Made by a program: the position numbers and the translations under genes | Shown here: positions 1-64,000 of the stretch, in pieces | Position numbering within the stretch: position 1 is the first letter of the stretch | Layout: each line of letters begins with the position of its first letter | Source: Bacteroidota bacterium | GTDB taxonomy: Bacteria > Bacteroidota > Bacteroidia > Chitinophagales > BACL12 | DNA: 64,000 nucleotides | Reading direction: 5' to 3' | Assembly (NCBI GenBank): GCA_016718035.1 | Contig: JADKEK010000001.1 | Location: forward strand, 541,276-605,275 | The notes under the pieces: generated by a model | Database searches by the model: none | What the model was told of the DNA's origin: nothing | What the model saw: only the letters and a program-made list of their open reading frames with translations

Positions 1-40
1 AGGCAATTAAAATCACGATGGTTAATTTAATATTTTTCAT
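1..40 (-). CDS. 5-prime end of a secreted or membrane protein gene running off the left edge (partial)
   Basis: The reverse complement of 1-40 reads ATG AAA AAT ATT AAA TTA ACC ATC GTG ATT TTA ATT GCC, giving MKNIKLTIVILIA. This looks like a signal peptide, but only 13 codons are visible. Confidence 0.3.
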   Translation of the reverse strand, partial: MKNIKLTIVILIA

Positions 41-210
41 AAAATTATTTCAGCTTTTGGTAAATAATGAATTTACCGGGCATAAAAATGCCCGGAATGC
101 ACCATACATCCGGGCTGTAAATAATTTTTATTCCAGCGGTTATGCAGTGCAGTTGGCCGTTTCGGCGTCTGGGTGGAAGTTTAGTTTTTGCATAGTATGT
201 TATTTAAATT

Positions 211-236
211 AAAAAACCCGGAACATAGTCCGGGTT
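211..236 (-). terminator. Rho-independent terminator after the minus-strand cytochrome-like/barrel cluster
   Basis: Stem cccgga (217-222) pairs with tccggg (229-234) around a 6-nt loop. A T6 run follows on the minus strand, about 120 nt downstream of the stop at 354. Confidence 0.6.
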
Positions 237-353
237 CAATAAAAATAGTTTATTGTTTGTCGAACTATGACACAGTTGTATTTATGTTGTTGCTAATCAT
301 TGAATGCAAATATAAATACTTTTCTGAAAATAGTTCAGTTTTTGTAAAAAAAA

Positions 354-1238
354 TTATTCGTAAGGGCGACCAGCCACTTTGAATGTTCTGGTAATATTAA
401 ATCCAAAACGAATATTAAAATCCGGTTTCCCGTTTACTGTTTCATAAATACTGCCTTGTGTTTTTCCGATATAATGTTCAGGAATTAAATAAGGCGAATT
501 AGAAAATTGAAGTTGGAATACGTGACCTTTTGTAATGAAGTCTGCACCTATGGATAAACAATTATCATATCCAACAGGTAATTGGTCAGGAAGGGTATAA
601 AAATATTCACCGGTCAGGTCTATATTTTTTGCCACCCGTACTTTGGTAGCAATACCAACAGCAAAAATATCATTAGGGTCGCTGTTTAAGTCTACTAAAT
701 TGCGGTGCACATGTGTAGGCATTAACTGTAAAGAAAAACCATCGCTAAACTTACGTGCAATTAACAATTGATTAGCATAGCCAATTCCACCTGTAAAATA
801 AGGGTCTAATAATTCATCTGATGTATCGGTAATCACACTGATATCGCTATACAAAGTCAAAGTAATAGGCATGTTTTTGTCCCCTGTGCTTTGTTTCAAC
901 AGTTTTACTTTTACAAAACCATCATAAGTTCTGGCTAAATTACTTCTACCTGCACCTACTGTCAGCCAATTAGTAACCCCGTAATCTAAACCAATACGCA
1001 TATTGGCACCGCCATTAAAACCGAAAAAGTTGTAGAGTAAACTAAAAGGGTTTTGCTCATAAATATCGCCAAAGCGGTGAGATATGATAAACTTTGCCTG
1101 CCCCTGAACGCTTGTTTCAACACTCTGACCGCTAATGATGCGCGTATCACGAAAAGTTTCAGTGGCGTAAGTGGTATTTTGTGCATATAGCAAGCCTGAA
1201 ATTGCCATCAGCACGAAAAATGTAAAATATCTATACAT
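354..1238 (-). CDS. Outer-membrane beta-barrel-like protein (DUF5777-like by recollection)
   Basis: 294-aa ORF with signal peptide MYRYFTFFVLMAISGLLYAQ. It has an ISHRFGD motif and an alternating hydrophobic pattern. It is the last gene of a cluster with three CXXCH proteins. Confidence 0.6.
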   Translation of the reverse strand: MYRYFTFFVLMAISGLLYAQNTTYATETFRDTRIISGQSVETSVQGQAKFIISHRFGDIYEQNPFSLLYNFFGFNGGANMRIGLDYGVTNWLTVGAGRSNLARTYDGFVKVKLLKQSTGDKNMPITLTLYSDISVITDTSDELLDPYFTGGIGYANQLLIARKFSDGFSLQLMPTHVHRNLVDLNSDPNDIFAVGIATKVRVAKNIDLTGEYFYTLPDQLPVGYDNCLSIGADFITKGHVFQLQFSNSPYLIPEHYIGKTQGSIYETVNGKPDFNIRFGFNITRTFKVAGRPYE

Positions 1239-1248
1239 GAATTAAATT

Positions 1249-1644
1249 TTAATTATTGAGTGCGCCTGCATTAATCCAAGCTCTGATTTTAGCAATTTTA
1301 CAATCACTTAATTGGTCTGAACCCTGTGGCATTTCCACATAACCTGAAACCCAGGCAACAGAATTATAAAAGGAACTGGCATTAGCATCACCTGCTACTA
1401 CATAATCCATCAAAAAATCATAACCTTCTAATATTTGACTACCACCTAAAACACCGGCATTTGCTTCACTGTGACATTCTAAGCAACTGGTTTCTAAAAT
1501 TGGTAATATGGTTGTAGCATAAGTTACGTCAACCGTATCGCAAGCCGTAGTACCAAATAATTCTTCTTTGCTGTCATAATAACAGGAATTGAAAAAAAAG
1601 GCAATACATAACATGCCTAAAACTATTAAGGGTGATTTTTTCAT
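1249..1644 (-). CDS. c-type cytochrome-like lipoprotein, one CXXCH module
   Basis: I moved the start to the ATG at 1644, giving the lipobox-type signal MKKSPLIVLGMLCIAFFFNSC, 1 nt after the upstream stop. It has a CLECH motif and an IRAWINAGA module end, as in Planctomycete-type cytochrome c (PSCyt1-like) domains. Confidence 0.65.
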   Translation of the reverse strand: MKKSPLIVLGMLCIAFFFNSCYYDSKEELFGTTACDTVDVTYATTILPILETSCLECHSEANAGVLGGSQILEGYDFLMDYVVAGDANASSFYNSVAWVSGYVEMPQGSDQLSDCKIAKIRAWINAGALNN

Positions 1645-1645
1645 T

Positions 1646-2341
1646 TTAATCGTTGAGGTATCCATTTTCAATCCAAATGCGAATTTCATCTATTTTGCAA
1701 TCAGGTATTGGATTACCATTATAGGGCATTCCAACATAACCAGACTCAAACATAATTGTTCCTAAAAAACTTCCATCTGCAGCAATATCTGCCACTCCAC
1801 TGTACGAAGATAAATCAATTCCTGAAGATGTAGTAGTTGAGTTGTGACAACCCAGGCAATAAGTATCTATTATTTTTACAATTTTTCCGCTATAAGTGAC
1901 AGCAGTAGTATCGCAGTCACCTCCTTCACATGCATTATTTCTTGCACCCTGATTAATCCATTTTTCTAACAAAGCAATTTGTGCATTACTTAATGGCTCG
2001 TTTGGAGAAGGCGGCATAAAATCTTCACCACCATCTGTTACGGCTTCAATCAGTTTGCTGTCGTTGGCATCAAATGCTTTTACATATCCACTGCTCATTA
2101 CATCTTCATAACTGCTTAAAGGTGCTTTTTCGTCTATACGGCCAATACCATCATGACATCCGCTCATGGCACAATTGGAAATAAGCAAAGGCAATACGTC
2201 ATTCTGAAAATAAACAGTATCAGGGTCACAATCTACAGTTACTGTGGGATTTGTTAAATCAATTAGTGTATTATGTTTACATCCGGCCACTACAATTGCA
2301 CAGCTTAACGCTGCAATTCCGACAAATTTTGTTGTTTTCAT
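1646..2341 (-). CDS. c-type cytochrome-like protein, two modules (CX4CH + CXXCH)
   Basis: 231-aa ORF with a signal peptide. Module 1 carries CAMSGCH and ends LLEKWINQGA. Module 2 carries CLGCH and ends IRIWIENGY. It is a paralogue of the neighbouring genes. Confidence 0.7.
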   Translation of the reverse strand: MKTTKFVGIAALSCAIVVAGCKHNTLIDLTNPTVTVDCDPDTVYFQNDVLPLLISNCAMSGCHDGIGRIDEKAPLSSYEDVMSSGYVKAFDANDSKLIEAVTDGGEDFMPPSPNEPLSNAQIALLEKWINQGARNNACEGGDCDTTAVTYSGKIVKIIDTYCLGCHNSTTTSSGIDLSSYSGVADIAADGSFLGTIMFESGYVGMPYNGNPIPDCKIDEIRIWIENGYLND

Positions 2342-2429
2342 TTCTTAGTATTTATTTATGCTCTAATCCTAACAACATACAATTGTCCTTATTCGTGCTT
2401 GTTTGTGTAATTATATATGGTGACTTTTA

Positions 2430-3176
2430 TCAGTCCTCCGGGTAGCCCGCATCTACCCATATACGTATTTGGTCAATTAAACATTGAGGTAACATTGACC
2501 CACCGGGTGGCATTGAAACAAATCCAACTTCACCATTTAATGAACCTAATAATCGGCCATCTCCGGCAACATCAACAATACCATCATTTGAACCTGTGCC
2601 TAAATAAGCAGTTAATGATAATCCTCCTGAAGGTGAACTTGCGTCGTGACATCCTGTGCAATAAGCATCCATGATAGGTAAAATGGTACCACTGAATGTA
2701 ACAGCACTGGTATCACAATCTGTGCAACTGTTATCTAGAGCACCTTGTTCTTGCCAAAGTATAATCATGGCAATCTCTTCATCAGTAAGCGAGGCCATAG
2801 GAGGAGGAGGCATTAAATCATATCCTGTTTCAGTTACCACATCGTAAAACTCACTGTCGTAAGGATCACTTGGTTTCATAATATGACTTGATATCACCTT
2901 GGCATAGGTAGATAAATTGATGCCTTCTTCATGCGTTTCCGCATCGTGGCAACCACTTATTGCACAATTGGAAATAAGTATTGGATAGATGTCATTTTCG
3001 AAGTAAACCGTATCCGGGTCACAATTAGAAGTGATGATGATGGTATCACCAGTCGTATCTATCGGCTCGATAGGATCTTCGACTAAAATATCTAAAGGAC
3101 TGTGTTTACATGATTGGATAGATGCTGCACCTGCAATTGCCAGGACAAACAAGAAAAATAAGAATCTACGCTGCAT
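2430..3176 (-). CDS. c-type cytochrome-like protein, two modules (CX4CH + CXXCH)
   Basis: 248-aa ORF with a signal peptide. Module 1 carries CAISGCH and module 2 carries CTGCH, ending IRIWVDAGY. It is a paralogue of 1646-2341. Confidence 0.7.
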   Translation of the reverse strand: MQRRFLFFLFVLAIAGAASIQSCKHSPLDILVEDPIEPIDTTGDTIIITSNCDPDTVYFENDIYPILISNCAISGCHDAETHEEGINLSTYAKVISSHIMKPSDPYDSEFYDVVTETGYDLMPPPPMASLTDEEIAMIILWQEQGALDNSCTDCDTSAVTFSGTILPIMDAYCTGCHDASSPSGGLSLTAYLGTGSNDGIVDVAGDGRLLGSLNGEVGFVSMPPGGSMLPQCLIDQIRIWVDAGYPED

Positions 3177-3357
3177 ATATATTTTTAACTAATACAAAGG
3201 TAATGCGTGTATGCAGACATATTAGGGACATTTTTTCATCATTTCCACAAAAAATGATGTTATTCAAACGGCAGTTTCCGTTTAAAAATTGTTTTTAACA
3301 TCCAAATACTTGAATTTTATGGCACGATATTTTATTTTAGAGCAACAAAACTACATT

Positions 3358-4053
3358 ATGAAGAAAATACACTATTTGTTCCTACTCCCTTTTGCCGCTT
3401 CCACTTTTTTTATTTCATGTGAAGACATTAACATCGACGATTTATTGTCTGATGGCGACGTGGCTGCTGCTTTGAGAGAGGCACTCACTATTGGTACTGA
3501 TACAGCGGTTACCAAAGGTTCGGCTATAGATGGTTATTTTGCCAATCCTGATATTAAGATTTTGTTCCCTGAAGAAGCTGCTGTTGTTGAAAGTGTTGTT
3601 GGCGTAATTCCGGGTGGAGATGTGCTGATTGATGAATTTATTCAATCTGTAAACCGCGCTGCGGAAGATGCTGCAGATGAGGCTACACCTATTATTAAAG
3701 ATGCCATTGTCAATATTACTTTCGATGATGCCATGACCATTTTAAATGGTACAGATACGGCTGCAACTAATTATCTCAGACTAAAAACATTTTCCGATTT
3801 ATATACCGCCTTTAAACCCGATATCCAAAATTCATTAGAAGGAGTTGGCGCACAGCAGGCATGGGAAGAAGTAATTGATTTGTATAATACTATTCCTTTT
3901 GTGGAAGATGTAAATACCGACCTTGCTGATTATTCTACCAATAAAGGACTGGATGGTTTGTTTATTTTATTAGGTCAGGAAGAAGGAAAAATAAGAACAG
4001 ATGTTGAACATCAGGTAACGAGTTTGTTACAGGAAGTGTTTGGCGGAAATTAA
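3358..4053 (+). CDS. DUF4197-like secreted protein
   Basis: I set the start at the ATG at 3358 (MKKIHYLFLLPFAASTFFISC). The mature part (ALREALTIGTDTAVTKGS..DGYF.NPDIKILFPEEA) matches my memory of the DUF4197 family. Confidence 0.6.
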   Translation: MKKIHYLFLLPFAASTFFISCEDINIDDLLSDGDVAAALREALTIGTDTAVTKGSAIDGYFANPDIKILFPEEAAVVESVVGVIPGGDVLIDEFIQSVNRAAEDAADEATPIIKDAIVNITFDDAMTILNGTDTAATNYLRLKTFSDLYTAFKPDIQNSLEGVGAQQAWEEVIDLYNTIPFVEDVNTDLADYSTNKGLDGLFILLGQEEGKIRTDVEHQVTSLLQEVFGGN

Positions 4054-4249
4054 TATTTTTCGACTAACGGCTGTTCAAAGCTATTAGCTACCTACATTAT
4101 CGTGTTGAAGCTTTGAAATCACTTGCTAATCGTGTTTTCAAAGCTTCAAACATTTTGTAAAGACTGTAAAAACTGCACAAATTGTTGCAGTTTTGTTTTT
4201 TATGCTGCTGATGAACCTGAGCAATTGTTTACATGATTCTGTGTTATTC

Positions 4250-4897
4250 ATGACCATCCCGGAAATAATTGCCGTTGCTACCGGAATTTTAAGTGTTTGG
4301 TTCGCAAAAAAAGAAAATATACTTGTTTACCCTATCGGCATTATTAGCGTGCTATTATATGTCTACATCTGTCTGGAAGTAAAATTGTATGCCGATGCAG
4401 CAATTAATGCCTATTATTTTGTTGTGAGTATTTATGGCTGGTATTATTGGAAAAATGGCAAAACGGAAGGAATTTCAAAAAATAAAATAGAACAAAACCA
4501 ATTCGATCAGGTTTTTACAATCGAGCAGGATATTCCTTTTCCCGGAAAAAAAGCAGCAATAAGCTGGAATAAAAAAGAGGAGAATTTATACTATGCTTTG
4601 GGAACAATATTTTTAGCGGTGTTTTTAGGGTATATGCTGAATGAATTTACCGATTCTAATGTTCCTTATTGGGATGGAGGAACAACGGCTATTTTTTGTA
4701 TGGCAATGATTTTGATGGCACTTAAAAAAATTGAAAACTGGATATATTGGATTATTGGCGATGTAATTTGTATTCCATTATTTTTTTCTAAAGGCTTATG
4801 TTTAAGTTCGTTCCAATACCTTATATTTACAGTGATAGCCATTGCAGGATTAATGGCTTGGATGAAAAAATATAACCACTTAAAAACTACTTCATGA
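4250..4897 (+). CDS. pnuC: Nicotinamide riboside transporter PnuC family
   Basis: Multi-pass membrane protein with the PnuC-typical YGWYYW motif. I chose the start at ATG 4250 (MTIPEII). Its stop overlaps the start of the NadR-like kinase gene in an ATGA. Confidence 0.75.
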   Translation: MTIPEIIAVATGILSVWFAKKENILVYPIGIISVLLYVYICLEVKLYADAAINAYYFVVSIYGWYYWKNGKTEGISKNKIEQNQFDQVFTIEQDIPFPGKKAAISWNKKEENLYYALGTIFLAVFLGYMLNEFTDSNVPYWDGGTTAIFCMAMILMALKKIENWIYWIIGDVICIPLFFSKGLCLSSFQYLIFTVIAIAGLMAWMKKYNHLKTTS

Positions 4898-5418
4898 TAC
4901 ATAAAATTGTGTTTACAGGCCCCGAATCATGCGGTAAATCTACATTGGTAGAATTATTGGCGCAAAAATTACAATTGCCTTTTGTTCCAGAAATGGCAAG
5001 GCCCTATATCAATAATCTCAACAGAAAATATACTTACGACGACCTGCTCAGTATTGCAATGTTGCAAATGAGCGAAGAGGAACGGATAAAAGCGATGTTT
5101 CCACCATTACTGATTTGTGATACCGATTTGCTCACGATTAAAATTTGGTGCGACGATAAATATCAACGCTGCGAGCATTGGCTCAACCATGCCTGGGTAG
5201 ATAGAACCCCGTCTGTATATTTTTTGTGTGCGCCTGATTTTCCTTGGCAACCCGACCCTCAGCGCGAAGACCCTCACAGAAGAGAAACACTTTATCAGGT
5301 ATATAAAGACCACATGGTGAAATATAAATTGCGTTTTATCGAATTAAAAGGCACTGTGGAACAGCGTTTGGCGACCGTCATGAAACATCTGGAAGGCGAT
5401 AGTCAACAATTATATTAA
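4894..5418 (+). CDS. AAA-type ATPase resembling the ribosylnicotinamide kinase domain of NadR
   Basis: P-loop GPESCGKST, 174 aa, translationally coupled to pnuC. This is the classical PnuC plus RNK salvage pairing. Confidence 0.65.
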   Translation: MIHKIVFTGPESCGKSTLVELLAQKLQLPFVPEMARPYINNLNRKYTYDDLLSIAMLQMSEEERIKAMFPPLLICDTDLLTIKIWCDDKYQRCEHWLNHAWVDRTPSVYFLCAPDFPWQPDPQREDPHRRETLYQVYKDHMVKYKLRFIELKGTVEQRLATVMKHLEGDSQQLY

Positions 5419-5444
5419 AATCTTGTTATACCTTTGTAACATCT

Positions 5445-5535
5445 CATGGGGTGTTGTTTGTTCGCAAGCGACTGAGATTAAACCCATCGAACCTGGCCGG
5501 GTAATTCCGGGTAGGGATTGAGGAAATTATTATTT
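5445..5535 (+). promoter_or_regulatory. TPP (THI-box) riboswitch
   Basis: The conserved THI-element blocks occur in the right order: GGGGTG, CTGAGA, ACCC, GAACCTG, GGTAAT.CCGGG, TAGGGA. A downstream pairing of gcaaagg with cctttgc ends just before the ATG at 5584 and could be the expression platform. Confidence 0.85.
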
Positions 5536-5583
5536 CTGCCGGCAAAGGCTCCATTTGCAGGTTTCAAACTGTAAACCTTTGCT

Positions 5584-8001
5584 ATGAAAAAGTTTTTCTT
5601 TTTTTCATTTTTTATATTCCTATTGGGTGCTGTAAACGCTCAGATTACGATAACCGGTAATGTTTCGATAATTGACGAAAAAAAGCCAATTAGTGATGCT
5701 GCTGTTTATTTTGTAAAAAATGATGTGTTGGTGTTTACCAACCAAAACGGTGATTTTATAGCAATACTTGATAGTTTCGAAATGCCAACTGCTCAGCATA
5801 TCGCATTCCTTAGCGAAGACATACAATATGAATTAGTAGTTAACGATATGAATACCACCGGAAAACAACCTTACTCTGAAATTAAAATGTATTTGTATCC
5901 TAAAAATTATATTTTTCTTCCCGTAAAAATCAATGCGAATTCCTGGATACAAAAAGCACCATTATCTATTAAAGTAATAAAAGGAACACAGTTGAATGAA
6001 AATAATTTTGGCGAAGACATGCCATTTTTATTAGAGTCAACTCCATCCGCAGTGGTAACCTCCGATGCCGGTAATGGCGTGGGTTATACCGGAATGCGTA
6101 TACGCGGAAGTGATGCAACTCGTGTAAGTGTTACCGTTAACGGTGTACCATATAATGACGCTGAATCACAACAAACCTATTGGGTCGATTTACCCGATTT
6201 TGCTTCCAGTGTTGATGATATTCAAATTCAACGTGGTGTAGGAACATCAACAAATGGTATAAGTGCATTTGGAGCTGCAATTAATATCAATACTAATAAT
6301 TTAAGTAATACTCCTTTTATAAAAACAGGATATTATACCGGTTCATTTAATCTCTCCAAAAAAATGATTCAATTTGGCAGCGGTTTAATCAATAAACATT
6401 GGACCATTGAAGGTCGTTACTCTGATGTATATGCTGAAGGGTATATCGACAGAGCGTATGCCGATTTAAATAGTTATTTCATCACCGCTGCTTATCAGTC
6501 CGAAAAATATAAATCGGTAATTAATGTTTTTTCAGGTAATGAAGTTACTTATCAGTCGTGGGGAGGTGTGCCTGCGGAAATTATTGATACCAACAGAACC
6601 TATAATCCATACACATACGAAAATCAGACGGATAATTATATCCAAACACATTATCAATGGCATAACACTTTTGTTTTAAAAGAGGATGATCTTTTAAAAG
6701 TGACATTTAATTATACTAAAGGGAAAGGATATTACGAACAATATGAAACCGACCAAGCTTTTAGTGATTATGGAGCAGAAGATGTAATAGTAAATGAAGA
6801 CACCATTTCTACAACTGATTTAATTTCACGTAAATGGCTCGACAGCGATTTTGGGGGCATGTTTTTACAATACGAACACAATTTAAATAATAATACAAAA
6901 TTCAATATTGGCGGCGCATATTATTTACATGCCGGTGATCATTTTGGAAATATTATTTGGAGCGAATGGGCTTCAACTTTACCACATAATTATGATTGGT
7001 ATCGCAACGATGCGTTAAAACAAGACGGCAATATTTTTGCACAATACATTTATCAAAACAATAAAATAAATTGGCTTATTGACCTTCAAGTGCGCAACGT
7101 TAATTATCGTTTTGAAGGCCGCGACCAATATGCTGCGCCACTTGAACAACAAGTAAATCATGTGTTTTTTAATCCGAAGGCAGGAATTACATTTTCACAC
7201 AACGATTTGTTCGAAACATACGTGTTTGCAGGTGTTTCAGGCAAAGAACCTAATCGCGACGACTTCGTAGAATCATCACCGGAAAGTCGACCGTCACCCG
7301 AATATTTATACAATGCCGAAATAGGAGAGCGCCTGCGATTTAAAGGATGGCAATTTGAAGCGAATTATTATTTGATGTATTATAAAAATCAATTAGTGCT
7401 TACCGGAGAAATTAATGATGTTGGTGCCTATACCAGAACAAATATTCCTGAAAGTTATAGAACCGGAATTGAAATGGCATGGGGGAAATCAATGTTTTCA
7501 AATAAATTAATTTGGGAAGGAAATATTGCATTCAGTCAAAATATTATTACTACATACACCGAATTTGTCGATAATTGGGATACAGGTGAGCAAACAGCAA
7601 TTGTTTACAACAATACCGATATTGCATTTTCTCCCAACCTGATTGCTTTTAATAAATTAAAATATCAGTTGATTGCTTTCGGAAATACCACCTTTAATTC
7701 TCAGTTTCATATTTGGGTAACTTCAAAATATGTGGGTGAACAATATGCAGATAATACCGGTGATGTTGCTCGTATGTTGGATGCATATTTAGTGCATGAT
7801 GCAGGTATCAGTTATAATTTGCAAAAATCGAATAAGCAGCTGCTTGCGGTGACCTTCAATTTGCAAAACTTTACCAATGCCGAATACGAAAGCAACGCCT
7901 GGGTGTATCGGTATATTTATGAAAATGCACAAAACCAGCTTTTGGGCTATTATCCGCAGGCTTTAATCAACTGGAATGCCGGCTTGGTACTATCATTTTA
8001 A
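5584..8001 (+). CDS. TonB-dependent receptor with N-terminal carboxypeptidase-regulatory-like domain (thiamin-related by riboswitch context)
   Basis: 805-aa ORF with a signal peptide and a plug-like region (GYTGMRIRGSDATRVSV.VNGVPYND). It has a long beta-barrel ending in an aromatic residue (LVLSF). The TPP riboswitch lies directly upstream. Confidence 0.85.
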   Translation: MKKFFFFSFFIFLLGAVNAQITITGNVSIIDEKKPISDAAVYFVKNDVLVFTNQNGDFIAILDSFEMPTAQHIAFLSEDIQYELVVNDMNTTGKQPYSEIKMYLYPKNYIFLPVKINANSWIQKAPLSIKVIKGTQLNENNFGEDMPFLLESTPSAVVTSDAGNGVGYTGMRIRGSDATRVSVTVNGVPYNDAESQQTYWVDLPDFASSVDDIQIQRGVGTSTNGISAFGAAININTNNLSNTPFIKTGYYTGSFNLSKKMIQFGSGLINKHWTIEGRYSDVYAEGYIDRAYADLNSYFITAAYQSEKYKSVINVFSGNEVTYQSWGGVPAEIIDTNRTYNPYTYENQTDNYIQTHYQWHNTFVLKEDDLLKVTFNYTKGKGYYEQYETDQAFSDYGAEDVIVNEDTISTTDLISRKWLDSDFGGMFLQYEHNLNNNTKFNIGGAYYLHAGDHFGNIIWSEWASTLPHNYDWYRNDALKQDGNIFAQYIYQNNKINWLIDLQVRNVNYRFEGRDQYAAPLEQQVNHVFFNPKAGITFSHNDLFETYVFAGVSGKEPNRDDFVESSPESRPSPEYLYNAEIGERLRFKGWQFEANYYLMYYKNQLVLTGEINDVGAYTRTNIPESYRTGIEMAWGKSMFSNKLIWEGNIAFSQNIITTYTEFVDNWDTGEQTAIVYNNTDIAFSPNLIAFNKLKYQLIAFGNTTFNSQFHIWVTSKYVGEQYADNTGDVARMLDAYLVHDAGISYNLQKSNKQLLAVTFNLQNFTNAEYESNAWVYRYIYENAQNQLLGYYPQALINWNAGLVLSF

Positions 8002-8087
8002 AACCTTTTACACTACCTGCTGTTATTGATAAAAATCATTTTGGTTAAGCTTAAAATTCCAATTACCTTTAATCAGACTTTTGAGCT

Positions 8088-10016
8088 ATGAAGAAATCTT
8101 TACTCACCACATCGCTAGCCATAATTACCACTGTATTGTTTACAGGGCTAGTTATACCACCGGTTGATACTGAATATGACTGGATGGTGGAAGGCAATGA
8201 TGTCGATGCTGAATTCGGTTTTTGGATTGACGGTGGCGGCGATGTAAATGGTGATGGTTACGATGATGTCATTATTGGCGCATCGGGGTATGAGCATGAT
8301 TTCATAGGCGAAGGCGCTGTATTTATTTATTTTGGCTCACCTTCAGGTCTTTCACTTGAGCCTGATTGGGTGCAATATGGCGAACATGACAGCAGTGGAT
8401 ACGGACGTTGCGTTTCTATAAAAGGTGACGTAAATAATGATGGTTATGCAGATGTTTTAGTTGGCGCTCATTCGTTTACAGGAGCAAGAATAAATGAAGG
8501 TAAAGTGTATTTATATCTGGGTGGACCCGATGGACCTTCTACCACACCATACTGGACCAAAGTAGGTGGAAGGAAAGGTGCTAAATTAGGTGAGGCAGTG
8601 GTTTTTGCTGGCGATCTGAACAATGATCATTACGATGAAATTTGTGTAGGCGCTCATGGTTGGGACGATGATGAAGTGTTAGGAGACTCAGGTAATAAAG
8701 CCGGTAAATTTTGGATATTTAATGGCAATGCAGAGGGAATTAATCCTGATCCATTTATGTCTTGCGTAGGTATTGTTGAAGATGCCAACCTTGGCGTATC
8801 TATGGATCGCGCAGGTGATGTAAATGGCGATGGATTTAACGACCTGCATATTGGCGGATATATTTTCCTTATTGGGGATGGCATGTTGTGTACGTTTCAC
8901 GGCAGTGCTGTTGGCCCAGATGGCATACCTGATTTTATGGTAGCCGGCGGCGCAATGGATACATCATTTTTTGCGATCAATCTATCTTCAGCTGGAGATG
9001 TAAATGGTGATGGTTTCGATGATGTTGTAATTGGTTCACCAAGATATGATGCCCTCGGTGTATACCAGTCCGGTAAACTCCAAGTCTACTTAGGAAGTGA
9101 AGGAGGATTGCAGCCTGAAATAGCCTTCACAGTCCATGGCACACAATACGATGAACGGTTTGCATTTAACGTAAACGATGCAGGAGATTTAAACCACGAT
9201 GGTTATGATGATTTATTAGTTGGCTCCAAATATTATGATAATGGTGATTTACAAAATACCGGCAAAGCTGAAATATATCTCGGAGGGCCTCAAGGTTTGC
9301 AAAATACACCTACATGGTCGTTTGTGGGAGTGGATAGCGGTAACGCACTTGGAACCAATCTGGCAAATGCAGGTGATGTAAATGGCGATGGATACGATGA
9401 TATAATTGTTTCAGGTGATGAATATTGTGGCGATTTATTAAGGGAAGGTGCTGTTTATATGTTTTATGGTCAACCGCAAAAATGTGAAGCACCACAAAAT
9501 CTCACGCCGTATTTCGTTACCCCTAATTCTGTTACCATTGGCTGGGATTGGCTGTATGGTTCACAGAAATATAAATTTTATATGCGTAGAACCGATGGTG
9601 TTGGCACAGAGTATAAAATTATCACTCAGGATTCGTTGTTGTTTATTGGAGGGCTGACTTCCGGAAAAGAGTATACAGCTTATGTTGCAGCAAAATGTGA
9701 TGGAGGATGGACAGATAAATCTGAAATTATTACGTTTACTACTCCTGGACACAAAGAAGGTGAATTATCAGGCATGCAAATTTATCCATCACCAACTTCT
9801 GATAAAATCAATATCAATTTGGGCCCTGCAACCGGTCCGGTGCTGATTAGAATAGTGAATTTAGCAGGTGAAGTAGTGTTTGAAAACCAATACCAGATTG
9901 ATGAATCTCATACTGTAATTGTAGTCAATGAGGTGAAAGCCCTTCCTGTAGGCAATTATTTCGTTTTGGTTGAAACCAGCAATAGTAAATTGACCAAACA
10001 ATTCGTTAAACAATAA
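8088..10016 (+). CDS. FG-GAP (integrin-alpha-like) repeat protein with FN3-like domain and T9SS C-terminal sorting domain
   Basis: Repeated GDVNGDGYDDV-type calcium-binding FG-GAP motifs. The C-terminal segment IYPSPTSDKININ...VLVETSNSKLTKQFVKQ is typical of T9SS CTDs. Confidence 0.8.
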   Translation: MKKSLLTTSLAIITTVLFTGLVIPPVDTEYDWMVEGNDVDAEFGFWIDGGGDVNGDGYDDVIIGASGYEHDFIGEGAVFIYFGSPSGLSLEPDWVQYGEHDSSGYGRCVSIKGDVNNDGYADVLVGAHSFTGARINEGKVYLYLGGPDGPSTTPYWTKVGGRKGAKLGEAVVFAGDLNNDHYDEICVGAHGWDDDEVLGDSGNKAGKFWIFNGNAEGINPDPFMSCVGIVEDANLGVSMDRAGDVNGDGFNDLHIGGYIFLIGDGMLCTFHGSAVGPDGIPDFMVAGGAMDTSFFAINLSSAGDVNGDGFDDVVIGSPRYDALGVYQSGKLQVYLGSEGGLQPEIAFTVHGTQYDERFAFNVNDAGDLNHDGYDDLLVGSKYYDNGDLQNTGKAEIYLGGPQGLQNTPTWSFVGVDSGNALGTNLANAGDVNGDGYDDIIVSGDEYCGDLLREGAVYMFYGQPQKCEAPQNLTPYFVTPNSVTIGWDWLYGSQKYKFYMRRTDGVGTEYKIITQDSLLFIGGLTSGKEYTAYVAAKCDGGWTDKSEIITFTTPGHKEGELSGMQIYPSPTSDKININLGPATGPVLIRIVNLAGEVVFENQYQIDESHTVIVVNEVKALPVGNYFVLVETSNSKLTKQFVKQ

Positions 10017-10035
10017 CCGTGTGCACAAATTATAG

Positions 10036-10067
10036 CGGCAATTGTAGTGACTCTTGCCGTTTTTTTA
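10036..10067 (+). terminator. Rho-independent terminator
   Basis: Stem cggcaa pairs with ttgccg and is followed by a T7 run, 20 nt after the stop at 10016. Confidence 0.6.
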
Positions 10068-10106
10068 TACTTTTAACCGTCGTAACTACCTGTCAACTAA
10101 TCATCT

Positions 10107-10556
10107 ATGAAACTAGAAGAAGAAATTAAACAACAAAAATTTAAGGATGAATACCATCGTTTATTGGTAAATATCATGTTTACCGGTAGCTGGTTAAACA
10201 TCCGCCAAATACACTTTTTCAAACAATTTGATTTATCGCCTCAACAATACAACCTGTTGCGCATTTTGCGTGGTCAATACCCTAATCCTGCGAGTGTAAA
10301 CCTGCTTATTGAACGTATGCTCGATAAACAAAGTAATGCTTCGCGTTTGGTAGATAAACTGGATGCTAAAGGATTGGTGAAAAGAAAAAAATGCAAAGAA
10401 GATAAACGTCAGGTTGATGTAGTATTATCTGCTAAAGGAGTTCAGCTGTTAGATGCAATTGATAAAGAAATTGGCAATTTGGATAGTATTTTTACTAACC
10501 TGACGAAAGCAGAAGCTAAAAAAATGAGCGAAATGCTCGATAAAATGCGTGGTTAA
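10107..10556 (+). CDS. MarR family transcriptional regulator
   Basis: 149 aa with a winged-HTH pattern (LSPQQYNLLRIL...ASRLVDKLDAKGLVKR). The size and layout are typical of MarR. Confidence 0.75.
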   Translation: MKLEEEIKQQKFKDEYHRLLVNIMFTGSWLNIRQIHFFKQFDLSPQQYNLLRILRGQYPNPASVNLLIERMLDKQSNASRLVDKLDAKGLVKRKKCKEDKRQVDVVLSAKGVQLLDAIDKEIGNLDSIFTNLTKAEAKKMSEMLDKMRG

Positions 10557-10972
10557 TGTCCGCAATTAATGTTATTCCTGATTTATCTGCTGAATTCACT
10601 TTTAAAGCTGTACGCAGCGGAGGCAAAGGTGGCCAAAATGTAAATAAAGTATCTACCAAAGTAGAATTGTATTTCACCATAGGCAATTCACAATTATTAT
10701 CTGAAGCACAAAAACAATTGCTTACCCAAAAATTACAACATCTGCTCAACAGCGAAGGTGAATTGCGTATTGTTTGTGAAGAAGCTCGTTCACAGCTCAA
10801 AAACAAACAATTAGTCATCGAAAAATTATATGCCCTTTTTGAAAAGGCCTTAACACCGGTGAAAAAACGTGTAAAAACGAAAACACCAAAATCTGTTATA
10901 GCTAAAAGAATAAAAGATAAAAAAATAGCTGGCGAAAAAAAATCCATGCGCAAAAAACCGGATTTGGATTAA
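10556..10972 (+). CDS. arfB: Alternative ribosome-rescue factor ArfB (peptidyl-tRNA hydrolase, RF-1 domain)
   Basis: 138 aa with a GGQ motif (SGGKGGQNVNKVSTKV) and a basic C-terminal tail. Its start overlaps the marR stop (TAATG). Confidence 0.8.
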   Translation: MSAINVIPDLSAEFTFKAVRSGGKGGQNVNKVSTKVELYFTIGNSQLLSEAQKQLLTQKLQHLLNSEGELRIVCEEARSQLKNKQLVIEKLYALFEKALTPVKKRVKTKTPKSVIAKRIKDKKIAGEKKSMRKKPDLD

Positions 10973-10977
10973 TCTAT

Positions 10978-11700
10978 TTATTTTTTCAATTCCTTATTAA
11001 TAATTGCACCAACATCTGCAGCTTTCGTCAACACCATCATGTGTGAACCTCCGGGAATAATATAATCTGAAGTAATATTTTTTATAGGTAATGTATGATC
11101 ATTATCGCCGTGTATATGAATGATATTTTTACCGACATTATCATCAGGTTTGCGTTGCCAGCTGACTATCATTTCAGTTGCGCGTTTGACAAATATTTTT
11201 TCTTTGTCCCATAACATCGCATTACATGTTGCGCGTTCCAATGCTCTGTCCGGTTCATACATGGGTTGCATAATAAAACTCGAGTATTTAAACACCGAAG
11301 CCGGAATATATCTATGTATTGGATACTGGTGAAAAAACTGATACATTTCAGGAATTTCTGTTGAATCGGTAGCGCTGGAAATAACAATTATTTTTTGAGG
11401 ATGCACCATGTCGTACATCTCTGTTGCCAACATACCACCAAGTGAAACACCAATAATATAAAATGGCGTAGTGGTATCAATTTGTGCACTTAATCTTTTG
11501 GCATATGCAAACATCGATTCTAATGGGAGAGGAGTAATATAATGCACATGCACAGTATCCAAATGCGCATCAAATTGAATGTTTTTATAAATCCTGTAAT
11601 CCGAACCCTGCCCCGGAATTAAATACACACGAGTAGTCTGCTGCGCAGTAACAACCACTCCACTTACAAGCAATAATAATATCAATGCATATCTGCACAT
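10978..11700 (-). CDS. Alpha/beta hydrolase
   Basis: Signal peptide, nucleophile elbow GVSLGG, and a C-terminal GGSHMM histidine motif. Confidence 0.65.
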   Translation of the reverse strand: MCRYALILLLLVSGVVVTAQQTTRVYLIPGQGSDYRIYKNIQFDAHLDTVHVHYITPLPLESMFAYAKRLSAQIDTTTPFYIIGVSLGGMLATEMYDMVHPQKIIVISSATDSTEIPEMYQFFHQYPIHRYIPASVFKYSSFIMQPMYEPDRALERATCNAMLWDKEKIFVKRATEMIVSWQRKPDDNVGKNIIHIHGDNDHTLPIKNITSDYIIPGGSHMMVLTKAADVGAIINKELKK

Positions 11701-11748
11701 GAAATATAAAATTACCTATTCCCCACCAAATAAACGTTAAAAAACTCT

Positions 11749-11778
11749 CCCCGAAACTCCCCGTCTTCCCGCCTTCCC
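11749..11778 (-). other. G-quadruplex-type tract on the sense strand downstream of prfC
   Basis: The plus strand reads CCCCgaaactCCCCgtcttCCCgccttCCC. The minus (sense) strand therefore has four G3-4 tracts with 5-6 nt loops, 38-67 nt after the prfC stop. Confidence 0.5.
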
Positions 11779-11815
11779 GGCAACCTCACACTCAGCAACC
11801 CTACACCCAGCAACC

Positions 11816-13414
11816 TCACACCAATGATGCAGTTTTAAACTCACTCGTAGTATGAAAAGTAATTTTAGGATGATTTTCAATAGCCACATTCAAAGCCCAA
11901 CCCGTCTCCGCCATATAAACCGGATTCTGGTCCTTATCAAAATAAATGTAATCTATTTTTAATCGTATAAATTCATCCAATTGTTTTTTATCTGTAGTAG
12001 TCATCCAACACGCCTTATTCATATGAATAGGTTGAAAACGACATTTCGCTCCATATTCATTTTCCAAACGATATTGAATTACCTCAAACTGCAATTCCCC
12101 GACAGCACCCACCACTTTTTTATATCCGTTGTTATGAATAAATAACTGCGCAACGCCTTCATCAGTCAACTGCTGAATACCCTTTTCTAATTGTTTCGTT
12201 TTCATAGGATCCATGTTAATCAACTCCTTAAATATTTCAGGAGAAAAACTTGGAATACCTCTAAACATCATATCTTCACCTTCAGTAAGTGTATCACCAA
12301 TTTTAAAATTTCCGGTATCGTATAAACCAATTACATCACCCGGAAATGCCTCTTCAATTACATCTTTACTCGACGCTAAAAAGGCATAAGGATTATTAAA
12401 TCGTAAATTTTTATCCAAACGAACATGATGATAAAAACTATTGCGTTCAAAATGCCCCGAACACACACGTAAAAATGCAATTCTGTCCCTGTGGCGAGGA
12501 TCGATGTTTGCGTGAATTTTAAAAATGAATCCGGTAAATTTATTTTCGTCGGCGTCTACAAAACGAACATCCGTTTCTCTTCCTTGAGGCACAGGGGAAA
12601 TCTGAATAAATGTCTCCAATAATTCCTGCACACCAAAATTATTTATCGCAGAACCAAAAAATACCGGTGCAATATCTGCATCTAAATACGGTTTGCGGTC
12701 AAATTCATGATATACACCTTCAATCAGCTCTACATCTTCACGCAATTGTTTCGCATCGCGTTCGCCAACCTGTTTATCTAATAAACCATCTTTTAAATCC
12801 TCTATAATTAACACATCATCTTCAACACGCTGTGAACCCGGGCGGAATAAATTGAGTTTTTTATGATACAACGAATACACACCTTTAAAATGTGTTCCCA
12901 TGTTGATCGGCCAACTCAAAGGGCGCACACGAATTTTAAGTTTTTCTTCTAATTCATCCAATAAATCAAATGGATCTTTTCCATCGCGGTCCATTTTGTT
13001 GATGAAAATGATAACCGGCGTTTTGCGCATGCGACAAACTTCCATCAATCGCATGGTTTGCTCTTCCACACCTTTCACGCAGTCGATTACCAGGATAACA
13101 CTATCCACAGCTGTTAAGGTGCGATAGGTATCTTCAGCAAAGTCCTTGTGACCGGGAGTATCCAATAAATTCACTTTAACACCCTCATATTCGAACGACA
13201 TAACGGAAGTAGCCACAGAGATACCACGCTGACGTTCAATTTCCATGAAGTCGCTGGTTGCGGACTTTTTAATTTTATTGCTTTTAACAGCTCCGGCAAC
13301 CTGAATGGCGCCTCCGTACAAGAGGAACTTTTCGGTAAGGGTGGTTTTACCGGCATCGGGGTGACTGATAATGGCAAATGTTCTCCGTATTTGTATCTCT
13401 GATTGTACGCTCAT
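11816..13414 (-). CDS. prfC: Peptide chain release factor 3
   Basis: 532 aa with GTPase motifs [24 protein letters not shown] and NKMDR. The full-length architecture is that of RF3. Confidence 0.95.
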
Positions 13415-13557
13415 CTCTTGTTAATTCGGGCGCAAAGATAGTGATTTCAGGAAGAAGGGAACCTGCCTGGTGGCAGACAGGCACAGAAGATCTGCATGGC
13501 GGCAGATTACGCTGATAACGCGGATTTACGCGGATGCTTTGTTTAAAATGGAATTAA

Positions 13558-13709
13558 CTTAGTGTTTCTTAGAGGCCCTTAGCAACTTTGTGGTGAAGGT
13601 TAGCTAATATTATTTATTTCCTGATGATGTTTTAGTTTCGTAAATGATAATTATGAGACTAACCCATGTTTGCCACTAAGGCTCAAATGACCTCAAAGTT
13701 GCGCGAAGG
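13558..13709. repeat. Inverted-arm intergenic element with phased CTTNG pentamers (copy A)
   Basis: Left arm has CTTNG at 13558, 13568, 13578 and 13586, then TGG. Right arm has CCA, then CNAAG at 13676, 13684 (degenerate), 13694 and 13704. An AT-rich core lies between the arms. Confidence 0.7.
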
Positions 13710-13932
13710 ATTTAAGATCAACCAACCCGCAATTTTTTGACTGTTCTTTATTAAAGATTGGAAGAAAAATGAAGCCAAAGGCCAAAGTAGGGGCGAATTG
13801 AATCCGCCCCGTAATTGGGCTTTGGCGATTGAGTTCACAATACTTAAGCTAATATTTTATAGCAACTAATTTGTGCATAAGCAGGTCAATCAAAACCCCT
13901 CATCCCTCATCCACATTTCCTACATTTGTAAC

Positions 13933-14385
13933 ATGACAAAACGAAAGGACTTTGCTTACGTTGCTATACAATTTTTTTTATTGGCCTGTTATTTTTTATT
14001 AATTAATCAAAGGGCAGGAGGTACTCCGTTCTGGATGCAAATTATTAGTGGAATTTTGGTTGTGCTAGGAACGGTATTGGTGATATTGCCAATTTTACAA
14101 TTAAATAAATTTATTAGTGTTTTTCCAACTCCGGTTAATGGGGCTTTATTGGTGACGAATGGTGCATTTAAATATATTCGTCATCCGATATATGCGGGTA
14201 TTATTTTAGGTGGTGCGGGGTTGGCATTGATGATGAATAATTTATTGCAATTGTTGGTGATTATTATTTTGTTTGTATTGTTTGAAGTGAAATCAGATTA
14301 TGAGGAGCAACAACTTGCTAAAGTGTTTAAGGATTATGAGGAGTATAAAAAACATACTTATAAATTCTTTCCTGGAATGAGGTAG
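13933..14385 (+). CDS. Isoprenylcysteine carboxyl methyltransferase (ICMT) family membrane protein
   Basis: Multi-pass membrane protein with RHPIYAG and a C-terminal SDYEEQQL..F..YEEYKK pattern. I chose the start at ATG 13933. Confidence 0.7.
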   Translation: MTKRKDFAYVAIQFFLLACYFLLINQRAGGTPFWMQIISGILVVLGTVLVILPILQLNKFISVFPTPVNGALLVTNGAFKYIRHPIYAGIILGGAGLALMMNNLLQLLVIIILFVLFEVKSDYEEQQLAKVFKDYEEYKKHTYKFFPGMR

Positions 14386-14395
14386 TGGGTTAGCC

Positions 14396-14428
14396 GGGAA
14401 GGCGGGAAGGAGGGAAGTTGCGGGGGGG
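14396..14428 (+). other. G-quadruplex-type tract on the sense strand downstream of the ICMT-family gene
   Basis: GGGaaggcGGGaaggaGGGaagttgcGGGGGGG begins 11 nt after the TAG stop at 14383-14385. Confidence 0.5.
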
Positions 14429-14510
14429 TGTTGCGAGAACTCAAGACAATATAATTTTCATTTCTACCCATCAAGTTATTTGCCTACAAAACTTAATAGC
14501 AATAATACAA

Positions 14511-14659
14511 CTTTGTGCTACTTTGAGGCCCTTCGCTTCTTGGTGGTGATAGCAAACTAATGCTATTAAAAACTTTTGTAAAACAATGACATAAATTTTA
14601 TTTTGTTGATAAGCCCATTTTACCGCTAAGTCTCTAAGGGCCTCTAAGCTACACTAAGA
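14511..14659. repeat. Inverted-arm intergenic element with phased CTTNG pentamers (copy B)
   Basis: Left arm has CTTNG at 14511, 14521, 14531 and 14539, then TGGTG. Right arm has CCG, then CTAAG at 14626, 14634, 14644 and 14654. Confidence 0.7.
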
Positions 14660-14795
14660 GATTAGTCCAATAGATCATCTTTTGATAGCATTTTTTTTCA
14701 TGTATCGATTAGTCCTAGTAAGTTGGTATTGCATACTTAGCCAACTCAAAACCACTCATCCCTCATCACTCATCCTTTTTCATTAATATTACATT

Positions 14796-15575
14796 ATGGA
14801 ACAACATCACAATCCTTTTGCGAGTAAAGCAGCACGTTTGTTATTGATATTAGGTGTGTTTTTTGTCACCAATGCCCTGTTGGCAGAATTAATTGGGGTG
14901 AAAATATTTGCACTTGAAGATAGTTTTGGATGGAAACCATTTAACTGGAATTTATTTGGTGAAAAAGGCTCACTCAATTTTACTGTCGGCGTTATTTTAT
15001 GGCCATTTGTTTTTATCATGACCGATATTATTAATGAATATTTTGGCCTGAAGGGTGTCCGTCGATTAAGTTATTTGGCCATTATTTTTATTATATATGC
15101 ATTCGGAATTATTTACCTAGCAATAGAACTTTCACCTGCCGGATTTTGGCCTGCATCTAATGTAGATAAAGGTGTTCCTGATATGCAAAATGCCTATGCT
15201 GTTATTTTCGGACAGGGTATGTGGATTATTGCCGGAAGTATTATTGCATTTTTACTCGGACAATTAATTGATGTATTTGTATTTCATAAAATAAAAGGAA
15301 TGACTGGTGAAGGAAAAATTTGGTTGCGTGCAACAGGCTCAACTGCAATATCACAAATAATCGATAGTGTTGTAGTATTATATATTGCTTTTGTCATCGG
15401 CCCACAACATTGGTCCGTCAATCAATGGCTGGCAATAGCAACCGTAAATTACGTCTACAAAATGACAGCAGCCGTAGCCCTCACACCCGCCCTCTATTGG
15501 GTCCACAACATCATCGACAAATTCCTGGGCAAAGAACTCAGCGAAAAAATGCGCGCCGAAGCCATGAAAAATTAA
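14796..15575 (+). CDS. yhhQ: Queuosine precursor transporter (VUT/YhhQ family)
   Basis: 259-aa multi-pass membrane protein with YhhQ-like blocks (ITDIINEYFG, VFVFHKIK, STAISQIIDS). Confidence 0.75.
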   Translation: MEQHHNPFASKAARLLLILGVFFVTNALLAELIGVKIFALEDSFGWKPFNWNLFGEKGSLNFTVGVILWPFVFIMTDIINEYFGLKGVRRLSYLAIIFIIYAFGIIYLAIELSPAGFWPASNVDKGVPDMQNAYAVIFGQGMWIIAGSIIAFLLGQLIDVFVFHKIKGMTGEGKIWLRATGSTAISQIIDSVVVLYIAFVIGPQHWSVNQWLAIATVNYVYKMTAAVALTPALYWVHNIIDKFLGKELSEKMRAEAMKN

Positions 15576-15635
15576 CTCAAAACCCTCCCGCCATTTTCCG
15601 CACCTCCGCGTGAACCCAAACAGCCAGCCCACAAT

Positions 15636-16017
15636 CCCGATAGCTATCGGGACTCAAAGGAACAGCCCACAAATAAACACAGAGGTATTTATCGAATAGT
15701 ATTTAATTTTATTTTTATTGAATAATCATAGTTATTAATTCAAATATACGAACTCATTCTCCGAGAACTCTGTGTGCATTCCCTCTGAGTTCTCCGTGGT
15801 TCCGGCTGTTTCCACCTCAGCGGACGCTCCGCGAATTATCGCATTTTTTTTACCACGGAGTCCACAAAGAAACAGCCCACAAAGAAAACACAGAGGTATT
15901 TATCGAATAGTATTTAATTTTATTTTTATTGAATAATCATAGTTATTAATTCAAATATACGAACTCATTCTCCGAGAACTCTGTGTGCATTCCCTCTGAG
16001 TCCCGATAGCTATCGGG
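15636..16017. repeat. Composite repeat: two 16-nt perfect palindromes bracketing two copies of an AACAGCC-ended, AT-rich-core element
   Basis: cccgatagctatcggg occurs at 15636-15651 and 16002-16017. Segments 15678-15790 and 15889-16001 look identical by eye (113 nt). Their arms carry CCA-CGGAG...CAGAGG and CTCNG...CTCCG-TGG words in inverted orientation. Confidence 0.75.
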
Positions 16018-16038
16018 ATCGTGGTTTCGGCTGTTTAA

Positions 16039-16169
16039 TCAGCACATTAACACATCAGCACATTAATTCCCGGCTGTTCCCACCTCGGCGGACGGTTCGC
16101 ATTGGTACATCGGTACATTTCCACATTGGTACATTAATCAGCACATCAGCACATTAACACATCAGCACA
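16039..16169 (-). repeat. Degenerate 8-bp-period array (ATGTGCTG / ATGTACCA words on the minus strand) abutting the dnaG stop
   Basis: Read on the minus strand from the dnaG stop: TAATGTGCTGATGTGTTAATGTGCTGATGTGCTGATTAATGTACCAATGTGGAAATGTACCGATGTACCAAT. The same module follows the stop at 42696. Confidence 0.8.
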
Positions 16170-18094
16170 TTAGCTTACAACAGGCAACACAGTAGTCCCA
16201 GTATCCTTCGCCAGTTTATTGATGATAGTTTGTAGTTGCATACTTTCTTTCATACACATTCTCACTTCATCTATTGATGCCTCATCAGTCAGTTTACCCA
16301 GTTCCTGAATACGCGCATCTACATCATGTTTCATTTTAATAATCTTTTTCAACTTCAACAACGAAATCGACTTCACAATATCCTTCCTCACCAAAAACTG
16401 TTTTTCCGTAATTGGCACATCATGCATTTTAATCCAGTTATCACTAATCTCGTATGGCGATTGTAATAAATCAATACACAACGATTTTATTTCTTCATCA
16501 TCGTGATTAATAAAAAATACCTGCGGTAAAAATTCATTATGTTCGTAATACGTTCTATATTCATCTACAACCTTACGATAAATACCATTTTCAAATTCCA
16601 CATCCGTTAAATTGCGTAAAATACGCGCAATCGCATTCTCCCCATCAATTTCAAAATTACTATTCTCCAATAACAAACGAATAATATCCCTTTCCTGTGC
16701 TTCATCCAAATGGAAAGTAAACGAAGGTTGTTCCTTCGCCACCGGCATTATTTCCGTATGTTCAACAGATGCTTTGTCGTTGGTAGAAAGTTTATCAAAA
16801 GCCCCTTTGCGCAGAATTTTATTTGTTTCAGATATTAATAATTGTTCTTCAACATTTAAATTGCGCGCCGTTTGTTTTAAGTAGAGACTACGCGTAATCC
16901 CATCAGGAATTTTGGCGATACTCTGCACAATATCTTTAATAATACCAGCAACTTTTACAGGGTCGCCTTTTGCATCTTCAAGATATAAATCCGTTTTTAA
17001 ATGGATGAGGTCTTTTTTATTATCCTCAATATATTTTCTAAAACCGTCAGCGCCTAATTTTTGCACATAAGTATCCGGGTCATCATCAGCAGGCAGCAGC
17101 ACCACTTTTACGTTCATGCCCTCTTCCAATGCAATTTCCAATCCGCGCAAAGCCGCTTTTACACCCGCACTATCACCATCATATAATATCGTTAAATTCG
17201 GTGTATATCGTTTAATCAAACGCACCTGATCCTGCGTCAGCGAAGTCCCGGACGATGCCACCACATTTTCAATGCCACTTTGCGACAACGAAATTACGTC
17301 CATATACCCCTCAACCAGATAACATTCTTCTAGTTGCGTAATAGCTTTCCGCGCCTGAAAAATCCCAAAAACAATTTTACTTTTTAAATAAATATCCGTC
17401 TCCGGCGAGTTAATATATTTCGGAATTTTTTTGTCCGCACTCAAGGTTCTGCCACCAAAACCCAACACCTTACCCGTGATGCTATGAATAGGAAACATCA
17501 CCCTGCCACGGAAAAAATCTTTGCCATATTGTGAGGTGAGCCCCAATTGTTGCAATAATTCAACTTTATAGCCCGTGTTGGAAGCAATGCGTGTAAACGT
17601 CTCCCCATCGCCGGGACAAAATCCCAATTTAAATTTTTCGATAGTATCGCTGCGCAGTCCCCGTTCGGTGAAATAACTCAAGCCGATACTTTTGCCTTCC
17701 TCATCGTTATGCAAATAATCGTAGAAATAGTTCTACGCAAAAGTGTTGATGATATAAAGGCTCTCCCTGCGATTTTCCTCCTGAATTTCCTCGTTTGTGC
17801 GTTGCTTTTCCTCAACCTCGATATGATATTTATTCGCCAGGTAAATCAGCGCCTCGCGGTAACTCAGTTGCTCATGCTCCATCACAAACCCCACCGAATT
17901 CCCACTTTTTCCGCACCCAAAACACTTATAAATCCCTTTGGGCACCGAAACCGTAAACGAAGGCGTCTTCTCATTATGGAAAGGACATTTCCCAATCAGG
18001 TTCACCCCCGGCGCTTCAAATTCACAAAATCCCCCACCACCTCCTCAATCCTGGAAGCATCCATAATCCGCCCAATCGTTTCCTTCGATATCAC
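16170..18094 (-). pseudogene. dnaG: DNA primase DnaG, interrupted by one in-frame TAG and one homopolymer frameshift
   Basis: Zinc finger CPFHNEKTPSFTVS..YKCFGCGKSGN, and TOPRIM motifs EGYMDV and DGDSAG. ORFs 17733-18005 and 16170-17714 are in the same frame, separated by TAG at 17733-17735. The first 30 codons (GTG at 18094, MISKETIGRIMDASRIEEVVGDFVNLKRRG) are out of frame across the C5 run at 18005-18009. Confidence 0.85.
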
Positions 18095-18623
18095 CCCCCA
18101 AAGTTAACAGATTTACCCCATTGCACCACGCCGCCCCACAAAATGAACTTTCGTAACTTAGGATGTGAAATGTTTTGGAGCAGAAACATCGCGCTCCGTC
18201 CAAACAATCCGCACCGGTCTTTCATTGCAAGTCCTCTCCGCTAAGGCGGATGCGGGCTTTCCATTGCAGCCCGGGCTATGTTGGCGGTTTGGTGTAATCC
18301 TTGATATTTGTTTTTCGTATAGTTGGGGTTTTGTTGTGACAGGGTAAAGCGGGTGATAAGTGAAGGTTTGTGGTTTGGGGGTATTGTGAAATATGTGTTG
18401 GTTTTTATGGATTTTGATAAAATGTGACTTGAGAGTGGTTAACGGAAAACCGTGAATTTAAGAAGCTAGCATTGTGAAAAAGTAGATTTTACTTACATTT
18501 ATGAAATCAATTATGATGAATAAATTTTTCTATTTATGCCCAGATAAGGCGGTATTGGAGAGCCTTGCGCAATTGAGTTTCACAAATTAACTTTAGTGTG
18601 AACTGTAATAAACGACATTAAAA

Positions 18624-19457
18624 ATGATAGAAGATATATTTTTTCAAGACGAGGGACAAGTTAAAATTACTGCCGCATCAGTTGGTATAAGTAGACTTCG
18701 TTGGACTTCTGTAAAGGAAAGTGAAATTGATTCCAATAAGCATTTGGAGTTAATGGAGAAATATAGATTTGACCATTTACCAATTGAACCAGAAATTGGG
18801 ATTATTGCGGAGTTCTTCAAAACTGCGGAACCTAACAAATTCGACAAAATTGAAAGACTTAAAATAAATTACAAAGACGTAATTCCTTTAGATACAAATA
18901 TTCGAGATGTTATAGACAAATTTGCAAATCAAAAAAAGACATTCTTTTTCTTACGTTATCAGAAAAATATTTCAGGGCTTATAACATTGGGAAACTTAAA
19001 TTGTAAACAAGTTCAGATATATGTTTTCGGTTTAATCTGTGATTTAGAGAGGGAATTGGGTGACTTTTTAAACTCTCAGCTAACAAACAAAGAAATTAAC
19101 GAATGGATAAAAGGCAAAATTGACGCAAGCAATCCAGTCGACAAATACAAACTCATACTTGAAAATTATGAGAGCCTAACTAATTCTGACCTGGAAAATA
19201 GTCTAACAGAACATTTTTTTCTTGTTGACTTTTTTAAAATAATCGCCGATAAAAATCTTTACAGTGAGCTTGGTTATACCAAATCTGGGTGGGAAGACTT
19301 GAGTAGTATAAACGAACTAAGAAAGAGAATCGCGCACCCAACAAGAAGTTTAATTGACAACGAAAACAATATTTTTAAACTGCAAAAACGAATAATCAAA
19401 ATAGAAGACTTGACATTTCGCTTTACTATGCGAAAACAGAACAGCATTCGCCAATAG
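18624..19457 (+). CDS. Hypothetical protein: CBS-pair-like N-terminal half fused to a HEPN-like (RX4H) C-terminal half
   Basis: 277 aa. There are two CBS-like segments (...MEKYRFDHLPIEPEIGIIAEFF... and ...VIPLDTNIRDVIDKFANQKKTFFFLRYQKNISGLITLGNL...). An INELRKRIAHPTRS motif (R-x4-H) lies near the C-terminus. Confidence 0.5.
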   Translation: MIEDIFFQDEGQVKITAASVGISRLRWTSVKESEIDSNKHLELMEKYRFDHLPIEPEIGIIAEFFKTAEPNKFDKIERLKINYKDVIPLDTNIRDVIDKFANQKKTFFFLRYQKNISGLITLGNLNCKQVQIYVFGLICDLERELGDFLNSQLTNKEINEWIKGKIDASNPVDKYKLILENYESLTNSDLENSLTEHFFLVDFFKIIADKNLYSELGYTKSGWEDLSSINELRKRIAHPTRSLIDNENNIFKLQKRIIKIEDLTFRFTMRKQNSIRQ

Positions 19458-19605
19458 CATTGTGTCTAAATTAGCGGTGTCGCGCAAAATTGGGCCTAAG
19501 AGCCTCAATCAAGCTTTTATGCAATTTGGCAGTAAAGTGCTTCGAAATAACCAACCGCAGTAACACCCATCACCTTAGTCAGTATTAATATTAAACAATT
19601 TAATT

Positions 19606-20733
19606 ATGGAAGAAAAAGAAACAAACATTGAAAATATACCCGAAGAAAATAATGATTCGTATGTAAATGACGACTTGTATAACATCAGTTCTTGGGGTGC
19701 AGACTATTCATTCAGGGAATTGGTTTCATTGTATGATGATAATGATCTAATAAAACCAGAACTCCAAAGAAAATATGTCTGGGAAAAGCCTGAAGCTAGT
19801 CGTTTTATCGATTCCATCTTACTTGGATTGCCTATACCAAGTATTTTTTTGGCCAAAACAGAAGACAATAAAATGTTAATTATAGATGGGTATCAGAGAC
19901 TTATGACTGTCAATGATTACATAAAAGGAATTTGGTCGGGTGACAATAGTGTTTTTACATTATCAAACACACCAGGTAAAATTAACCATCGGTGGAAAGG
20001 AAAAGCATATAGCCAACTTTCTGAATCCGAACAACGAAAAATAAAAACTACCACTATTCACGCTATTATATTTGAACAAAAACAGCCTAAGGAAGATGAT
20101 ACAAGTTTGTATCAAATATTTGAAAGAATAAACACAAGTGGTAAAACTTTAATGCCGCAAGAAATACGTAACTGTGTCTACCAAGGTGATTTGAATACCT
20201 TACTCTTCGAATTGAACAAAGATGTTAATTGGCGATTACTATTTGGGAATCCCAAAGAGGATCCTAGAATGCGGGATTTAGAATTTATTCTTAGAATTTT
20301 TGCATTAAAAAGTAAAGAAATAGAAAGCTCAATAAAGGGAAGTGTCTCGTTAAAAAAGGTTTTAAATGAGTTTATGGGTTCAAAAGAGAATAATAAAGTT
20401 GAAACTATCAACAAGTTTCGAAAAGTATTTGTAAATTCGATATCAACCATTAGAAATTTATTTGGAGAAAACGCATTCTTCAATGTACAATCAAATGATT
20501 TGACTACAATTAGAAAAAGATTTTATCCTACTGTATACGATTCTGTCTTTATTTCAACCTCAATTGCTTTAGAAAGAGGAGTTGACATCACAAAAGTAAC
20601 AGAAGCAAATCGACTTGCCTTATTGAGAGATGAAAAATTTAGAGAATATTCTACTCAAGGTACTATGCAAGTAGAGCATATAAATGGTCGAATTAATTTA
20701 GCATTGCAATACCTTTATAATTTGAAAAGATGA
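19606..20733 (+). CDS. DUF262 (ParB/GmrSD N-terminal-like) domain protein
   Basis: Hallmark DUF262 blocks ELQRKYVWEKPEASRFIDSILLGLPIPSIFL and IIDGYQRL. No DUF1524/His-Me finger motif is seen in the C-terminal half. Its stop overlaps the next start in an ATGA. Confidence 0.8.
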   Translation: MEEKETNIENIPEENNDSYVNDDLYNISSWGADYSFRELVSLYDDNDLIKPELQRKYVWEKPEASRFIDSILLGLPIPSIFLAKTEDNKMLIIDGYQRLMTVNDYIKGIWSGDNSVFTLSNTPGKINHRWKGKAYSQLSESEQRKIKTTTIHAIIFEQKQPKEDDTSLYQIFERINTSGKTLMPQEIRNCVYQGDLNTLLFELNKDVNWRLLFGNPKEDPRMRDLEFILRIFALKSKEIESSIKGSVSLKKVLNEFMGSKENNKVETINKFRKVFVNSISTIRNLFGENAFFNVQSNDLTTIRKRFYPTVYDSVFISTSIALERGVDITKVTEANRLALLRDEKFREYSTQGTMQVEHINGRINLALQYLYNLKR

Positions 20734-21155
20734 ACAATCAAACAGCTCTTCAAAGCCTCAATGATTGTTCAATAGAATTAGATAAGCTTCAGAAAATAAT
20801 TGAAGTATTTGGGCAGTCACATTCCATTGTTCCATTCCTTTCTAACTATGCAGTTATTAAATGTTGTGGAACAATCGAAAATTGTTTTAAGATAATTATT
20901 TCAGACTTTCATAATTCATTGCCGCCCCAGGCGAAAAACTACATTGAAAACACTTTTCTTTATAGTTCAATGAATCCCAGCAAGGAAAATATTTGTAAAA
21001 GTCTTAAAAAATTTGATAAACAATGGAATATTAATTTTAAAGCAAAATTGGCATCTGAAATTGATACCAATCGAATTGAATCGTCTTTGAGTTCTCTCAA
21101 CGAAGCAAGAAATACCTTTGCTCATGGAAGTAATCCAGGAGTTAGTTTTTGCTAG
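20730..21155 (+). CDS. HEPN-like putative RNase (RNxxAH motif), C-terminus displaced by a frameshift
   Basis: NEARNTFAHGS carries the R-N-x-x-A-H motif. The gene is translationally coupled to the DUF262 gene. The ORF stops at 21155, just after a T5 run (21146-21150). With T4 the reading would continue as ...VSFASVVTYFNDSRRVIEILDEVVI to a TAA at 21217-21219. Confidence 0.6.
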   Translation: MNNQTALQSLNDCSIELDKLQKIIEVFGQSHSIVPFLSNYAVIKCCGTIENCFKIIISDFHNSLPPQAKNYIENTFLYSSMNPSKENICKSLKKFDKQWNINFKAKLASEIDTNRIESSLSSLNEARNTFAHGSNPGVSFC

Positions 21156-21731
21156 TGTAGTCACTTATTTCAATGACTCAAGAAGAGTTATTGAAATTTT
21201 AGACGAAGTTGTTATCTAATTAATACGCTTAACAGGGCACTATTACGATCTTGCATTATATTAAACTTTATAACTGGAGCTTTATTTTGAATTATTTCTA
21301 ATAACAGATTTGATTCTCAAAATCGCAAACAGCAAATTGCTGTAAAACGATATAAGAATTATTTGCCAACAAGCAAAGTAAAGGCTACCTCTAATAAAAT
21401 TTAGATTCATCTATTTTATATATGCAAATAGGCAAACGAATTGCTCAAGGACAGGTCATGTAAAATAAATTTCTATTTAACATCATGACTTTAATTAATT
21501 TTAATTAATTTATGATTTTTAATACTGAGAAGTTAGTATAGGTCATGCGAATTATTTGTTGGAGTAAAGAAGAATTTATTGACATAGACTCTGCCTTTTT
21601 TTCTAGTAAGTATATATTTGCAAAAATTAACAATGATTTTCGTATTTTAGGAGAGATTTGTCACCGATTTTTTTAATATTGGACGATTATTTCATTTTTA
21701 AACAATCACAAGGTGCAGTATATTTGAACCC

Positions 21732-24700
21732 ATGAACCAAGGAATCTATGAAGAACTAGTAACGCAATTGGTCTCAAATAAAATTAATGAGCTCAATAGG
21801 GATTCATATTACATAAATAAATCTAAGATTGATAAAGAGGAAGCTTCAATTATTATCTCGCGCCATTTAGCAAAAACTATCAAAGGGGCGCTTGATGCTA
21901 TGAAAAATGAAACCAATCTGATAGAACTCCAAATTGAAATTGCAAACAAAATCATACAATTTTTAAAGTCTGAATTGAAGTCAAATGATTTTGATAGGGA
22001 TTTGATTGAAAGTGGGGGTGAAATATTAAAAGCTGTGTTTACTAAAATTGATGCTCATTTTTCTGACTTCGACCTCCATTTAAAAGAAATAACACCCTAT
22101 ACCAGACTTACCTACAGTGAATTATTCACAGGCGGGAGTAATACCGGTTTATCCCTTGAAAGTGAACTTAAAAAAGAAATACTTTCTTCCAACAAAATTG
22201 ACTTACTCGTATCATTTATCAAGTTTAAAGGCATCATCATTTTAGAGCGGGAACTTAAGGAGTTTACTCAAAGGGGAGGCCAATTGCGGGTTATCACTAC
22301 TACCTACATGGGAGCTTCTGACTATAAAGCAATTGAATTGCTGTCAAAGTTGGAAAATACACAAGTAAAAATATCCTATAACACTGGAAACGAAAGGCTT
22401 CACGCAAAAGCGTATTTGTTTTATAGGAATACTGGTTTTCATACCGGGTATATTGGCTCTTCCAATTTTTCAAGGTCTGCTCTAACAGATGGTTTGGAGT
22501 GGAATGTGAAAATTACTACTAAGGAAGTAGGCCACATTATTGATAAATTCCAAAAAACTTTTGAGTCATACTGGCAAAGTGATGATTTTGAAATTTTCGA
22601 TAGTGCTATTCACAAGGAAAAACTTACCGAATCATTAAACAAAGGCAAAAACAATACGAATGGAGTTGTAAATCCTGTCGCATATTTTGATTTAAAACCT
22701 TATCCTTTTCAATATGAAATCCTTGAAAAACTCGAGGTTGAAAGAACGATCCATTATCGATATAGAAACCTTGTAGTTGCAGCTACGGGTACTGGTAAAA
22801 CAATAATTTCAGCTTTTGATTACAAGAATTTTAGGAATGAAAACAAATCTGCGAAATTACTTTTTTTAGCACATCGGAAAGAAATTTTGGAGCAGGCACT
22901 TTCAACATTTCAAGGAATATTAAAAGACAATAACTTCGGAGAATTATGGGTAGATGGAAAAACTCCAACAAATTATGAATATGTGTTCGCCTCAATCCAA
23001 ACTCTTAAGAATAGGCTTGATGATTTAGAACTTTCTAAAGATTTTTTTGATTATATAATTATTGATGAGTGCCACCACCTCACCGCCTCTTCTTATAGAG
23101 GAATAATAAATTACTTCACGCCTAAAATTTTACTCGGCCTTACTGCAACACCTGAAAGAATGGATGGTGGTGACATAAAAGAGGATTTTCACAATAGAAT
23201 TGCAGCCGAAATTAGATTGCCTGAAGCTTTAAACAGAAAATTATTGTGCCCTTTTCAATATTTTGGAATTACGGATAGTGTTGATCTAACAAAAGTGCGT
23301 TGGGAAAAAGGCCGGTATGTAGCTAGTGAGTTAAGTAATATTTATACCGCTAATGATAGGCGCGTTCGTGAAATAATTGATGCGCTTGATAAATATACCA
23401 AAGACTATAACAATGTAAGAGCACTCGGATTTTGTGTAACTATTGAGCACGCAAAGTTTATGGCGGAAAAATTCTTATTAGCTGGTTTCAAGGCTGGTTA
23501 TTTAACGAGCGCTAATTCCAATAATAGGTCAGAAATCAGAAATCAGCTGCTTAAAAAAGAAATCAATTATTTATTTGTTGTAGACATTTTTAATGAAGGC
23601 GTTGATATACCAGAAATTGACACGGTTTTATTTTTACGGCCAACAGATAGTTTAACCGTTTTTCTGCAGCAACTCGGAAGAGGCTTGAGGTTAGCTGATG
23701 ACAAGGAATGTTTGACTGTACTTGATTTTGTTGGTAATGCCAGGCCAGAATACAATTTTGAAAATAAATTTCGAGCATTAATTGGAAAAACATCTACACC
23801 AGTAAAAAAGGAGGTTGAAGACAATTTTCCACATCTGCCTTTGGGATGTTCAATAATTTTAGAAAGGAAGGCTAAAGAATTTATTTTAAGCAATATCGCT
23901 GCTGCAACTGCCCTAAATCAGAATCAGCTTATTCTTAAAGTAAAAACATTTCAACACCAAACAACACTTCCGTTAAATCTGAAGAATTTCACCGAATTTT
24001 TTGATATACCACTTCAATTGATTTATAAACAAAGCAGAAAATTTGGATGGAAAAGGCTTTGTCAAATGGCAGGTATTATTGATGATTTTGGAAGTGAAAA
24101 TGAAAGTCAGATATTATCTGCAATGACTAACAAATGGTTGTCGACAGCATCCAGCAGCTATTTTAACTTTATTTTAAAACTTGCTAAAAAAGGTTTTAAA
24201 ATTAAAATCGCTGATTTGACGAAGATTGAAAAAACAATGGCATTAATGCTCCATTTTGATGTAAGGCAGAGTGCAGGCGGGTTTAAGTCACTAGAAGATT
24301 CTATAAATCACATAGGGAAAAATAAAATACTTGTTGAAGAGATTGTAGAATTAATGGAGATTTTAATTGACAAAATTGATTTCAAAGAAATTGAAATTGA
24401 TTTGCCTTATAACCAACCATTAAAATTGCATGCACGTTACACTAGAGCCCAAATACTAGCAGCATTTGGTTTGAGTAGTTTTGAGAAAAAATCCTCGAAT
24501 AGGGAAGGGGTTGCAAAAAATGACGAACTTAACACGGAACTATTATTTATAAATTTAATTAAATCGGAAGAAGACTTTTCGCCAACAACTATGTATGATG
24601 ACTACGCGATAAATGAACGTTTATTTCACTGGCAAAGTCAAAATTCAGTTGGACCCAATACGCCAAAAGGCTTATCCTATATAACGCATAAGGAGAATCA

Positions 24701-24890
24701 AAAAAAAATATTACTTTTTGTCCGGGAAAAATCAAATGACGAGTTTGGAAACGCAATGGGCTATGTGTTTGTAGGTGAAGGCACTTTAAATCATTATTAT
24801 GACTCCAAACCAATGAGTGTTGAGTGGGAATTGAAGGAGCCATTGCCACATTTTCTTTGGAAGGATGCAGCGAAGTTGAGAGTGGGTTGA
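21732..24890 (+). CDS. PLD (HKD) nuclease-SF2 DEAD/DEAH helicase-DUF3427 fusion protein
   Basis: 1052 aa. HKD motif HAKAYLF..GYIGSSNFS. Helicase motifs VVAATGTGKT (I), IIIDECHH (II), GLTATPER (III) and FLQQLGRGLR (VI). The C-terminal ~300 aa end ...EWELKEPLPHFLWKDAAKL, as I recall for DUF3427. Confidence 0.85.
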   Translation: MNQGIYEELVTQLVSNKINELNRDSYYINKSKIDKEEASIIISRHLAKTIKGALDAMKNETNLIELQIEIANKIIQFLKSELKSNDFDRDLIESGGEILKAVFTKIDAHFSDFDLHLKEITPYTRLTYSELFTGGSNTGLSLESELKKEILSSNKIDLLVSFIKFKGIIILERELKEFTQRGGQLRVITTTYMGASDYKAIELLSKLENTQVKISYNTGNERLHAKAYLFYRNTGFHTGYIGSSNFSRSALTDGLEWNVKITTKEVGHIIDKFQKTFESYWQSDDFEIFDSAIHKEKLTESLNKGKNNTNGVVNPVAYFDLKPYPFQYEILEKLEVERTIHYRYRNLVVAATGTGKTIISAFDYKNFRNENKSAKLLFLAHRKEILEQALSTFQGILKDNNFGELWVDGKTPTNYEYVFASIQTLKNRLDDLELSKDFFDYIIIDECHHLTASSYRGIINYFTPKILLGLTATPERMDGGDIKEDFHNRIAAEIRLPEALNRKLLCPFQYFGITDSVDLTKVRWEKGRYVASELSNIYTANDRRVREIIDALDKYTKDYNNVRALGFCVTIEHAKFMAEKFLLAGFKAGYLTSANSNNRSEIRNQLLKKEINYLFVVDIFNEGVDIPEIDTVLFLRPTDSLTVFLQQLGRGLRLADDKECLTVLDFVGNARPEYNFENKFRALIGKTSTPVKKEVEDNFPHLPLGCSIILERKAKEFILSNIAAATALNQNQLILKVKTFQHQTTLPLNLKNFTEFFDIPLQLIYKQSRKFGWKRLCQMAGIIDDFGSENESQILSAMTNKWLSTASSSYFNFILKLAKKGFKIKIADLTKIEKTMALMLHFDVRQSAGGFKSLEDSINHIGKNKILVEEIVELMEILIDKIDFKEIEIDLPYNQPLKLHARYTRAQILAAFGLSSFEKKSSNREGVAKNDELNTELLFINLIKSEEDFSPTTMYDDYAINERLFHWQSQNSVGPNTPKGLSYITHKENQKKILLFVREKSNDEFGNAMGYVFVGEGTLNHYYDSKPMSVEWELKEPLPHFLWKDAAKLRVG

Positions 24891-25297
24891 TATTTCAATC
24901 TAGGTATTTGGAAATTGACAACACAAGTAATTTTTATTTAATTGGCGCTAAATACAATAAGAAAATTGGCTTTTATTCCAGTAAATTACCTCCAAATATT
25001 TTTAACCGTGTCGTATCAGAGCTCAATTGCATTCAACTTGATAGTTTAAATCAATATTATGAAGCCAGTTGGACCGACGACCAAACCTGTGGTGTTTTAA
25101 TACAAACAACAGATACTATTTATAAAAGTAGTGCCTATGGCTTTGATGAAGAACCTGTGGAATTGAGAATCCTTTTTCATACGCTCATGGAATTGTATAA
25201 AGATGTGGAATTGAAAGAGGATTCATTAATTGAAGATAAATTTTTATTCCAGAATTTCCCTTACGAAAATATTCCCCCTCCACCAAATCGCAAATAA
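24887..25297 (+). CDS. Hypothetical protein, probably a 5-prime-truncated remnant (DUF6438-like by recollection)
   Basis: The ORF has no ATG start. An in-frame TTG at 24887 overlaps the helicase stop (TTGA), and a GTG at 24824 is the alternative. There is no signal peptide or Cys-rich N-terminal part. It has a YYEASWTDDQTCGVLIQT core. Confidence 0.35.
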   Translation: MIFQSRYLEIDNTSNFYLIGAKYNKKIGFYSSKLPPNIFNRVVSELNCIQLDSLNQYYEASWTDDQTCGVLIQTTDTIYKSSAYGFDEEPVELRILFHTLMELYKDVELKEDSLIEDKFLFQNFPYENIPPPPNRK

Positions 25298-25532
25298 TCA
25301 GGTTATTTCGTATATTTTGCAACTACCATATTAAAATCTGGATTGGCACCCGTAATACCGGACTCTGTAATTTTGATGGTAAAACATTTACCAATTTTAA
25401 GGAATTAGAATAAAGGTTTATTTCCTAGAAACCATTTCAGGCTTTCAGCGGTTGAAAATTACTTGGTTTAGATATCCTGCAACTGCTGTGGATTGGTTTA
25501 CCTAGTGGAAAACAATCAAATATTACTTATCT

Positions 25533-25829
25533 TTGGAATATGAATTATCTGGCCCAAATAAAAATGAACTGGAAAAAATGAAACCAGAGCTATCGGAAAA
25601 GTTTTTCGTAAGCGAAATTGGGTTATTCGGGTCAATCACCCGTGATGATTTTACTCCAAATAGTGACGTAGATATAATTGTTGATTTCAATAAGCCTATC
25701 GGTATTGAATTTATTGATTTAGCTGATTTTATAGAAAGTAGGCTACACAGAAGGATTGATTTAATATCTAAAAAAGCATTAAGAAAATATTTTTATTTGA
25801 GTATAGATAAGGAAATACAATATGTCTAA
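25533..25829 (+). CDS. Nucleotidyltransferase (MNT/MntA-type antitoxin)
   Basis: IGLFGSITRDDFTPNSDVDIIVDF is the minimal nucleotidyltransferase signature (GS..D.D). It is about 98 aa. Confidence 0.75.
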   Translation: MEYELSGPNKNELEKMKPELSEKFFVSEIGLFGSITRDDFTPNSDVDIIVDFNKPIGIEFIDLADFIESRLHRRIDLISKKALRKYFYLSIDKEIQYV

Positions 25830-25879
25830 ACGATAAGATACTGTATTACTTAAATGCATTATTAAAAGACGTACTCTAA
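25822..25879 (+). pseudogene. Remnant of the cognate HEPN (DUF86/HepT-like) toxin gene
   Basis: An ATG at 25822 overlaps the MNT stop by 8 nt, as in intact MNT-HEPN pairs. It reads MSKR then stop. One frame over it continues KILYYLNALLKDVL then stop. The RX4H-bearing body is absent. Confidence 0.4.
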
Positions 25880-26037
25880 CCTATTAATTATACATCAACT
25901 AAATTTTAGGCTTCAAAAGTGAAATATTTATTCTAAAATAGCCAATTCCCGCATCACTTAAAATTACCATCATTCATTCTTAATAAAAATTGTATTGCCT
26001 AATTATAAATTAGCAATTGTATCTAATTGTAGGGACG

Positions 26038-26780
26038 AATTGCATGCGTCCTTACGATTAGATATAATTGCGCCAGCCTCTCGAAAAATTAAAACACTCA
26101 TCCCTCATTTTTTATCATCAGCAACCTTAGCGTAACTTCGAGCCCCTTAGAGCCTTCGTGGCTAACAAGGAAAATGTTTTGTTAGTTTTAAATTCAAAAG
26201 GTTTACCACAAAGTAGCAAAGCGCCTCTAAGATTCGCTAAGGGTATTAAATGAATTGCATGCGTCCTAACAATTAGATACAATTGCGCCAGCCTCTCGAA
26301 AAATTAAACACTCATCCCTCATTTTTTATCATTAGCAACCTTAGCGTAACTTCGAGCCCCTTAGAGCCTTCGTGGCTACCAAGGAAAATGTATTGTTAGT
26401 TATATATTAAAAAGGTTTACCACAAAGTAGCAAAGCGCCTCTAAGATTCGCTAAGGGTATTAAATAAATTGCATGCGTCCTAACGATTAGATACAATTGC
26501 GCCAGCCTCTCGAAAAATTAAACACTCATCCCTCATTTTTTATCATTAGCAACCTTAGCGTAACTTCGAGCCCCTTAGAGCCTTCGTGGCTAACAAGGAA
26601 AATGTATTGTTAGGTTTAAATTAAAAGGTTTACCACAAAGTAGCAAAGCGCCTCTAAGATTCGCTAAGGGTATTAAATAAATTGCATGCGTCCTAACGAT
26701 TAGATACAATTGCGCCAGCCTCTCGAAAAATTAAATCCTCATCCAACATCACTCATCACTCATCCCTCATTTCTCATCTT
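26038..26780. repeat. Tandem repeat, about 3.5 copies of a ~214-bp unit
   Basis: Units start at 26038, 26253, 26467 and 26680 (aattgcatgcgtcc...). Each full unit holds a CTCATCCCTCAT word plus a CTTNG/CNAAG inverted-arm pair (26126-26161 and 26206-26241 in copy 1). Differences between copies cluster in the loop between the arms. Confidence 0.9.
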
Positions 26781-26821
26781 TGGCACGATAATGGAATTTA
26801 CCTATTAAAAAAGGAGGGTTT

Positions 26822-27574
26822 ATGAAAAATGCTTTACTTAAAACAATGTTAGTGGTGTTCATCCAAATGCAGCATGTATTGGCTTTTCCTCCCGCTAATC
26901 CGAACGTGGATCCTTATTATGGTAATTCTACTTTCGAAATTAAATCGCAAGGCGCCAATTATATTACCGTTGCAATTGATGGCGATTTTTTTAATGAACC
27001 GGTGAAAAAATTTGCTGTAAATAATATGGCTCCCGGTAATCATTATGTGGAAGTGTTTACGGATAAAGTACACCACAGTGGTTATTATGCAACCACACAA
27101 AGGGTGAAATTATATGCCGGTTATGTTTACATTAAACCTGCGAGTTTAGTGCATGGCGTTATCGATAATTTCGGTAGGTTTTATATAAAATCGGTGCAGG
27201 CTTTACAAATGTATGAACCTGTTTATTATCAGCCTGTCTATCCTGATTATCCACCTTATCAGCAACAACAGCAACCTGTATGTAATGCACAGCAACAAAT
27301 GAATACAACTTCGTTTAATGCCTTATTACAAACTATCCATAATCAATGGTTTGATGATACTAAACTCAATGTCGCCAGACAAGCGGTGCAATCCGGTTGG
27401 TTTACTTCTGAACAAATTGCTACTATGATGCGCGAATTTAGTTTTGAAGATAGTAAACTGGAATTAGCCAAAACTGCTTATAGCCACGTAGTAGATAAAC
27501 AAAATTATTTTGTGGTTTACGATGAGTTTTGGTTTAGCAGCAGCGTTGATGAATTAATTCGGTTTATCCATTAA
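26822..27574 (+). CDS. DUF4476-like secreted protein
   Basis: Signal peptide plus C-terminal block FDDTKLNVARQAVQSGWFTSEQIATMMREFSFEDSKLELAK, typical of DUF4476 as I recall it. Confidence 0.6.
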   Translation: MKNALLKTMLVVFIQMQHVLAFPPANPNVDPYYGNSTFEIKSQGANYITVAIDGDFFNEPVKKFAVNNMAPGNHYVEVFTDKVHHSGYYATTQRVKLYAGYVYIKPASLVHGVIDNFGRFYIKSVQALQMYEPVYYQPVYPDYPPYQQQQQPVCNAQQQMNTTSFNALLQTIHNQWFDDTKLNVARQAVQSGWFTSEQIATMMREFSFEDSKLELAKTAYSHVVDKQNYFVVYDEFWFSSSVDELIRFIH

Positions 27575-27602
27575 AAAATATTAATTCCAAGTATGATCAA
27601 GA

Positions 27603-27630
27603 GTCCACTCGAAAGGGTGGGCTTTTTTTT
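27603..27630 (+). terminator. Rho-independent terminator
   Basis: Stem gtccac pairs with gtgggc (one G-U pair) around an 8-nt loop. A T8 run follows. Confidence 0.65.
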
Positions 27631-27657
27631 GTTCCTGCGAATTATTACTTTTAAGGG

Positions 27658-29910
27658 ATGAAAAATCTGTTTATCTTAAGTATACTTTTCGCCGGTTTGC
27701 AATTATCTGCAACAGAATATTATGTTTCACCTTCAGGTAATAACGCTAGTGCCGGGACTTCCACAGCCACAGCCTGGAAAACCATTCAGTTTGCGCTCAA
27801 TATGGCCAACGATGGCGATGTGATTAACCTGATGGCCGGAACCTATACCGGAAAAGTGACCTGGAACGATGGTGGCAGTGCCGGCAATTACATTACGCTG
27901 CAAAACTATAATGATGATATCGTGATTTTAGATGGCAGCACTGTCGGGAATAGTCAGGCAATGATGTACATCGAAAATAAAGATTATATCAAAATAGACG
28001 GATTAAAATTTACGAACCACAATGGAAATTATCAGCCAATAATTAATTTATACGGCAATAATAATCATATCGAAATTTCGAACAACGAATTTTATAATTC
28101 AGATTGTAATGAAAGTTATGCCATTTTATGTGAGGGAAGGGGAGATGATATCAAAATCACCAATAATTACATGCACGATTTAATTGGTGATAATGCAGTG
28201 GGTGTTTTATTTGTTGGTTCCAATACTAGTATTCCTTTTACTAATGTGTTCATCAGCGAAAACACCCTCACCAATTTAGACCCTGCTCCAAGTGAGGCTA
28301 TTGCTGTGAATGGTAATGTGGATGGAGTTGAAATCAGCAATAATATGTTGAATGATATCAATAATATTGGTATTGTTATGATTGGTGGTGAAGATTGGGT
28401 AAACACCAACGATGCGGTAAATTTTGCGCGTAATGGCGTTTGTAAAAATAATAGTGTAACAGGTGCCAATTCTATTTACGGTGGCGGATTTGCGGCCGGC
28501 GTCTATGTTGATGGTGGTAAAGATATAATCGTACAAAATAATACCATCACCGGTAGCGATGTTGGTCTTGAAATTGGTTGTGAAAATGCAGGATTTATTG
28601 CAGAAAATATTACCGTTAGAAATAATATCATCTACAAAAATGAAAAAGCAGGTTTAGGTTTTGGAGGATATGATTTCCCTGCGACAGGTCAAGTGCAAAA
28701 TTGTATATTCACCGGAAATACGGTTTATGATAATGATATTTTAAATACCGGCTTCGGTCAATTATGGATTCAATATGCATTAAATTGTGTGGTAGAAAAT
28801 AATATTTTTTATACATCAACCAATGCCTGGATGGTGAATGCCGAGACAATTAATTCGAGCTACAATAATGTGTTAAATTATAACGATTATTATTATCCCG
28901 CAGGAATAAATAACGCGAAATTCTTTTTCGACTTCGATTATATTATTGGTTATACCAATTTTCAGACAGCAACAGGAGAAGATATAAATTCCATTACGTC
29001 TAATCCTTTGTTTGTAAACGAACTGGCTGCCATTCCCGATTTACATTTATCAGCAAGTTCACCATGTAAAGATGCCGGCAATCCCACTTATGACGATTTA
29101 GGTGTTGATGCTGATGATGTGGACATGGATGGAACAAATCGCGTAAATGGCACTGCCATCGACATGGGGGCAGACGAGCGTGTGATATTGCCATTGAGTT
29201 GGTCGGTAAGCAGCACGAATGTTACTTGTTACGGCTCTTGCAACGGAATATTGAGTTTTAATGGGGTAGAAGGTTGTGGCACTTATACATTGGAGTATAA
29301 AAACCCGGGAGGAGGTCCATGGATCCCGTATACCGCACCCGTAACCGGATTATGTGCAGGAACATATAAAATTCGTATCACCGATAATTGTGGTTCGGTT
29401 GTAATGGGCAATGTTGCGCTCACACAAGACCCTGTCTTAAATGTATCGGTTACCAGCATTGTGAATGAAACTGCTGCAGGAGCTGCCAATGGAAAAATCA
29501 CGGTGAATTCAACAGGAGGATTTGGTGTAAAACAATACTCTAAAAATGGAGGATTTACCTGGCAAACAAGTAAAAAATTTAATGGGCTTACAGCAGGGAC
29601 TTACACTATTTTAGTTAAAGATGCACATGATTGTTTAGATGAAGTGTCTGCAACTGTCGGAATAGGTTTAAAAGAGGGTTATTCCGAAAATTTTAATCTG
29701 TATCCAAATCCGGCAACTAATGCTGTGACGATCAATATGAATGGGTTAACAGAACCCGGCATGTTGTATTGTTATAATATATTAGGAGAATGTATGTTTA
29801 TTACCATTTTGACACAGGAGGAATCTACGATAGATGTTTCCTATTTGCCTGCAGGCTTGTATTATTTGTGTTTTAATGAGAAAGAGGCCATGCAGTTCGT
29901 TAAAAACTGA
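27658..29910 (+). CDS. Right-handed parallel beta-helix repeat protein with SprB-like repeats and T9SS C-terminal sorting domain
   Basis: 750 aa with a signal peptide and periodic N/G-rich beta-helix repeats (..ISNN.., ..NNTITGS..). It has a CYGSCNG-type repeat and a C-terminal LYPNPATNAVTINM... CTD. Confidence 0.75.
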   Translation: MKNLFILSILFAGLQLSATEYYVSPSGNNASAGTSTATAWKTIQFALNMANDGDVINLMAGTYTGKVTWNDGGSAGNYITLQNYNDDIVILDGSTVGNSQAMMYIENKDYIKIDGLKFTNHNGNYQPIINLYGNNNHIEISNNEFYNSDCNESYAILCEGRGDDIKITNNYMHDLIGDNAVGVLFVGSNTSIPFTNVFISENTLTNLDPAPSEAIAVNGNVDGVEISNNMLNDINNIGIVMIGGEDWVNTNDAVNFARNGVCKNNSVTGANSIYGGGFAAGVYVDGGKDIIVQNNTITGSDVGLEIGCENAGFIAENITVRNNIIYKNEKAGLGFGGYDFPATGQVQNCIFTGNTVYDNDILNTGFGQLWIQYALNCVVENNIFYTSTNAWMVNAETINSSYNNVLNYNDYYYPAGINNAKFFFDFDYIIGYTNFQTATGEDINSITSNPLFVNELAAIPDLHLSASSPCKDAGNPTYDDLGVDADDVDMDGTNRVNGTAIDMGADERVILPLSWSVSSTNVTCYGSCNGILSFNGVEGCGTYTLEYKNPGGGPWIPYTAPVTGLCAGTYKIRITDNCGSVVMGNVALTQDPVLNVSVTSIVNETAAGAANGKITVNSTGGFGVKQYSKNGGFTWQTSKKFNGLTAGTYTILVKDAHDCLDEVSATVGIGLKEGYSENFNLYPNPATNAVTINMNGLTEPGMLYCYNILGECMFITILTQEESTIDVSYLPAGLYYLCFNEKEAMQFVKN

Positions 29911-29954
29911 TGTGTGTTGGTTGAGGTGGGTTTTATTCATAATAATTCCTATTT

Positions 29955-30482
29955 TTGGCCGTTATCCATAAAATTGAGTTTGTGAACATACGATTATTAT
30001 TTACTGCCGCGATAGTATTGACTTCAACCTTTGTGTATTGTGAAAACACTATATCCGGGGGAACTGAGCCTACAGGATTACAACAAGTAGAGCAGGTGAG
30101 TCCTTCTGCGGAAGTGTTTTATGCAGAAACGCAGTTGTTACCTGAGGCAGGAAATACTATTGTTTTACCGGATACAAAAGAGGAAAAAGATTCTACGGAA
30201 ATCCCACCAAAATTAGAACCGATGGTATTGGGTGGGGCTGGAGCTGTTTTGTTGGGAACGGGTGCTGCGGTGGCTGGTGTGTTTACAGCGCCGGTTTTGT
30301 TGTTGGCGGCTTTGGTATTATTTGGAGCCGGTGCATTTTTGACTGCCAAGGGATGGAAAAAAATAAAAGAAAATCCGAAATTATTTAAAGGAGAAAAATT
30401 AGCCGTTGCCAATTATTTAGTGATTGGTGTAGTAGGGGTTGTTGCTTCGTTTTATATTTTATACTTCTTGTTTACGATTTAA
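29955..30482 (+). CDS. Hypothetical membrane protein
   Basis: 175-aa ORF with an N-terminal hydrophobic segment ending in Cys. It has a Gly/Ala-rich transmembrane segment and a C-terminal transmembrane segment. I recognise no family. Confidence 0.5.
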   Translation: MAVIHKIEFVNIRLLFTAAIVLTSTFVYCENTISGGTEPTGLQQVEQVSPSAEVFYAETQLLPEAGNTIVLPDTKEEKDSTEIPPKLEPMVLGGAGAVLLGTGAAVAGVFTAPVLLLAALVLFGAGAFLTAKGWKKIKENPKLFKGEKLAVANYLVIGVVGVVASFYILYFLFTI

Positions 30483-30544
30483 TGAAGACCATATTTTTAA
30501 AGATGGCTTTAATTGGCATTAGATGATTATAGCCTGAATTTTAA

Positions 30545-30660
30545 GAACAGCCGGAACGCAAATGAGAAACTAAAGGAACAACATTTAAATAATAAACCAA
30601 TTTGTTTTGTGTCCTTTGTGTGGGTTCATTTGTGCACTTTGTGGTTTCGGCTGTTTAATC
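30545..30660. repeat. AACAGCC-ended inverted-arm element (same family as 15.7-16.0 kb)
   Basis: The left end reads gaacagccggaacgcaaatgag. The right end reads ctttgtggtttcggctgtttaatc. The 20-mer gtggtttcggctgtttaatc also occurs at 16021-16040. Confidence 0.65.
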
Positions 30661-30673
30661 GCCTCAATTAAAA

Positions 30674-31669
30674 TTACCGTTGAATACGCTCACGAGTTGC
30701 ATCAATAAACTTTCGTAAATTTTTAAAATATTTTGCGCGGTTTTTTTCGGAGATACCGCTAATTAAATTTGATTTACTCAAAATACTTTTTAACCAAGCC
30801 TCTGTTTGTCGCGCATACAAATCACTATTCGTCGCTAAAATACTAAACGTCATGTGACTGATATACGTAGTGATTTTATTATCACCAACAGTAAGCACGG
30901 TATTATTTCCCAGCAACACATCCGATTGATACAAATTAAATTCAGCATATTGCTGTTTTGTTTTATCACCCGGTCTCAGCTTACAACTCAACGCTGCCAT
31001 ATTTTCCGCATGGTCGATTAAATCATTTAAGGAAGCCAGAATTTCCAACGCATCATCCTTCTTTTTAAAATAATCGGCATCCCAATAATATTCAATTTGT
31101 TTGAGCGTAGTCATCATGATATCTTCCGGCCAAATTTCATCACTCGGAATCACCATATACGTCTCATGAATTTTTTTCGCCAACACTAAAAACTCCTTAT
31201 CAATATCTTCCATATAATAATGGTCGCGAAATCCTTCAACGCCATCAATCACATGCATCCAAAAATGCATTTTAAATGCCGCCAGTTTTTCAAACGCAAA
31301 ATGCTGAAATAAAGGTGCATCAATTGCAGCATAAATTATTCTTCTATCCTCATGATTTAATAATGCATCTGAAACATTATACACCATTTGTAAATGTTTA
31401 TAAAATGTTTCCTTTTTCCCATCCGGAGGTAAATATTTAAAATTGACTAAACCCGGAATTTCATCAGTAAAATACGCTATCGGAATTTTATAATGATTAC
31501 ACAATTTGATAGCCTCGTCAACACTCATTGCTGTTTCACCTCTAATGCGTCGGTAAGCGCTGTCGGGGCTAACCTCCAAAATTTCAGTAAGCTGGTCGGC
31601 GAGCGAGATATGGGCAGGAAGCATCAACTTTAATCGCTGAATAAAATCTAATTGGTAGGGATTCTCCAT
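30674..31669 (-). CDS. Helix-turn-helix domain protein (putative transcriptional regulator)
   Basis: I set the start at ATG 31669 (MENPYQLDFIQRL...). HTH-like segment LADQLTEILEVSPDSAYRRIRGETAMSVDEAIKLC. Confidence 0.55.
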   Translation of the reverse strand: MENPYQLDFIQRLKLMLPAHISLADQLTEILEVSPDSAYRRIRGETAMSVDEAIKLCNHYKIPIAYFTDEIPGLVNFKYLPPDGKKETFYKHLQMVYNVSDALLNHEDRRIIYAAIDAPLFQHFAFEKLAAFKMHFWMHVIDGVEGFRDHYYMEDIDKEFLVLAKKIHETYMVIPSDEIWPEDIMMTTLKQIEYYWDADYFKKKDDALEILASLNDLIDHAENMAALSCKLRPGDKTKQQYAEFNLYQSDVLLGNNTVLTVGDNKITTYISHMTFSILATNSDLYARQTEAWLKSILSKSNLISGISEKNRAKYFKNLRKFIDATRERIQR

Positions 31670-31888
31670 TTTGGGCTGTTTATAGACTGCAATTTGCGAA
31701 AAATACTTGAAATCTTCAATTTTAACCCTAAAAGTTGCAAAAATTGCAACTGTAAAAGTCGAAAATCGGCAACTCAATGGTAAATTAATTATCTCCAATA
31801 ACAATTACCCTGTTTTTTACTAATTGCTGCCTGTTGATGGAGCTACGTTTGCACCATCAAATAAATAATTTCACTAAAACAAAAACAA

Positions 31889-32425
31889 ATGCGCAACGTA
31901 ATTATTTGCTTACTTATCCTCATCTCAGCAAACACAATTCACGCACAAAGTCCGTTAGAAGACGAAATTGCAGAACCTATTAACCTGACAGGACCAAGAA
32001 TCGGTTTTACTTATTTAGGTAATGTGTATACCAATGCAATAAACAACGACCCGACATTCGACAGGATGTATGGAAAAGAAACAACCTTATATCCATTTGT
32101 CACACAATTCGGATGGCAATTTGAAACACGTTTTTTTACCTTGCCTAATGGCTCATGTGGTATTATAGAATTTGTTCCATTATTAGGAGGTTTAGATCAA
32201 AATGTTGTTATACCAAGTTTAACGGTAATGATTGGAGCAAGGTTGAGTAATGGAATTGAATTTGGAATGGGACCTAATGTAAATCTTACCGGTTCATCCG
32301 TATCGTTAGTAGCAGGTTATACCTTCGAAAGAATGGGGATTAATTTTCCGGTCAACTTAGCAGTAACACCAACACCGGAAGGAATTAGAGGCTCGTTATT
32401 ATTAGGGTTTAATAAACATGATTAA
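31889..32425 (+). CDS. Hypothetical secreted/outer-membrane protein
   Basis: 178 aa with a signal peptide (MRNVIICLLILISANTIHAQ) and a Gly-rich beta-strand-like pattern. Confidence 0.5.
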   Translation: MRNVIICLLILISANTIHAQSPLEDEIAEPINLTGPRIGFTYLGNVYTNAINNDPTFDRMYGKETTLYPFVTQFGWQFETRFFTLPNGSCGIIEFVPLLGGLDQNVVIPSLTVMIGARLSNGIEFGMGPNVNLTGSSVSLVAGYTFERMGINFPVNLAVTPTPEGIRGSLLLGFNKHD

Positions 32426-32619
32426 GTCCCTAAAAATGTAAGGGCGCCGCACCCCTGGGGCGCAGCGCCTTTTCTTACTTGAACGTCTCTGCGACAAGAC
32501 AAAGCAAAAACGCAAGTGCCATATACTTTAGTATAGTATGTGGCATTTTTGTGTATAAATTATTTGAACAAAATACATTTTCCTCAAACACGTGTTGTAT
32601 TTTTACCATGCATTATTGG

Positions 32620-32800
32620 TTGAAAAGCTTGTTAATTCAAGCTTTTCCTAAGAGGGAATCCGGTGAAAATCCGGGGCAGTCCCCACTGCTGTAATTCCGC
32701 AACCTGTTGGTAAACTTTTGATATCTCTTTGCCACTGTCCGCCTCGGCGGATGGGAAGGTAAATCAAAAGGTGGAAGAGCCAGAAGACCTGCCGGTACTG
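32620..32800 (+). promoter_or_regulatory. Cobalamin (B12) riboswitch
   Basis: Conserved blocks occur in order: AGGGAATCCGGTGAAAATCCGG, B12 box GCCACTG (32731-32737), GGGAAGG, AGCCAGAAGACCTGCC. It lies upstream of a btuFCD-like locus. Confidence 0.85.
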
Positions 32801-32902
32801 CACAATCAAAAACTTTTGGGGCAAAAGTTTGATGTAATCGGTATCCGTACTGTTTCCATTTATTTGCATGCCTCCTTATTTATTAACCATTAAAATCATT
32901 TA

Positions 32903-34189
32903 ATGATGAGGAAGATTTTTTTTACTTTTTGCGCAGTCGCTGTTACTGCTTCTGTATTTGCACAAGCGTATGTTGAACGTGTGCTTATTCTCAACGAAGG
33001 TTACTTCGATTATGTTACTAACGAAATTATTACGCCTGTAAGCGTTGGTGCTTACAATCCAACTACCGATACCTATGCGGTAATTGATGAAATTGAAAAT
33101 GCACGTTTTGCATCAGATATTAAAGCTGATGGTGCGTTTTATTATGTTGCTGCAGATAAATATTTAAACAAATATGCTACAGCAACTGATGAATTAATTG
33201 CTTCTATAGAAATTGAAGGTATTCGTAAAATTGCAGTGAACAACGATTATATTGTTGTAACACGCGGTGAATATCTCGTTACCTTACCTTCATATATTCA
33301 GATATATGATAAAAACACCATGGCATTAATTCATGAATTTGACAATGCTACATTACCTTACACGACTGAAGGTGTGGTGATACAAGATAATAAAGCGTAC
33401 GTAGCTGTAAACAACGGATTCGTGTTTGGCAGTGAAGTAGGTAAAATTGCTGTGATAGATTTACCAACTTTAACTATTGAAAACACGATTGAATTAGGTG
33501 CTGATGGTATTAATCCGGATAACCTGATGATTGATGGTGATGTTATTTATACCTTAAATAATAAAGATTTTACCGGAAGTTCAGTTTCCACTTATAAAAT
33601 TGCATCTGCAGATTTAACTACTACCAACCTGATTAATATTTCAGCAGGATGTGGCACTTCAGCCGTTATGGATGGCACTATTTATTACCAGGAAATGTTC
33701 GGCACTACACTCAGCAAATTTGACCCTACAACTGCTACTATTATTGGTGAAGATGAATTTGGTGCAAGCTTTTATGGTTTAGCATTTGATGAAATTAATA
33801 ACCTGATTTACACCGGAACTACCGATTACTTTAGTTTTGGTGAAGTAACGGTTTATGATTTAGCAGGCAATATTGTTACCAATTTTGAGACAAGTGTTTC
33901 TCCAGGCAATTTTGCTTTTGATGTGCGTTTGGCAACAGGAGTTGAAGATGTTAATATGGTATCTATGGAATTATATCCTAACCCTGCTAACTCGCAAATT
34001 GTTGTTGTAAACAGCATAGCTGCTGAACGTTTTGAAGTTGCGGATATGACAGGTAAAATTTTATTTACCATTCAGCAACCGACAACCGGAGCACAACAAA
34101 TTGATATTTCAACGCTGCCTGCTGGAAATTATATTGTTAAAGCAATTGGACAATCGCAACACCAAGCTGCGTATTTTTCTAAATTGTAA
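32903..34189 (+). CDS. Beta-propeller-like cell-surface protein (DUF5074/YncE-like by recollection) with T9SS C-terminal sorting domain
   Basis: Signal peptide, an N-terminal LNEGYFDY motif, and a C-terminal ELYPNPANSQIVV...GNYIVKA CTD. It is the first gene after the B12 riboswitch. Confidence 0.6.
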   Translation: MMRKIFFTFCAVAVTASVFAQAYVERVLILNEGYFDYVTNEIITPVSVGAYNPTTDTYAVIDEIENARFASDIKADGAFYYVAADKYLNKYATATDELIASIEIEGIRKIAVNNDYIVVTRGEYLVTLPSYIQIYDKNTMALIHEFDNATLPYTTEGVVIQDNKAYVAVNNGFVFGSEVGKIAVIDLPTLTIENTIELGADGINPDNLMIDGDVIYTLNNKDFTGSSVSTYKIASADLTTTNLINISAGCGTSAVMDGTIYYQEMFGTTLSKFDPTTATIIGEDEFGASFYGLAFDEINNLIYTGTTDYFSFGEVTVYDLAGNIVTNFETSVSPGNFAFDVRLATGVEDVNMVSMELYPNPANSQIVVVNSIAAERFEVADMTGKILFTIQQPTTGAQQIDISTLPAGNYIVKAIGQSQHQAAYFSKL

Positions 34190-34197
34190 AATATACT

Positions 34198-34240
34198 AAA
34201 GCATGTTGTTAGCCAACAGTAACAACATGCTTTTATTTTT
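34198..34240 (+). terminator. Strong terminator-like hairpin between the propeller gene and the ABC importer genes
   Basis: A perfect 14-bp stem, aaagcatgttgtta pairing with taacaacatgcttt, followed by ttttattttt. It ends 3 nt before the ATG at 34243. Confidence 0.6.
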
Positions 34241-34242
34241 CC

Positions 34243-35376
34243 ATGCGCTTTTATTGTTACATACTCCTGTTTATGGTTGTGATTGTTTCCTGTAAACAAT
34301 CTGATACAACACCTGCCAATACTACTACTGGTAAAACAGTTCCTGTGTTATATGCCAAAGGATTTACCATTACACAATATGATGGATATAAAATTGTTGT
34401 GGTAAGAGACCCTTTGGATACCAATAAAATTATTCAGCAATATCGTTTAATTACCGATAAACAATTTGCAGGTAATAATTCAAATGAAATTAATATTCAA
34501 GTTCCCTTACATGATATCGCCAGTTTGTCTACCACACATTTAGGTTTTTTCGAAGCCTTGGGTGTAGCTGATAAATTGATTGCATTTAGTGGGACAAAAT
34601 ATATTTACAGCGACTTATTTACAACATTAGTGTCATCAGGAAAAATTCAAGAGGTAGGAGTAGAAGGTGGGATTGATTTAGAACTATTAGTCAGCCTGCA
34701 ACCGGATATCATCATGAGCTACCAAACCGGCGACGAGTCATACGACCATTTTGAAAAAATGAAAAGTATGCAACTGCAACCGGTAATTAATAACGAATAC
34801 CTCGAGTTAACTCCACTTGGTCAGGCAGAATGGATTAAATTTATTGCAGCCTTTTTTAATCTGGAAGAAAAAGCCACCACTATTTTCGATAGCATAGCAA
34901 CTAATTACAATAGTATAAAAAAACAAGCGGCCGGGGCAAATACTAAACCAACAGTGTTCACTGGCTTAGCATACAAAAATGAATGGACAATTCCCGGAGG
35001 TAAAAGTTTTGCTGCTAATTTTATTAAAGATGCAGGGGCAATATATTTATGGGAAACCGATGATAAAACAGGCAATTTCGCTTTATCATTTGAAGAAATA
35101 TTTACTACCGCTCAACACGCTAATTTTTGGCTGAATGTCAGCACAGCAACTTTGTTAAAAGAAATTTTATCCATCGATAAACGATATACTTATTTCGACC
35201 CATTCAAAAATAAAACGATTTATAACAACTATGCCAGAGTAAATCAAATGGGTGGAAACGATTATTGGGAAAGTGCAATTGTTTACCCTGATAAAGTGTT
35301 AAATGATTTAGTGCAAATATTCCATCCGGAATTAAAATCGGGCGATAATTATTTTTATTATATCCATTTACAATGA
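34243..35376 (+). CDS. ABC transporter substrate-binding lipoprotein (BtuF/FecB-like)
   Basis: Lipobox-type signal (...VVIVSC) and the size and pattern of a cluster A periplasmic binding protein. It lies upstream of a FecCD-type permease. Confidence 0.7.
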   Translation: MRFYCYILLFMVVIVSCKQSDTTPANTTTGKTVPVLYAKGFTITQYDGYKIVVVRDPLDTNKIIQQYRLITDKQFAGNNSNEINIQVPLHDIASLSTTHLGFFEALGVADKLIAFSGTKYIYSDLFTTLVSSGKIQEVGVEGGIDLELLVSLQPDIIMSYQTGDESYDHFEKMKSMQLQPVINNEYLELTPLGQAEWIKFIAAFFNLEEKATTIFDSIATNYNSIKKQAAGANTKPTVFTGLAYKNEWTIPGGKSFAANFIKDAGAIYLWETDDKTGNFALSFEEIFTTAQHANFWLNVSTATLLKEILSIDKRYTYFDPFKNKTIYNNYARVNQMGGNDYWESAIVYPDKVLNDLVQIFHPELKSGDNYFYYIHLQ

Positions 35377-36398
35377 ACAATCAGCGTCATAGTGTATGGT
35401 TTGTTTTGTTAAGCATATTAGTGCTTGTATTATTTTTTGCAGATATTTTAATCGGTTCGGTCTCTATTTCGTTGAATGAAATAATACAGGTGTTTACGGG
35501 ACAATTACCAACGGATACTCCTCAATCTATTATCATATTACAATCGCGACTGCCAAAAGCATTAACAGCAATATTAGCCGGATGTGCTTTACCGGTTGCC
35601 GGTTTATTAATGCAAACATTTTTTAGAAACCCTGTTGCAGGGCCAGATATATTAGGTGTTTCTGCAGGTTCCAGTTTATTGGTGGCATTAGTTATGCTAA
35701 CTGTTGGCACCTGGTTTTCGATGGATGTATTTAGTAATGTGGGCATTATTCTGGCGGCAATTGTTGGTGCCATGCTGGTGTTGTTCATTATTCTCGGTGT
35801 TGCTGCCCGTGTGCGCGACAGTGTTACCTTGCTCATTTTCGGATTAATGTTTGGGATGGCAATAAGTGCCGTTGTTGGGGTTTTACAATATTATAGCAGT
35901 CAGGGCGCATTAAAATTATTTATCATGTGGACCTTCGGCAGTTTAAGTGGCGTTACCTGGTCACAATTATATATTTTGGCAGTAATAGTAATAATTGGTT
36001 TGTTATTGGCTGTCACCCAAATTAAAGCACTCAACTTATTATTACTCGGCGAACAATATGCAACATCGTTGGGATTAAATATCCGTAAATCTAAAATATT
36101 TATCATCCTCACTACCGGATTATTAACCGGGGCTATTACTGCATTTTGTGGTCCCATTGCCTTTATTGGTATTGCCGTTCCACATTTGGCGAGAATGATA
36201 TTTAAGGTGAATAGTCATGCTATTATTTTACCTGCATCTGTTTTATTAGGCATTTGCATTTTACTTATTTGCGATATTATTGCACAAACACCGGGTAATG
36301 ATGGTGTATTGCCTATTAATGCCATCACTGCATTTATGGGTGCGCCGTTTATCATTTATATTATTTGGAAAAATCAACATTTAAAACGCGTATTTTAA
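35373..36398 (+). CDS. FecCD/BtuC family ABC permease
   Basis: 341 aa, about 9-10 transmembrane segments, with FecCD-like blocks (QSRLPKALTAILAGCALPVAGLLMQ, GPIAFIGIAVPHLAR). Its start overlaps the upstream stop (ATGA). Confidence 0.85.
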   Translation: MNNQRHSVWFVLLSILVLVLFFADILIGSVSISLNEIIQVFTGQLPTDTPQSIIILQSRLPKALTAILAGCALPVAGLLMQTFFRNPVAGPDILGVSAGSSLLVALVMLTVGTWFSMDVFSNVGIILAAIVGAMLVLFIILGVAARVRDSVTLLIFGLMFGMAISAVVGVLQYYSSQGALKLFIMWTFGSLSGVTWSQLYILAVIVIIGLLLAVTQIKALNLLLLGEQYATSLGLNIRKSKIFIILTTGLLTGAITAFCGPIAFIGIAVPHLARMIFKVNSHAIILPASVLLGICILLICDIIAQTPGNDGVLPINAITAFMGAPFIIYIIWKNQHLKRVF

Positions 36399-37177
36399 TG
36401 GAAGCAAAAACGCTGTTGGCAATAAATGGTTTAAGTGTTGGTTATCCCGATAAGGTAATATTAAAGGATATGTTATTACATATTCCTGCCAAAAGTATCG
36501 TGGCGGTGCTCGGATTGAACGGAAAAGGAAAATCTACTTTTATTCGCACCTTAGCGGGACTACAGCCTGCTTTGCAAGGAAACATTTTGTTTAATGAGCG
36601 ACCACTTTCATCTTATACCGCAATTGAAAGAGCACAATTATTTAGTATTGTATTACCTGGAAGGGGAGATGTAGTGCAGGGATTATTGGTGCATGAATTA
36701 TTTCATACCACACGTGTCACATTCACCAACGGATTTGGAAAAATTACCGATGATGATATTCAATTAATTAATCGTATTTGCACTTCACTGCATATTGAAC
36801 ATTTATTACACAAACGTATTTATCAATTGAGTGATGGTGAAGCACAATTAGTATTTATTGCAAGGGCTTTGATACAAGATACACCAATCATTTTTATGGA
36901 CGAACCGACATCCTATCTGGATGTGGTAAATAAAGCGGAAATATTTAATTTAATTCAATCATTACCCCAACAAAATAAAACAGTAGTTTTTACTTCTCAC
37001 GAATTGGAATTGGCATTACAAATTGCAGATTATTGTTTACTCATCGGCAACGAAGGCAAACATGTCTTCGGCACCACAAAAACAATTATTGAACAAGGTT
37101 ACATCCCCGATTTCTTCAACAGCAAAAACGTCCAATTCGACCGAATCACCGGCCGCATTAGTTTGAAAAATGCATAG
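36398..37177 (+). CDS. ABC transporter ATP-binding protein (BtuD/FecE-like)
   Basis: Walker A GLNGKGKST, signature LSDGE, Walker B IIFMDEP. I chose the ATG at 36398, which overlaps the permease stop (TAATG). Confidence 0.85.
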   Translation: MEAKTLLAINGLSVGYPDKVILKDMLLHIPAKSIVAVLGLNGKGKSTFIRTLAGLQPALQGNILFNERPLSSYTAIERAQLFSIVLPGRGDVVQGLLVHELFHTTRVTFTNGFGKITDDDIQLINRICTSLHIEHLLHKRIYQLSDGEAQLVFIARALIQDTPIIFMDEPTSYLDVVNKAEIFNLIQSLPQQNKTVVFTSHELELALQIADYCLLIGNEGKHVFGTTKTIIEQGYIPDFFNSKNVQFDRITGRISLKNA

Positions 37178-37244
37178 GTTATTGAAGTTAAAATATCTTG
37201 GTGATTATAAATTTATTTAGTGGGTACCCTTTTAATTTATTTAA

Positions 37245-37347
37245 TTCACCACGAAGTCTCTAAGTTCCGCTAAGTTGCTCAAAGTTTAAATGATTGACTA
37301 TTCATTCTTAGTGCACCTTTGAGCTACTTTGAGCCTTAGTGGTGAAA
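37245..37347. repeat. Phased-pentamer element in the opposite (tail-to-tail) arrangement (copy F)
   Basis: CCA plus CNAAG at 37252, 37260, 37270 and 37280. After a 22-nt spacer, CTTNG at 37307, 37317, 37327 and 37335, then TGGTG. Confidence 0.7.
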
Positions 37348-37367
37348 AAATGATCGAATTATTACTT

Positions 37368-37396
37368 CCCGAAACTTCCCGCCATCCCGTTTTCCC
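37368..37396 (-). other. G-quadruplex-type tract on the sense strand downstream of the methyltransferase gene
   Basis: The plus strand reads CCCgaaacttCCCgccatCCCgttttCCC. On the minus strand this gives four G3 tracts with 5-7 nt loops, about 40 nt after the stop at 37438. Confidence 0.5.
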
Positions 37397-37437
37397 GCCA
37401 AAAAAAACAAACATCTCAATAAAGCCTTCAAAAGAAA

Positions 37438-38034
37438 TTAAGCCTTTTTATGCTTCACCTCATAAATAACCTGCTTCACAATAAATAACACATAACGATA
37501 ATGTACAGACACTAATTCAAGGTCCATAGCTTCAAACGTAGCTTTCCATTCTTTATCGTTTTTATTGGTATGCGGACAAGGAGAGTAAAATAAATTCGCA
37601 AGTGAATCGAGCCAATAGGTTAAATATTGTTGCACCTTGTTGGTATAAATATCCTCCATAATAATCAGTCTGTCGCAAACGCGCCCAGCCTCTTTAATTA
37701 CAGCTTCAGGATTATCAATATGATGCAACACTGTTAATATAATACCGGCTTCAAAATGTCTGTCCGGAAATGGTATCGTTTTGCCATCATAAACAACCGG
37801 TTTTACTGAAGGGTCATATTCCCCTTCATGAATATCAACACAAGTAATGTTCAGACCTTCCTGCTTGAGCAGATGCGCGGCTAAACCATTTCCTGAGCCA
37901 AGGTCTAGAATAGCAGTGTTTTTTTTGAGCAGCGGTATTAGCGGTCTTATCTTTTTTCCGACAAATGGTCTTCCAATTGTATTGAAATACATTTTGCGAA
38001 ACAAGGGGACTTTATGAATGACGTATAATATCAA
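37438..38034 (-). CDS. Class I SAM-dependent methyltransferase
   Basis: Motif I ILDLGSGNG and a post-I acidic residue (VDI). 198 aa. Confidence 0.7.
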   Translation of the reverse strand: MILYVIHKVPLFRKMYFNTIGRPFVGKKIRPLIPLLKKNTAILDLGSGNGLAAHLLKQEGLNITCVDIHEGEYDPSVKPVVYDGKTIPFPDRHFEAGIILTVLHHIDNPEAVIKEAGRVCDRLIIMEDIYTNKVQQYLTYWLDSLANLFYSPCPHTNKNDKEWKATFEAMDLELVSVHYRYVLFIVKQVIYEVKHKKA

Positions 38035-38066
38035 TTACTACCTTTTGTGATTAACAGGCAGCAAAG

Positions 38067-38618
38067 TTATCTTTTTTCAAATATTAATGAAGCAGAATTG
38101 ATACAATATCTTAAACCACCGGGCTGATCGAAGGCATCATCAAATACATGGCCTAAATGGGTGCTGCAACGTGAGCAATGTACTTCCTTGCGCTCATAAC
38201 CAATTTCGTAGTCGATATCGAAGGCTACGTTTTTATCATTGATAGGCTGGTAATAACTCGGCCAACCTGTTCCTGAATCAAATTTATGTTTGGCATCAAA
38301 CAGTGGCATACCACAACCTACACAATAAAAAATACCATCTTCGTGGTTATCATGGAATGCATTGCTGAATGCGCGTTCGGTGCCTGCTTCTCTGGCCACA
38401 TGATATTGCATGGGGGTGAGTTGCTTTTTCCATTCTTCACTCGTTTTTTCCACTTTAGTGCCATCCCAAACATAAGTGGGTGCTTCTAAAGTAATGGCCA
38501 CTTTTGAAGTATCTGAGTCTGTTTGTTGACCTGTTTTAGGTTGAATTGTTTTCGCCTGACCACAGCTAAATATGGCAGGGATTAATATTACTGCAAGTAC
38601 AGCGAATTGTTTTTTCAT
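38067..38618 (-). CDS. msrB: Peptide-methionine (R)-S-oxide reductase MsrB, exported/lipoprotein form
   Basis: CVGCGMPLF and CSRCSTHLGHVF zinc-site pairs, plus the catalytic GLRYCINS motif. I chose the start at 38618 (MKKQFAVLAVILIPAIFSC). Confidence 0.85.
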   Translation of the reverse strand: MKKQFAVLAVILIPAIFSCGQAKTIQPKTGQQTDSDTSKVAITLEAPTYVWDGTKVEKTSEEWKKQLTPMQYHVAREAGTERAFSNAFHDNHEDGIFYCVGCGMPLFDAKHKFDSGTGWPSYYQPINDKNVAFDIDYEIGYERKEVHCSRCSTHLGHVFDDAFDQPGGLRYCINSASLIFEKR

Positions 38619-38729
38619 TGCGTAAATTATTGAGTTGTCAGACATATAAACGTATTTTTTCAACCTTTGGATGTATAACAATTATCACTCAAAATAGTTT
38701 CACAATGAAAATTGCCGCAAATAACAAGT

Positions 38730-40361
<1,632 letters not shown>

Positions 40362-40431
40362 CTAATCAATTTGCGGCTGCAAAGGTAGCAGAAATTAAGG
40401 GAAAAACAGCATAATTTAACGGGTAAATTGC

Positions 40432-41070
40432 CTATTCAGCAAGCAATAAACTGATGTCACGAATTAACTTGCCAACCTCAGCTGTGTCAGTTCCGTCATA
40501 ATACCCTCTGATTCTGCCTTCGCGGTCCACCAATGCAAAATTTTCAGTGTGTACAAAATCATTTGGCCCGCCATCACCTTCCGACGCATCTACCAAATAG
40601 CTGTAGCGCGCCAGGTCGTAGATTTGTTTTTTATCGCCTGTCACAAAATTCCACTTATTTGTATCAATTTTCCGATTATTCGCATATCGTTTCAAAACTG
40701 AAGGTGTATCATGATCCGGATCCACTGTATGCGAAAGAATCATAATGTCAGGATTATTGAGATAAGCTTTGTGCACACGAATCATACCTTCTGTCATCAA
40801 AGGACAAATTCCTAAACAAGTGGTAAAAAAGAAGTCCGCCACGTAAATTTTGCCTTTATATGGCTCCTGGTTGAGCATCACACTATCCTGATTTAGCAAA
40901 TTAAATGTGGAGACAAAATGCGGCTGTCCGTCGCCTTGTTCCGGTCCGAAATAAGGAAGAACCGGTTCTTTATGGGTTTTAAGGGTGTTGTTGTAAACGA
41001 ATCCGATGGCGACTACAACAATAATTCCTACTACGATGGTGCCTATCTGAAAACTATTTAACTTTTTCAT
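40432..41070 (-). CDS. SCO1/SenC family thioredoxin-like copper chaperone
   Basis: N-terminal transmembrane anchor, a CLGICP (CxxxC) motif, and a conserved His region (LSHTVDPDHD). Confidence 0.75.
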   Translation of the reverse strand: MKKLNSFQIGTIVVGIIVVVAIGFVYNNTLKTHKEPVLPYFGPEQGDGQPHFVSTFNLLNQDSVMLNQEPYKGKIYVADFFFTTCLGICPLMTEGMIRVHKAYLNNPDIMILSHTVDPDHDTPSVLKRYANNRKIDTNKWNFVTGDKKQIYDLARYSYLVDASEGDGGPNDFVHTENFALVDREGRIRGYYDGTDTAEVGKLIRDISLLLAE

Positions 41071-41204
41071 ATATGTTGCAAAATTACCGGAGTTTGATGC
41101 GATTATCAAAACCGTTTAAAATAAATTCACACAATTCGATTTGCGTTTGCTCAGCGGCAGCAGTAAGTGTTCGGAAACATATATCTTAGGGCAAAATTTT
41201 AGGC

Positions 41205-42698
41205 ATGACGAAGTCGAACAAACTCACTGCATTTATTTTGGTTGCCATGGCGCTCGGCATTTTAATTGGTGGTATTTTGAATAAAAAAGCTACCGGTAAA
41301 GAATTGGTATATACCCCTTTAGCCGATTCGTTGGGTCGTGATTTTATTACACTGGTTTACGACGACAAATCATTTACCCAGGATGTTTTTATTGTCAAGG
41401 ATGAGAAGGAGAAAAAAATAATGGCCGATAGTCTGGGAAAATCGGTAGCAATTGTTGTTAAAGGAAAATCTGCGGTATTTATTCCGGCATGCATTCAAAC
41501 AGGTAAAGTAACTGATTTAAATTGTGAAATCGAACCAAGTGGAAAAGGTGTTGTCGAAAAAAATCTCATTAAAAAAATTGCCGCAAACGTTTCAGTACTT
41601 ACTACCATATTTTTATTATTGATTAAAATGATAATTGCACCATTGGTATTATCTACATTAATTGTGGGTATTGCAAAAATGGGCGATACAAAAACACTGG
41701 GAAGAGTAGGGGGGAAAACAATGTTGTGGTTTATCACTGCGAGTTTAGTATCACTTGTTTTAGGGATGTTATTAGTAAATGCATTTGAACCGGGCGCACA
41801 CATGAATTTGACCTTACCTGCAGAAAATGCAAAAACAGGTGTTGAAGGTACAGCAATCACTTTTGTTTCATTTATTACACATGTTTTTCCTTCCAGCATT
41901 TTTAAAGCAATGGCGGAAAATGAAATTTTACAAATAGTTGTGTTCAGTATATTTTTTGGTGTAGCTGCCGCAGCAATTGGTGAAAAAGCAATGCCATTGG
42001 TTAAAGCATTAGATACGCTTTCACATATCATGATTAAAATTACTATTTATGTGATGGGTTTTGCTCCGTATGCTGTTTTTGCTGCTATGTGTGCGGTTAT
42101 TACCACAAAAGGATTATCAGTGCTTTCTACCTATGCTATTTTTATGGGCGAATTTTATTTTGGTCTATTTATTTTATGGGTTATTTTAATTAGTGCAGGT
42201 TTTGCTGTATTGCGTAAACGCGTATTTACTTTATTGAGGAGAATTAAAGAACCATTTTTATTGGCATTTAGTACAGCCAGCAGCGAAGCCGCATTCCCGA
42301 AATTAATTACCGAATTGGAACGATTTGGCTGCAATAATAAAATTGTAAGTTTTACTTTACCACTCGGCTACTCATTTAATTTAGATGGTAGTATGATGTA
42401 TATGACATTTGCGTCCATTTTTATTGCGCAGTGTTACGGAATAGATTTAACTATAACGCAGGAAATAACTATGCTACTCACTTTAATGATTACATCTAAA
42501 GGTATAGCTGCAGTTCCAAGAGCGAGTTTGGTTGTTATCGCCGGCACAATAAGTATGTTTAATATTCCACAAGCCGGTTTAGTTTTATTATTAGGTATCG
42601 ACACTTTCCTCGATATGGGTAGAAGCGCAACTAACGTAATTGGTAATGCTATTGCAACTGCTGCAGTGAGTAAGTGGGAAGGGGCTTTGGAGGACTAA
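41205..42698 (+). CDS. Dicarboxylate/amino acid:cation symporter (DAACS/GltP family) with a long loop between TM1 and TM2
   Basis: Family blocks LIKMIIAPLVLSTLIVGIA, SSEAAFP and TSKGIAAVPRASLV. About 85 extra residues sit between the first two hydrophobic segments compared with E. coli GltP as I recall it. Confidence 0.8.
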   Translation: MTKSNKLTAFILVAMALGILIGGILNKKATGKELVYTPLADSLGRDFITLVYDDKSFTQDVFIVKDEKEKKIMADSLGKSVAIVVKGKSAVFIPACIQTGKVTDLNCEIEPSGKGVVEKNLIKKIAANVSVLTTIFLLLIKMIIAPLVLSTLIVGIAKMGDTKTLGRVGGKTMLWFITASLVSLVLGMLLVNAFEPGAHMNLTLPAENAKTGVEGTAITFVSFITHVFPSSIFKAMAENEILQIVVFSIFFGVAAAAIGEKAMPLVKALDTLSHIMIKITIYVMGFAPYAVFAAMCAVITTKGLSVLSTYAIFMGEFYFGLFILWVILISAGFAVLRKRVFTLLRRIKEPFLLAFSTASSEAAFPKLITELERFGCNNKIVSFTLPLGYSFNLDGSMMYMTFASIFIAQCYGIDLTITQEITMLLTLMITSKGIAAVPRASLVVIAGTISMFNIPQAGLVLLLGIDTFLDMGRSATNVIGNAIATAAVSKWEGALED

Positions 42699-42808
42699 TG
42701 TGCTGATGGGGATGTGCTGATGTGCTAATTAATGTACCAATGTGTGAATGTACCGATGTACCAATTTGGGGAATGTACCAATGTGAGAATGTACCGATGT
42801 ACCAATTG
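42698..42808 (+). repeat. Degenerate 8-bp-period array (ATGTGCTG / ATGTACCA words) starting inside the symporter stop codon
   Basis: TAATGTGCTGATGGGGATGTGCTGATGTGCTAATTAATGTACCAATGTGTGAATGTACCGATGTACCAAT... It matches the module after the dnaG stop in blocks of 13, 15, 17 and 19 identical nt. Confidence 0.8.
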
Positions 42809-42906
42809 GATGATGCAGTAAGCATCTAATTTTAAAACCAAGGATGCGCTAAGCATCCGCAAAAGTGGAAATGATAGCACGAAACTAGCAAGGTAGTGGA
42901 AACCCC

Positions 42907-42944
42907 ATTTGCTAATTTGCTAATCAGCTAATTTGCTAATTTCC
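42907..42944 (+). repeat. Short 8-bp-period array (ATTTGCTA words)
   Basis: atttgcta atttgcta atcagcta atttgcta atttcc. Confidence 0.6.
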
Positions 42945-43031
42945 GCCGGTTTCCTAAAAATGCCGGAGCGTTCAGTTAATTTTGGCCAAGAATTTTTTGG
43001 TTAGGTATTCACTCAAACAGTTTTACTCAAA

Positions 43032-44318
43032 ATGTCATTTAATAAATCACAAGCCTCAATGACCTTTATATTTATCACTTTGCTGATAGATGTAATTGGT
43101 TTTGGTATCATTATTCCTGTGTTGCCGAGTTTAATTAAAGAATTACACGGTGGAGATTTTAGTGAGGCTGCGCGAATTGGTGGTTGGCTATTGTTTGCAT
43201 TTGCAATCATGCAATTTATTTTTTCTCCGATTTTAGGGAATTTAAGTGACAGGTATGGACGCAGACCGGTATTGTTATTGGCATTATTTGGTTTTGGCTG
43301 TGATTATTTAATCATGGCATTTGCACCGGATTTAATTTGGTTGTTTGTCGGACGAATTCTTGCAGGTATTACCGGTGCGAGTTTTTCAACTGCAAGCGCA
43401 TATATAGCAGATGTTTCTCCTCCAGAAAAAAGAGCGCAAAATTTCGGATTAATAGGTGCTGCATTTGGAATGGGATTTATTATTGGTCCCGCAGTTGGAG
43501 GTTTGCTTGGTGAGTTAGGTTCACGAGTACCATTTTTTGCTGCAGCGGGATTATCGTTTGTCAATTGGCTGTACGGATTTTTTGTATTACCTGAATCATT
43601 ACCTAAAGAAAAACGCAGACCATTTGAATGGAAGCGAGCAAATCCTATTGGCTCTTTGTTGGCATTAAAAAAATATCCGCTGACTTATGGATTAATTGCC
43701 TCTTTAGTTTGTATTTATATTGCTTCGCATGCGGTTCAAAGTAATTGGAGTTATTTTACCATGGGCACATTAGGATGGAGCGAAAAAGCAGTCGGATTGT
43801 CGCTTGCTTTTGTGGGATTATTAGTAGGAATAGTGCAAGGTGGATTAATTCGTATTACTATTCCCAGATTTGGGCAAAAAAACTCTTTGTATTACGGTTT
43901 AGCCTTATATACCATCGGATTATTTTTAATGGGCATTGCCAGCCAAAGCTGGATGATGTATGTATTCTTAATTCCATATTGTTTAGGCGGTATAGGTATG
44001 CCGGCTTTGCAGGGAATTATTTCTTCACAAGTGCCTAGTAATGAACAAGGGGAGTTGCAAGGGGCAATGACAGGTTTGATGAGTTTAACATCTATTGTTG
44101 GGCCCCCATTAATGACAAATACCTATGCGTATTTTACAGCAGATAGTGCACCTGTACATTTTGCAGGCGCTGCATTTATTTTAGGTGCTGCATTTATGCT
44201 GGTAAGTTTATTTTTAGCTCGAAATACCCTCAAACACCAAGACATTCCCAATCATGTAAAAGCAGAGGTAGAACCAGTTATTCAAAATATTCGTGATAAC
44301 GACCCAAGTAATCTGTAA
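43032..44318 (+). CDS. MFS transporter, TCR/Tet (DHA1) family
   Basis: About 12 transmembrane segments, with motif A-like [14 protein letters not shown] and motif C-like GPAVGGLLG. Confidence 0.8.
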
Positions 44319-44724
44319 GTTTCACGTATTGGGCTTCGCAGGTTGCTTGTCCTCCTAATTGCATAGGAACTATAATCTCATGTATAGGGAATAAGTAACT
44401 GTGAATCATTTCATGGGCAGGACCCATATCTACACAATAATTAATGATATACAGGTAATCGCTCATTAACGAATCACCCAAAACATGGTATGCGGTTGTA
44501 TCAGCAGGTGTTTCAAAAGATTGTATCTGCCTGAGCATCATATCAATACCTTCGGTAGTCTCCTTATTAGCAGGCCATTTTTGTCCGTTGTTGAGATATA
44601 AAGCTGTTCCACGGCACAAGATGTATTTATTATGTGGAGCCTGTTGGTTAAACGTTTCCTCCGCTTGCTGACAAGCAACAAACAGTAAACTGCTCAGCAA
44701 TAGTATGAATCCAACAGCTTTCAT
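44278..44724 (-). CDS. Hypothetical lipoprotein
   Basis: I chose the start at 44724 ([18 protein letters not shown]). It is convergent with the MFS gene and overlaps its 3-prime end by about 40 nt. I recognise no family. Confidence 0.45.
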
Positions 44725-44849
44725 AATCCGGAATAAAGGTAACATGTTTACATTACCCCATTGATGACTTGGATTGCCATTTACGGTATTTTTACAGTAA
44801 TCTACTTGAACAATAGGATATTGTTTTTGTTATAGAAAAAACTCAACAA

Positions 44850-45797
44850 ATGGACAACAACTCACTACTCTGGTTAGGTTTCAACCTTTTTGTATTACTT
44901 ATGCTAGCGCTCGATTTGGGTGTTTTTCACCGAAAGAGCCATGTGGTTGGCATAAAAGAAGCGCTCACATGGAGTGCAGTTTGGATTTTTTTGGCATTAG
45001 TTTTTAATGCACTCATATATTTCGGCATAGTTGGGGATTATGCCACTAAAGAAATTCAGCAGCAAAAAGGGTTGGAATTTTTAACCGGATATTTAATTGA
45101 AAAATCGCTCAGTATTGACAATATTTTTGTGTTTTTACTAATATTTACATTTTTCAAAGTGCCGGATATTTATCAGCACAAAGTATTGTTTTGGGGAATT
45201 TTAGGTGCATTAATTATGCGTGCTATTTTCATTTTTGCCGGTGTCGCATTGATAGAAAAATTTCATTGGATTATTTATGTATTCGGTATCTTCTTAATTA
45301 TTACCGGTATTAATATGGTTCGGAATAAGGATAAAAAATTAGACCCTGAAAAAAGTATCATTATCCGAATGTTCAGGAAAATATTTCCAGTGCATAACGA
45401 CTATGCCGGAAGCAGTTTTTTTATTACCAAAAATGGTAAAAAACATGCAACCTTGTTATTTGTTGTGTTGTTATTTATCGAATTTACTGACCTGATATTT
45501 GCTGTAGACAGTATACCGGCAATTCTGGCCATTACGCCTGACCCATTTATTGTTTACACCTCCAATGTGTTTGCGATATTAGGTTTACGCAGTTTATATT
45601 TTGCTTTGTCAGGCATTATGCATCGATTTAAATACCTGATTTATGGATTAGCTGCTGTATTAATTTTTGTTGGTATAAAAATGTGTCTGGTAGATGTATA
45701 CAAAATGCCAATTGGGATTTCACTTGGTGTAATTGCTCTCGTGTTAACTATTTCAATTGTGTACAGTATGTATCGCACCAAAAATACAGACCACTAA
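44850..45797 (+). CDS. TerC/Alx family membrane protein
   Basis: 315 aa, multi-pass, with TerC blocks EKSLSIDNIFVF and EFTDLIFAVDSIPAI. Confidence 0.8.
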   Translation: MDNNSLLWLGFNLFVLLMLALDLGVFHRKSHVVGIKEALTWSAVWIFLALVFNALIYFGIVGDYATKEIQQQKGLEFLTGYLIEKSLSIDNIFVFLLIFTFFKVPDIYQHKVLFWGILGALIMRAIFIFAGVALIEKFHWIIYVFGIFLIITGINMVRNKDKKLDPEKSIIIRMFRKIFPVHNDYAGSSFFITKNGKKHATLLFVVLLFIEFTDLIFAVDSIPAILAITPDPFIVYTSNVFAILGLRSLYFALSGIMHRFKYLIYGLAAVLIFVGIKMCLVDVYKMPIGISLGVIALVLTISIVYSMYRTKNTDH

Positions 45798-47005
45798 ATT
45801 TTTTCGGTTGCAGTTTGTTTTTGCGCAATGGAATGAAATCCAAATGCAGTCAGCAAACAAAAAACACCCATAATCCACCACAATGTGGTGTAATTAAAGT
45901 TTTCGATTATTTGTGTGCTGCTATATGGTGAAATAATAAAGGCTAATGCCCAGGCGATGGTATACGCTGCAAGGTAGCTGCCACGTGTTTGTGGAGTGGC
46001 ACTTTTTACAACGCGTGAAATCATAAATGGCATGGCAAATATTTCAGAAAAACTAAGCAGCAACATGGCAATTAATAAGATAATGGTGCCGTGAAATATA
46101 TTAAATATCAGAAACGACAAACCTAACATCACACAACCAACAACTATCATGGCATTTGGCCGGAAACGTTTGTCCAATTGTGAAACGGTAATCATTTCGA
46201 AAATAAATACGATTAGTCCATTAAATCCGATTAATAAACCGATTGCTGCTTCGGGTTTAAAATATACATCTTTATAATAAAGTGGTATGCCGCTGAATAT
46301 TTGAAAAAAGGCAGCAGCATAAAAAAAACAGAACAACATAAACAGCATAAATTTTCCATCGCGATAAGGGGAAGTTTGTGCTGTTGTTGCGTGTTTTTTC
46401 TCTGTATGGATTTGTGGTTGTTTTTCTTTGAAGTAATAATAAAAAACGATACCCGCTACAATACATGTTGCGCCATCTCCAATAAATAACCACATATAAT
46501 TGATACCTGCTAATAAACCTGCAATGGCAGGGCCTATCGCCACACCGAGATTGATGGCCATACGCATTAATGAAAACGAACGCGTGGTAGTTGCTTCCGT
46601 AGCAAAATGGGAAGTCATAGATGATGCTGCCGGTCGCAAACTATCGTTAATTAACCCGCAAATAAATACACCAATTGCCAATGGATAAAAACCATGCAGA
46701 AAAGGAATAAATAAATAACTCATTCCACCAATGGTTAAACTCAGGAATTGTACTTTAAATGGCCCAAATTTGTCTGTCCATCTACCACCTAAATAAGAAC
46801 CTGCTAAACTACCTATACCAAAAATACTCATGATAATCCCGGCTTCAGTTTTTGTATATCCTAAAGCACTGGTCATGTACACGGTCATAAAAGGCAATAC
46901 CATACTTCCGGTCCGATTGATCAACTGAATAGTTGCCAATATCCACACTGGTTTTGTAATGCCGTGATAAGCTTCTTTGTATGTCCTGAAAAATTGAGCT
47001 AGCAC
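45794..47005 (-). CDS. MFS transporter
   Basis: Twelve-TM-like profile. The long ORF (to 47113) would overlap ubiX by 47 nt, so I prefer the in-frame GTG at 47005 (MLAQFFRTYKE...). The start remains uncertain. Confidence 0.7.
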   Translation of the reverse strand: MLAQFFRTYKEAYHGITKPVWILATIQLINRTGSMVLPFMTVYMTSALGYTKTEAGIIMSIFGIGSLAGSYLGGRWTDKFGPFKVQFLSLTIGGMSYLFIPFLHGFYPLAIGVFICGLINDSLRPAASSMTSHFATEATTTRSFSLMRMAINLGVAIGPAIAGLLAGINYMWLFIGDGATCIVAGIVFYYYFKEKQPQIHTEKKHATTAQTSPYRDGKFMLFMLFCFFYAAAFFQIFSGIPLYYKDVYFKPEAAIGLLIGFNGLIVFIFEMITVSQLDKRFRPNAMIVVGCVMLGLSFLIFNIFHGTIILLIAMLLLSFSEIFAMPFMISRVVKSATPQTRGSYLAAYTIAWALAFIISPYSSTQIIENFNYTTLWWIMGVFCLLTAFGFHSIAQKQTATEKI

Positions 47006-47066
47006 ATCACGAAGATACGAGATGCATTTTTTCAGAAAAATAAACGCTGTGTTTAGTGGCAGGAAA

Positions 47067-47636
47067 TTATTTGTTTTCGCTCCAGCGATATCCACCCACA
47101 TCAAACCCTGCAAGGTCCATTACCCGATTTATGACGGTTTCGGCCAGTTGTTCAAAAGTTTCCGGTTTGCTGTAAAAAGAAGGAGTGGCAGGACAAATAA
47201 TACCTCCAGCCAGCGTAATTGTTTCCATATTTTTGATATGAATCAGGTTGTAGGGTGTTTCACGGGCTACTAAAATCAGTTTTCTTCTTTCTTTTAACAT
47301 CACATCAGCAGCACGGGTAATCAGGTCGTTGGAAATGCCTGTTGCAATGCGGCCAAGGGTTCCCATTGAGCATGGACAGATAATCATGGTGTCATATTTG
47401 GCAGACCCAGACGCAAAGGGAGCCATAAAATCATTTTTATCGAAAACCTGGTAGGGATATTGGGTGTAGTTGTCGTTGTCAAGTTCGTATTTCCAAACAT
47501 CTCTCGCATTATCGCTCATTACTACCCCAACGGTAATATTATTTTGGTCGAGCTGACTTATTTTATCCAACAACACTTTCGCATATATAGCACCACTGGC
47601 GCCGGTTACAGCTACAACAATTTTCCGTTTCAACAT
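47067..47636 (-). CDS. ubiX: UbiX family flavin prenyltransferase
   Basis: 189 aa with VAVTGASGAIYA, PCSMGTLG.IA.G and L.ERRKL.L..RETP blocks. Confidence 0.9.
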   Translation of the reverse strand: MLKRKIVVAVTGASGAIYAKVLLDKISQLDQNNITVGVVMSDNARDVWKYELDNDNYTQYPYQVFDKNDFMAPFASGSAKYDTMIICPCSMGTLGRIATGISNDLITRAADVMLKERRKLILVARETPYNLIHIKNMETITLAGGIICPATPSFYSKPETFEQLAETVINRVMDLAGFDVGGYRWSENK

Positions 47637-47718
47637 GTTAATAGTTATTAATAGATTGCAAGTTAACCAGTTTGGAATTATTTTTGTTTAGTTAAAGTTT
47701 AAGAAAGAAATCATACCT

Positions 47719-48348
47719 ATGCAGAAGAAGTACGTATATATCCTCGTTTTTGTTGCTCTTGTAGCCGGAGCAATTGCAGCCGTAAAGCCGGTTCTCAATG
47801 CAAATACACCGGCTGAAAAGTCACAATTAATTGATAATGAATTAGTTGCAGACCAAGATTCCACACTTACACCATTTAAATGGTATACGGTAAACGAGGC
47901 TTTGACATTACAGGCTCAAACAGGTAAAAAAATGTTTATCGACGTATATACTACTTGGTGTGGACCGTGTAAAATGCTGGATGCCAATACATTCTCCAAT
48001 ACCGAAATAAAAAAGTTACTTTCCGAATACTATATCCCGACAAAATTTAATGCCGAAAGTGGTGATACCATTATTTTTAAAGGTCAAACCTTTATCAATA
48101 AAAACTACACCACAGTTCCACGAAAAAGCACACATGATTTTGCGATTTATATTGCTTCTACTCAGCAAGGTTTAGGTTATCCTACAATGGTGTTTTTAGA
48201 TGAACAACAAAATCTGATTCAACCAATTTCAGGTTATTTAGTGCCTGAACGATTAGAGCCAATTTTAGCCTATTTTGGTTCGAATGCCTATAAGGATACC
48301 GATTGGGATACTTATTACAAAAATTTTAAATCTAACATTTCACAATAA
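47719..48348 (+). CDS. Thioredoxin-fold protein (exported)
   Basis: Signal peptide or anchor, plus a WCGPCK active-site motif. Confidence 0.7.
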   Translation: MQKKYVYILVFVALVAGAIAAVKPVLNANTPAEKSQLIDNELVADQDSTLTPFKWYTVNEALTLQAQTGKKMFIDVYTTWCGPCKMLDANTFSNTEIKKLLSEYYIPTKFNAESGDTIIFKGQTFINKNYTTVPRKSTHDFAIYIASTQQGLGYPTMVFLDEQQNLIQPISGYLVPERLEPILAYFGSNAYKDTDWDTYYKNFKSNISQ

Positions 48349-48352
48349 CTCC

Positions 48353-48946
48353 ATGATTTCATCTCTGATTGTTGCAGCGGCCATGTATATTGGCCTTACA
48401 AATCCTACTGTTACTGAAACGACAATGATTTCAGAAACACCAGGTGATAGCATTGTTTGGATGCCACTTGCCGATGTAAATAAAATTGTTGAGAAGAATA
48501 TCAAAAAAAATAAGGTAAAAGAAGACAAACTGATAATTGTTGACTTTTACACTGATTGGTGCGGATGGTGCAAACGATTAGATAATGAAACTTACAAAAA
48601 TGCTGAAGTAGCGGCATTAATGAACACTTATTTTTATCCGGTAAAATTTGATGCAGAATCACGCGATAGCTTAAATTTTGCAGGTGTTCCGTATAAATTT
48701 AAGCCTTCCGGAAGTCGCGGCACAAATGAATTTGCGCTTACGATGGCTTCAAGACCAGGAGGAAGAATCGGTTACCCTACAATCACCATTATTTCCCCAA
48801 TGGGCGAAAAAATAGTGGTTGAAGCCGGTTATAAAAATGCCGATAAAATGAAATTGTTTTTGTTGTATTATGGCGAAGGTCATTACAAAACAAAAGATTA
48901 TATCACTTTTGAAAAAGAATACAACCAAAAACAGCTTACCGATTAA
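48353..48946 (+). CDS. Thioredoxin-fold protein (exported), paralogue of the preceding gene
   Basis: I chose the start at ATG 48353 (MISSLIVAAAMYIG). It has a WCGWCK motif and the same GYPT... layout as 47719-48348. Confidence 0.7.
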   Translation: MISSLIVAAAMYIGLTNPTVTETTMISETPGDSIVWMPLADVNKIVEKNIKKNKVKEDKLIIVDFYTDWCGWCKRLDNETYKNAEVAALMNTYFYPVKFDAESRDSLNFAGVPYKFKPSGSRGTNEFALTMASRPGGRIGYPTITIISPMGEKIVVEAGYKNADKMKLFLLYYGEGHYKTKDYITFEKEYNQKQLTD

Positions 48947-49021
48947 GTGCATAAAATAGTGCATAAGATTTTAGGTTTTCTTTCCTTTCTAAATAGGTGA
49001 GGGGTATATTTGCCGGGTTTT

Positions 49022-50968
49022 ATGTCATCTGCTGGAAAAAATATTCATAAACTTTCTGCTGCCGGAGTGCTAGTTACACTCGGAATTATTTTTGGTGATA
49101 TTGGTACATCACCAATCTATGTATTAAGTGCAGTAGTAGGCGATCATACCATCAGTCGCGAACTTGTGTTGGGTGGTTTGAGTTGTGTGTTTTGGACCTT
49201 GTTTATTATTACCACATTTAAATATGTATATCTCGCCTTAAATAATGATAACAGAGGTGAAGGTGGAATTTTTGCGTTATATGCAATTCACCGCAGGTTT
49301 AAAGTAAAATGGGCAATTATTCCGGCTTTAATTGGTTGTGCAGCTCTTATTGCAGATGGTTTCATTACACCACCAATTTCAATTTCTTCAGCTATAGAAG
49401 GCTTAAAACTGCTTAATCCAAATATCGACAGTGTTGTACCTTATGTCATAATTGCCATGGCTGTATTGTTTGTTATCCAGCAATTTGGAACAAACGTAGT
49501 AGGCAGGGCATTTGGACCAATTATGGGTGTTTGGTTTGCTATGATTGGTATTTTGGGTGGCATACAGGTTATTCAAAATCCTGATGTATTAAATGCACTT
49601 AATCCATATTGGGCAATTCATCTGTTAACTGATTATAAAGGTGGTTTTTGGTTACTTGGTGGTGTGTTTCTATGTTCAACTGGAGCAGAGGCCATGTATA
49701 GTGATTTAGGACATTGTGGTAAACATAATATTCGTTTCAGCTGGACATTTGTGTTAGTGATGTTGCTCCTCAATTATGCAGGTCAATCTTCTTATTTACT
49801 TACTCAAGCAGGACATACACTCGATGAACATAGTCCGTTTTACATGATTATGCCGGAATGGTTCCTACCTATCGGAATTATCATCGCTACATTGGCTACT
49901 TTAATTGCAAGTCAAGCTATTATAACCGGTTGTTTTACTTTGGTGAATGAAGCAATGAAATTAAAACTCTGGACCAATTTCAAAGTTATTTATCCATCTA
50001 CAGTTAGAGGTCAAATTTATATCCCTGCTATTAACTGGTTTTTATTTGTGGGATGTATTGCAGTGGTATTATTATTCAGAGAAGCAAAAAACATGGAAGC
50101 TGCTTATGGTTTAGCCATTACATTTGATATGATAATGACTACCATATTACTAGCCAGCTTAATGCGTTTACAAAAAAGGAATATCATATTAATCGGAATA
50201 TTTGCAGTAGTTATTCTGGCCATTGAAGGTTCATTCCTGATTTCCAATTTAAATAAATTTACGCATGGCGGTTGGTTTACAGTATCATTAGCTGTTGCCA
50301 TATTTTTTGGATTATGGATTTTTTACGAAGCGAGAAAATTACGCGCAAAACATACAGAGTTTGTTGAAATCAATAAATACCTGCCTGCTATTCAAGATTT
50401 GATGGCAGATGAATCTTTACCAAAAGAATCTACACATTTAGTATACATGTCGATGGTAAATGATAAAAACCATATTGACTCTAATATCATTTATTCCATA
50501 TTCCGCAAACGACCTAAACGCGCTGATGTATATTGGTTTGTGCACGTTGATATTGCCAATGATCCTTATTTAGCCAGTTATTCGGTTGATACTATTATTC
50601 CGAAAAAAATGTTTTTTGTGCGCCTGCGTTTTGGGTTTAAAGTAGAGCACAAGGTGAACGTGATGTTCAGACAAATAGTGGAAGAAATGGTACAAACAGG
50701 TGAAGTGGATATAGTAAGTAACTATCCAAGTTTGAGAAAACATGGTATGTATGCGGACTTCAAATTTATTCTCCTTAACTCAAGAGTAGCGAGTGATAAT
50801 AAATTAACACCTTGGGAACAAATAGTAGTGAAGGGTTATCGCTTCATCAAATCGTTGAGTTTACCTACACATGAGGATTTCGGACTAGAACTCACCAACG
50901 TTGAATACGAGATGGTTCCAATCAGTGTTAGGGATGCTATAGAAATAAAGCTGGAGCGAATTAAATAG
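49022..50968 (+). CDS. kup: KUP/HAK/KT potassium transporter
   Basis: GDIGTSPIYV signature near the N-terminus, about 12 transmembrane segments, and a cytoplasmic C-terminal domain. Confidence 0.9.
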   Translation: MSSAGKNIHKLSAAGVLVTLGIIFGDIGTSPIYVLSAVVGDHTISRELVLGGLSCVFWTLFIITTFKYVYLALNNDNRGEGGIFALYAIHRRFKVKWAIIPALIGCAALIADGFITPPISISSAIEGLKLLNPNIDSVVPYVIIAMAVLFVIQQFGTNVVGRAFGPIMGVWFAMIGILGGIQVIQNPDVLNALNPYWAIHLLTDYKGGFWLLGGVFLCSTGAEAMYSDLGHCGKHNIRFSWTFVLVMLLLNYAGQSSYLLTQAGHTLDEHSPFYMIMPEWFLPIGIIIATLATLIASQAIITGCFTLVNEAMKLKLWTNFKVIYPSTVRGQIYIPAINWFLFVGCIAVVLLFREAKNMEAAYGLAITFDMIMTTILLASLMRLQKRNIILIGIFAVVILAIEGSFLISNLNKFTHGGWFTVSLAVAIFFGLWIFYEARKLRAKHTEFVEINKYLPAIQDLMADESLPKESTHLVYMSMVNDKNHIDSNIIYSIFRKRPKRADVYWFVHVDIANDPYLASYSVDTIIPKKMFFVRLRFGFKVEHKVNVMFRQIVEEMVQTGEVDIVSNYPSLRKHGMYADFKFILLNSRVASDNKLTPWEQIVVKGYRFIKSLSLPTHEDFGLELTNVEYEMVPISVRDAIEIKLERIK

Positions 50969-51031
50969 CTACCTGACCTTCTACGCGATCGAATTTATCG
51001 GTATTAACCTGGAATATCGGTGTAAATGTGT

Positions 51032-51697
51032 CTAAATCAAGCGCGCATAAACGACCAATTCCTGATTTAATATGATAAACACATCCGCAATCAATATTAA
51101 TAGCCGGATATTTTTCTCAGCAATTTCAGCTTCAAGTGTATCGAAACGACGCGCTGAATGTCCATGCACTATTGTTTTGTTATTGATTTTAGCAGGATCA
51201 ATATCATTATAAAAATGACGTATCCAATACATGCTATTTTTATCTTTATAAATATCTTCTTCTTTAAAGTTGAAACCGGCATGTACCAGGATACAATTGT
51301 CAAGTTCAACATGTGTTGTCAAGTTGCGCACAAAAGCGTCATACTTTTTATCGAGATTTTTTAAATCGTCGATTCTGTTATAACCGAAATTCATCATGGT
51401 AGTGATACCACCATTTTTAATCCATAACTGATATCTGCGCCAGTCCCAGCAATAAGGGATAGTTTCGTCAATAGCTTGCAGAAACATGTATTCATGGTTA
51501 CCCATTAACACTGTTACTTTGTAACCATCTTCCTGCAATTGCATAACATGATCTATTACACCTTTGCTGTTAGGTCCACGGTCAATCAAATCGCCCAATA
51601 GGTATAACTCATCCTCTTTGGTAAGGTTTAACTGTGCTAAAAGATCGATAAAGGTTTGGTAACAACCATGGATGTCAGATATTGCGTAACGTTTCAT
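51032..51697 (-). CDS. Metallophosphoesterase (PrpE/ApaH-like Ser/Thr phosphatase family), C-terminus displaced by a frameshift
   Basis: Motifs ISDIHGC, GDLIDRGP, GNHE and HGH. After the A5 run (plus-strand T5 at 51111-51115) the frame reads nonsense. One extra A would give ...EKKYPAINIDCGCVYHIKSGIGRLCALDLD..., ending at 50961. Confidence 0.75.
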   Translation of the reverse strand: MKRYAISDIHGCYQTFIDLLAQLNLTKEDELYLLGDLIDRGPNSKGVIDHVMQLQEDGYKVTVLMGNHEYMFLQAIDETIPYCWDWRRYQLWIKNGGITTMMNFGYNRIDDLKNLDKKYDAFVRNLTTHVELDNCILVHAGFNFKEEDIYKDKNSMYWIRHFYNDIDPAKINNKTIVHGHSARRFDTLEAEIAEKNIRLLILIADVFIILNQELVVYARLI

Positions 51698-51700
51698 ATG

Positions 51701-54208
51701 TTATTTATATAAGGTATTTAAGGTTTTGTATTTGATTGCCGGCATACTATCACCGGCTAACTTTCCCTGCAAAGATATTTCTTTTGGGGTAGAAGGCAAC
51801 AAGTCGAAGAAATTATCCGACAATTGTAGTTCATTTTGGTCGGTATACAGGTAAAGACCGGCTACAAAAGTGTTGCTGGTAATGGTAACTACCGTATTAT
51901 CAGCATTCCAAACCATTTTTATTTCAGGCTCCTGTAAATTAAGCATTTTGGTTGGGGTAAACAGATGGAAAGTTTCGGCAATCATGGTATTGTTGTGTTT
52001 TACTGCGATATATAGCACACAATTTTCAGGGGCATATCCTTTAAGGAAATATTTGGTGTTAATTGTGGTAAATAGGGCTGATGATGCGGCCTCCAGCTTA
52101 ACGGGTTGTGTATTTGTCTCGATAATAAATCCTTTAGTAGTCATTAACGAATAGGTAAGCTCAGCATCTACGGGTGCTAACTTGTCATTTATTAACCAGG
52201 TAGACAAATTGCCCTTTTCCTCAATAATGCTGATTAATACATCGGCATAGGCTTTTTTAACAGTATAATATGAAGCTTTTCGGTTGAAGTAATAATCAAT
52301 GGTACTCCAGCTGGTTACCGGCCAGCAATCGTTGAGTTGCCAAAACAACGTGCCCATGCAATAAGGCCTGTTCCGTCGATGTGCTTCAATGGCTATTTGC
52401 ATACCTTTTGCCTGCAGAAGTTGGGAAACATAAATGTAATCTTCAAATTTTTCGGGTATACGGTATTCTCTTTCCATATATGCCTCAATGGTTTCGTAAC
52501 CCACCGGATGCTTTTGATGGTTTTTAACTGATGGAGAGGTCAGGTATAATTCATTTTCAGGTATAAACTGTTTGAATGCATTAAATGGCGGCATTCCCTG
52601 AAAACCATATTCACTCATAAACCTGGGAATTTTTTCATTAAACACTGTAAATGGTTGTTTGCCCCACCAAACGCCCCAATAATGTGCATCACCGTTTGTC
52701 ATACTTTCTTTGCGACCCCAACCATGTAAAGGTGATGAAGCATGATAGTTGGGATATTTATTGGTGGCTGATAAAATAGTTCGCGGAATTACTTCATTAA
52801 ATAAACGACTATTCGCTTGCGCAATAAATGCGGAATCGGCATCGCTATAATTAAATTGTTTTTGCCATCCCCAATTTTTCCAGCCCTCATCATTTTCATT
52901 ATTACCGCACCATAATGCTAAACTAGGATGATGTTTTAATCGATTTACCTGTTGCGTAAATTCAGTTTCCCATTGTGGAGCGTTGGGATACATGGCACAG
53001 GCAAACATAAAATCCTGCCAAATTAAAATACCTAACGAATCGCATAAATTATAGAGATAATCCGATTCATAAATCCCACCTCCCCATACACGAATCATAT
53101 TCATGTTCATGTTTTTGGCTTCGGTAACTATTTTGCGATAATGTTCGTGTGTTGCAGCGGGAGAGAAGCTGTGTAATGGAATTAAATTGGCGCCTTTGGC
53201 AAAAATGGTGGTACCGTTTACTGTGAAATAAAACGATTCACCTTTTTCATCTTGTTGTTGTATTAATTTGATATTGCTAAAACCGGTGGTGATGTTTTTT
53301 TCGAACAGCACTTTATTTTTATGTATCAACTGTAATTTAAAATTGTACATAGCCGGTTCACCATACCCATTTGGAAACCATCGTTTAGTGATAGGAAATG
53401 TTACACTAAAATGTTCGGTGGTTGGGAAATGCGCATAATATGCCATTGCATATAATACAGTATCGGTTGTGATTTCTTTAAAAACAATCTTATAATCGCT
53501 TTTATTATTTGCCTGAAAATTTAATTTGACATCGATTTTAGCTATGTCGTTGTTGTCTTCAAAAAAATTGATATCCGATTCTTTAACGCGAATGTTGTCT
53601 TCCGCAAAAAGTGTGACAGGTTTCCAAATACCTGCTGTAACTAAACGAGGTCCCCAATCCCAGCCAAATTGATATTGCGCCTTTCGAACAAATACACGTT
53701 CCTCGCCTGGAAGTGGGACAGGGTATTGTTGTTGGAGCACTTTCGCTTTGTTGACTGAAGAATAAAATTTGATATACAATTTATTCACCCCTTTTTGCAA
53801 CAAATTTTTTACATCGATGGTATGTTCAACAAACATATTTTCATTCTGCAAAATGAGCGAATCATTTAAAAATACATCTGCGTAAGTATCTAATCCTTCA
53901 AAACGAATATGGATGAAATCATTTTTGAGGAATTTATTTTTCACTTCAAAAAATGTCTGATATTCCCAATCTTCACGTTCAACCCATTCCACTGTTTTTT
54001 CGTTGTTGCCATAAAACGGGTCGGCAATTATACCTGCATGCAATAAATCGGTATGCACGCATCCGGGAACAATGGCTTTTATCCAAGATGTAGAATCTCC
54101 AACCTTTCGGAATTGCCAATTTTGTAAATCGATAACCATGTTTTGTTGTGCTGCTAATGGCAACACCAGCAGCAGATATACAATAAGCGTGCAAATGTGT
54201 TTATTCAT
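51701..54208 (-). CDS. Glycoside hydrolase family 2 (beta-mannosidase-like)
   Basis: 835 aa with a signal peptide, a GH2 sugar-binding/Ig/TIM layout, and a WCGNNE acid-base region. Its operon context includes hexosaminidase and glycosylasparaginase. Confidence 0.8.
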   Translation of the reverse strand: MNKHICTLIVYLLLVLPLAAQQNMVIDLQNWQFRKVGDSTSWIKAIVPGCVHTDLLHAGIIADPFYGNNEKTVEWVEREDWEYQTFFEVKNKFLKNDFIHIRFEGLDTYADVFLNDSLILQNENMFVEHTIDVKNLLQKGVNKLYIKFYSSVNKAKVLQQQYPVPLPGEERVFVRKAQYQFGWDWGPRLVTAGIWKPVTLFAEDNIRVKESDINFFEDNNDIAKIDVKLNFQANNKSDYKIVFKEITTDTVLYAMAYYAHFPTTEHFSVTFPITKRWFPNGYGEPAMYNFKLQLIHKNKVLFEKNITTGFSNIKLIQQQDEKGESFYFTVNGTTIFAKGANLIPLHSFSPAATHEHYRKIVTEAKNMNMNMIRVWGGGIYESDYLYNLCDSLGILIWQDFMFACAMYPNAPQWETEFTQQVNRLKHHPSLALWCGNNENDEGWKNWGWQKQFNYSDADSAFIAQANSRLFNEVIPRTILSATNKYPNYHASSPLHGWGRKESMTNGDAHYWGVWWGKQPFTVFNEKIPRFMSEYGFQGMPPFNAFKQFIPENELYLTSPSVKNHQKHPVGYETIEAYMEREYRIPEKFEDYIYVSQLLQAKGMQIAIEAHRRNRPYCMGTLFWQLNDCWPVTSWSTIDYYFNRKASYYTVKKAYADVLISIIEEKGNLSTWLINDKLAPVDAELTYSLMTTKGFIIETNTQPVKLEAASSALFTTINTKYFLKGYAPENCVLYIAVKHNNTMIAETFHLFTPTKMLNLQEPEIKMVWNADNTVVTITSNTFVAGLYLYTDQNELQLSDNFFDLLPSTPKEISLQGKLAGDSMPAIKYKTLNTLYK

Positions 54209-54951
54209 GCAGAAAATGAGGAGGTAATTTTTTTGAGTGCTGCGACTTCGTCAGGATTTACACAAGTGAGGTGACTGAAATCATAAATGCCTTCTTTATA
54301 CACATAACCAATTGTTGGTTTTGATATTGCCGGCATTTTGGCAGAAGTATGAATTTGTGTGCAACCGGTAAATTCAATAATTGCCGCTGCGTTGTTGGCA
54401 TTTACACCAGCACCCGGTAAAATTTCTATTCGGCCATTTGATTGTGTTATTAATGTTTTTATCAGTTGTCTGCCATCCCATGCCGATGCTTCCTGTCCTG
54501 AAGTCAGTATTCGTTTAAATCCAATTTTAATTGCTGCTTCTAATGCAACAAGCGGATCGGCGGTCATGTCGAATGCTCGTTGCAACGTACAACTCATTGG
54601 AGCCGCTAAATCCACCAGCATTTTATTTCGTTCAAAATCCAAATTGCCATCTTGTTGAATGATGCCAAAAATGACATTTTTAACGCCAATGTTTTTGCAA
54701 TGTATAATATCCTGTTGCATGACTTCAAATTCATGGCCATCATAAATAAAATCACCACCACGTGGTCGAATCATGACAACAATATGCTCGGGAGAAATAA
54801 TCTTAAACGCTTCGGTAATTGCAGCATGAGATGGTGTGATGCCACCTTCCACATAAGAAGCACATAATTCAATACGGTCGGCACCTGCATTTACTGCATG
54901 TACAACATCGGTTGAATTAAATGTGCAAATTTCAAGTAATACCTTGGTCAT
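54205..54951 (-). CDS. cutC: CutC family protein
   Basis: 248 aa with the start MTKVLLEICTFNSTDVVHAVNAGADRIELC, typical of CutC TIM-barrel proteins. Its stop overlaps the GH2 start (ATGA). Confidence 0.8.
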   Translation of the reverse strand: MTKVLLEICTFNSTDVVHAVNAGADRIELCASYVEGGITPSHAAITEAFKIISPEHIVVMIRPRGGDFIYDGHEFEVMQQDIIHCKNIGVKNVIFGIIQQDGNLDFERNKMLVDLAAPMSCTLQRAFDMTADPLVALEAAIKIGFKRILTSGQEASAWDGRQLIKTLITQSNGRIEILPGAGVNANNAAAIIEFTGCTQIHTSAKMPAISKPTIGYVYKEGIYDFSHLTCVNPDEVAALKKITSSFSA

Positions 54952-54953
54952 TG

Positions 54954-55943
54954 TTATTTTGTAGGTGCTGGATAATAAGCGTCTGAGGTAAATATTTGAT
55001 TGGGAATATTATTAGAATACACCGCGTAATTAAAACCGGTTTGTAAACAATATCCACCGAATTCACCGTTTTTATTTAAGGCAATAAAACCTACTTGAAA
55101 TTCTTTCGTTTTTTCTTTCCGAATTTTCACCATTCGCATAACTGCTTCTTTACAAGCTTCATAGGGTGAATAATTTTGCCGCATCAATTCAACTACCAAA
55201 TGTGTTCCTGCAATACGAATTACTTCTTCTCCAGTGCCGGTTGCAGTAGCGGCGCCAATTTCATTGTCTACATATAAACCGGCTCCAATAATAGGAGAGT
55301 CCCCAATTCTGCCACGCATTTTGTAAGCAAGTCCACTTGTTGTACATGCACCTGAAAGATTGCCGTTTGCATCCATGGCAATCATACCGATAGTATCATG
55401 ATTTTCGATATTAATTATGGGTTTATAAGTAGAAGTTTTTAACCATTTTTTATAATCTTCAAGTGATTCAGGGTTTTCATAATTATCTAATTTAAATCCC
55501 TGTGATAATGCAAATTGTTGTGCACCTTCTCCAACCAACATCACATGTGGTGTATTTTCCATTACCTTGCGGGCAACGGCAATTGGATTTTTTATTTTTT
55601 CTAAAAATGCAACAGCACCACAATTATAATTTTCATCCATAATACAGGCATCCAAAGTTGTTTTACCTTCTCTGTCGGGCCTACCGGCTAATCCAACCGA
55701 AGTAGAAAACAAATCATTTTCGGCAACCATTACGCCGGCTTCAACTGCATCGAGTGCACGACCATTTTTTTGCAAAATGGCCCAGGCATCTTTATTGGCC
55801 ATTAAACCAAAATCCCAGGTAGATAAAACGATTGGTTTATGCAAAGGGGCTTTGGCAGCAATTGTTTTTGCAAACGTGTTACTGCTAGTAAGTGCACCAG
55901 CGCCAAGTGCTGCTGCTTTAATAAAATTTCTTCTACTTGCCAT
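54954..55943 (-). CDS. N4-(beta-N-acetylglucosaminyl)-L-asparaginase (glycosylasparaginase, Ntn hydrolase)
   Basis: Twin-arginine-type signal MASRRNFIKAAALGAGAL, autoprocessing site HDTIGMIA, and a GAATATGTGE block. Confidence 0.8.
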   Translation of the reverse strand: MASRRNFIKAAALGAGALTSSNTFAKTIAAKAPLHKPIVLSTWDFGLMANKDAWAILQKNGRALDAVEAGVMVAENDLFSTSVGLAGRPDREGKTTLDACIMDENYNCGAVAFLEKIKNPIAVARKVMENTPHVMLVGEGAQQFALSQGFKLDNYENPESLEDYKKWLKTSTYKPIINIENHDTIGMIAMDANGNLSGACTTSGLAYKMRGRIGDSPIIGAGLYVDNEIGAATATGTGEEVIRIAGTHLVVELMRQNYSPYEACKEAVMRMVKIRKEKTKEFQVGFIALNKNGEFGGYCLQTGFNYAVYSNNIPNQIFTSDAYYPAPTK

Positions 55944-55972
55944 ATAGTGATGTTTGTGCTGATTAAAGTTAA

Positions 55973-58246
55973 TTACTCCACTGATATTTCATCTATAAAT
56001 AACCAGGGTTTAGAACCGGCTCCCGGATTTCCGGAAGGGATAGTGCCTAAATTTATTGCTTCAATTTTAATATATCTACCTGTTTTAACTGTTGAGCTAA
56101 TTGTAATCGCATTACGTTTTTGATCACCGTTATATTTTATTTTACCGGCCTGTTCGTAATTTTTACCATTGGTGGAAACCCAAATTTGAACCGATTCTGC
56201 TGGGTAAATCCAACTTAATTTGTCGTATAAACAACCTATCGTTACTGAATGAATTGAATCGATTTCGCCAAGGTCTATGATTGCTTGCAAATCGGTACCT
56301 AAAAAACCTAACCATTCGCTGCCATTCCAACTTGGATTTACGGTTGCTTCCACGCCATTGATTAATGTAAAACCTCCATCGGCACTATATTTTTTGGATG
56401 GTTCATTTTTTAAGGTAATACTTTTGCCGGTTGCTTTATTGAATTTTAATTTGATTTGTGTAGTTGGGGTATTTTTTATGGAGCCGTTTAATTGTGCGCT
56501 TATATAAGGTGTTTCAGCACTGACAGTAAAAGGATTTTCATAAGTGAAATTATTTTTACTTCCGTTTAAAACATTAATGGTTTGCACATCAATTTTGCCT
56601 AATTGAGGGTTAGATAATAATGTAATGTTTAATTTATTTAATTCACTCGCCGGCGTAACCTTGTAATTTATTTGATAAATAGATTTAGCATAATTGGTAT
56701 TAGTTTTATCCAGTAATTGGAAATGGAATAGTAATCGGCTTAAAAAATCATCATAATTTTTATTTTCCTTTGAGGTCCACAGCACTTCACTTAAAGCCAA
56801 CATTCTTGGCAATAACATATATTCTACTTGTTCCGGGAAATTGATGTATTCGGTCCAGATATTTGCCTGTGCACCTAATATGTAAGTAGCTTGTTCCGGT
56901 GTTAGTGAAGCAGGAATAGGATTAAAGCCATACACTTTATCTAAAGGCACAAATCCGCCAATAGCCAGTGGTTCCAATTGTGGTGCACCCTGATAATAAT
57001 CAAAATAACAATGACTACCGGGCGTCATGATGGCATAATGTTTTTGCTGCGCAGCCAATACTGCACCTTCTTCACCACGCCAACTCATAATCGTAGCATT
57101 TTGTGCTAAACCACCTTCTAAAATTTCATCCCATCCAATAATACTTCTGCCTTTGCTGTTGACATATTTTTCTATGCGTTGAATAAAATAACTTTGTAAA
57201 CCATGTTCATTAACTAATCCCTTTTCTTTTATTAATTGTTGACAGTGACTGCAATTTTTCCAACGTATTTTTTCCACTTCATCGCCACCAACATGTATAT
57301 ATGGTGAAGGAAATAAAGCCATCACTTCGTCCAAAACATTTTCAAGAAAAATAAAGGTGGAATCGTTAGGACAAAATACATCTTCAAAAACACCCCAACC
57401 TTTTGCTACCTGATAAGTAGTGTCTTTAACACAACCAAGTTCAGGATATGCAGCTAAGGCAGCCATACAATGTCCCGGCATTTCAATTTCAGGGATAATG
57501 GTAATATGTCTGTCGGTAGCATACCTGACAATTTCTTTTATTTCTTTTTGTGTATAAAATCCGCCGTAACGAACATTATCATATTGCTGGTCGCGATAAT
57601 GACCAACCATAGTGCCATCGCGCCATGCGCCAATTTCGGTAAGTTTAGGATATTGTTTTATTTCAATTCTCCAACCCTGATCATCGGTTAAATGCCAATG
57701 AAAAGTATTCATTTTATACATGGCTAAATAATCGATATATTTTTTGATAAATGCTATATCAAAAAAATGTCTTGAGCAATCGAGATGCATGCCACGATAT
57801 TGAAATTGCGGATAATCTGTAATTTCTCCGCAAGGTATCTGAACCGTATTACCTGTTTTTTCAATTAATTGCATTATTGATAAAAGTCCGTATAAAACGC
57901 CGCCATTATTTTTCCCGGTAATGGTAATGTTTTCCGGGCTAATCAAAATATGATAACCGCCATCTGCGACAGCTAGTGTAGAATCATATTTAAGTGCAAT
58001 ATGTTTGCCAACGCCAATTGATTTTGTTGCTGTTTTAAGTGGAAGATTATAATATTTAATCAGAAAATCTTTAATTACATATCCATCCTTATAGGCAACC
58101 TGGTCGTTGCCAAGAAAATAAGTTGTTGGATCAAATGTAAAATAACCCGGAGCAGGTTTTACGGACAAAGGTGCCGGAATAATTTTATTTTGAGCTATAG
58201 CAGATAGCCCCATGAGGATAAAAACTAAACCCAACCATTTTTTCAT
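55973..58246 (-). CDS. GH20 beta-N-acetylhexosaminidase with C-terminal F5/8-type-C (discoidin)-like domain
   Basis: Signal peptide, RGMHLDCSRHF, and the catalytic HVGGDEV motif. The C-terminal ~150 aa look like a carbohydrate-binding module. Confidence 0.85.
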   Translation of the reverse strand: MKKWLGLVFILMGLSAIAQNKIIPAPLSVKPAPGYFTFDPTTYFLGNDQVAYKDGYVIKDFLIKYYNLPLKTATKSIGVGKHIALKYDSTLAVADGGYHILISPENITITGKNNGGVLYGLLSIMQLIEKTGNTVQIPCGEITDYPQFQYRGMHLDCSRHFFDIAFIKKYIDYLAMYKMNTFHWHLTDDQGWRIEIKQYPKLTEIGAWRDGTMVGHYRDQQYDNVRYGGFYTQKEIKEIVRYATDRHITIIPEIEMPGHCMAALAAYPELGCVKDTTYQVAKGWGVFEDVFCPNDSTFIFLENVLDEVMALFPSPYIHVGGDEVEKIRWKNCSHCQQLIKEKGLVNEHGLQSYFIQRIEKYVNSKGRSIIGWDEILEGGLAQNATIMSWRGEEGAVLAAQQKHYAIMTPGSHCYFDYYQGAPQLEPLAIGGFVPLDKVYGFNPIPASLTPEQATYILGAQANIWTEYINFPEQVEYMLLPRMLALSEVLWTSKENKNYDDFLSRLLFHFQLLDKTNTNYAKSIYQINYKVTPASELNKLNITLLSNPQLGKIDVQTINVLNGSKNNFTYENPFTVSAETPYISAQLNGSIKNTPTTQIKLKFNKATGKSITLKNEPSKKYSADGGFTLINGVEATVNPSWNGSEWLGFLGTDLQAIIDLGEIDSIHSVTIGCLYDKLSWIYPAESVQIWVSTNGKNYEQAGKIKYNGDQKRNAITISSTVKTGRYIKIEAINLGTIPSGNPGAGSKPWLFIDEISVE

Positions 58247-58356
58247 GGGGTGAAAATAAGAAGATGTTGCTGTACCTCAAATGGAAACCCTTGAAAATAC
58301 GTGGACAACTCCACATAAATTTCAGCGCACATCATTAAAGCAATACGAACACGAAA

Positions 58357-59992
58357 CTATACTTGAATTACGCCCGGATTGAAGGCTTTCATTTCATCAT
58401 TGTTATTGGCCATTTCGATACCCATACTTACCCATTTTCTGGTATCTAGTGGGTCAATAATGCTATCTACCCACAAACGCGCAGCCGCATAATAGGGATC
58501 CATAGTTTCATTATAATGATTGAGAATATGGTCGAGCAGTTCTTTTTCTTTTTCTGCGGTAATTACTTCCCCTTTAGCTTTTAGCGAAGCCACTTGTATT
58601 TGTAACAACACTTTTCCGGCCTGTGCGCCACCCATTACCGCAATTTTTGCATTTGGCCAGGCAACAATTAATCGAGGATCATAGGCTTTACCACACATGG
58701 CATAATTACCTGCGCCAAAACTATTTCCGATAATAACCGTGAATTTTGGTACAACAGAATTAGCCACAGCATTTACCAGTTTGGCACCATCTTTAATTAT
58801 TCCGGCATGTTCACTTTTACTGCCTACCATAAATCCGGTAACATCCTGTAAAAACAATAACGGAATTTTTTTCTGATTACAATTCATAATAAAACGAGCA
58901 GCTTTATCCGCACTGTCATTATAAATTACCCCGCCAATTTGTAATTCCCCTTTTTTATTTTTTACTACTTTGCGTTGATTGGCAACAATTCCCACACTCC
59001 ATCCGTCAATGCGGCCAAGACCACACACTATTGTTTTACCATAAGCAGGTTTATATTCATCAAAAGCAGAATCATCAACCAAACGTTTAATAATGTCTAA
59101 TACATCATATTGTTTAGTGATTTCTTCAGGCATAATGCCATAAATTTCTTCCTCTTTTAATACAGGAGGTTTAGCTGCAACTCTGTCGAAACCGGCTTTT
59201 GGTTTTGCACCAATTTTATCCATGGTTTTGCGGATATGCGATAAACAATCCTCATCATTTTCAGCAGCATAATCGCAAATGCCTGAAATTTCTGTGGCTG
59301 TAATTGCACCGCCAAGTGTTTCGGCGTCAATATCTTCACCAATAGCAGCTTTTACTAAATATGGACCTGCTAAGAAAAATACTTCCTGTGTTTTTAACAA
59401 TGTACGCTTCATCGCTCATAATAGGCAAGTAAGCACCACCGGCAACGCAACTTCCCATAATGGCAGCAATTTGAGTAATACCCATGCTACTCATGATGGC
59501 GTTATTTCTAAATATTCGTCCAAAATGTTCTTTATCCGGAAAAATTTCATCTTGCAATGGTAAAAAAACACCTGCGCTATCAACCAGATAAATGATGGGT
59601 AATTTATTTTCAATAGCGATTTCTTGTGCACGCAAATTCTTTTTTCCTGTGATGGGAAACCAGGCACCTGCTTTAACTGTAGCATCGTTAGCCACAACAA
59701 TACATTGACGGCCTGCAACATATCCGATTTTTACTACCACACCACCACTTGGACATCCGCCATGTTCCTGATACATATTAAATCCGGTAAAAGCACCTAT
59801 TTCAATACAAGGTTTATCCTGGTCAAAAAGTAATTTGATGCGCTCACGAGCATGCAATTTGCCTTTTTCATGTAATTTATCAATAGATTTTTTTCCACCA
59901 CCTTCAGCAACTTTTGCCAATCGTTGTTTCATTGTTGCTACCAACAACTTCAATGCATCTTCATTTTTATTAAACGTGATATCCATAAACAA
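58357..59992 (-). pseudogene. Acyl-CoA carboxylase carboxyltransferase (beta) subunit, split by a homopolymer frameshift
   Basis: ORFs 59336-59992 and 58357-59412 are the N- and C-halves of one carboxyltransferase and lie in different frames. The join is ...GSIFL/AGPYLVKAAIGE at the plus-strand A5 run 59375-59379. A 4-nt run would restore the frame. Confidence 0.85.
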
Positions 59993-60108
59993 ATTTATTT
60001 CGGCAAGATACTTACTTTAGATAGTTATCTCTGCGCCTTGTGTAAAATTTCCTGCAAAAATAAGCACTTCATTTTAACCACTTTACTAACGCCTTCATCA
60101 TTTTTTGC

Positions 60109-60116
60109 TATTTTTG
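60109..60116 (+). promoter_or_regulatory. Bacteroidota-type -7 promoter box (TAnnTTTG) for the SRP RNA
   Basis: TATTTTTG ends 4-5 nt before the predicted RNA 5-prime end at 60121. Confidence 0.4.
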
Positions 60117-60120
60117 CGCC

Positions 60121-60216
60121 GGGCAAGTCCTATACGACCAGCTCCTGCTGAATCCCCCAGGCCCTGACCGGAGCAAGGGTAGGTGGTTGTAGCGGTGCGA
60201 TGTAGATCACTTGCCC
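60121..60216 (+). ncRNA. ffs: Small (4.5S-type) SRP RNA
   Basis: Closing helix gggcaagt pairs with acttgccc. Domain IV-like CCAGGCCC....GGAGCAAGG contains the AGCA motif, and GATGTAG lies on the 3-prime side as in E. coli 4.5S RNA. A T-rich tail follows. By my reading the apical loop is not a canonical GGAA. Confidence 0.7.
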
Positions 60217-60344
60217 TTTTTTATTTTTCATGACCGGTTGCCCATTAAACCTGTAGTTTCTTCATCGGTTGCCCGGTATTTGTTGAAAACCCAATGCGAT
60301 TTTACAAGATTACCTGCTAATTTTGCGGGAACGATTTAATTACT

Positions 60345-61001
60345 ATGAAATTTTTTATTGATACTGCAGACTTAAACGAGATAAAAGAAGCGGCAGCTTT
60401 AGGAATTCTCGACGGTGTTACCACCAATCCTTCATTAATGGCTAAAGTTGGCATCACTGGTGCTGATAATATCAAAAAACACTATGTTGACATTTGTAAT
60501 ATAGTTGATGGCGATATTAGTGCGGAAGTTATTTCCGTTGATTTCGACGGTATGGTGCGCGAAGCAAAAGAACTTTCTGCTTTGCATCCAAATATTGTTG
60601 TGAAGATACCTATGATTAAAGAAGGTATTAAAGCAATCAAATGGTGCACAGATAATGGTATCAGAACCAATTGCACACTGGTATTTTCTGCAGGTCAGGC
60701 AATTTTAGCAGCAAAAGCAGGTGCTACCTACCTTTCACCGTTTATTGGTCGTGTAGATGACATGAATTGGGATGGTATTCTATTGATAGAACAAATTGTA
60801 CATATTTACCGCATTTACGGTTTTGAGACTGAAGTTTTAGCAGCTTCTATCCGCAATCCATTGCATATTGTGCGTTGCGCCGAAGTTGGTGCCGACGTAG
60901 TTACTTGTCCGCTTAGTTCAATTCTTGGTTTGTTCAAACATCCTTTGACAGACTTAGGTTTAGCGCAGTTTTTAGCGGATTATAAAAAAGGTAACGGGTA
61001 A
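60345..61001 (+). CDS. fsa: Fructose-6-phosphate aldolase / transaldolase type 3B
   Basis: 218 aa with MKFFIDTADLNEIKEA..GVTTNPSL and the Schiff-base lysine region VVKIP. Confidence 0.85.
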   Translation: MKFFIDTADLNEIKEAAALGILDGVTTNPSLMAKVGITGADNIKKHYVDICNIVDGDISAEVISVDFDGMVREAKELSALHPNIVVKIPMIKEGIKAIKWCTDNGIRTNCTLVFSAGQAILAAKAGATYLSPFIGRVDDMNWDGILLIEQIVHIYRIYGFETEVLAASIRNPLHIVRCAEVGADVVTCPLSSILGLFKHPLTDLGLAQFLADYKKGNG

Positions 61002-61036
61002 CTTTTACCGATAATTTCTAAAATTCTTTTAATTAT

Positions 61037-61065
61037 AAGGCTCCAAAGCTTAGCTTTGGGGCCTT
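61037..61065 (+). terminator. Terminator-like hairpin after fsa
   Basis: aaggctccaaagc pairs with gctttggggcctt (13 bp, one G-U) around a 3-nt loop. The T tract is weak. Confidence 0.5.
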
Positions 61066-61175
61066 ATTCTATTAAATCAATAGAATAAAAGTAGCATTTC
61101 ATTTCGCAATTAGCCTTGCATCCTTAGCCGGAAAATGAAATGCTGCATTTAATATAACCTGTTAACCCATCTAAT

Positions 61176-62423
61176 ATGAACCGATTACCTTCCCACGAGG
61201 TATTGCCATTTTTATTGCTTGTTGCAACCTTATTACTTGCAGGCCGCTTATTAGGCGAATTATTTCGAAAATTGAAATTGCCTCAGGTAATGGGCGAGTT
61301 GGTTGCCGGTATTTTACTGGGACCGTCCTGTTTGCAAATGTTAGCCCCTGATTTTTACCAGTCATTTTTTGTGGACCCTAAGAATGCGGGCATTGCATTT
61401 GATGGCCTAGCTCGTATAGGCATTTTATTATTGTTATTTGTTGCGGGTCAGGAAATTAACCTCAAAACCATTCGTGCAAAGGCAAATGCAGCAGCAGCAA
61501 TCAGTTTATCGGGTATAGCCATTCCATTTATTGTAGGTTTTGCGGCAACATGGTTTTTTACACCCTTGTTATTTCCTGATGGCGTGGTGGATAAAACAGC
61601 TTCTTCTCTTTTTATGGGAACTGCATTGTCGATTACCGCATTATCGGTTTTGGCAAAAATATTAATTGATATCAAGCAGCTGAAAAGTAAGTTTGGTAAT
61701 TTGATGATGACAGCAGCGATGATAGATGATTTTATTGGTTGGATGTTATTTTCGTTGGTGGTGAGTGTTGCCAATTTAGAAAGCGAAAGCAGTTTTGAAG
61801 GATGGCAAGTAATGTTTATGGTAATTGGATTTGCCGCATTTATTTTAACTGTCGGTAGAAAATTAATTCACTACTCATTTATTTTTTCTAATAAACATTT
61901 ATCCAGTGGTGGTGGTACTTTATCGCTGGCGATCATATTTTGTATTCTCGGTGCGATATTTACCGAGTGGTTAGGTTTACACGCCATTTTCGGAGCGTTT
62001 TTAGTGGGGATTGCAGTTGGTGATACCGAAGAATTCAGTGGGAAAAACCGCGAAATGTTACACGATATTGTCACCTATATTTTTGCGCCTTTATTTTTTG
62101 TTTCGATTGGATTCAGAGTAAACTTTATTGAAAACTTTGATGGAGTAGTAATCGCGTTCGTATTATTGATAGCCGTTTTCGGAAAATTACTTGGCGGATT
62201 TTTGGGAGGATTATTAGGCAAATTTTCAAAAGGCGAATCATTGGCCATCGGTTTTGGTATGAATGCTCGCGGTTCGCAAGAAATTGTATTGGGTTTAATC
62301 GCATTAAATGCAGGCTTAATTACCGACCAAATATTTGTTGCGTTGGTAGTTATGACATTCGTTACCATCATGATTGCAGGTCCGGCGATACGCTACTTCC
62401 TTAAACGGGATAATATTTTTTAG
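61176..62423 (+). CDS. Cation:proton antiporter (CPA2/Kef-NapA type)
   Basis: 415 aa, about 12 transmembrane segments. The N-terminal LLLAGRLLGELFRKLKLPQVMGELVAGILLGPS block is typical of Na+/H+ exchanger family proteins. Confidence 0.8.
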   Translation: MNRLPSHEVLPFLLLVATLLLAGRLLGELFRKLKLPQVMGELVAGILLGPSCLQMLAPDFYQSFFVDPKNAGIAFDGLARIGILLLLFVAGQEINLKTIRAKANAAAAISLSGIAIPFIVGFAATWFFTPLLFPDGVVDKTASSLFMGTALSITALSVLAKILIDIKQLKSKFGNLMMTAAMIDDFIGWMLFSLVVSVANLESESSFEGWQVMFMVIGFAAFILTVGRKLIHYSFIFSNKHLSSGGGTLSLAIIFCILGAIFTEWLGLHAIFGAFLVGIAVGDTEEFSGKNREMLHDIVTYIFAPLFFVSIGFRVNFIENFDGVVIAFVLLIAVFGKLLGGFLGGLLGKFSKGESLAIGFGMNARGSQEIVLGLIALNAGLITDQIFVALVVMTFVTIMIAGPAIRYFLKRDNIF

Positions 62424-62559
62424 GATTTGTATTCCTGTGCAATGCAGCTGCTGCGCAGCTTTACAGGCAGTGTGGATAAATAGCCTTCAACGCATTTCGG
62501 TTTATTGGTAAAAAGTAATAATCTGGTATGATTTTTCGTTTTAAGCATCAAAAACCGGT

Positions 62560-63066
62560 ATGAAAAAGAAAATTGTTGGACTGTTATTTATCACCTCCGG
62601 AATCATCACACAAACATTTGCAGGTGGAGTAGAAGCGGATACATCTTTCAAAAAGAATAATCCTAATTTATTATATACCACCAAAGATTTTTACATAGAA
62701 GTTCCCAACAACTGTTACGATGGGAATGTATGTGTTCAGGATTTTTTCTTAATTCTCACATTTAATGTTGGTATTAACGGGAATAATGAAATAAAGCAAA
62801 TTGGCTTTAAAGATGCCGACATTGAATTTCTCTCCAAAACAGCAAGTGGGAAGTCGTATGTGAAACAAACATTTACGAAATACGAATCTACATCGGCTGA
62901 AAACGGATGGAATGTGAAAGTGGTGTTTTATCCTGATAAAGCAACCTCTACATCGCCAACTCCTGTAAATAAATTTGAATTTAACGGCAATATCAAACAG
63001 AATCATATTTCCGGGACACTCACGTTTTATTCGGCGGTTGGGCAATCGGTAATTACATTAAATTAA
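62560..63066 (+). CDS. Hypothetical secreted protein
   Basis: 168 aa with a signal peptide. I recognise no family. Confidence 0.5.
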   Translation: MKKKIVGLLFITSGIITQTFAGGVEADTSFKKNNPNLLYTTKDFYIEVPNNCYDGNVCVQDFFLILTFNVGINGNNEIKQIGFKDADIEFLSKTASGKSYVKQTFTKYESTSAENGWNVKVVFYPDKATSTSPTPVNKFEFNGNIKQNHISGTLTFYSAVGQSVITLN

Positions 63067-63084
63067 TTTGTTTAAGTATAAAAA

Positions 63085-63120
63085 AATAGGCTGCCTTTTT
63101 TAAGACAGCCTATTTTTTAT
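63085..63120. terminator. Bidirectional terminator between convergent genes
   Basis: aataggctg pairs with cagcctatt, flanked by an A run upstream and a T run downstream. Confidence 0.65.
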
Positions 63121-63135
63121 TTTTATAAGTGGCGA

Positions 63136-64000
63136 TTAAAATGCATCCACTGTTTTTTTAATAATGGCAATACATTCTTCCATTTGTTCGATATCGATAA
63201 CTAATGGAGGAGCAAATCTGATTTTATCGCCATGTGTAGGTTTTGCCAATAATCCGTTTTCTTTTAATGCCAGACAAAAATCCCAGGCATTTTTTCCGTG
63301 ATAATCATTGTTTACCACAATGGCATTCAATAATCCTTTACCACGAACAACTTTAATGAAATCGGGATTCATGGTTGATAGCGCATCGCGTAACATCTGT
63401 CCCATTTTTTCTGCATTTTCTGCCAATTTTTCTTCAACTAACACCTGCATTGCAGCTATTGCAACAGCACAAGCGAGCGGGTTGCCACCAAATGTAGAGC
63501 CATGTTCACCAGGTTTTATGGTGAGCATAATTTCATCATCGGCTAAAACAGCACTTACTGGCATTGTTCCACCGCTGAGTGCTTTTCCTAAAATGAGGAT
63601 ATCGGGACGAACATTTTCATGATCGCAAGCCAACATTTTACCTGTTCTTGCAAGGCCGGTCTGAATTTCATCTCCAATAAAAAGGACATTAGCAGCTTTA
63701 CACATTTCATAGGCTGAAGATAAAAATCCTTCGTCCGGAACATAAACACCTGCTTCACCCTGAATAGGTTCTACCAGGAAACCGGCTACGTTAGGGTCTT
63801 TTAGGGCATTTGCCAAGGAAGCAAGGTCGTTGTAAGCAACCACTTCATAACCCGGAATAAAAGGACCAAAGCCGGATGTTGAATCCGGATCGGTGCTGAA
63901 AGAGATGATACCCGTGGTTCTGCCATGGAAATTGCCATCACAAACCAATATTTTCGCCATGTTTGATGGCACTCCCTTCACATCGTAAGCCCAACGGCGA
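63136..64000 (-). CDS. rocD: Ornithine aminotransferase (class III PLP aminotransferase), 5-prime end beyond the window
   Basis: [25 protein letters not shown] and LGKALSGG (PLP lysine) blocks. The frame stays open to 64000 (…[11 protein letters not shown]…), so the gene is partial. Confidence 0.85.

Follow-up and report, generated by a model that had tools for sequence, protein, structure and literature searches.

Six intergenic elements in a Bacteroidota genome are gene-less copies of a widespread repeat family that brackets GxxExxY nuclease genes elsewhere

Six intergenic elements in a 64-kb stretch of Bacteroidota DNA (the window, meaning the whole of the stretch analysed) are genuine members, each without a gene, of a widespread repeat family that seems not to have been described before. 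Each comprises two inverted arms, and the conserved feature is a short DNA word repeated within each arm, not the pairing of one arm with the other. In other genomes the arms bracket a gene encoding a GxxExxY protein (Pfam PDDEXK_3) or stand as gene-less pairs; no GxxExxY gene is present in the 64-kb window. The explanation we favor, with a probability of roughly 0.55, is that the six elements are non-autonomous members of the GxxExxY cassette family, whose arms are predicted protein-binding arrays and whose candidate nuclease would act in trans.

The window contains exactly 12 matches to the skeleton CTTNG-N5-CTTNG-N5-CTTNG-N3-CTTNG-NGG where none are expected. According to its ORF map, all 12 arms are intergenic and grouped as six inverted pairs, each arm with four CTTNG units at a spacing of 10-10-8. 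When up to two mismatches are allowed, the skeleton is found 12 times compared to 0.00 times in 100 dinucleotide-preserving shuffles, and with the NGG ending and up to three mismatches the identical 12 arms are recovered against 0.02 expected. The 12 arms in six elements proposed in a preliminary description of this DNA are therefore upheld at the stated positions, with a shuffle expectation close to zero. Relaxing the search to three units at a spacing of 8-10 nt gave 22 overlapping matches (0.03 expected), every one within a known arm, which indicates that the window has no partial or solitary copies. The CTTNG motif of the preliminary description also holds, and the real conserved pattern is richer; the fuller consensus of the window arms is CTTNGNG-N3-CTTNGAG-N3-CTTNG-N3-CTTNGTGG-YRAA. 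Across the eight unique arms the skeleton columns are invariant, with agreement of about 50% at the intervening positions. The final unit has GG in all eight, followed by T (six arms) or C (two), then by G (four), A (three) or T (one), and the tail continues with A in 8/8 and a further A in 7/8.

Element A (13558-13708) begins with a (+) arm on the plus strand (13558..13593), CTTAGTG-N3-CTTAGAG-N3-CTTAG-N3-CTTTGTGG followed by TGAA, and ends, beyond an AT-rich interior of 79 bp, with a (-) arm on the minus strand (13673..13708). A near-identical copy elsewhere in DNA metagenomes matches exactly positions 13558-13597, marking the boundary of the module. Directly upstream lie two copies of an accessory module, (A)CGCGGATTT (13519..13538, plus strand), which also precedes arms in the Saprospiraceae MAG SJ668. 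Element B (14511-14658) has a (+) arm on the plus strand (14511..14546), an interior of 76 bp, and a (-) arm on the minus strand (14623..14658). The coordinates first given for A, B and F stand with amendments: one unit in the (-) arm of A is degenerate (ATTTG), the (-) arm of B ends in CGG rather than TGG, and F has the opposite arrangement, with the (-) arm first and the CTT ends face to face. This element F (37249..37342) lies between convergent genes and consists of a (-) arm (37249-37284), a 22-bp spacer and a (+) arm (37307-37342); its arrangement is the commonest in other genomes. The other five pairs have (+,-) polarity, the minority form elsewhere (12 vs 35 pairs). Three of these, D1-D3, are held in a 214-bp tandem repeat (26038..26744; 3.3 copies, 96% matches): D1 at 26126..26241, with a (+) arm at 26126-26161, a 44-bp interior and a (-) arm at 26206-26241; D2 at 26340..26455, with arms at 26340-26375 (+) and 26420-26455 (-); and D3 at 26554..26668, with arms at 26554-26589 (+) and 26633-26668 (-). 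Other short modules within the repeat are a run of CTCATCC and one half of a GGGACG-AATTGCAT-GCGTCC hairpin, and a similar tandem arrangement of 217 bp is found at a locus of a relative, L098. Short-read contigs fragment at the D array, such that copy number is not readable from them. Overall, the elements occupy divergent, tandem and convergent intergenic regions.

Three strain-level SNPs fall within the arms (13563, 14542 and 14651), all at non-skeleton positions; that at 14542 is the free N in unit 4 of the (+) arm of B. No direct repeat that could represent a target-site duplication flanks A, B, D or F, and no presence/absence polymorphism of A or B was seen in four DNA metagenomes. One ENA contig (L200) is near-identical to the window, differing by 1.4%, which is too close for testing constraint.

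The same skeleton occurs in multiple copies in genomes from at least 10 phyla, with more than 118 loci among the matches listed compared to approximately 17 by chance under uniform base composition. Cultured carriers of the arms include Pinibacter aurantiacus MAH-26, Emticicia aquatilis CGMCC 1.15958 and Uliginosibacterium sediminicola M1-21. At three of the loci (L014, L075 and L069) the arms enclose a GxxExxY gene (TIGR04256 E = 1e-43; PF13366 E = 1e-41), and in L014 and L075, MAGs labelled Bacteroidota, it is the exact 10-10-8 skeleton that brackets the gene. The link was also evident in an independent sample of 76 GxxExxY genes taken by protein similarity alone. Arms of three to four tandem CT-Y-N-G-Y-G units, of which CTTNG is one variant, flank both sides of 61 of these genes (80%); a further 11 have arms on one side and four have none, whereas control windows 510-700 bp away were devoid of arms (0/43). 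In the window, units 2 and 3 depart from the family consensus at their position 6, which is mostly A and not Y, and the TGA/TAA tail after the final GG recurs in other phyla. Unit spacing varies between 8 and 12 nt across the family. The 10-10-8 helical phasing emphasized in the preliminary description is specific to the variant seen in the window, and the helical-face argument loses force accordingly.

Within one genome, a gene-less element and a cassette minus its ORF are identical at 135/166 positions, in an alignment that takes in the inner hairpin modules and the outer flanks. GxxExxY is the sole recurrent gene between arms, found in 45 of the pairs whose arms are separated by 200-1500 bp, and no other cargo recurs in such pairs. 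Of 122 exact arms elsewhere, 53 (43%) are solitary, and both polarities occur. Two candidate observations were discarded. The two arms of locus L105, 1.9 kb apart, flank housekeeping genes and are distinct intergenic arms rather than one element, and an identical GxxExxY protein (P0028), whose occurrence in different contexts would have pointed to recent movement, occupies a single operon site in every case. Among 2.9 million viral contigs there were three matches, which we judge to be near the chance level, and thus no sign of carriage by phage. No description of the arms was found in the literature on GxxExxY, PF13366 or TIGR04256, nor in that retrieved by typical arm sequences.

The GxxExxY protein comprises approximately 130 residues and belongs to Pfam PDDEXK_3, with the features of a minimal Cas4/RecB-type nuclease and an intact E...D...ExK site in which E32, D72, E82 and K84 are invariant. 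Its structural model has a pLDDT of 94.5, and a fold search places it closest to Cas4 SSO0001 and to DNA nucleases of the lambda-exonuclease/RecE type; a search of PDB sequences with the GxxExxY profile gave no match, so these relatives come from the fold search alone. The family is large, with at least 7,999 clusters (90% identity) at E <= 1e-10 of the 8,000 candidates scored.

These data suggest how the elements may be maintained. Each arm presents three to four direct copies of the 7-nt word CT-Y-N-G-Y-G, and the full-length form of the family has two inverted arms around a GxxExxY gene. We infer that an arm is a putative sequence-specific, multi-site platform to which an oligomeric protein would bind on duplex DNA. 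The most plausible candidate is a GxxExxY nuclease that would be encoded elsewhere in the genome and act in trans. By analogy to RAYT proteins and REPINs, the interaction of nuclease and arm may spread the arms or maintain them. The 8-12 nt spacing of units in the family counts against the platform, being unusual for a rigid DNA-bound oligomer.

A different explanation locates the function in RNA: the two arms would base-pair within the transcript, giving a long imperfect stem that either is cleaved (by RNase III, for instance) or shields neighboring mRNA, and a double-stranded-RNA-binding factor would recognize the conserved words. We regard this as unlikely, despite several observations in its favor. 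The (+,-) elements fold better than shuffled sequences (z -3.0 to -4.8), with z-scores of -3.35 (plus strand) and -1.30 (minus strand) for A, -4.76 and -4.19 for B, and -3.2 and -3.4 for D1; the folding energy of B is -42 kcal/mol compared to -26 kcal/mol in shuffles. Metatranscriptome contigs cover B (14423/14436-14764) and F (37176-37370 and 37211-37397), while the coding sequence flanking both is mostly uncovered, and the contig over B, with a depth of 21.8, is the deepest long contig across 20 kb in run X25. The presence of B and F in comparatively abundant RNA leaves room for a role at this level. Moreover, in 55/61 cassettes it is the purine-rich arm that precedes the gene, often 0-30 nt from the start codon. 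There is also a precedent in the intervening sequences (IVS) of 23S rRNA in Coxiella and Leptospira, in which an S23p ORF of unknown role lies within terminal inverted repeats; IVS are regarded as selfish and are transcribed with the host RNA, and their near-perfect stem (28 bp, interrupted by a single mismatch and a single bulge) is cleaved by RNase III (PMC4990558). The cassettes resemble IVS in enclosing a small ORF within terminal inverted repeats, but identity with them was rejected: the window copies are flanked by protein-coding genes, their stems are imperfect without wobble enrichment, the protein family differs, and a scan of 20 GxxExxY loci placed none of them in rRNA.

The better folding is explained by the skeleton itself, which pairs. 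Beyond the skeleton, cognate arms are no more complementary than non-cognate arms: identity at non-skeleton positions in the window is 0.40 between cognate and 0.50 between non-cognate arms, and cognate identity is not the higher in 4/6 genomes, the window included. The unit N is unpaired as often as paired. In 44 gene-bearing cassettes, sense-strand mismatches between arms are not enriched in G·U relative to A·C (47 vs 56, p = 0.43), and partnerless arms make up 43% of the exact arms elsewhere. No element matches Rfam at the gathering threshold in the window and 40 loci, nor at E <= 5 around A and B, and no intrinsic terminator (stem plus T-run) is found at the elements in 13400-14800 or 37100-37500. 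Furthermore, the ends of the RNA contigs coincide in part with other high-copy modules and may thus reflect breaks in the assembly, not true ends of the RNA. The preliminary description had argued that the spacers are not complementary between arms and that a long hairpin is not what is conserved, and both points are borne out by the lack of cognate excess, of G·U bias and of terminator features. We read transcription and imperfect hairpin folding as real, but as side effects and not as the conserved function.

The arms form part of mosaics that include other tandem-unit modules, comprising in the window the 7-8-nt modules CTCATCC, CTTCCCG, ATCAGCAC and AATGTACC, and at L098 the modules ATGTGCAR, AACAGCCG and TAATTAGC. 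In a related genome (OTE_58), the orthologous PEMT-Vut_1 spacer is without such arms and holds other, unrelated repeat modules. The mosaic setting, together with the strict skeleton in a window without a nuclease gene, the frequency of solitary arms, and the use of every type of intergenic region, would fit host-domesticated binding sites of a nucleoid-associated, replicative or regulatory protein of the chromosome that has no relation to GxxExxY, the cassettes being linked to these sites only secondarily. We consider this improbable given the arms at 80% of the independently sampled GxxExxY genes compared to none of the controls, and the wholesale replacement of module content at the orthologous site. 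The patchy, multi-copy distribution over many phyla is likewise more easily reconciled with horizontal spread than with an ancient host factor. The abundance of 7-8-nt tandem modules in the same genomes and their fast turnover between relatives could also be taken to mean that the arms are functionless by-products, generated by replication slippage in the manner of cyanobacterial heptamer repeats and homogenized by gene conversion, with a skeleton that reflects shared descent alone. This is very improbable: the CT-Y-N-G-Y-G word and the terminal GG-TRA recur across phyla, the invariant skeleton beside freely varying columns is unlike the outcome of neutral decay, and the arms are closely tied to a single gene family.

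Conventional identities as a MITE of a DDE transposon, a RAYT-mobilized REP/REPIN or a plain intrinsic terminator are largely refuted and scarcely credible. They would account for inverted, intergenic, multi-copy pairs, and for the position of F between convergent genes. However, no copy is flanked by target-site duplications, no transposase lies between or beside the arms at 118 loci, both polarities occur, and the arms are direct-repeat arrays rather than self-palindromes and lack the GTAG head of REPs. Nor was a stem with a T-run detected at any element, and A lies in a divergent promoter region. The earlier suggestion of REPIN or MITE ends is thus right in part, in that the arms are the ends of cassettes and the window copies are gene-less, and fails on the target-site duplications that MITEs carry; terminal inverted repeats are shared with MITEs. 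No MITE parent with a transposase was found between arms in 198 loci, and the parent-like element instead carries a PD-(D/E)XK nuclease. This protein also takes the place of the RAYT or IS200/IS605-type transposase that had been anticipated.

The best reading is that the family is analogous to REPIN/RAYT systems and not a member of them. In both, short intergenic repeats number tens to hundreds per genome and lie mostly in inverted pairs, inverted repeats flank a small nuclease-type gene, most copies are gene-less, and the distribution is patchy. REPs are self-palindromic hairpins of approximately 20-35 nt with a GTAG head, which an HUH tyrosine transposase recognizes in single-stranded DNA form, whereas the arms are non-palindromic arrays of three to four direct heptamers that start with CTT and contain no internal palindrome. 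The associated protein is a Cas4-like PD-(D/E)XK nuclease, unlike the IS200/IS605-like Y1 enzyme RAYT.

The arms also recall other arrays of short sites. Small dimeric repressors such as omega of pSM19035 and MetJ bind cooperatively to arrays of heptad or octad operators, in which words of 7-8 bp, direct or inverted, each form one binding unit; these are single regulatory sites at specific promoters, unlike the dispersed, multi-copy elements described here. The ends of Tn7 and Mu feature multiple subterminal repeats, as do those of the IS607 family. In the latter, the repeats are bound by several TnpA dimers (PMC6188088). Transposon ends of this kind share with the arms the direct copies of a short word in each end and the inversion of the two ends; the arms differ in having no transposase gene or target-site duplication, in occurring in both polarities, and in being frequently solitary. 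Intergenic tandem 7-nt words with a patchy distribution across phyla, suggestive of horizontal spread, are a further likeness, and include the heptamer direct repeats of cyanobacteria known as STRR. TAACTGA heptamers are found between genes of Beggiatoaceae, Cyanobacteria and Bacteroidetes, and binding of a regulator has been proposed (PMC4679880). Repeats of the TAACTGA type are contiguous, identical and usually located just 5' of start codons; unlike the arms, they are neither paired in inversion nor linked to a nuclease, and are closer to the CTCATCC runs of the window than to its CTTNG arms.

A broader proposal, which we advance tentatively, is that GxxExxY genes and tandem-heptamer arms form an unrecognized selfish or mobile class in at least 10 phyla. 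This class would be a PD-(D/E)XK counterpart of RAYT/REPIN, in which the minimal Cas4-like nuclease would recognize CT-Y-N-G-Y-G arrays on DNA and propagate both the cassettes and the far more numerous gene-less pairs, the six elements of the window being non-autonomous. The small proteins of the very large GxxExxY/PDDEXK_3 family have no known function, and association with a specific DNA architecture offers the first concrete handle on their target. If the nuclease recognizes the heptamer arrays, they would represent a second, mechanistically different population of short intergenic repeats kept up by a domesticated or selfish nuclease, beside RAYT/REPIN, and GxxExxY, if this is true, would be a new sequence-specific minimal nuclease. 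Overall, the arms and their surrounding modules explain a noticeable part of the seemingly "empty" intergenic DNA in several genomes of Bacteroidota, Chloroflexota, Planctomycetota and Proteobacteria.

Our analysis shows that the six inverted arm pairs of the window (elements A, B, D1-D3 and F), none of which holds a gene, belong to a family of inverted tandem-unit arms that extends across phyla and the full form of which encloses a gene for a Cas4-like GxxExxY protein. The arm sequences are as the preliminary description gave them, and the enrichment of its skeleton is borne out: CTTNG-N5-CTTNG-N5-CTTNG-N3-CTTNG-TGG with up to 2 mismatches occurs 12 times in the window, against 0.00 in 100 dinucleotide-preserving shuffles. 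An NGG-ended skeleton with up to 3 mismatches recovers the identical 12 arms (0.02 expected), and a looser search of the window found no partial or solitary arms. Across the 8 distinct arms, C, T, T and G are invariant in each unit and further positions are fixed (consensus CTTNGNG-N3-CTTNGAG-N3-CTTNG-N3-CTTNGTGG-YRAA), with inter-unit positions ~50% alike. A, B and D1-D3 place a (+) arm, the CTTNG reading, before its mirror, the (-) arm, around AT-rich interiors of 79, 76 and 44 bp, respectively; F has the (-) arm first and a 22-bp spacer. D1-D3 are held in a 214-bp tandem repeat. All six copies are intergenic, between divergent (A), tandem (B and D) or convergent (F) genes encoding RF3, a PEMT/ICMT-like methyltransferase, a Vut_1 transporter, a DUF4476 protein, an ABC ATPase and a methyltransferase, in a Bacteroidota MAG of 36.8% G+C. 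A second locus in the DNA metagenomes shares only the (+) arm of A, and because the match ends exactly at 13558 and 13597, the repeated module is the ~40-nt arm. The three strain SNPs found inside arms (13563, 14542 and 14651) all fall at non-skeleton positions, a placement that, few as they are, fits constraint acting on the words.

The arm family is not lineage-specific. When one genome of each species was scanned, the exact skeleton turned up at at least 118 loci, versus ~17 by chance under uniform base composition. Among the matches listed, certain genomes of Chloroflexota, Planctomycetota, Acidobacteriota, Alpha-, Beta- and Deltaproteobacteria, Bacteroidota, Calditrichota, Gemmatimonadota and other groups each carry several copies; the few single matches in Pseudomonas and Gordonia appear to be conserved sequence of an unrelated kind, and viral contigs carry 3, approximately the chance level. 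The arm in multi-copy genomes is a fourfold 8-mer (e.g. CTTCGTGG, CTTGGCGG or CTTAGTGG), after which comes TGA or TAA. Among the same matches, (-,+) is the usual polarity in other genomes (35 pairs, spacers of 3-508 bp), and the 12 (+,-) pairs come only from the window and from two MAGs related to it, OTE_58 and one assigned to Chitinophagales.

At three loci from other genomes (L014, L075 and L069), two arms bracket a small ORF encoding a GxxExxY protein (NCBIfam TIGR04256, E = 1e-43; Pfam PDDEXK_3, E about 1e-41). To counter selection bias, 80 GxxExxY loci were drawn from metagenomes by protein similarity alone, 76 of them with full flanks. Arms, counted wherever two or more units stand in tandem, lie on both sides of the gene in 61 of the 76 (80%), on one side in 11 and on neither in 4, compared with two-sided arms in 0/43 control windows 510-700 bp away. 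These two-sided cassettes are predominantly (-,gene,+) (55, with 6 (+,gene,-)), and GxxExxY is the only recurrent cargo between arms. Their units vary (CTCTGCG, CTCTGTG, CTCCGTG, CTCGGCG, CTTCGTG, CTTGGTG, CTTTGCG, CCTCGCG), the outermost being GYGGT(G/A)A, and since every one fits C-Y-Y-N-G-Y-G, CTTNG is one variant of a wider family. The 10-10-8 spacing, earlier read as helical phasing, belongs to this variant alone; family spacing is 8-12 nt, and the phasing argument should therefore not be pressed. Gene-less pairs are the same element minus the gene, since gene-less L068 aligns to the L014 cassette of the same genome, less its ORF, at 135 of 166 identical positions, including the inner GGCGC...GCGCC modules and ~14 nt outside the arms. 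In a Bacteroidia metagenome contig (L201, 2501-3010), a GxxExxY gene sits within a sugar-nucleotide biosynthesis operon, 11 nt past the upstream gene and in identical context in 10 samples; 3' of it is a (-,+) hairpin of an AT-rich unit variant (CCATAAAAG/CTTTTATGG) with the end ATGGTTA.

The GxxExxY family is very large: at least 7,999 clusters (90% identity) pass E <= 1e-10 among 8,000 candidates scored, every one of them named just 'GxxExxY protein', and the searchable literature holds no functional study. Residues E32, D72, E82 and K84 are invariant across 42 diverse members and are predicted to be the PD-(D/E)XK catalytic set. The closest fold to the confident structure model (pLDDT 94.5) is Cas4 SSO0001 (4IC1; E = 3e-4, TM about 0.5), followed by lambda-exonuclease, RecE and alkaline-exonuclease cores; RNA-splicing endonucleases match weakly, and PADLOC and PHROGs return faint Cas4-like matches only. 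GxxExxY is most likely a DNA nuclease.

The arm sites turn over between relatives. In four DNA metagenomes, no strain was found without A or B; the syntenic PEMT-Vut_1 spacer of OTE_58 has no CTTNG arms and is almost wholly (ATGTGCAR)n, (AACAGCCG)n and (TAATTAGC)n (L098 5000-5330), and the CTTNG elements of that MAG, including a 217-bp tandem pair, lie 3' of the same Vut_1 gene. In this lineage, tandem modules of 7-8 nt form a mosaic in intergenic DNA. Elsewhere, Chloroflexia MAG MFD01213.bin.2.117 has long tandem-heptamer strings (L007, L008, L015, L047, L052, L112) in the fixed order (CACGAAG)x4, (CACAGAG)x2-3, (CTTGGCG)x4, (TTACGTC)x3-4, with a CTTGGCG arm within the loop of a (GCGGATT)n/(AATCCGC)n hairpin in L112, and Saprospiraceae SJ668 carries a (CGCGGAT)n module 5' of an arm, like 13519-13538 in the window.

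Several further repeats were observed. CTCATCC runs (variants e.g. CTCATCA) occur at 13897-13915, 14752-14776 and 26735-26780, directly 5' of three start codons (13933, 14796, 26822), and in each D unit (e.g. 26098-26112), with 4 double matches versus 0.03 expected; they resemble in position and style the TAACTGA direct repeats that precede start codons in Beggiatoaceae, Cyanobacteria and Bacteroidetes (PMC4679880). A second module, CTTCCCG/GGGAAG (14393-14432, G-rich on the + strand; 37365-37398; 11765-11778), has the same architecture as the arms, with 7-nt words spaced 8-10, occurs in many copies in the organism (DNA depth 104-152 vs 35 for flanks) and is kept in OTE_58 (L098 4140-4190). 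Hairpins at 13792-13812 and 26043-26062 (GGGGCG-AATTGAAT-CCGCCCC and GGGACG-AATTGCAT-GCGTCC) are part of a repeated module matching contigs from other contexts, and the 214-bp D repeat has its boundary inside the loop of such a hairpin. Further intergenic arrays are CCCAGCAACCTCACA x3, ATCAGCAC x4.8, AATGTACC x9.4 and ATTTGCTA x4.5 (11776-11822, 16137-16174, 42731-42806 and 42907-42942). Just left of the D array lies a lone MNT-type nucleotidyltransferase gene (NTP_transf_2; 25533-25829), with no HEPN partner seen; DNA metagenome depth is about 6.5 on the left flank (25700-26015) vs about 31 on the right, so strains appear to differ to the left of the array. In a Gemmatimonadales MAG (L105, 411-1709 and 3972-7223), a repeat encoding roughly PFP-GKGDRGLGR-GG-Q/K-GKTAGRQ is inserted in frame into both a DinB-like and a DnaE2-like ORF, which suggests that tandem-unit modules can land in coding sequence too.

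The (+,-) elements of the window fold better than shuffles (z -3.0 to -4.8; B, -42 vs -26 kcal/mol) owing to pairing among skeleton positions. Non-skeleton identity between cognate versus non-cognate arms of the same genome is 0.40 vs 0.50 in the window, 0.55 vs 0.56 in OTE_58, 0.74 vs 0.77 in a deltaproteobacterial MAG and 0.89 vs 0.86 in a Saprospiraceae MAG, a modest cognate excess being seen in two genomes only. In 44 (-,gene,+) cassettes, mismatches affect 15% of arm-arm positions, with no excess of G·U over A·C on the sense strand (47 vs 56, p = 0.43), which argues against RNA-level selection for a stem, as this should enrich G·U. Among the matches listed, 53 of 122 exact arms elsewhere have no inverted partner at a distance of 250 bp or less, and each polarity is found with and without the gene. 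These tests agree with the earlier view that a long hairpin is not what is conserved; the words are conserved and the pairing is not. That the arms are simply complementary terminator hairpins is countered by the lack of cognate excess in the window and of any terminator-like feature at the elements. Rfam has no match at the elements; elsewhere in the window, a TPP riboswitch (5437-5535), a cobalamin riboswitch (32600-32810) and a Bacteroidales-type small SRP RNA (60114-60220) exceed the gathering score. The elements are transcribed and fairly abundant, which leaves room for an RNA-level role. Contigs from four metatranscriptomes, assembled without strand, span all of B (14423/14436-14764) and all of F (37176-37370 and 37211-37397), with adjoining coding sequence mostly uncovered; D did not assemble. 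B is covered to a depth of 21.8 in run X25, more than any other long contig of a 20-kb stretch, and to a depth like that of gene contigs in X27 and X28. Contig ends partly match other high-copy modules and may be assembly breaks. This coverage and the purine-rich arm just 5' of start codons favor an RNA-level stem, which the complementarity and wobble tests render unlikely.

The nearest known systems are REPIN/RAYT in logic, transposon ends with multiple subterminal repeats in anatomy, ORF-bearing 23S rRNA IVSs (PMC4990558) in cassette shape and intergenic heptamer repeats (PMC4679880) in sequence style, yet the arm family lacks the defining features of each. Of the earlier suggestion of REPIN/MITE ends or termination sites, the REPIN/RAYT analogy survives, but the defining features of a classical MITE, REPIN or terminator were sought and are absent, making that identity very improbable. 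Functionless slippage products are improbable, and binding sites of a host factor unrelated to GxxExxY only slightly less so. The searchable literature holds no description of the arms or their link to GxxExxY, although database family notes may mention flanking repeats. By kind, we place the family with inverted-repeat elements that are non-autonomous and linked to a nuclease gene. Each arm would be a putative multi-site platform on duplex DNA for a sequence-specific protein, most plausibly a GxxExxY nuclease acting in trans, and, by analogy with REPIN/RAYT, this interaction would maintain or spread the gene-less copies.

Follow-up and report, generated by a model that had tools for sequence, protein, structure and literature searches.

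Fusions of CBS and HEPN domains were noted in 2013 by Anantharaman et al.; examples in that article include alr3009 and a Pelobacter propionicus protein, gi 118580987 (PMC3710099). A protein with the same two parts, DS-11, is described in the DefensePredictor paper as a one-protein anti-phage system (Science 2026, PMC13092281). According to that paper, the E. coli protein (WP_000257686.1) is 365 amino acids in length, with CBS at residues 134-241 and HEPN_Swt1 at residues 252-359; it confers defence on E. coli, and this is lost in Y157A and in HEPN catalytic mutants, R330A being listed among the mutant strains. The authors' model puts ATP against the pocket tyrosine, this being a prediction and not a binding measurement, and DS-11 stands as the sole defence protein with a CBS sensor so far validated (PMC13092281). 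The NCBIfam model of DS-11 is NF053863, 'CBS domain-containing anti-phage protein'. The HEPN protein HepS is reported to be triggered by phage tail-tip proteins and then to cleave tRNA anticodon loops (PMC13043305). The original prediction for the gene described here knew of no characterised CBS-HEPN fusion, a statement that is out of date given the validation of DS-11 in 2025-26 and the fusions already noted in 2013 (PMC3710099).

The window, by which we mean the whole 64,000-nucleotide stretch of DNA that was analysed, contains a gene that we refer to as the CBS-HEPN gene:

18624..19457, plus strand: CBS-HEPN gene, ATG start, 277 amino acids plus stop codon (from the ORF list).

This is the open reading frame originally proposed, and the three motifs quoted for it all occur in the 277-amino-acid translation: DHLPIEPEIGIIAEFF as residues 50-65, NISGLITLGNL as residues 115-125, and INELRKRIAHPTRS as residues 229-242, this last holding R233 and H238 with four residues between them. 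The start at 18624 is backed by homologues whose sequences open with MIED... as well (alignment A1). An AF2 model of the whole protein had a pLDDT of 90.3 and a pTM of 0.84. The gene is present in single copy, a search of its own genome returning one match.

The N-terminal half of the protein was assigned from its modelled structure, from matches of its relatives and from conservation, giving the following features:

18660..19028, plus strand: CBS pair (Bateman module), residues about 13-135, predicted from VIA-align, Foldseek and Pfam matches of relatives.
18753..18785, plus strand: CBS1 motif M44-x4-F49-D50-x-L52-P53-I54, from conservation and hhalign.
18975..19001, plus strand: CBS2 motif G118-L-I-T121-L-G-N124-L-N126, ribose-binding type, from conservation.

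VIA-align placed model residues 14-132 on 7msu_A with a Z of 12.3 and an rmsd of 2.6 Å over 110 aligned residues; 64 chains reached a Z of at least 8 with this half of the protein, and the rows listed were almost all CBS-pair proteins. Foldseek gave 18 matches at E<=1e-3, led by 7msu at 1.6e-4, the matches listed being CBS-pair proteins. The Pfam CBS profile (PF00571) matched 25 of 50 relatives at E<=1, with a best E of 4.2e-5, and at the same threshold gave no match to the CBS-HEPN protein itself. As modelled, the N-terminal half of the protein is a CBS pair, in agreement with the CBS-pair-like sensor that had been proposed for its first ~135 residues.

Conservation was counted across 150 representatives of 50%-identity clusters. 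Within CBS1, M44 is kept in 133/137 representatives, D50 in 135/138 and P53 in 137/138, and position 49 is aromatic in 132/138 (F in 112, Y in 20). Within CBS2, where G118...N126 is the ribose-binding-type motif, the counts are 140/144 for G118, 137/144 for T/S121 and 133/144 for N126. CBS sites typically have a ribose-binding Asp at position 124; the CBS-HEPN protein has Asn there, as do 105 of 143 representatives, the counts for Asp and His being 25 and 12. The canonical motif G-h-h-T/S-x-x-D/N is absent from CBS1 of the protein. Two segments with the pattern G-h-h-T/S-x-x-N/D had been claimed; the second (G118-L-I-T121-L-G-N124) carries it, and the first (G59-I-I-A-E-F-F) departs from it but still folds as a CBS motif in the model. 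A homodimer prediction with two copies of the protein and two ATP (alignment A1) scored 0.02, the mark being 0.42, and is neutral on dimerisation and ATP binding.

The C-terminal half contributes two further features:

19005..19454, plus strand: HEPN-like helical domain, residues about 128-277, directly after CBS2, from the domain model, VIA-align and Pfam matches of relatives.
19320..19337, plus strand: RX4H motif R233-K-R-I-A-H238, predicted HEPN catalytic pair, from sequence, conservation and hhalign.

When modelled alone, this domain is all helical (pLDDT 91.0), and the last helix of CBS2 continues into the first HEPN helix, in which E142 sits. VIA-align of the domain alone returned 4txa (Z 8.9), 8oz7 (Z 8.4) and 2hsb (Z 8.4) as its top rows, along with 8vz6 (Z 8.3, 139 residues aligned), 7ae2 (Z 8.2), 6tug (Z 7.4), 8jbc (Z 7.3) and 4pqz (Z 6.9). 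Among the top rows, 2hsb, 7ae2, 3o10, 8xdj and 4nqf are HEPN proteins by title, and others are Roquin (4txa), AbiA (8oz7), PbAbiF (8vz6), Swt1 (4pqz) and Csm6 (6tug, 8jbc). The top structural neighbours are mostly HEPN, at Z values of 8.9-6.4 that can be reached by helical-bundle arrangement alone. Foldseek with the C-terminal domain alone found nothing at E<=0.001 (best E 1.8). Of the 50 relatives, 14 matched the Pfam profile HEPN_Swt1, the best with an E of 7.9e-6, and 10 matched HEPN_Apea; PF18731 is precomputed for one database relative, and the CBS-HEPN protein itself had no match to the Pfam HEPN profiles at E<=1. On these data the C-terminal half is a probable HEPN-like domain.

The helical C-terminal half with R-x4-H spacing that had been predicted was recovered in the model, and its R and H are conserved among homologues: 127 of 128 representatives have R233, the same number have H238, and E142 is present in 142 of 142. 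Near-invariance of this kind is what selection on an active site produces. Among 50 aligned relatives, N230, R233, A237, H238 and P239 are invariant, as are D50, P53, G118, L119, I120, T121, N124, L125 and N126. Because they are invariant in these relatives and kept across the 150 representatives, the quoted motifs represent more than chance.

We compared the family with DS-11 by hhalign, using an alignment of 101 family sequences (A3) and an alignment of the four proteins above the NF053863 cut-off (A4). The two aligned with a probability of 97.6% and an E of 3.8e-12 over 194 columns, which begin in CBS1 and take in the RX4H motif. The aligned span covers residues 24-239 of the CBS-HEPN protein and residues 95-298 of the DS-11 member L025, with residues 24-54 of the former paired with 95-125 of the latter. 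F49 is paired with the Tyr of YSQLPV, E142 with a Glu, and R233 and H238 with the R and H of the DS-11 RNDVMH motif; the Tyr of L025 was equated with E. coli Y157 by reading the shared motif, not by a tool. The A3 profile also matched the DS-11 gene of one sampled genome (E 8.8e-11, positions 28-259 of 272), and in another genome a family member matched NF053863 over positions 91-292 of 305, a span that includes both domains. The CBS-HEPN protein is, judged by its sequence, a distant, shorter relative of DS-11.

The distance is apparent in the direct searches. At E<=1e-5 the A3 profile reached one of the four DS-11 genes in the sample, BLASTP of the CBS-HEPN protein against a true DS-11 member found nothing (E 7.9), and a homologue search with A3 yielded close relatives alone, none of them named DS-11. 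The NF053863 model, which has a cut-off of 260 bits, did not match the protein at E<=1; across the 101 family members its best match had an E of only 6.6e-12 and failed the cut-off. Sub-threshold matches to this model are unspecific, arising via ordinary CBS domains in 382 of 401 genomes and in 13 of 14 control genomes, so the 49 of 101 family members that match it prove little alone. In the genome that carries the CBS-HEPN gene, the only match to NF053863 lies on a different contig, in a frame with ordinary CBS domains.

The protein has 144 homologues at E<=1e-3, and the family profile reaches 823 cluster representatives at that threshold, or 309 if E<=1e-10 is required. Among the best 150 representatives, 103 cover the profile nearly end to end, and 98 of these 103 are 253-299 amino acids in length. 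No model in Pfam, PADLOC (v2) or NCBIfam matches the CBS-HEPN protein at E<=1, and the only PHROGs match is phrog_5712 (function not known; E 0.0034). Some relatives are called 'RiboL-PSP-HEPN domain-containing protein' in UniRef; RiboL-PSP-HEPN is absent from the 25 Pfam families matched by most of the 50 relatives scanned. Searching the PDB by sequence with the single protein returned only HepS (E 0.18) and an APC subunit (E 0.34), HepS being the best match to the HEPN half (residues 144-248) and not a significant one; the family profile found nothing there at E<=10. No relative was found in phage records by tblastn, and none of the 23 stretches matched in IMG/VR with two close peptide patterns is a relative. 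Plasmids gave three weak matches (24-25% identity), among them a gene of a Hymenobacter plasmid that is annotated as DUF3293. A C-terminal DUF3293 fusion recurs in the short CBS-HEPN family; a literature search on DUF3293 found nothing, and a PDB search with a DUF3293-bearing family member gave no match. The gene occurs in none of the 16 other species genomes of the genus and, with its own genome counted, in 7 of the 401 sampled from the phylum; it is a sporadic accessory gene. Leads to the short lineage were seen in Bacteroidota, Chloroflexota and Archaea.

Within the window the gene lies in a region of distinct base composition:

18500..26500, no strand assigned: low-GC island with the CBS-HEPN gene and separate, already named defence systems (from GC and neighbour typing).

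The GC content is 0.29-0.35 inside the island versus 0.37-0.45 on either side, and no tRNA genes were found in 12000-30000. Four genes of the low-GC block share a strand, encoding the CBS-HEPN protein, a DUF262 protein, a small HEPN protein and a PLD-helicase-DUF3427 protein, with 148 bp between the CBS-HEPN gene and the DUF262 gene. Typing of the neighbours showed a type IV restriction enzyme and a pair that resembles PD-T4-2/NsnA, PADLOC giving matches to NsnA/PD-T4-2_A at 8.2e-62 and 7.4e-49, to PD-T4-2_B at 2.5e-6 and to the type IV restriction enzyme at 7.2e-232. Membership of the CBS-HEPN protein in PD-T4-2 was rejected, the protein having no match to PADLOC PD-T4-2_A or PD-T4-2_B at E<=1 and the two downstream genes matching instead.

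Context elsewhere was taken from 23 loci, with two genes on each side. The gene lies between type III mod and res in 4 of the 23, these being from related genomes, and between BREX pglX and pglZ in one; it adjoins type I hsd genes in four others, an NACHT protein in one, and a PLD protein and helicase in one. Six of the 23 have only housekeeping-type neighbours. In several loci elsewhere the gene starts 8 bp past the upstream gene. The closest homologue with genomic context is 80% identical, and its neighbours differ from those in the window.

Four short metatranscriptome contigs, from three runs in two studies, are identical to parts of this stretch. Three of them fall within the CBS-HEPN gene, inside 18636-19337, and the fourth consists of the 3' end of the gene and the downstream spacer (19454-19609). 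This is a weak hint that the gene is transcribed, as DNA carry-over in metatranscriptome libraries is possible. No RNA contig from four runs covers 19716-21200, which is uninformative on expression of the genes there. A scan for sigma-70 promoters and terminators found 20 where 16.2 were expected from shuffles, which is not above shuffles. An upstream noncoding RNA antitoxin of the kind found with AbiF was considered and rejected, as 18000-19700 is free of tandem repeats and a search of 15500-27000 for Rfam families found none.

On balance, the product of the CBS-HEPN gene is probably a DS-11-type effector that acts against phage as a single, stand-alone protein, and we infer a defence function for the short CBS-HEPN family. 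The original reading of the protein as a ligand-gated HEPN RNase is supported by the CBS-pair fold, the RX4H motif and the homology to DS-11, gating and RNase activity being its predicted elements. According to the mechanism we propose, the CBS pair would bind an adenine-containing nucleotide or a derivative of one, in a predicted pocket formed by the aromatic F49 and the G118-x2-T121-x2-N124 motif. Occupancy of the pocket, or a change in occupancy on infection, would alter the pairing of two HEPN domains, and this altered pairing would switch on a composite RX4H site made up of R233 and H238 with E142. The active enzyme would cut RNA, most likely tRNA or mRNA; HepS cuts tRNA anticodon loops, which are therefore a plausible target class for the CBS-HEPN protein. 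Once RNA is cut, translation would halt, as would phage growth, and the cell itself would probably pay a price.

We consider it unlikely that the short family is a separate, ancient lineage sensing a ligand other than that of DS-11. A different ligand is suggested by the altered pocket, with its Asn for the ribose-binding Asp and its non-canonical CBS1; on this reading the protein could sense a nucleotide that phage infection induces or a neighbouring system produces, and not a common adenylate, and the domain fused to some members, DUF3293, may be an enzyme for making or degrading it. The same pocket can be taken as a sign that the CBS pair is not a small-molecule sensor and acts as a dimerisation or scaffold module of a defence nuclease triggered by a phage protein or nucleic acid. 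In CBS1 the canonical motif is missing, 105/143 representatives have Asn for the ribose-binding Asp, Pfam CBS matches only 25/50 relatives and these weakly, and the single HEPN protein HepS is reported to be activated by a phage structural protein (PMC13043305). However, the pocket positions F49, D50, G118, T/S121 and N/D124 are the most conserved of the N-terminal half, and for DS-11 the aligned Tyr is reported to be needed for defence, with ATP placed there by prediction (PMC13092281); a scaffold role is accordingly rather improbable. We give a similarly low standing to a housekeeping or stress regulator, in which a CBS-gated RNase would tune RNA stability to energy or nucleotide state with no part in phage defence. 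Nucleotide-responsive control of RNA stability by CBS-HEPN fusions is what the 2013 article proposes (PMC3710099), and the 6 of 23 loci with metabolic or housekeeping neighbours only would fit it, but a regulator is poorly matched by the sparse and patchy spread of the gene (0/16 in the genus, 7/401 in the phylum), its position in a low-GC island, its repeated embedding in type III R-M, BREX and type I R-M operons elsewhere, and the hhalign homology to a validated defence protein.

The arrangement of the island raises the question of whether the CBS-HEPN protein acts with its neighbours. An earlier note on the island had suggested that it is a component of a multi-gene system with the DUF262, small HEPN and PLD-helicase-DUF3427 proteins, as might be expected from four genes on one strand in one low-GC block and the gap of 148 bp to the DUF262 gene. 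This is very improbable: in the 23 loci no GmrSD_N/DUF262 or DUF3427 occurs within two genes on either side, the one locus with a PLD protein and a helicase lacks DUF3427 in both, the 80% identical homologue has different neighbours, and by PADLOC the neighbours in the window match known self-sufficient systems. Loss of catalysis, such that the HEPN domain would bind RNA or a nucleotide without cleaving it, has precedent in non-catalytic HEPN domains such as those of sacsin and some MNT-associated forms. Here R233 (127/128), H238 (127/128) and E142 (142/142) are retained, and a catalytically dead domain is highly unlikely. The single-protein, DS-11-type effector is our preferred reading.

The short CBS-HEPN family constitutes a much larger, shorter sister family of DS-11, missed by Pfam, PADLOC v2 and NCBIfam, and adds no further category of system. 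It offers a minimal sensor-effector core, free of the N-terminal domain, for structural and ligand work, with natural pocket variation at position 124 (Asn, Asp, His) and a DUF3293 fusion partner that may be a clue to the ligand. With a family model made from alignment A3, hundreds of 'hypothetical proteins' would gain a label.

Several known systems bear comparison with the CBS-HEPN protein. Csm6/Csx1 of type III CRISPR is a CARF-HEPN RNase switched on by cyclic oligoadenylate from Cas10. The likeness is one of principle, a nucleotide-binding sensor fused to an HEPN RNase and a small-molecule switch, but the sensor is CARF in Csm6/Csx1 and CBS here; no cyclase or CRISPR genes lie near the CBS-HEPN gene. 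The neighbouring PD-T4-2 pair (19606-21155) likewise places an HEPN RNase-type effector in a defence island, but as a two-gene DUF262 plus HEPN system, whereas CBS-HEPN is one gene. HepS (PDB 9oij, from the Gifsy-1 prophage) is a single-gene HEPN defence protein of the abortive infection type that has no CBS pair and forms a tetramer (PMC13043305). The CBS-HEPN and CBS-HD-HEPN fusions of 2013 have the same parts, with ligand sensing predicted to be coupled to RNA cleavage; some have an extra HD domain, the article frames them as signalling and not defence, and they are likened here by description only (PMC3710099).

The closest likeness is to DS-11, with which the CBS-HEPN protein shares a single polypeptide, the order of CBS pair followed by Swt1-like HEPN, a stand-alone gene, an aromatic pocket residue (F49 here, Tyr in DS-11), the first-helix Glu and RX4H. 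The two differ at the N terminus, where DS-11 has a region of roughly 95-130 residues that the CBS-HEPN protein lacks, the CBS pair starting at residue 134 in E. coli DS-11, at about 95-110 in four Bacteroidota members and at about 13 here. The CBS pair is also more degenerate, Pfam CBS passing four of four true DS-11 members and not the CBS-HEPN protein, and the HEPN domain is longer, at about 150 residues versus about 108 in DS-11. The CBS-HEPN protein is not a new kind of system, since it is, on the profile alignment, a distant, shorter relative of one already validated, DS-11.

The gene under study and its active-site motif lie as follows:

18624..19457, + strand: open reading frame (ORF list) for the CBS-HEPN protein, ATG start, 277 aa
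19320-19337, + strand: RX4H motif, read from the sequence, with R233 and H238 four residues apart

The original prediction proposed that this gene may encode a CBS-pair-like sensor fused to an RX4H domain, and its observation is confirmed, the three motif strings on which it drew all being found in the ORF translation (residues 50-65, 115-125 and 229-242), including the C-terminal R-x4-H spacing. It had assigned the CBS pattern G-h-h-T/S-x-x-N/D to two segments; the second carries it (G118 to N124 reads G-h-h-T-x-x-N), and the first, G59-I-I-A-E-F-F, does not fit. The start codon is considered sound because homologues in A1, an alignment of the window protein with 49 of 120 matches listed, share its MIED... 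N-terminus. The gene is single-copy in its own 4.59-Mb genome.

A word-seeded search (951 candidates) yielded 144 proteins at E<=1e-3, nearly all of 265-295 aa, with Chryseobacterium, Saprospiraceae, Labilibaculum, Mangrovimonas, Pareuzebyella and Ignavibacteria among the names. Residues N230, R233, A237, H238, P239, E142, G118-T121, N124-N126, D50 and P53 are invariant in the 50 sequences of A1. When the A1 profile was run with HMMER over 1.84 billion cluster representatives, 823 matched at E<=1e-3, 309 at E<=1e-10 and 123 at E<=1e-30. Coverage was near end-to-end in 103 of the best 150 of these 823, with 98 of the 103 being 253-299 aa and five 372-417 aa in length. Among the same best 150, the catalytic-type positions are conserved (R233 127/128, H238 127/128, E142 142/142), as are the CBS positions (D50 135/138, P53 137/138, G118 140/144) and an aromatic at position 49, F49 in the window protein (132/138); position 124 is N in 105, D in 25 and H in 12 of 143. 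The R and H on whose conservation the original prediction was to stand or fall are thus retained among homologues. Weak relatives were found by tblastn on two haloarchaeal plasmids, and look-alike clusters in the ESM Atlas labelled Bacteroidota, Chloroflexota and Thermoplasmatota are leads only.

Some relatives have other architectures. A C-terminal DUF3293 follows the CBS-HEPN core in eight of ten longer relatives scanned (372-477 aa; E 1e-16 to 1e-21; P0155, P0183, P0205, P0214, P0216, P0223, P0232 and P0260), and the relatives further include a gene on a Hymenobacter plasmid that is annotated as DUF3293. This fusion could be a clue to the ligand pathway; no mention of DUF3293 was found in the literature, and a PDB search with a DUF3293-bearing member gave no relative. 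In the phylum sample, genome G275 has two family-profile matches 26 kb apart (C12:344626-344973 and 370670-371293). A match to the HEPN half alone (profile positions 129-249) lies inside an 887-aa open frame in genome G340 (C6:19408-19779), which suggests that the HEPN module is also present in other architectures.

No Pfam, PADLOC or NCBIfam model matched the window protein at E<=1. When 50 relatives were scanned singly, Pfam CBS matched 25 (best 4.2e-5), HEPN_Swt1 14 (best 7.9e-6) and HEPN_Apea 10. An AF2 model of the window protein built on A1 was confident (pLDDT 90.3, pTM 0.84). Its N-terminal half gave 18 Foldseek matches against the PDB at E<=1e-3, all CBS pairs among the matches listed. 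By VIA-align against 48,161 chains, residues 14-132 superimposed on the MtCorB CBS pair 7msu_A with Z 12.3 and rmsd 2.6 A over 110 residues, and 64 chains reached Z>=8, almost all CBS pairs among the matches listed. The N-terminal half thus forms a Bateman module. The C-terminal half, residues 125-277, was folded alone with 21 locus-derived relatives (alignment A2), and the model is all helical, as proposed (pLDDT 91.0). Foldseek found nothing significant for it (best E 1.8). Its top VIA-align rows were Roquin (Z 8.9), AbiA (8.4), the HEPN protein 2hsb (8.4) and PbAbiF (8.3, 139 residues aligned), followed by a HEPN toxin (8.2) and then Csm6, sacsin HEPN and Swt1 (6.9), values in a range (Z below ~13) that can come from helical arrangement alone. 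HEPN domains are also present in Roquin, AbiA, AbiF and Csm6. The HEPN assignment is made jointly from the invariant RX4H and E142, from the Swt1-like profile matches that relatives give and from structural neighbours enriched in HEPN proteins.

At ~18.5-26.5 kb GC falls to 0.29-0.35, against 0.37-0.45 in the flanks, and the gene occupies the left edge of this block. No tRNA gene was found near the block, and neither an integrase nor a tRNA gene marks an island edge. The block also contains:

19606-21155, + strand: a downstream gene pair overlapping by 4 bases, comprising a DUF262/GmrSD_N gene (375 aa; NsnA 8.2e-62, PD-T4-2_A 7.4e-49) and a RiboL-PSP-HEPN gene (141 aa; Pfam 1.5e-13, PD-T4-2_B 2.5e-6)
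21732-24890, + strand: PLD + SF2 helicase + DUF3427 gene (1052 aa; PADLOC type IV methyl-directed restriction enzyme 7.2e-232)
24824-25297: DUF6438 protein gene (157 aa; E 1.1e-14), at the right end of the block

By its profile matches the pair is a two-gene PD-T4-2/NsnA-like system; the pair and the PLD-helicase-DUF3427 gene are separate, named systems. The 141-aa protein stops at profile position 167 of 191, and its C-terminus may be short. The 576 bp at 21156-21731 (GC ~0.29), upstream of the PLD-helicase-DUF3427 gene, hold no ORF of at least 50 aa, and the ~1.5 kb after the DUF6438 gene (25300-26800) none of at least 120 aa. The primase gene dnaG (16170-18120, - strand) looks broken: a TAG interrupts its frame near 17730, separating ...INTFA from NYFYDY..., and near 18010 the frame changes where the N-terminal ...FVNLKRRG piece meets the zinc-finger one. 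A genome search gave a single match, containing '1 TAG', and no further copy; sequencing error, recoding or a genuine defect could each account for the disruption.

We also surveyed 84 neighbours, two genes either side, at 23 loci elsewhere carrying the short CBS-HEPN gene, with ORFs called by a greedy script.

Neighbours of the CBS-HEPN gene at the 23 loci
L009, L010, L012, L018 (related Flavobacteriaceae): between type III methylase and Res helicase
L006: between BREX PglX and PglZ
L001, L008, L014, L015: adjoining type I hsd genes
L013: adjoining a NACHT protein
L017: adjoining a PLD protein and helicase, the sole such locus
L003, L021, L022, L023, L007: adjoining large helicases, HNH/MazG or transposase
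L004, L005, L011, L016, L019, L020: housekeeping-type neighbours only

At the four type III loci the gene (6001-6855) begins 8-11 bp downstream of a type III-like N6_N4 methylase gene; the Res helicase gene follows within ~10 bp, touching it in L018. In L006, a Saprospiraceae MAG, it lies between pglX and pglZ (5998-6843) with a 4-base overlap with pglZ. At these five loci the gene behaves as a passenger within other defence operons, and the overall pattern fits an accessory defence gene that is mobile and self-contained, though it does not prove one. That the protein belongs to a larger system together with its window neighbours is very unlikely; DUF262/GmrSD_N and DUF3427 were matched by none of the 84 neighbours. 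A housekeeping energy-sensing RNase is improbable; the gene was not found in genomes from 16 other species of its genus (at least 90% complete in 11 cases), and among 401 genomes sampled across the phylum 7 carry the family, its own genome counted.

The 2.8-kb stretch is seen again in metagenomes from activated sludge, wastewater and sediment, 13 rows from seven coded studies containing 0.61-0.88 of its words with four possible-source rows left out. Four metatranscriptome contigs (three runs, two studies) match it without differences, at 18636-18879, 19086-19263, 19151-19337 and 19454-19609; because RNA libraries can contain DNA, these matches do no more than hint at transcription.

Fusions of HEPN to CBS, some with an additional HD domain, were listed by Anantharaman et al. 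2013, who suggested that they regulate RNA stability in response to nucleotide ligands (PMC3710099). The original prediction knew of no characterised example; one now exists in DS-11, a single-protein anti-phage system published with loss-of-defence mutants. DS-11 (WP_000257686.1, 365 aa) has CBS at 134-241 and HEPN_Swt1 at 252-359, and its defence is lost in Y157A, within the CBS domain, and in HEPN catalytic mutants, R330A being among the strains listed; its authors conclude that the CBS domain controls the nuclease via binding of a putative adenine derivative (PMC13092281). A search by the names CBS-HEPN and HEPN-CBS found nothing in the literature beyond that paper, in its two versions. 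Single-gene defence by a CBS-gated HEPN RNase, as proposed for DS-11, is the most likely mechanism here, and the CBS-HEPN RNase reading of the original prediction is supported. The analysis itself gives the CBS-pair and HEPN-like folds, the conserved pocket and catalytic positions, the homology to DS-11 and the genomic context. By analogy with the DS-11 paper, the pocket aromatic and the HEPN residues would be needed, and we infer a ligand, a dimer, an RNA target and a phenotype for the window protein. There is a small chance that it is instead a defence nuclease with a purely structural CBS pair and a phage-protein trigger, as in HepS (PMC13043305); the CBS pocket positions of the window protein are conserved. 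It is highly improbable that the HEPN domain, with its near-constant R233 and H238, is inactive.

How close the window protein is to DS-11 was judged from profiles. NF053863, the NCBIfam model for DS-11, did not match the window protein at E<=1; it matched 49 of 101 diverse family members (alignment A3), best 6.6e-12, far under its 260-bit cut-off. Such sub-threshold matches are unspecific: ordinary CBS domains produce one in 382 of 401 Bacteroidota genomes and in 13 of 14 control genomes. Genes over the cut-off occurred in four genomes (L025-L028; proteins of 325-343 aa, aligned as A4). When the window protein was compared by BLASTP with a single one of these four, the match was not significant (E 7.9). 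Profile-profile comparison of A3 with A4 gave 97.6% probability and E 3.8e-12 over 194 aligned columns, spanning residues 24 to 239 of the window protein against L025 residues 95 to 298 and taking in both CBS1 and CBS2 as well as the first helix of the HEPN domain and the RX4H motif. In this alignment M44 falls opposite Met, F49 opposite Tyr, L52-P53 opposite Leu-Pro and E142 opposite Glu; R233 and H238 fall opposite R and H in RNDVMH. The Tyr opposite F49 lies in YSQLPV, a motif that, by eye, also surrounds Y157 in the E. coli DS-11 sequence as printed. The A3 profile at E<=1e-5 reaches only one of the four DS-11 genes, that of genome G094 (8.8e-11, positions 28-259 of 272). The CBS pair begins at residue 95-134 in DS-11, whereas that of the window protein begins at about residue 13, without the N-terminal region; Pfam CBS is passed by all four true members, whereas the window protein has weaker CBS signatures; and its HEPN domain is longer. 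From the failure with NF053863, the A3-A4 homology and these differences, we consider the window protein to be a distant homologue of DS-11 with the same core, not an NF053863 member: a shorter, new variant of a recently validated kind of system, overlooked by current family libraries.
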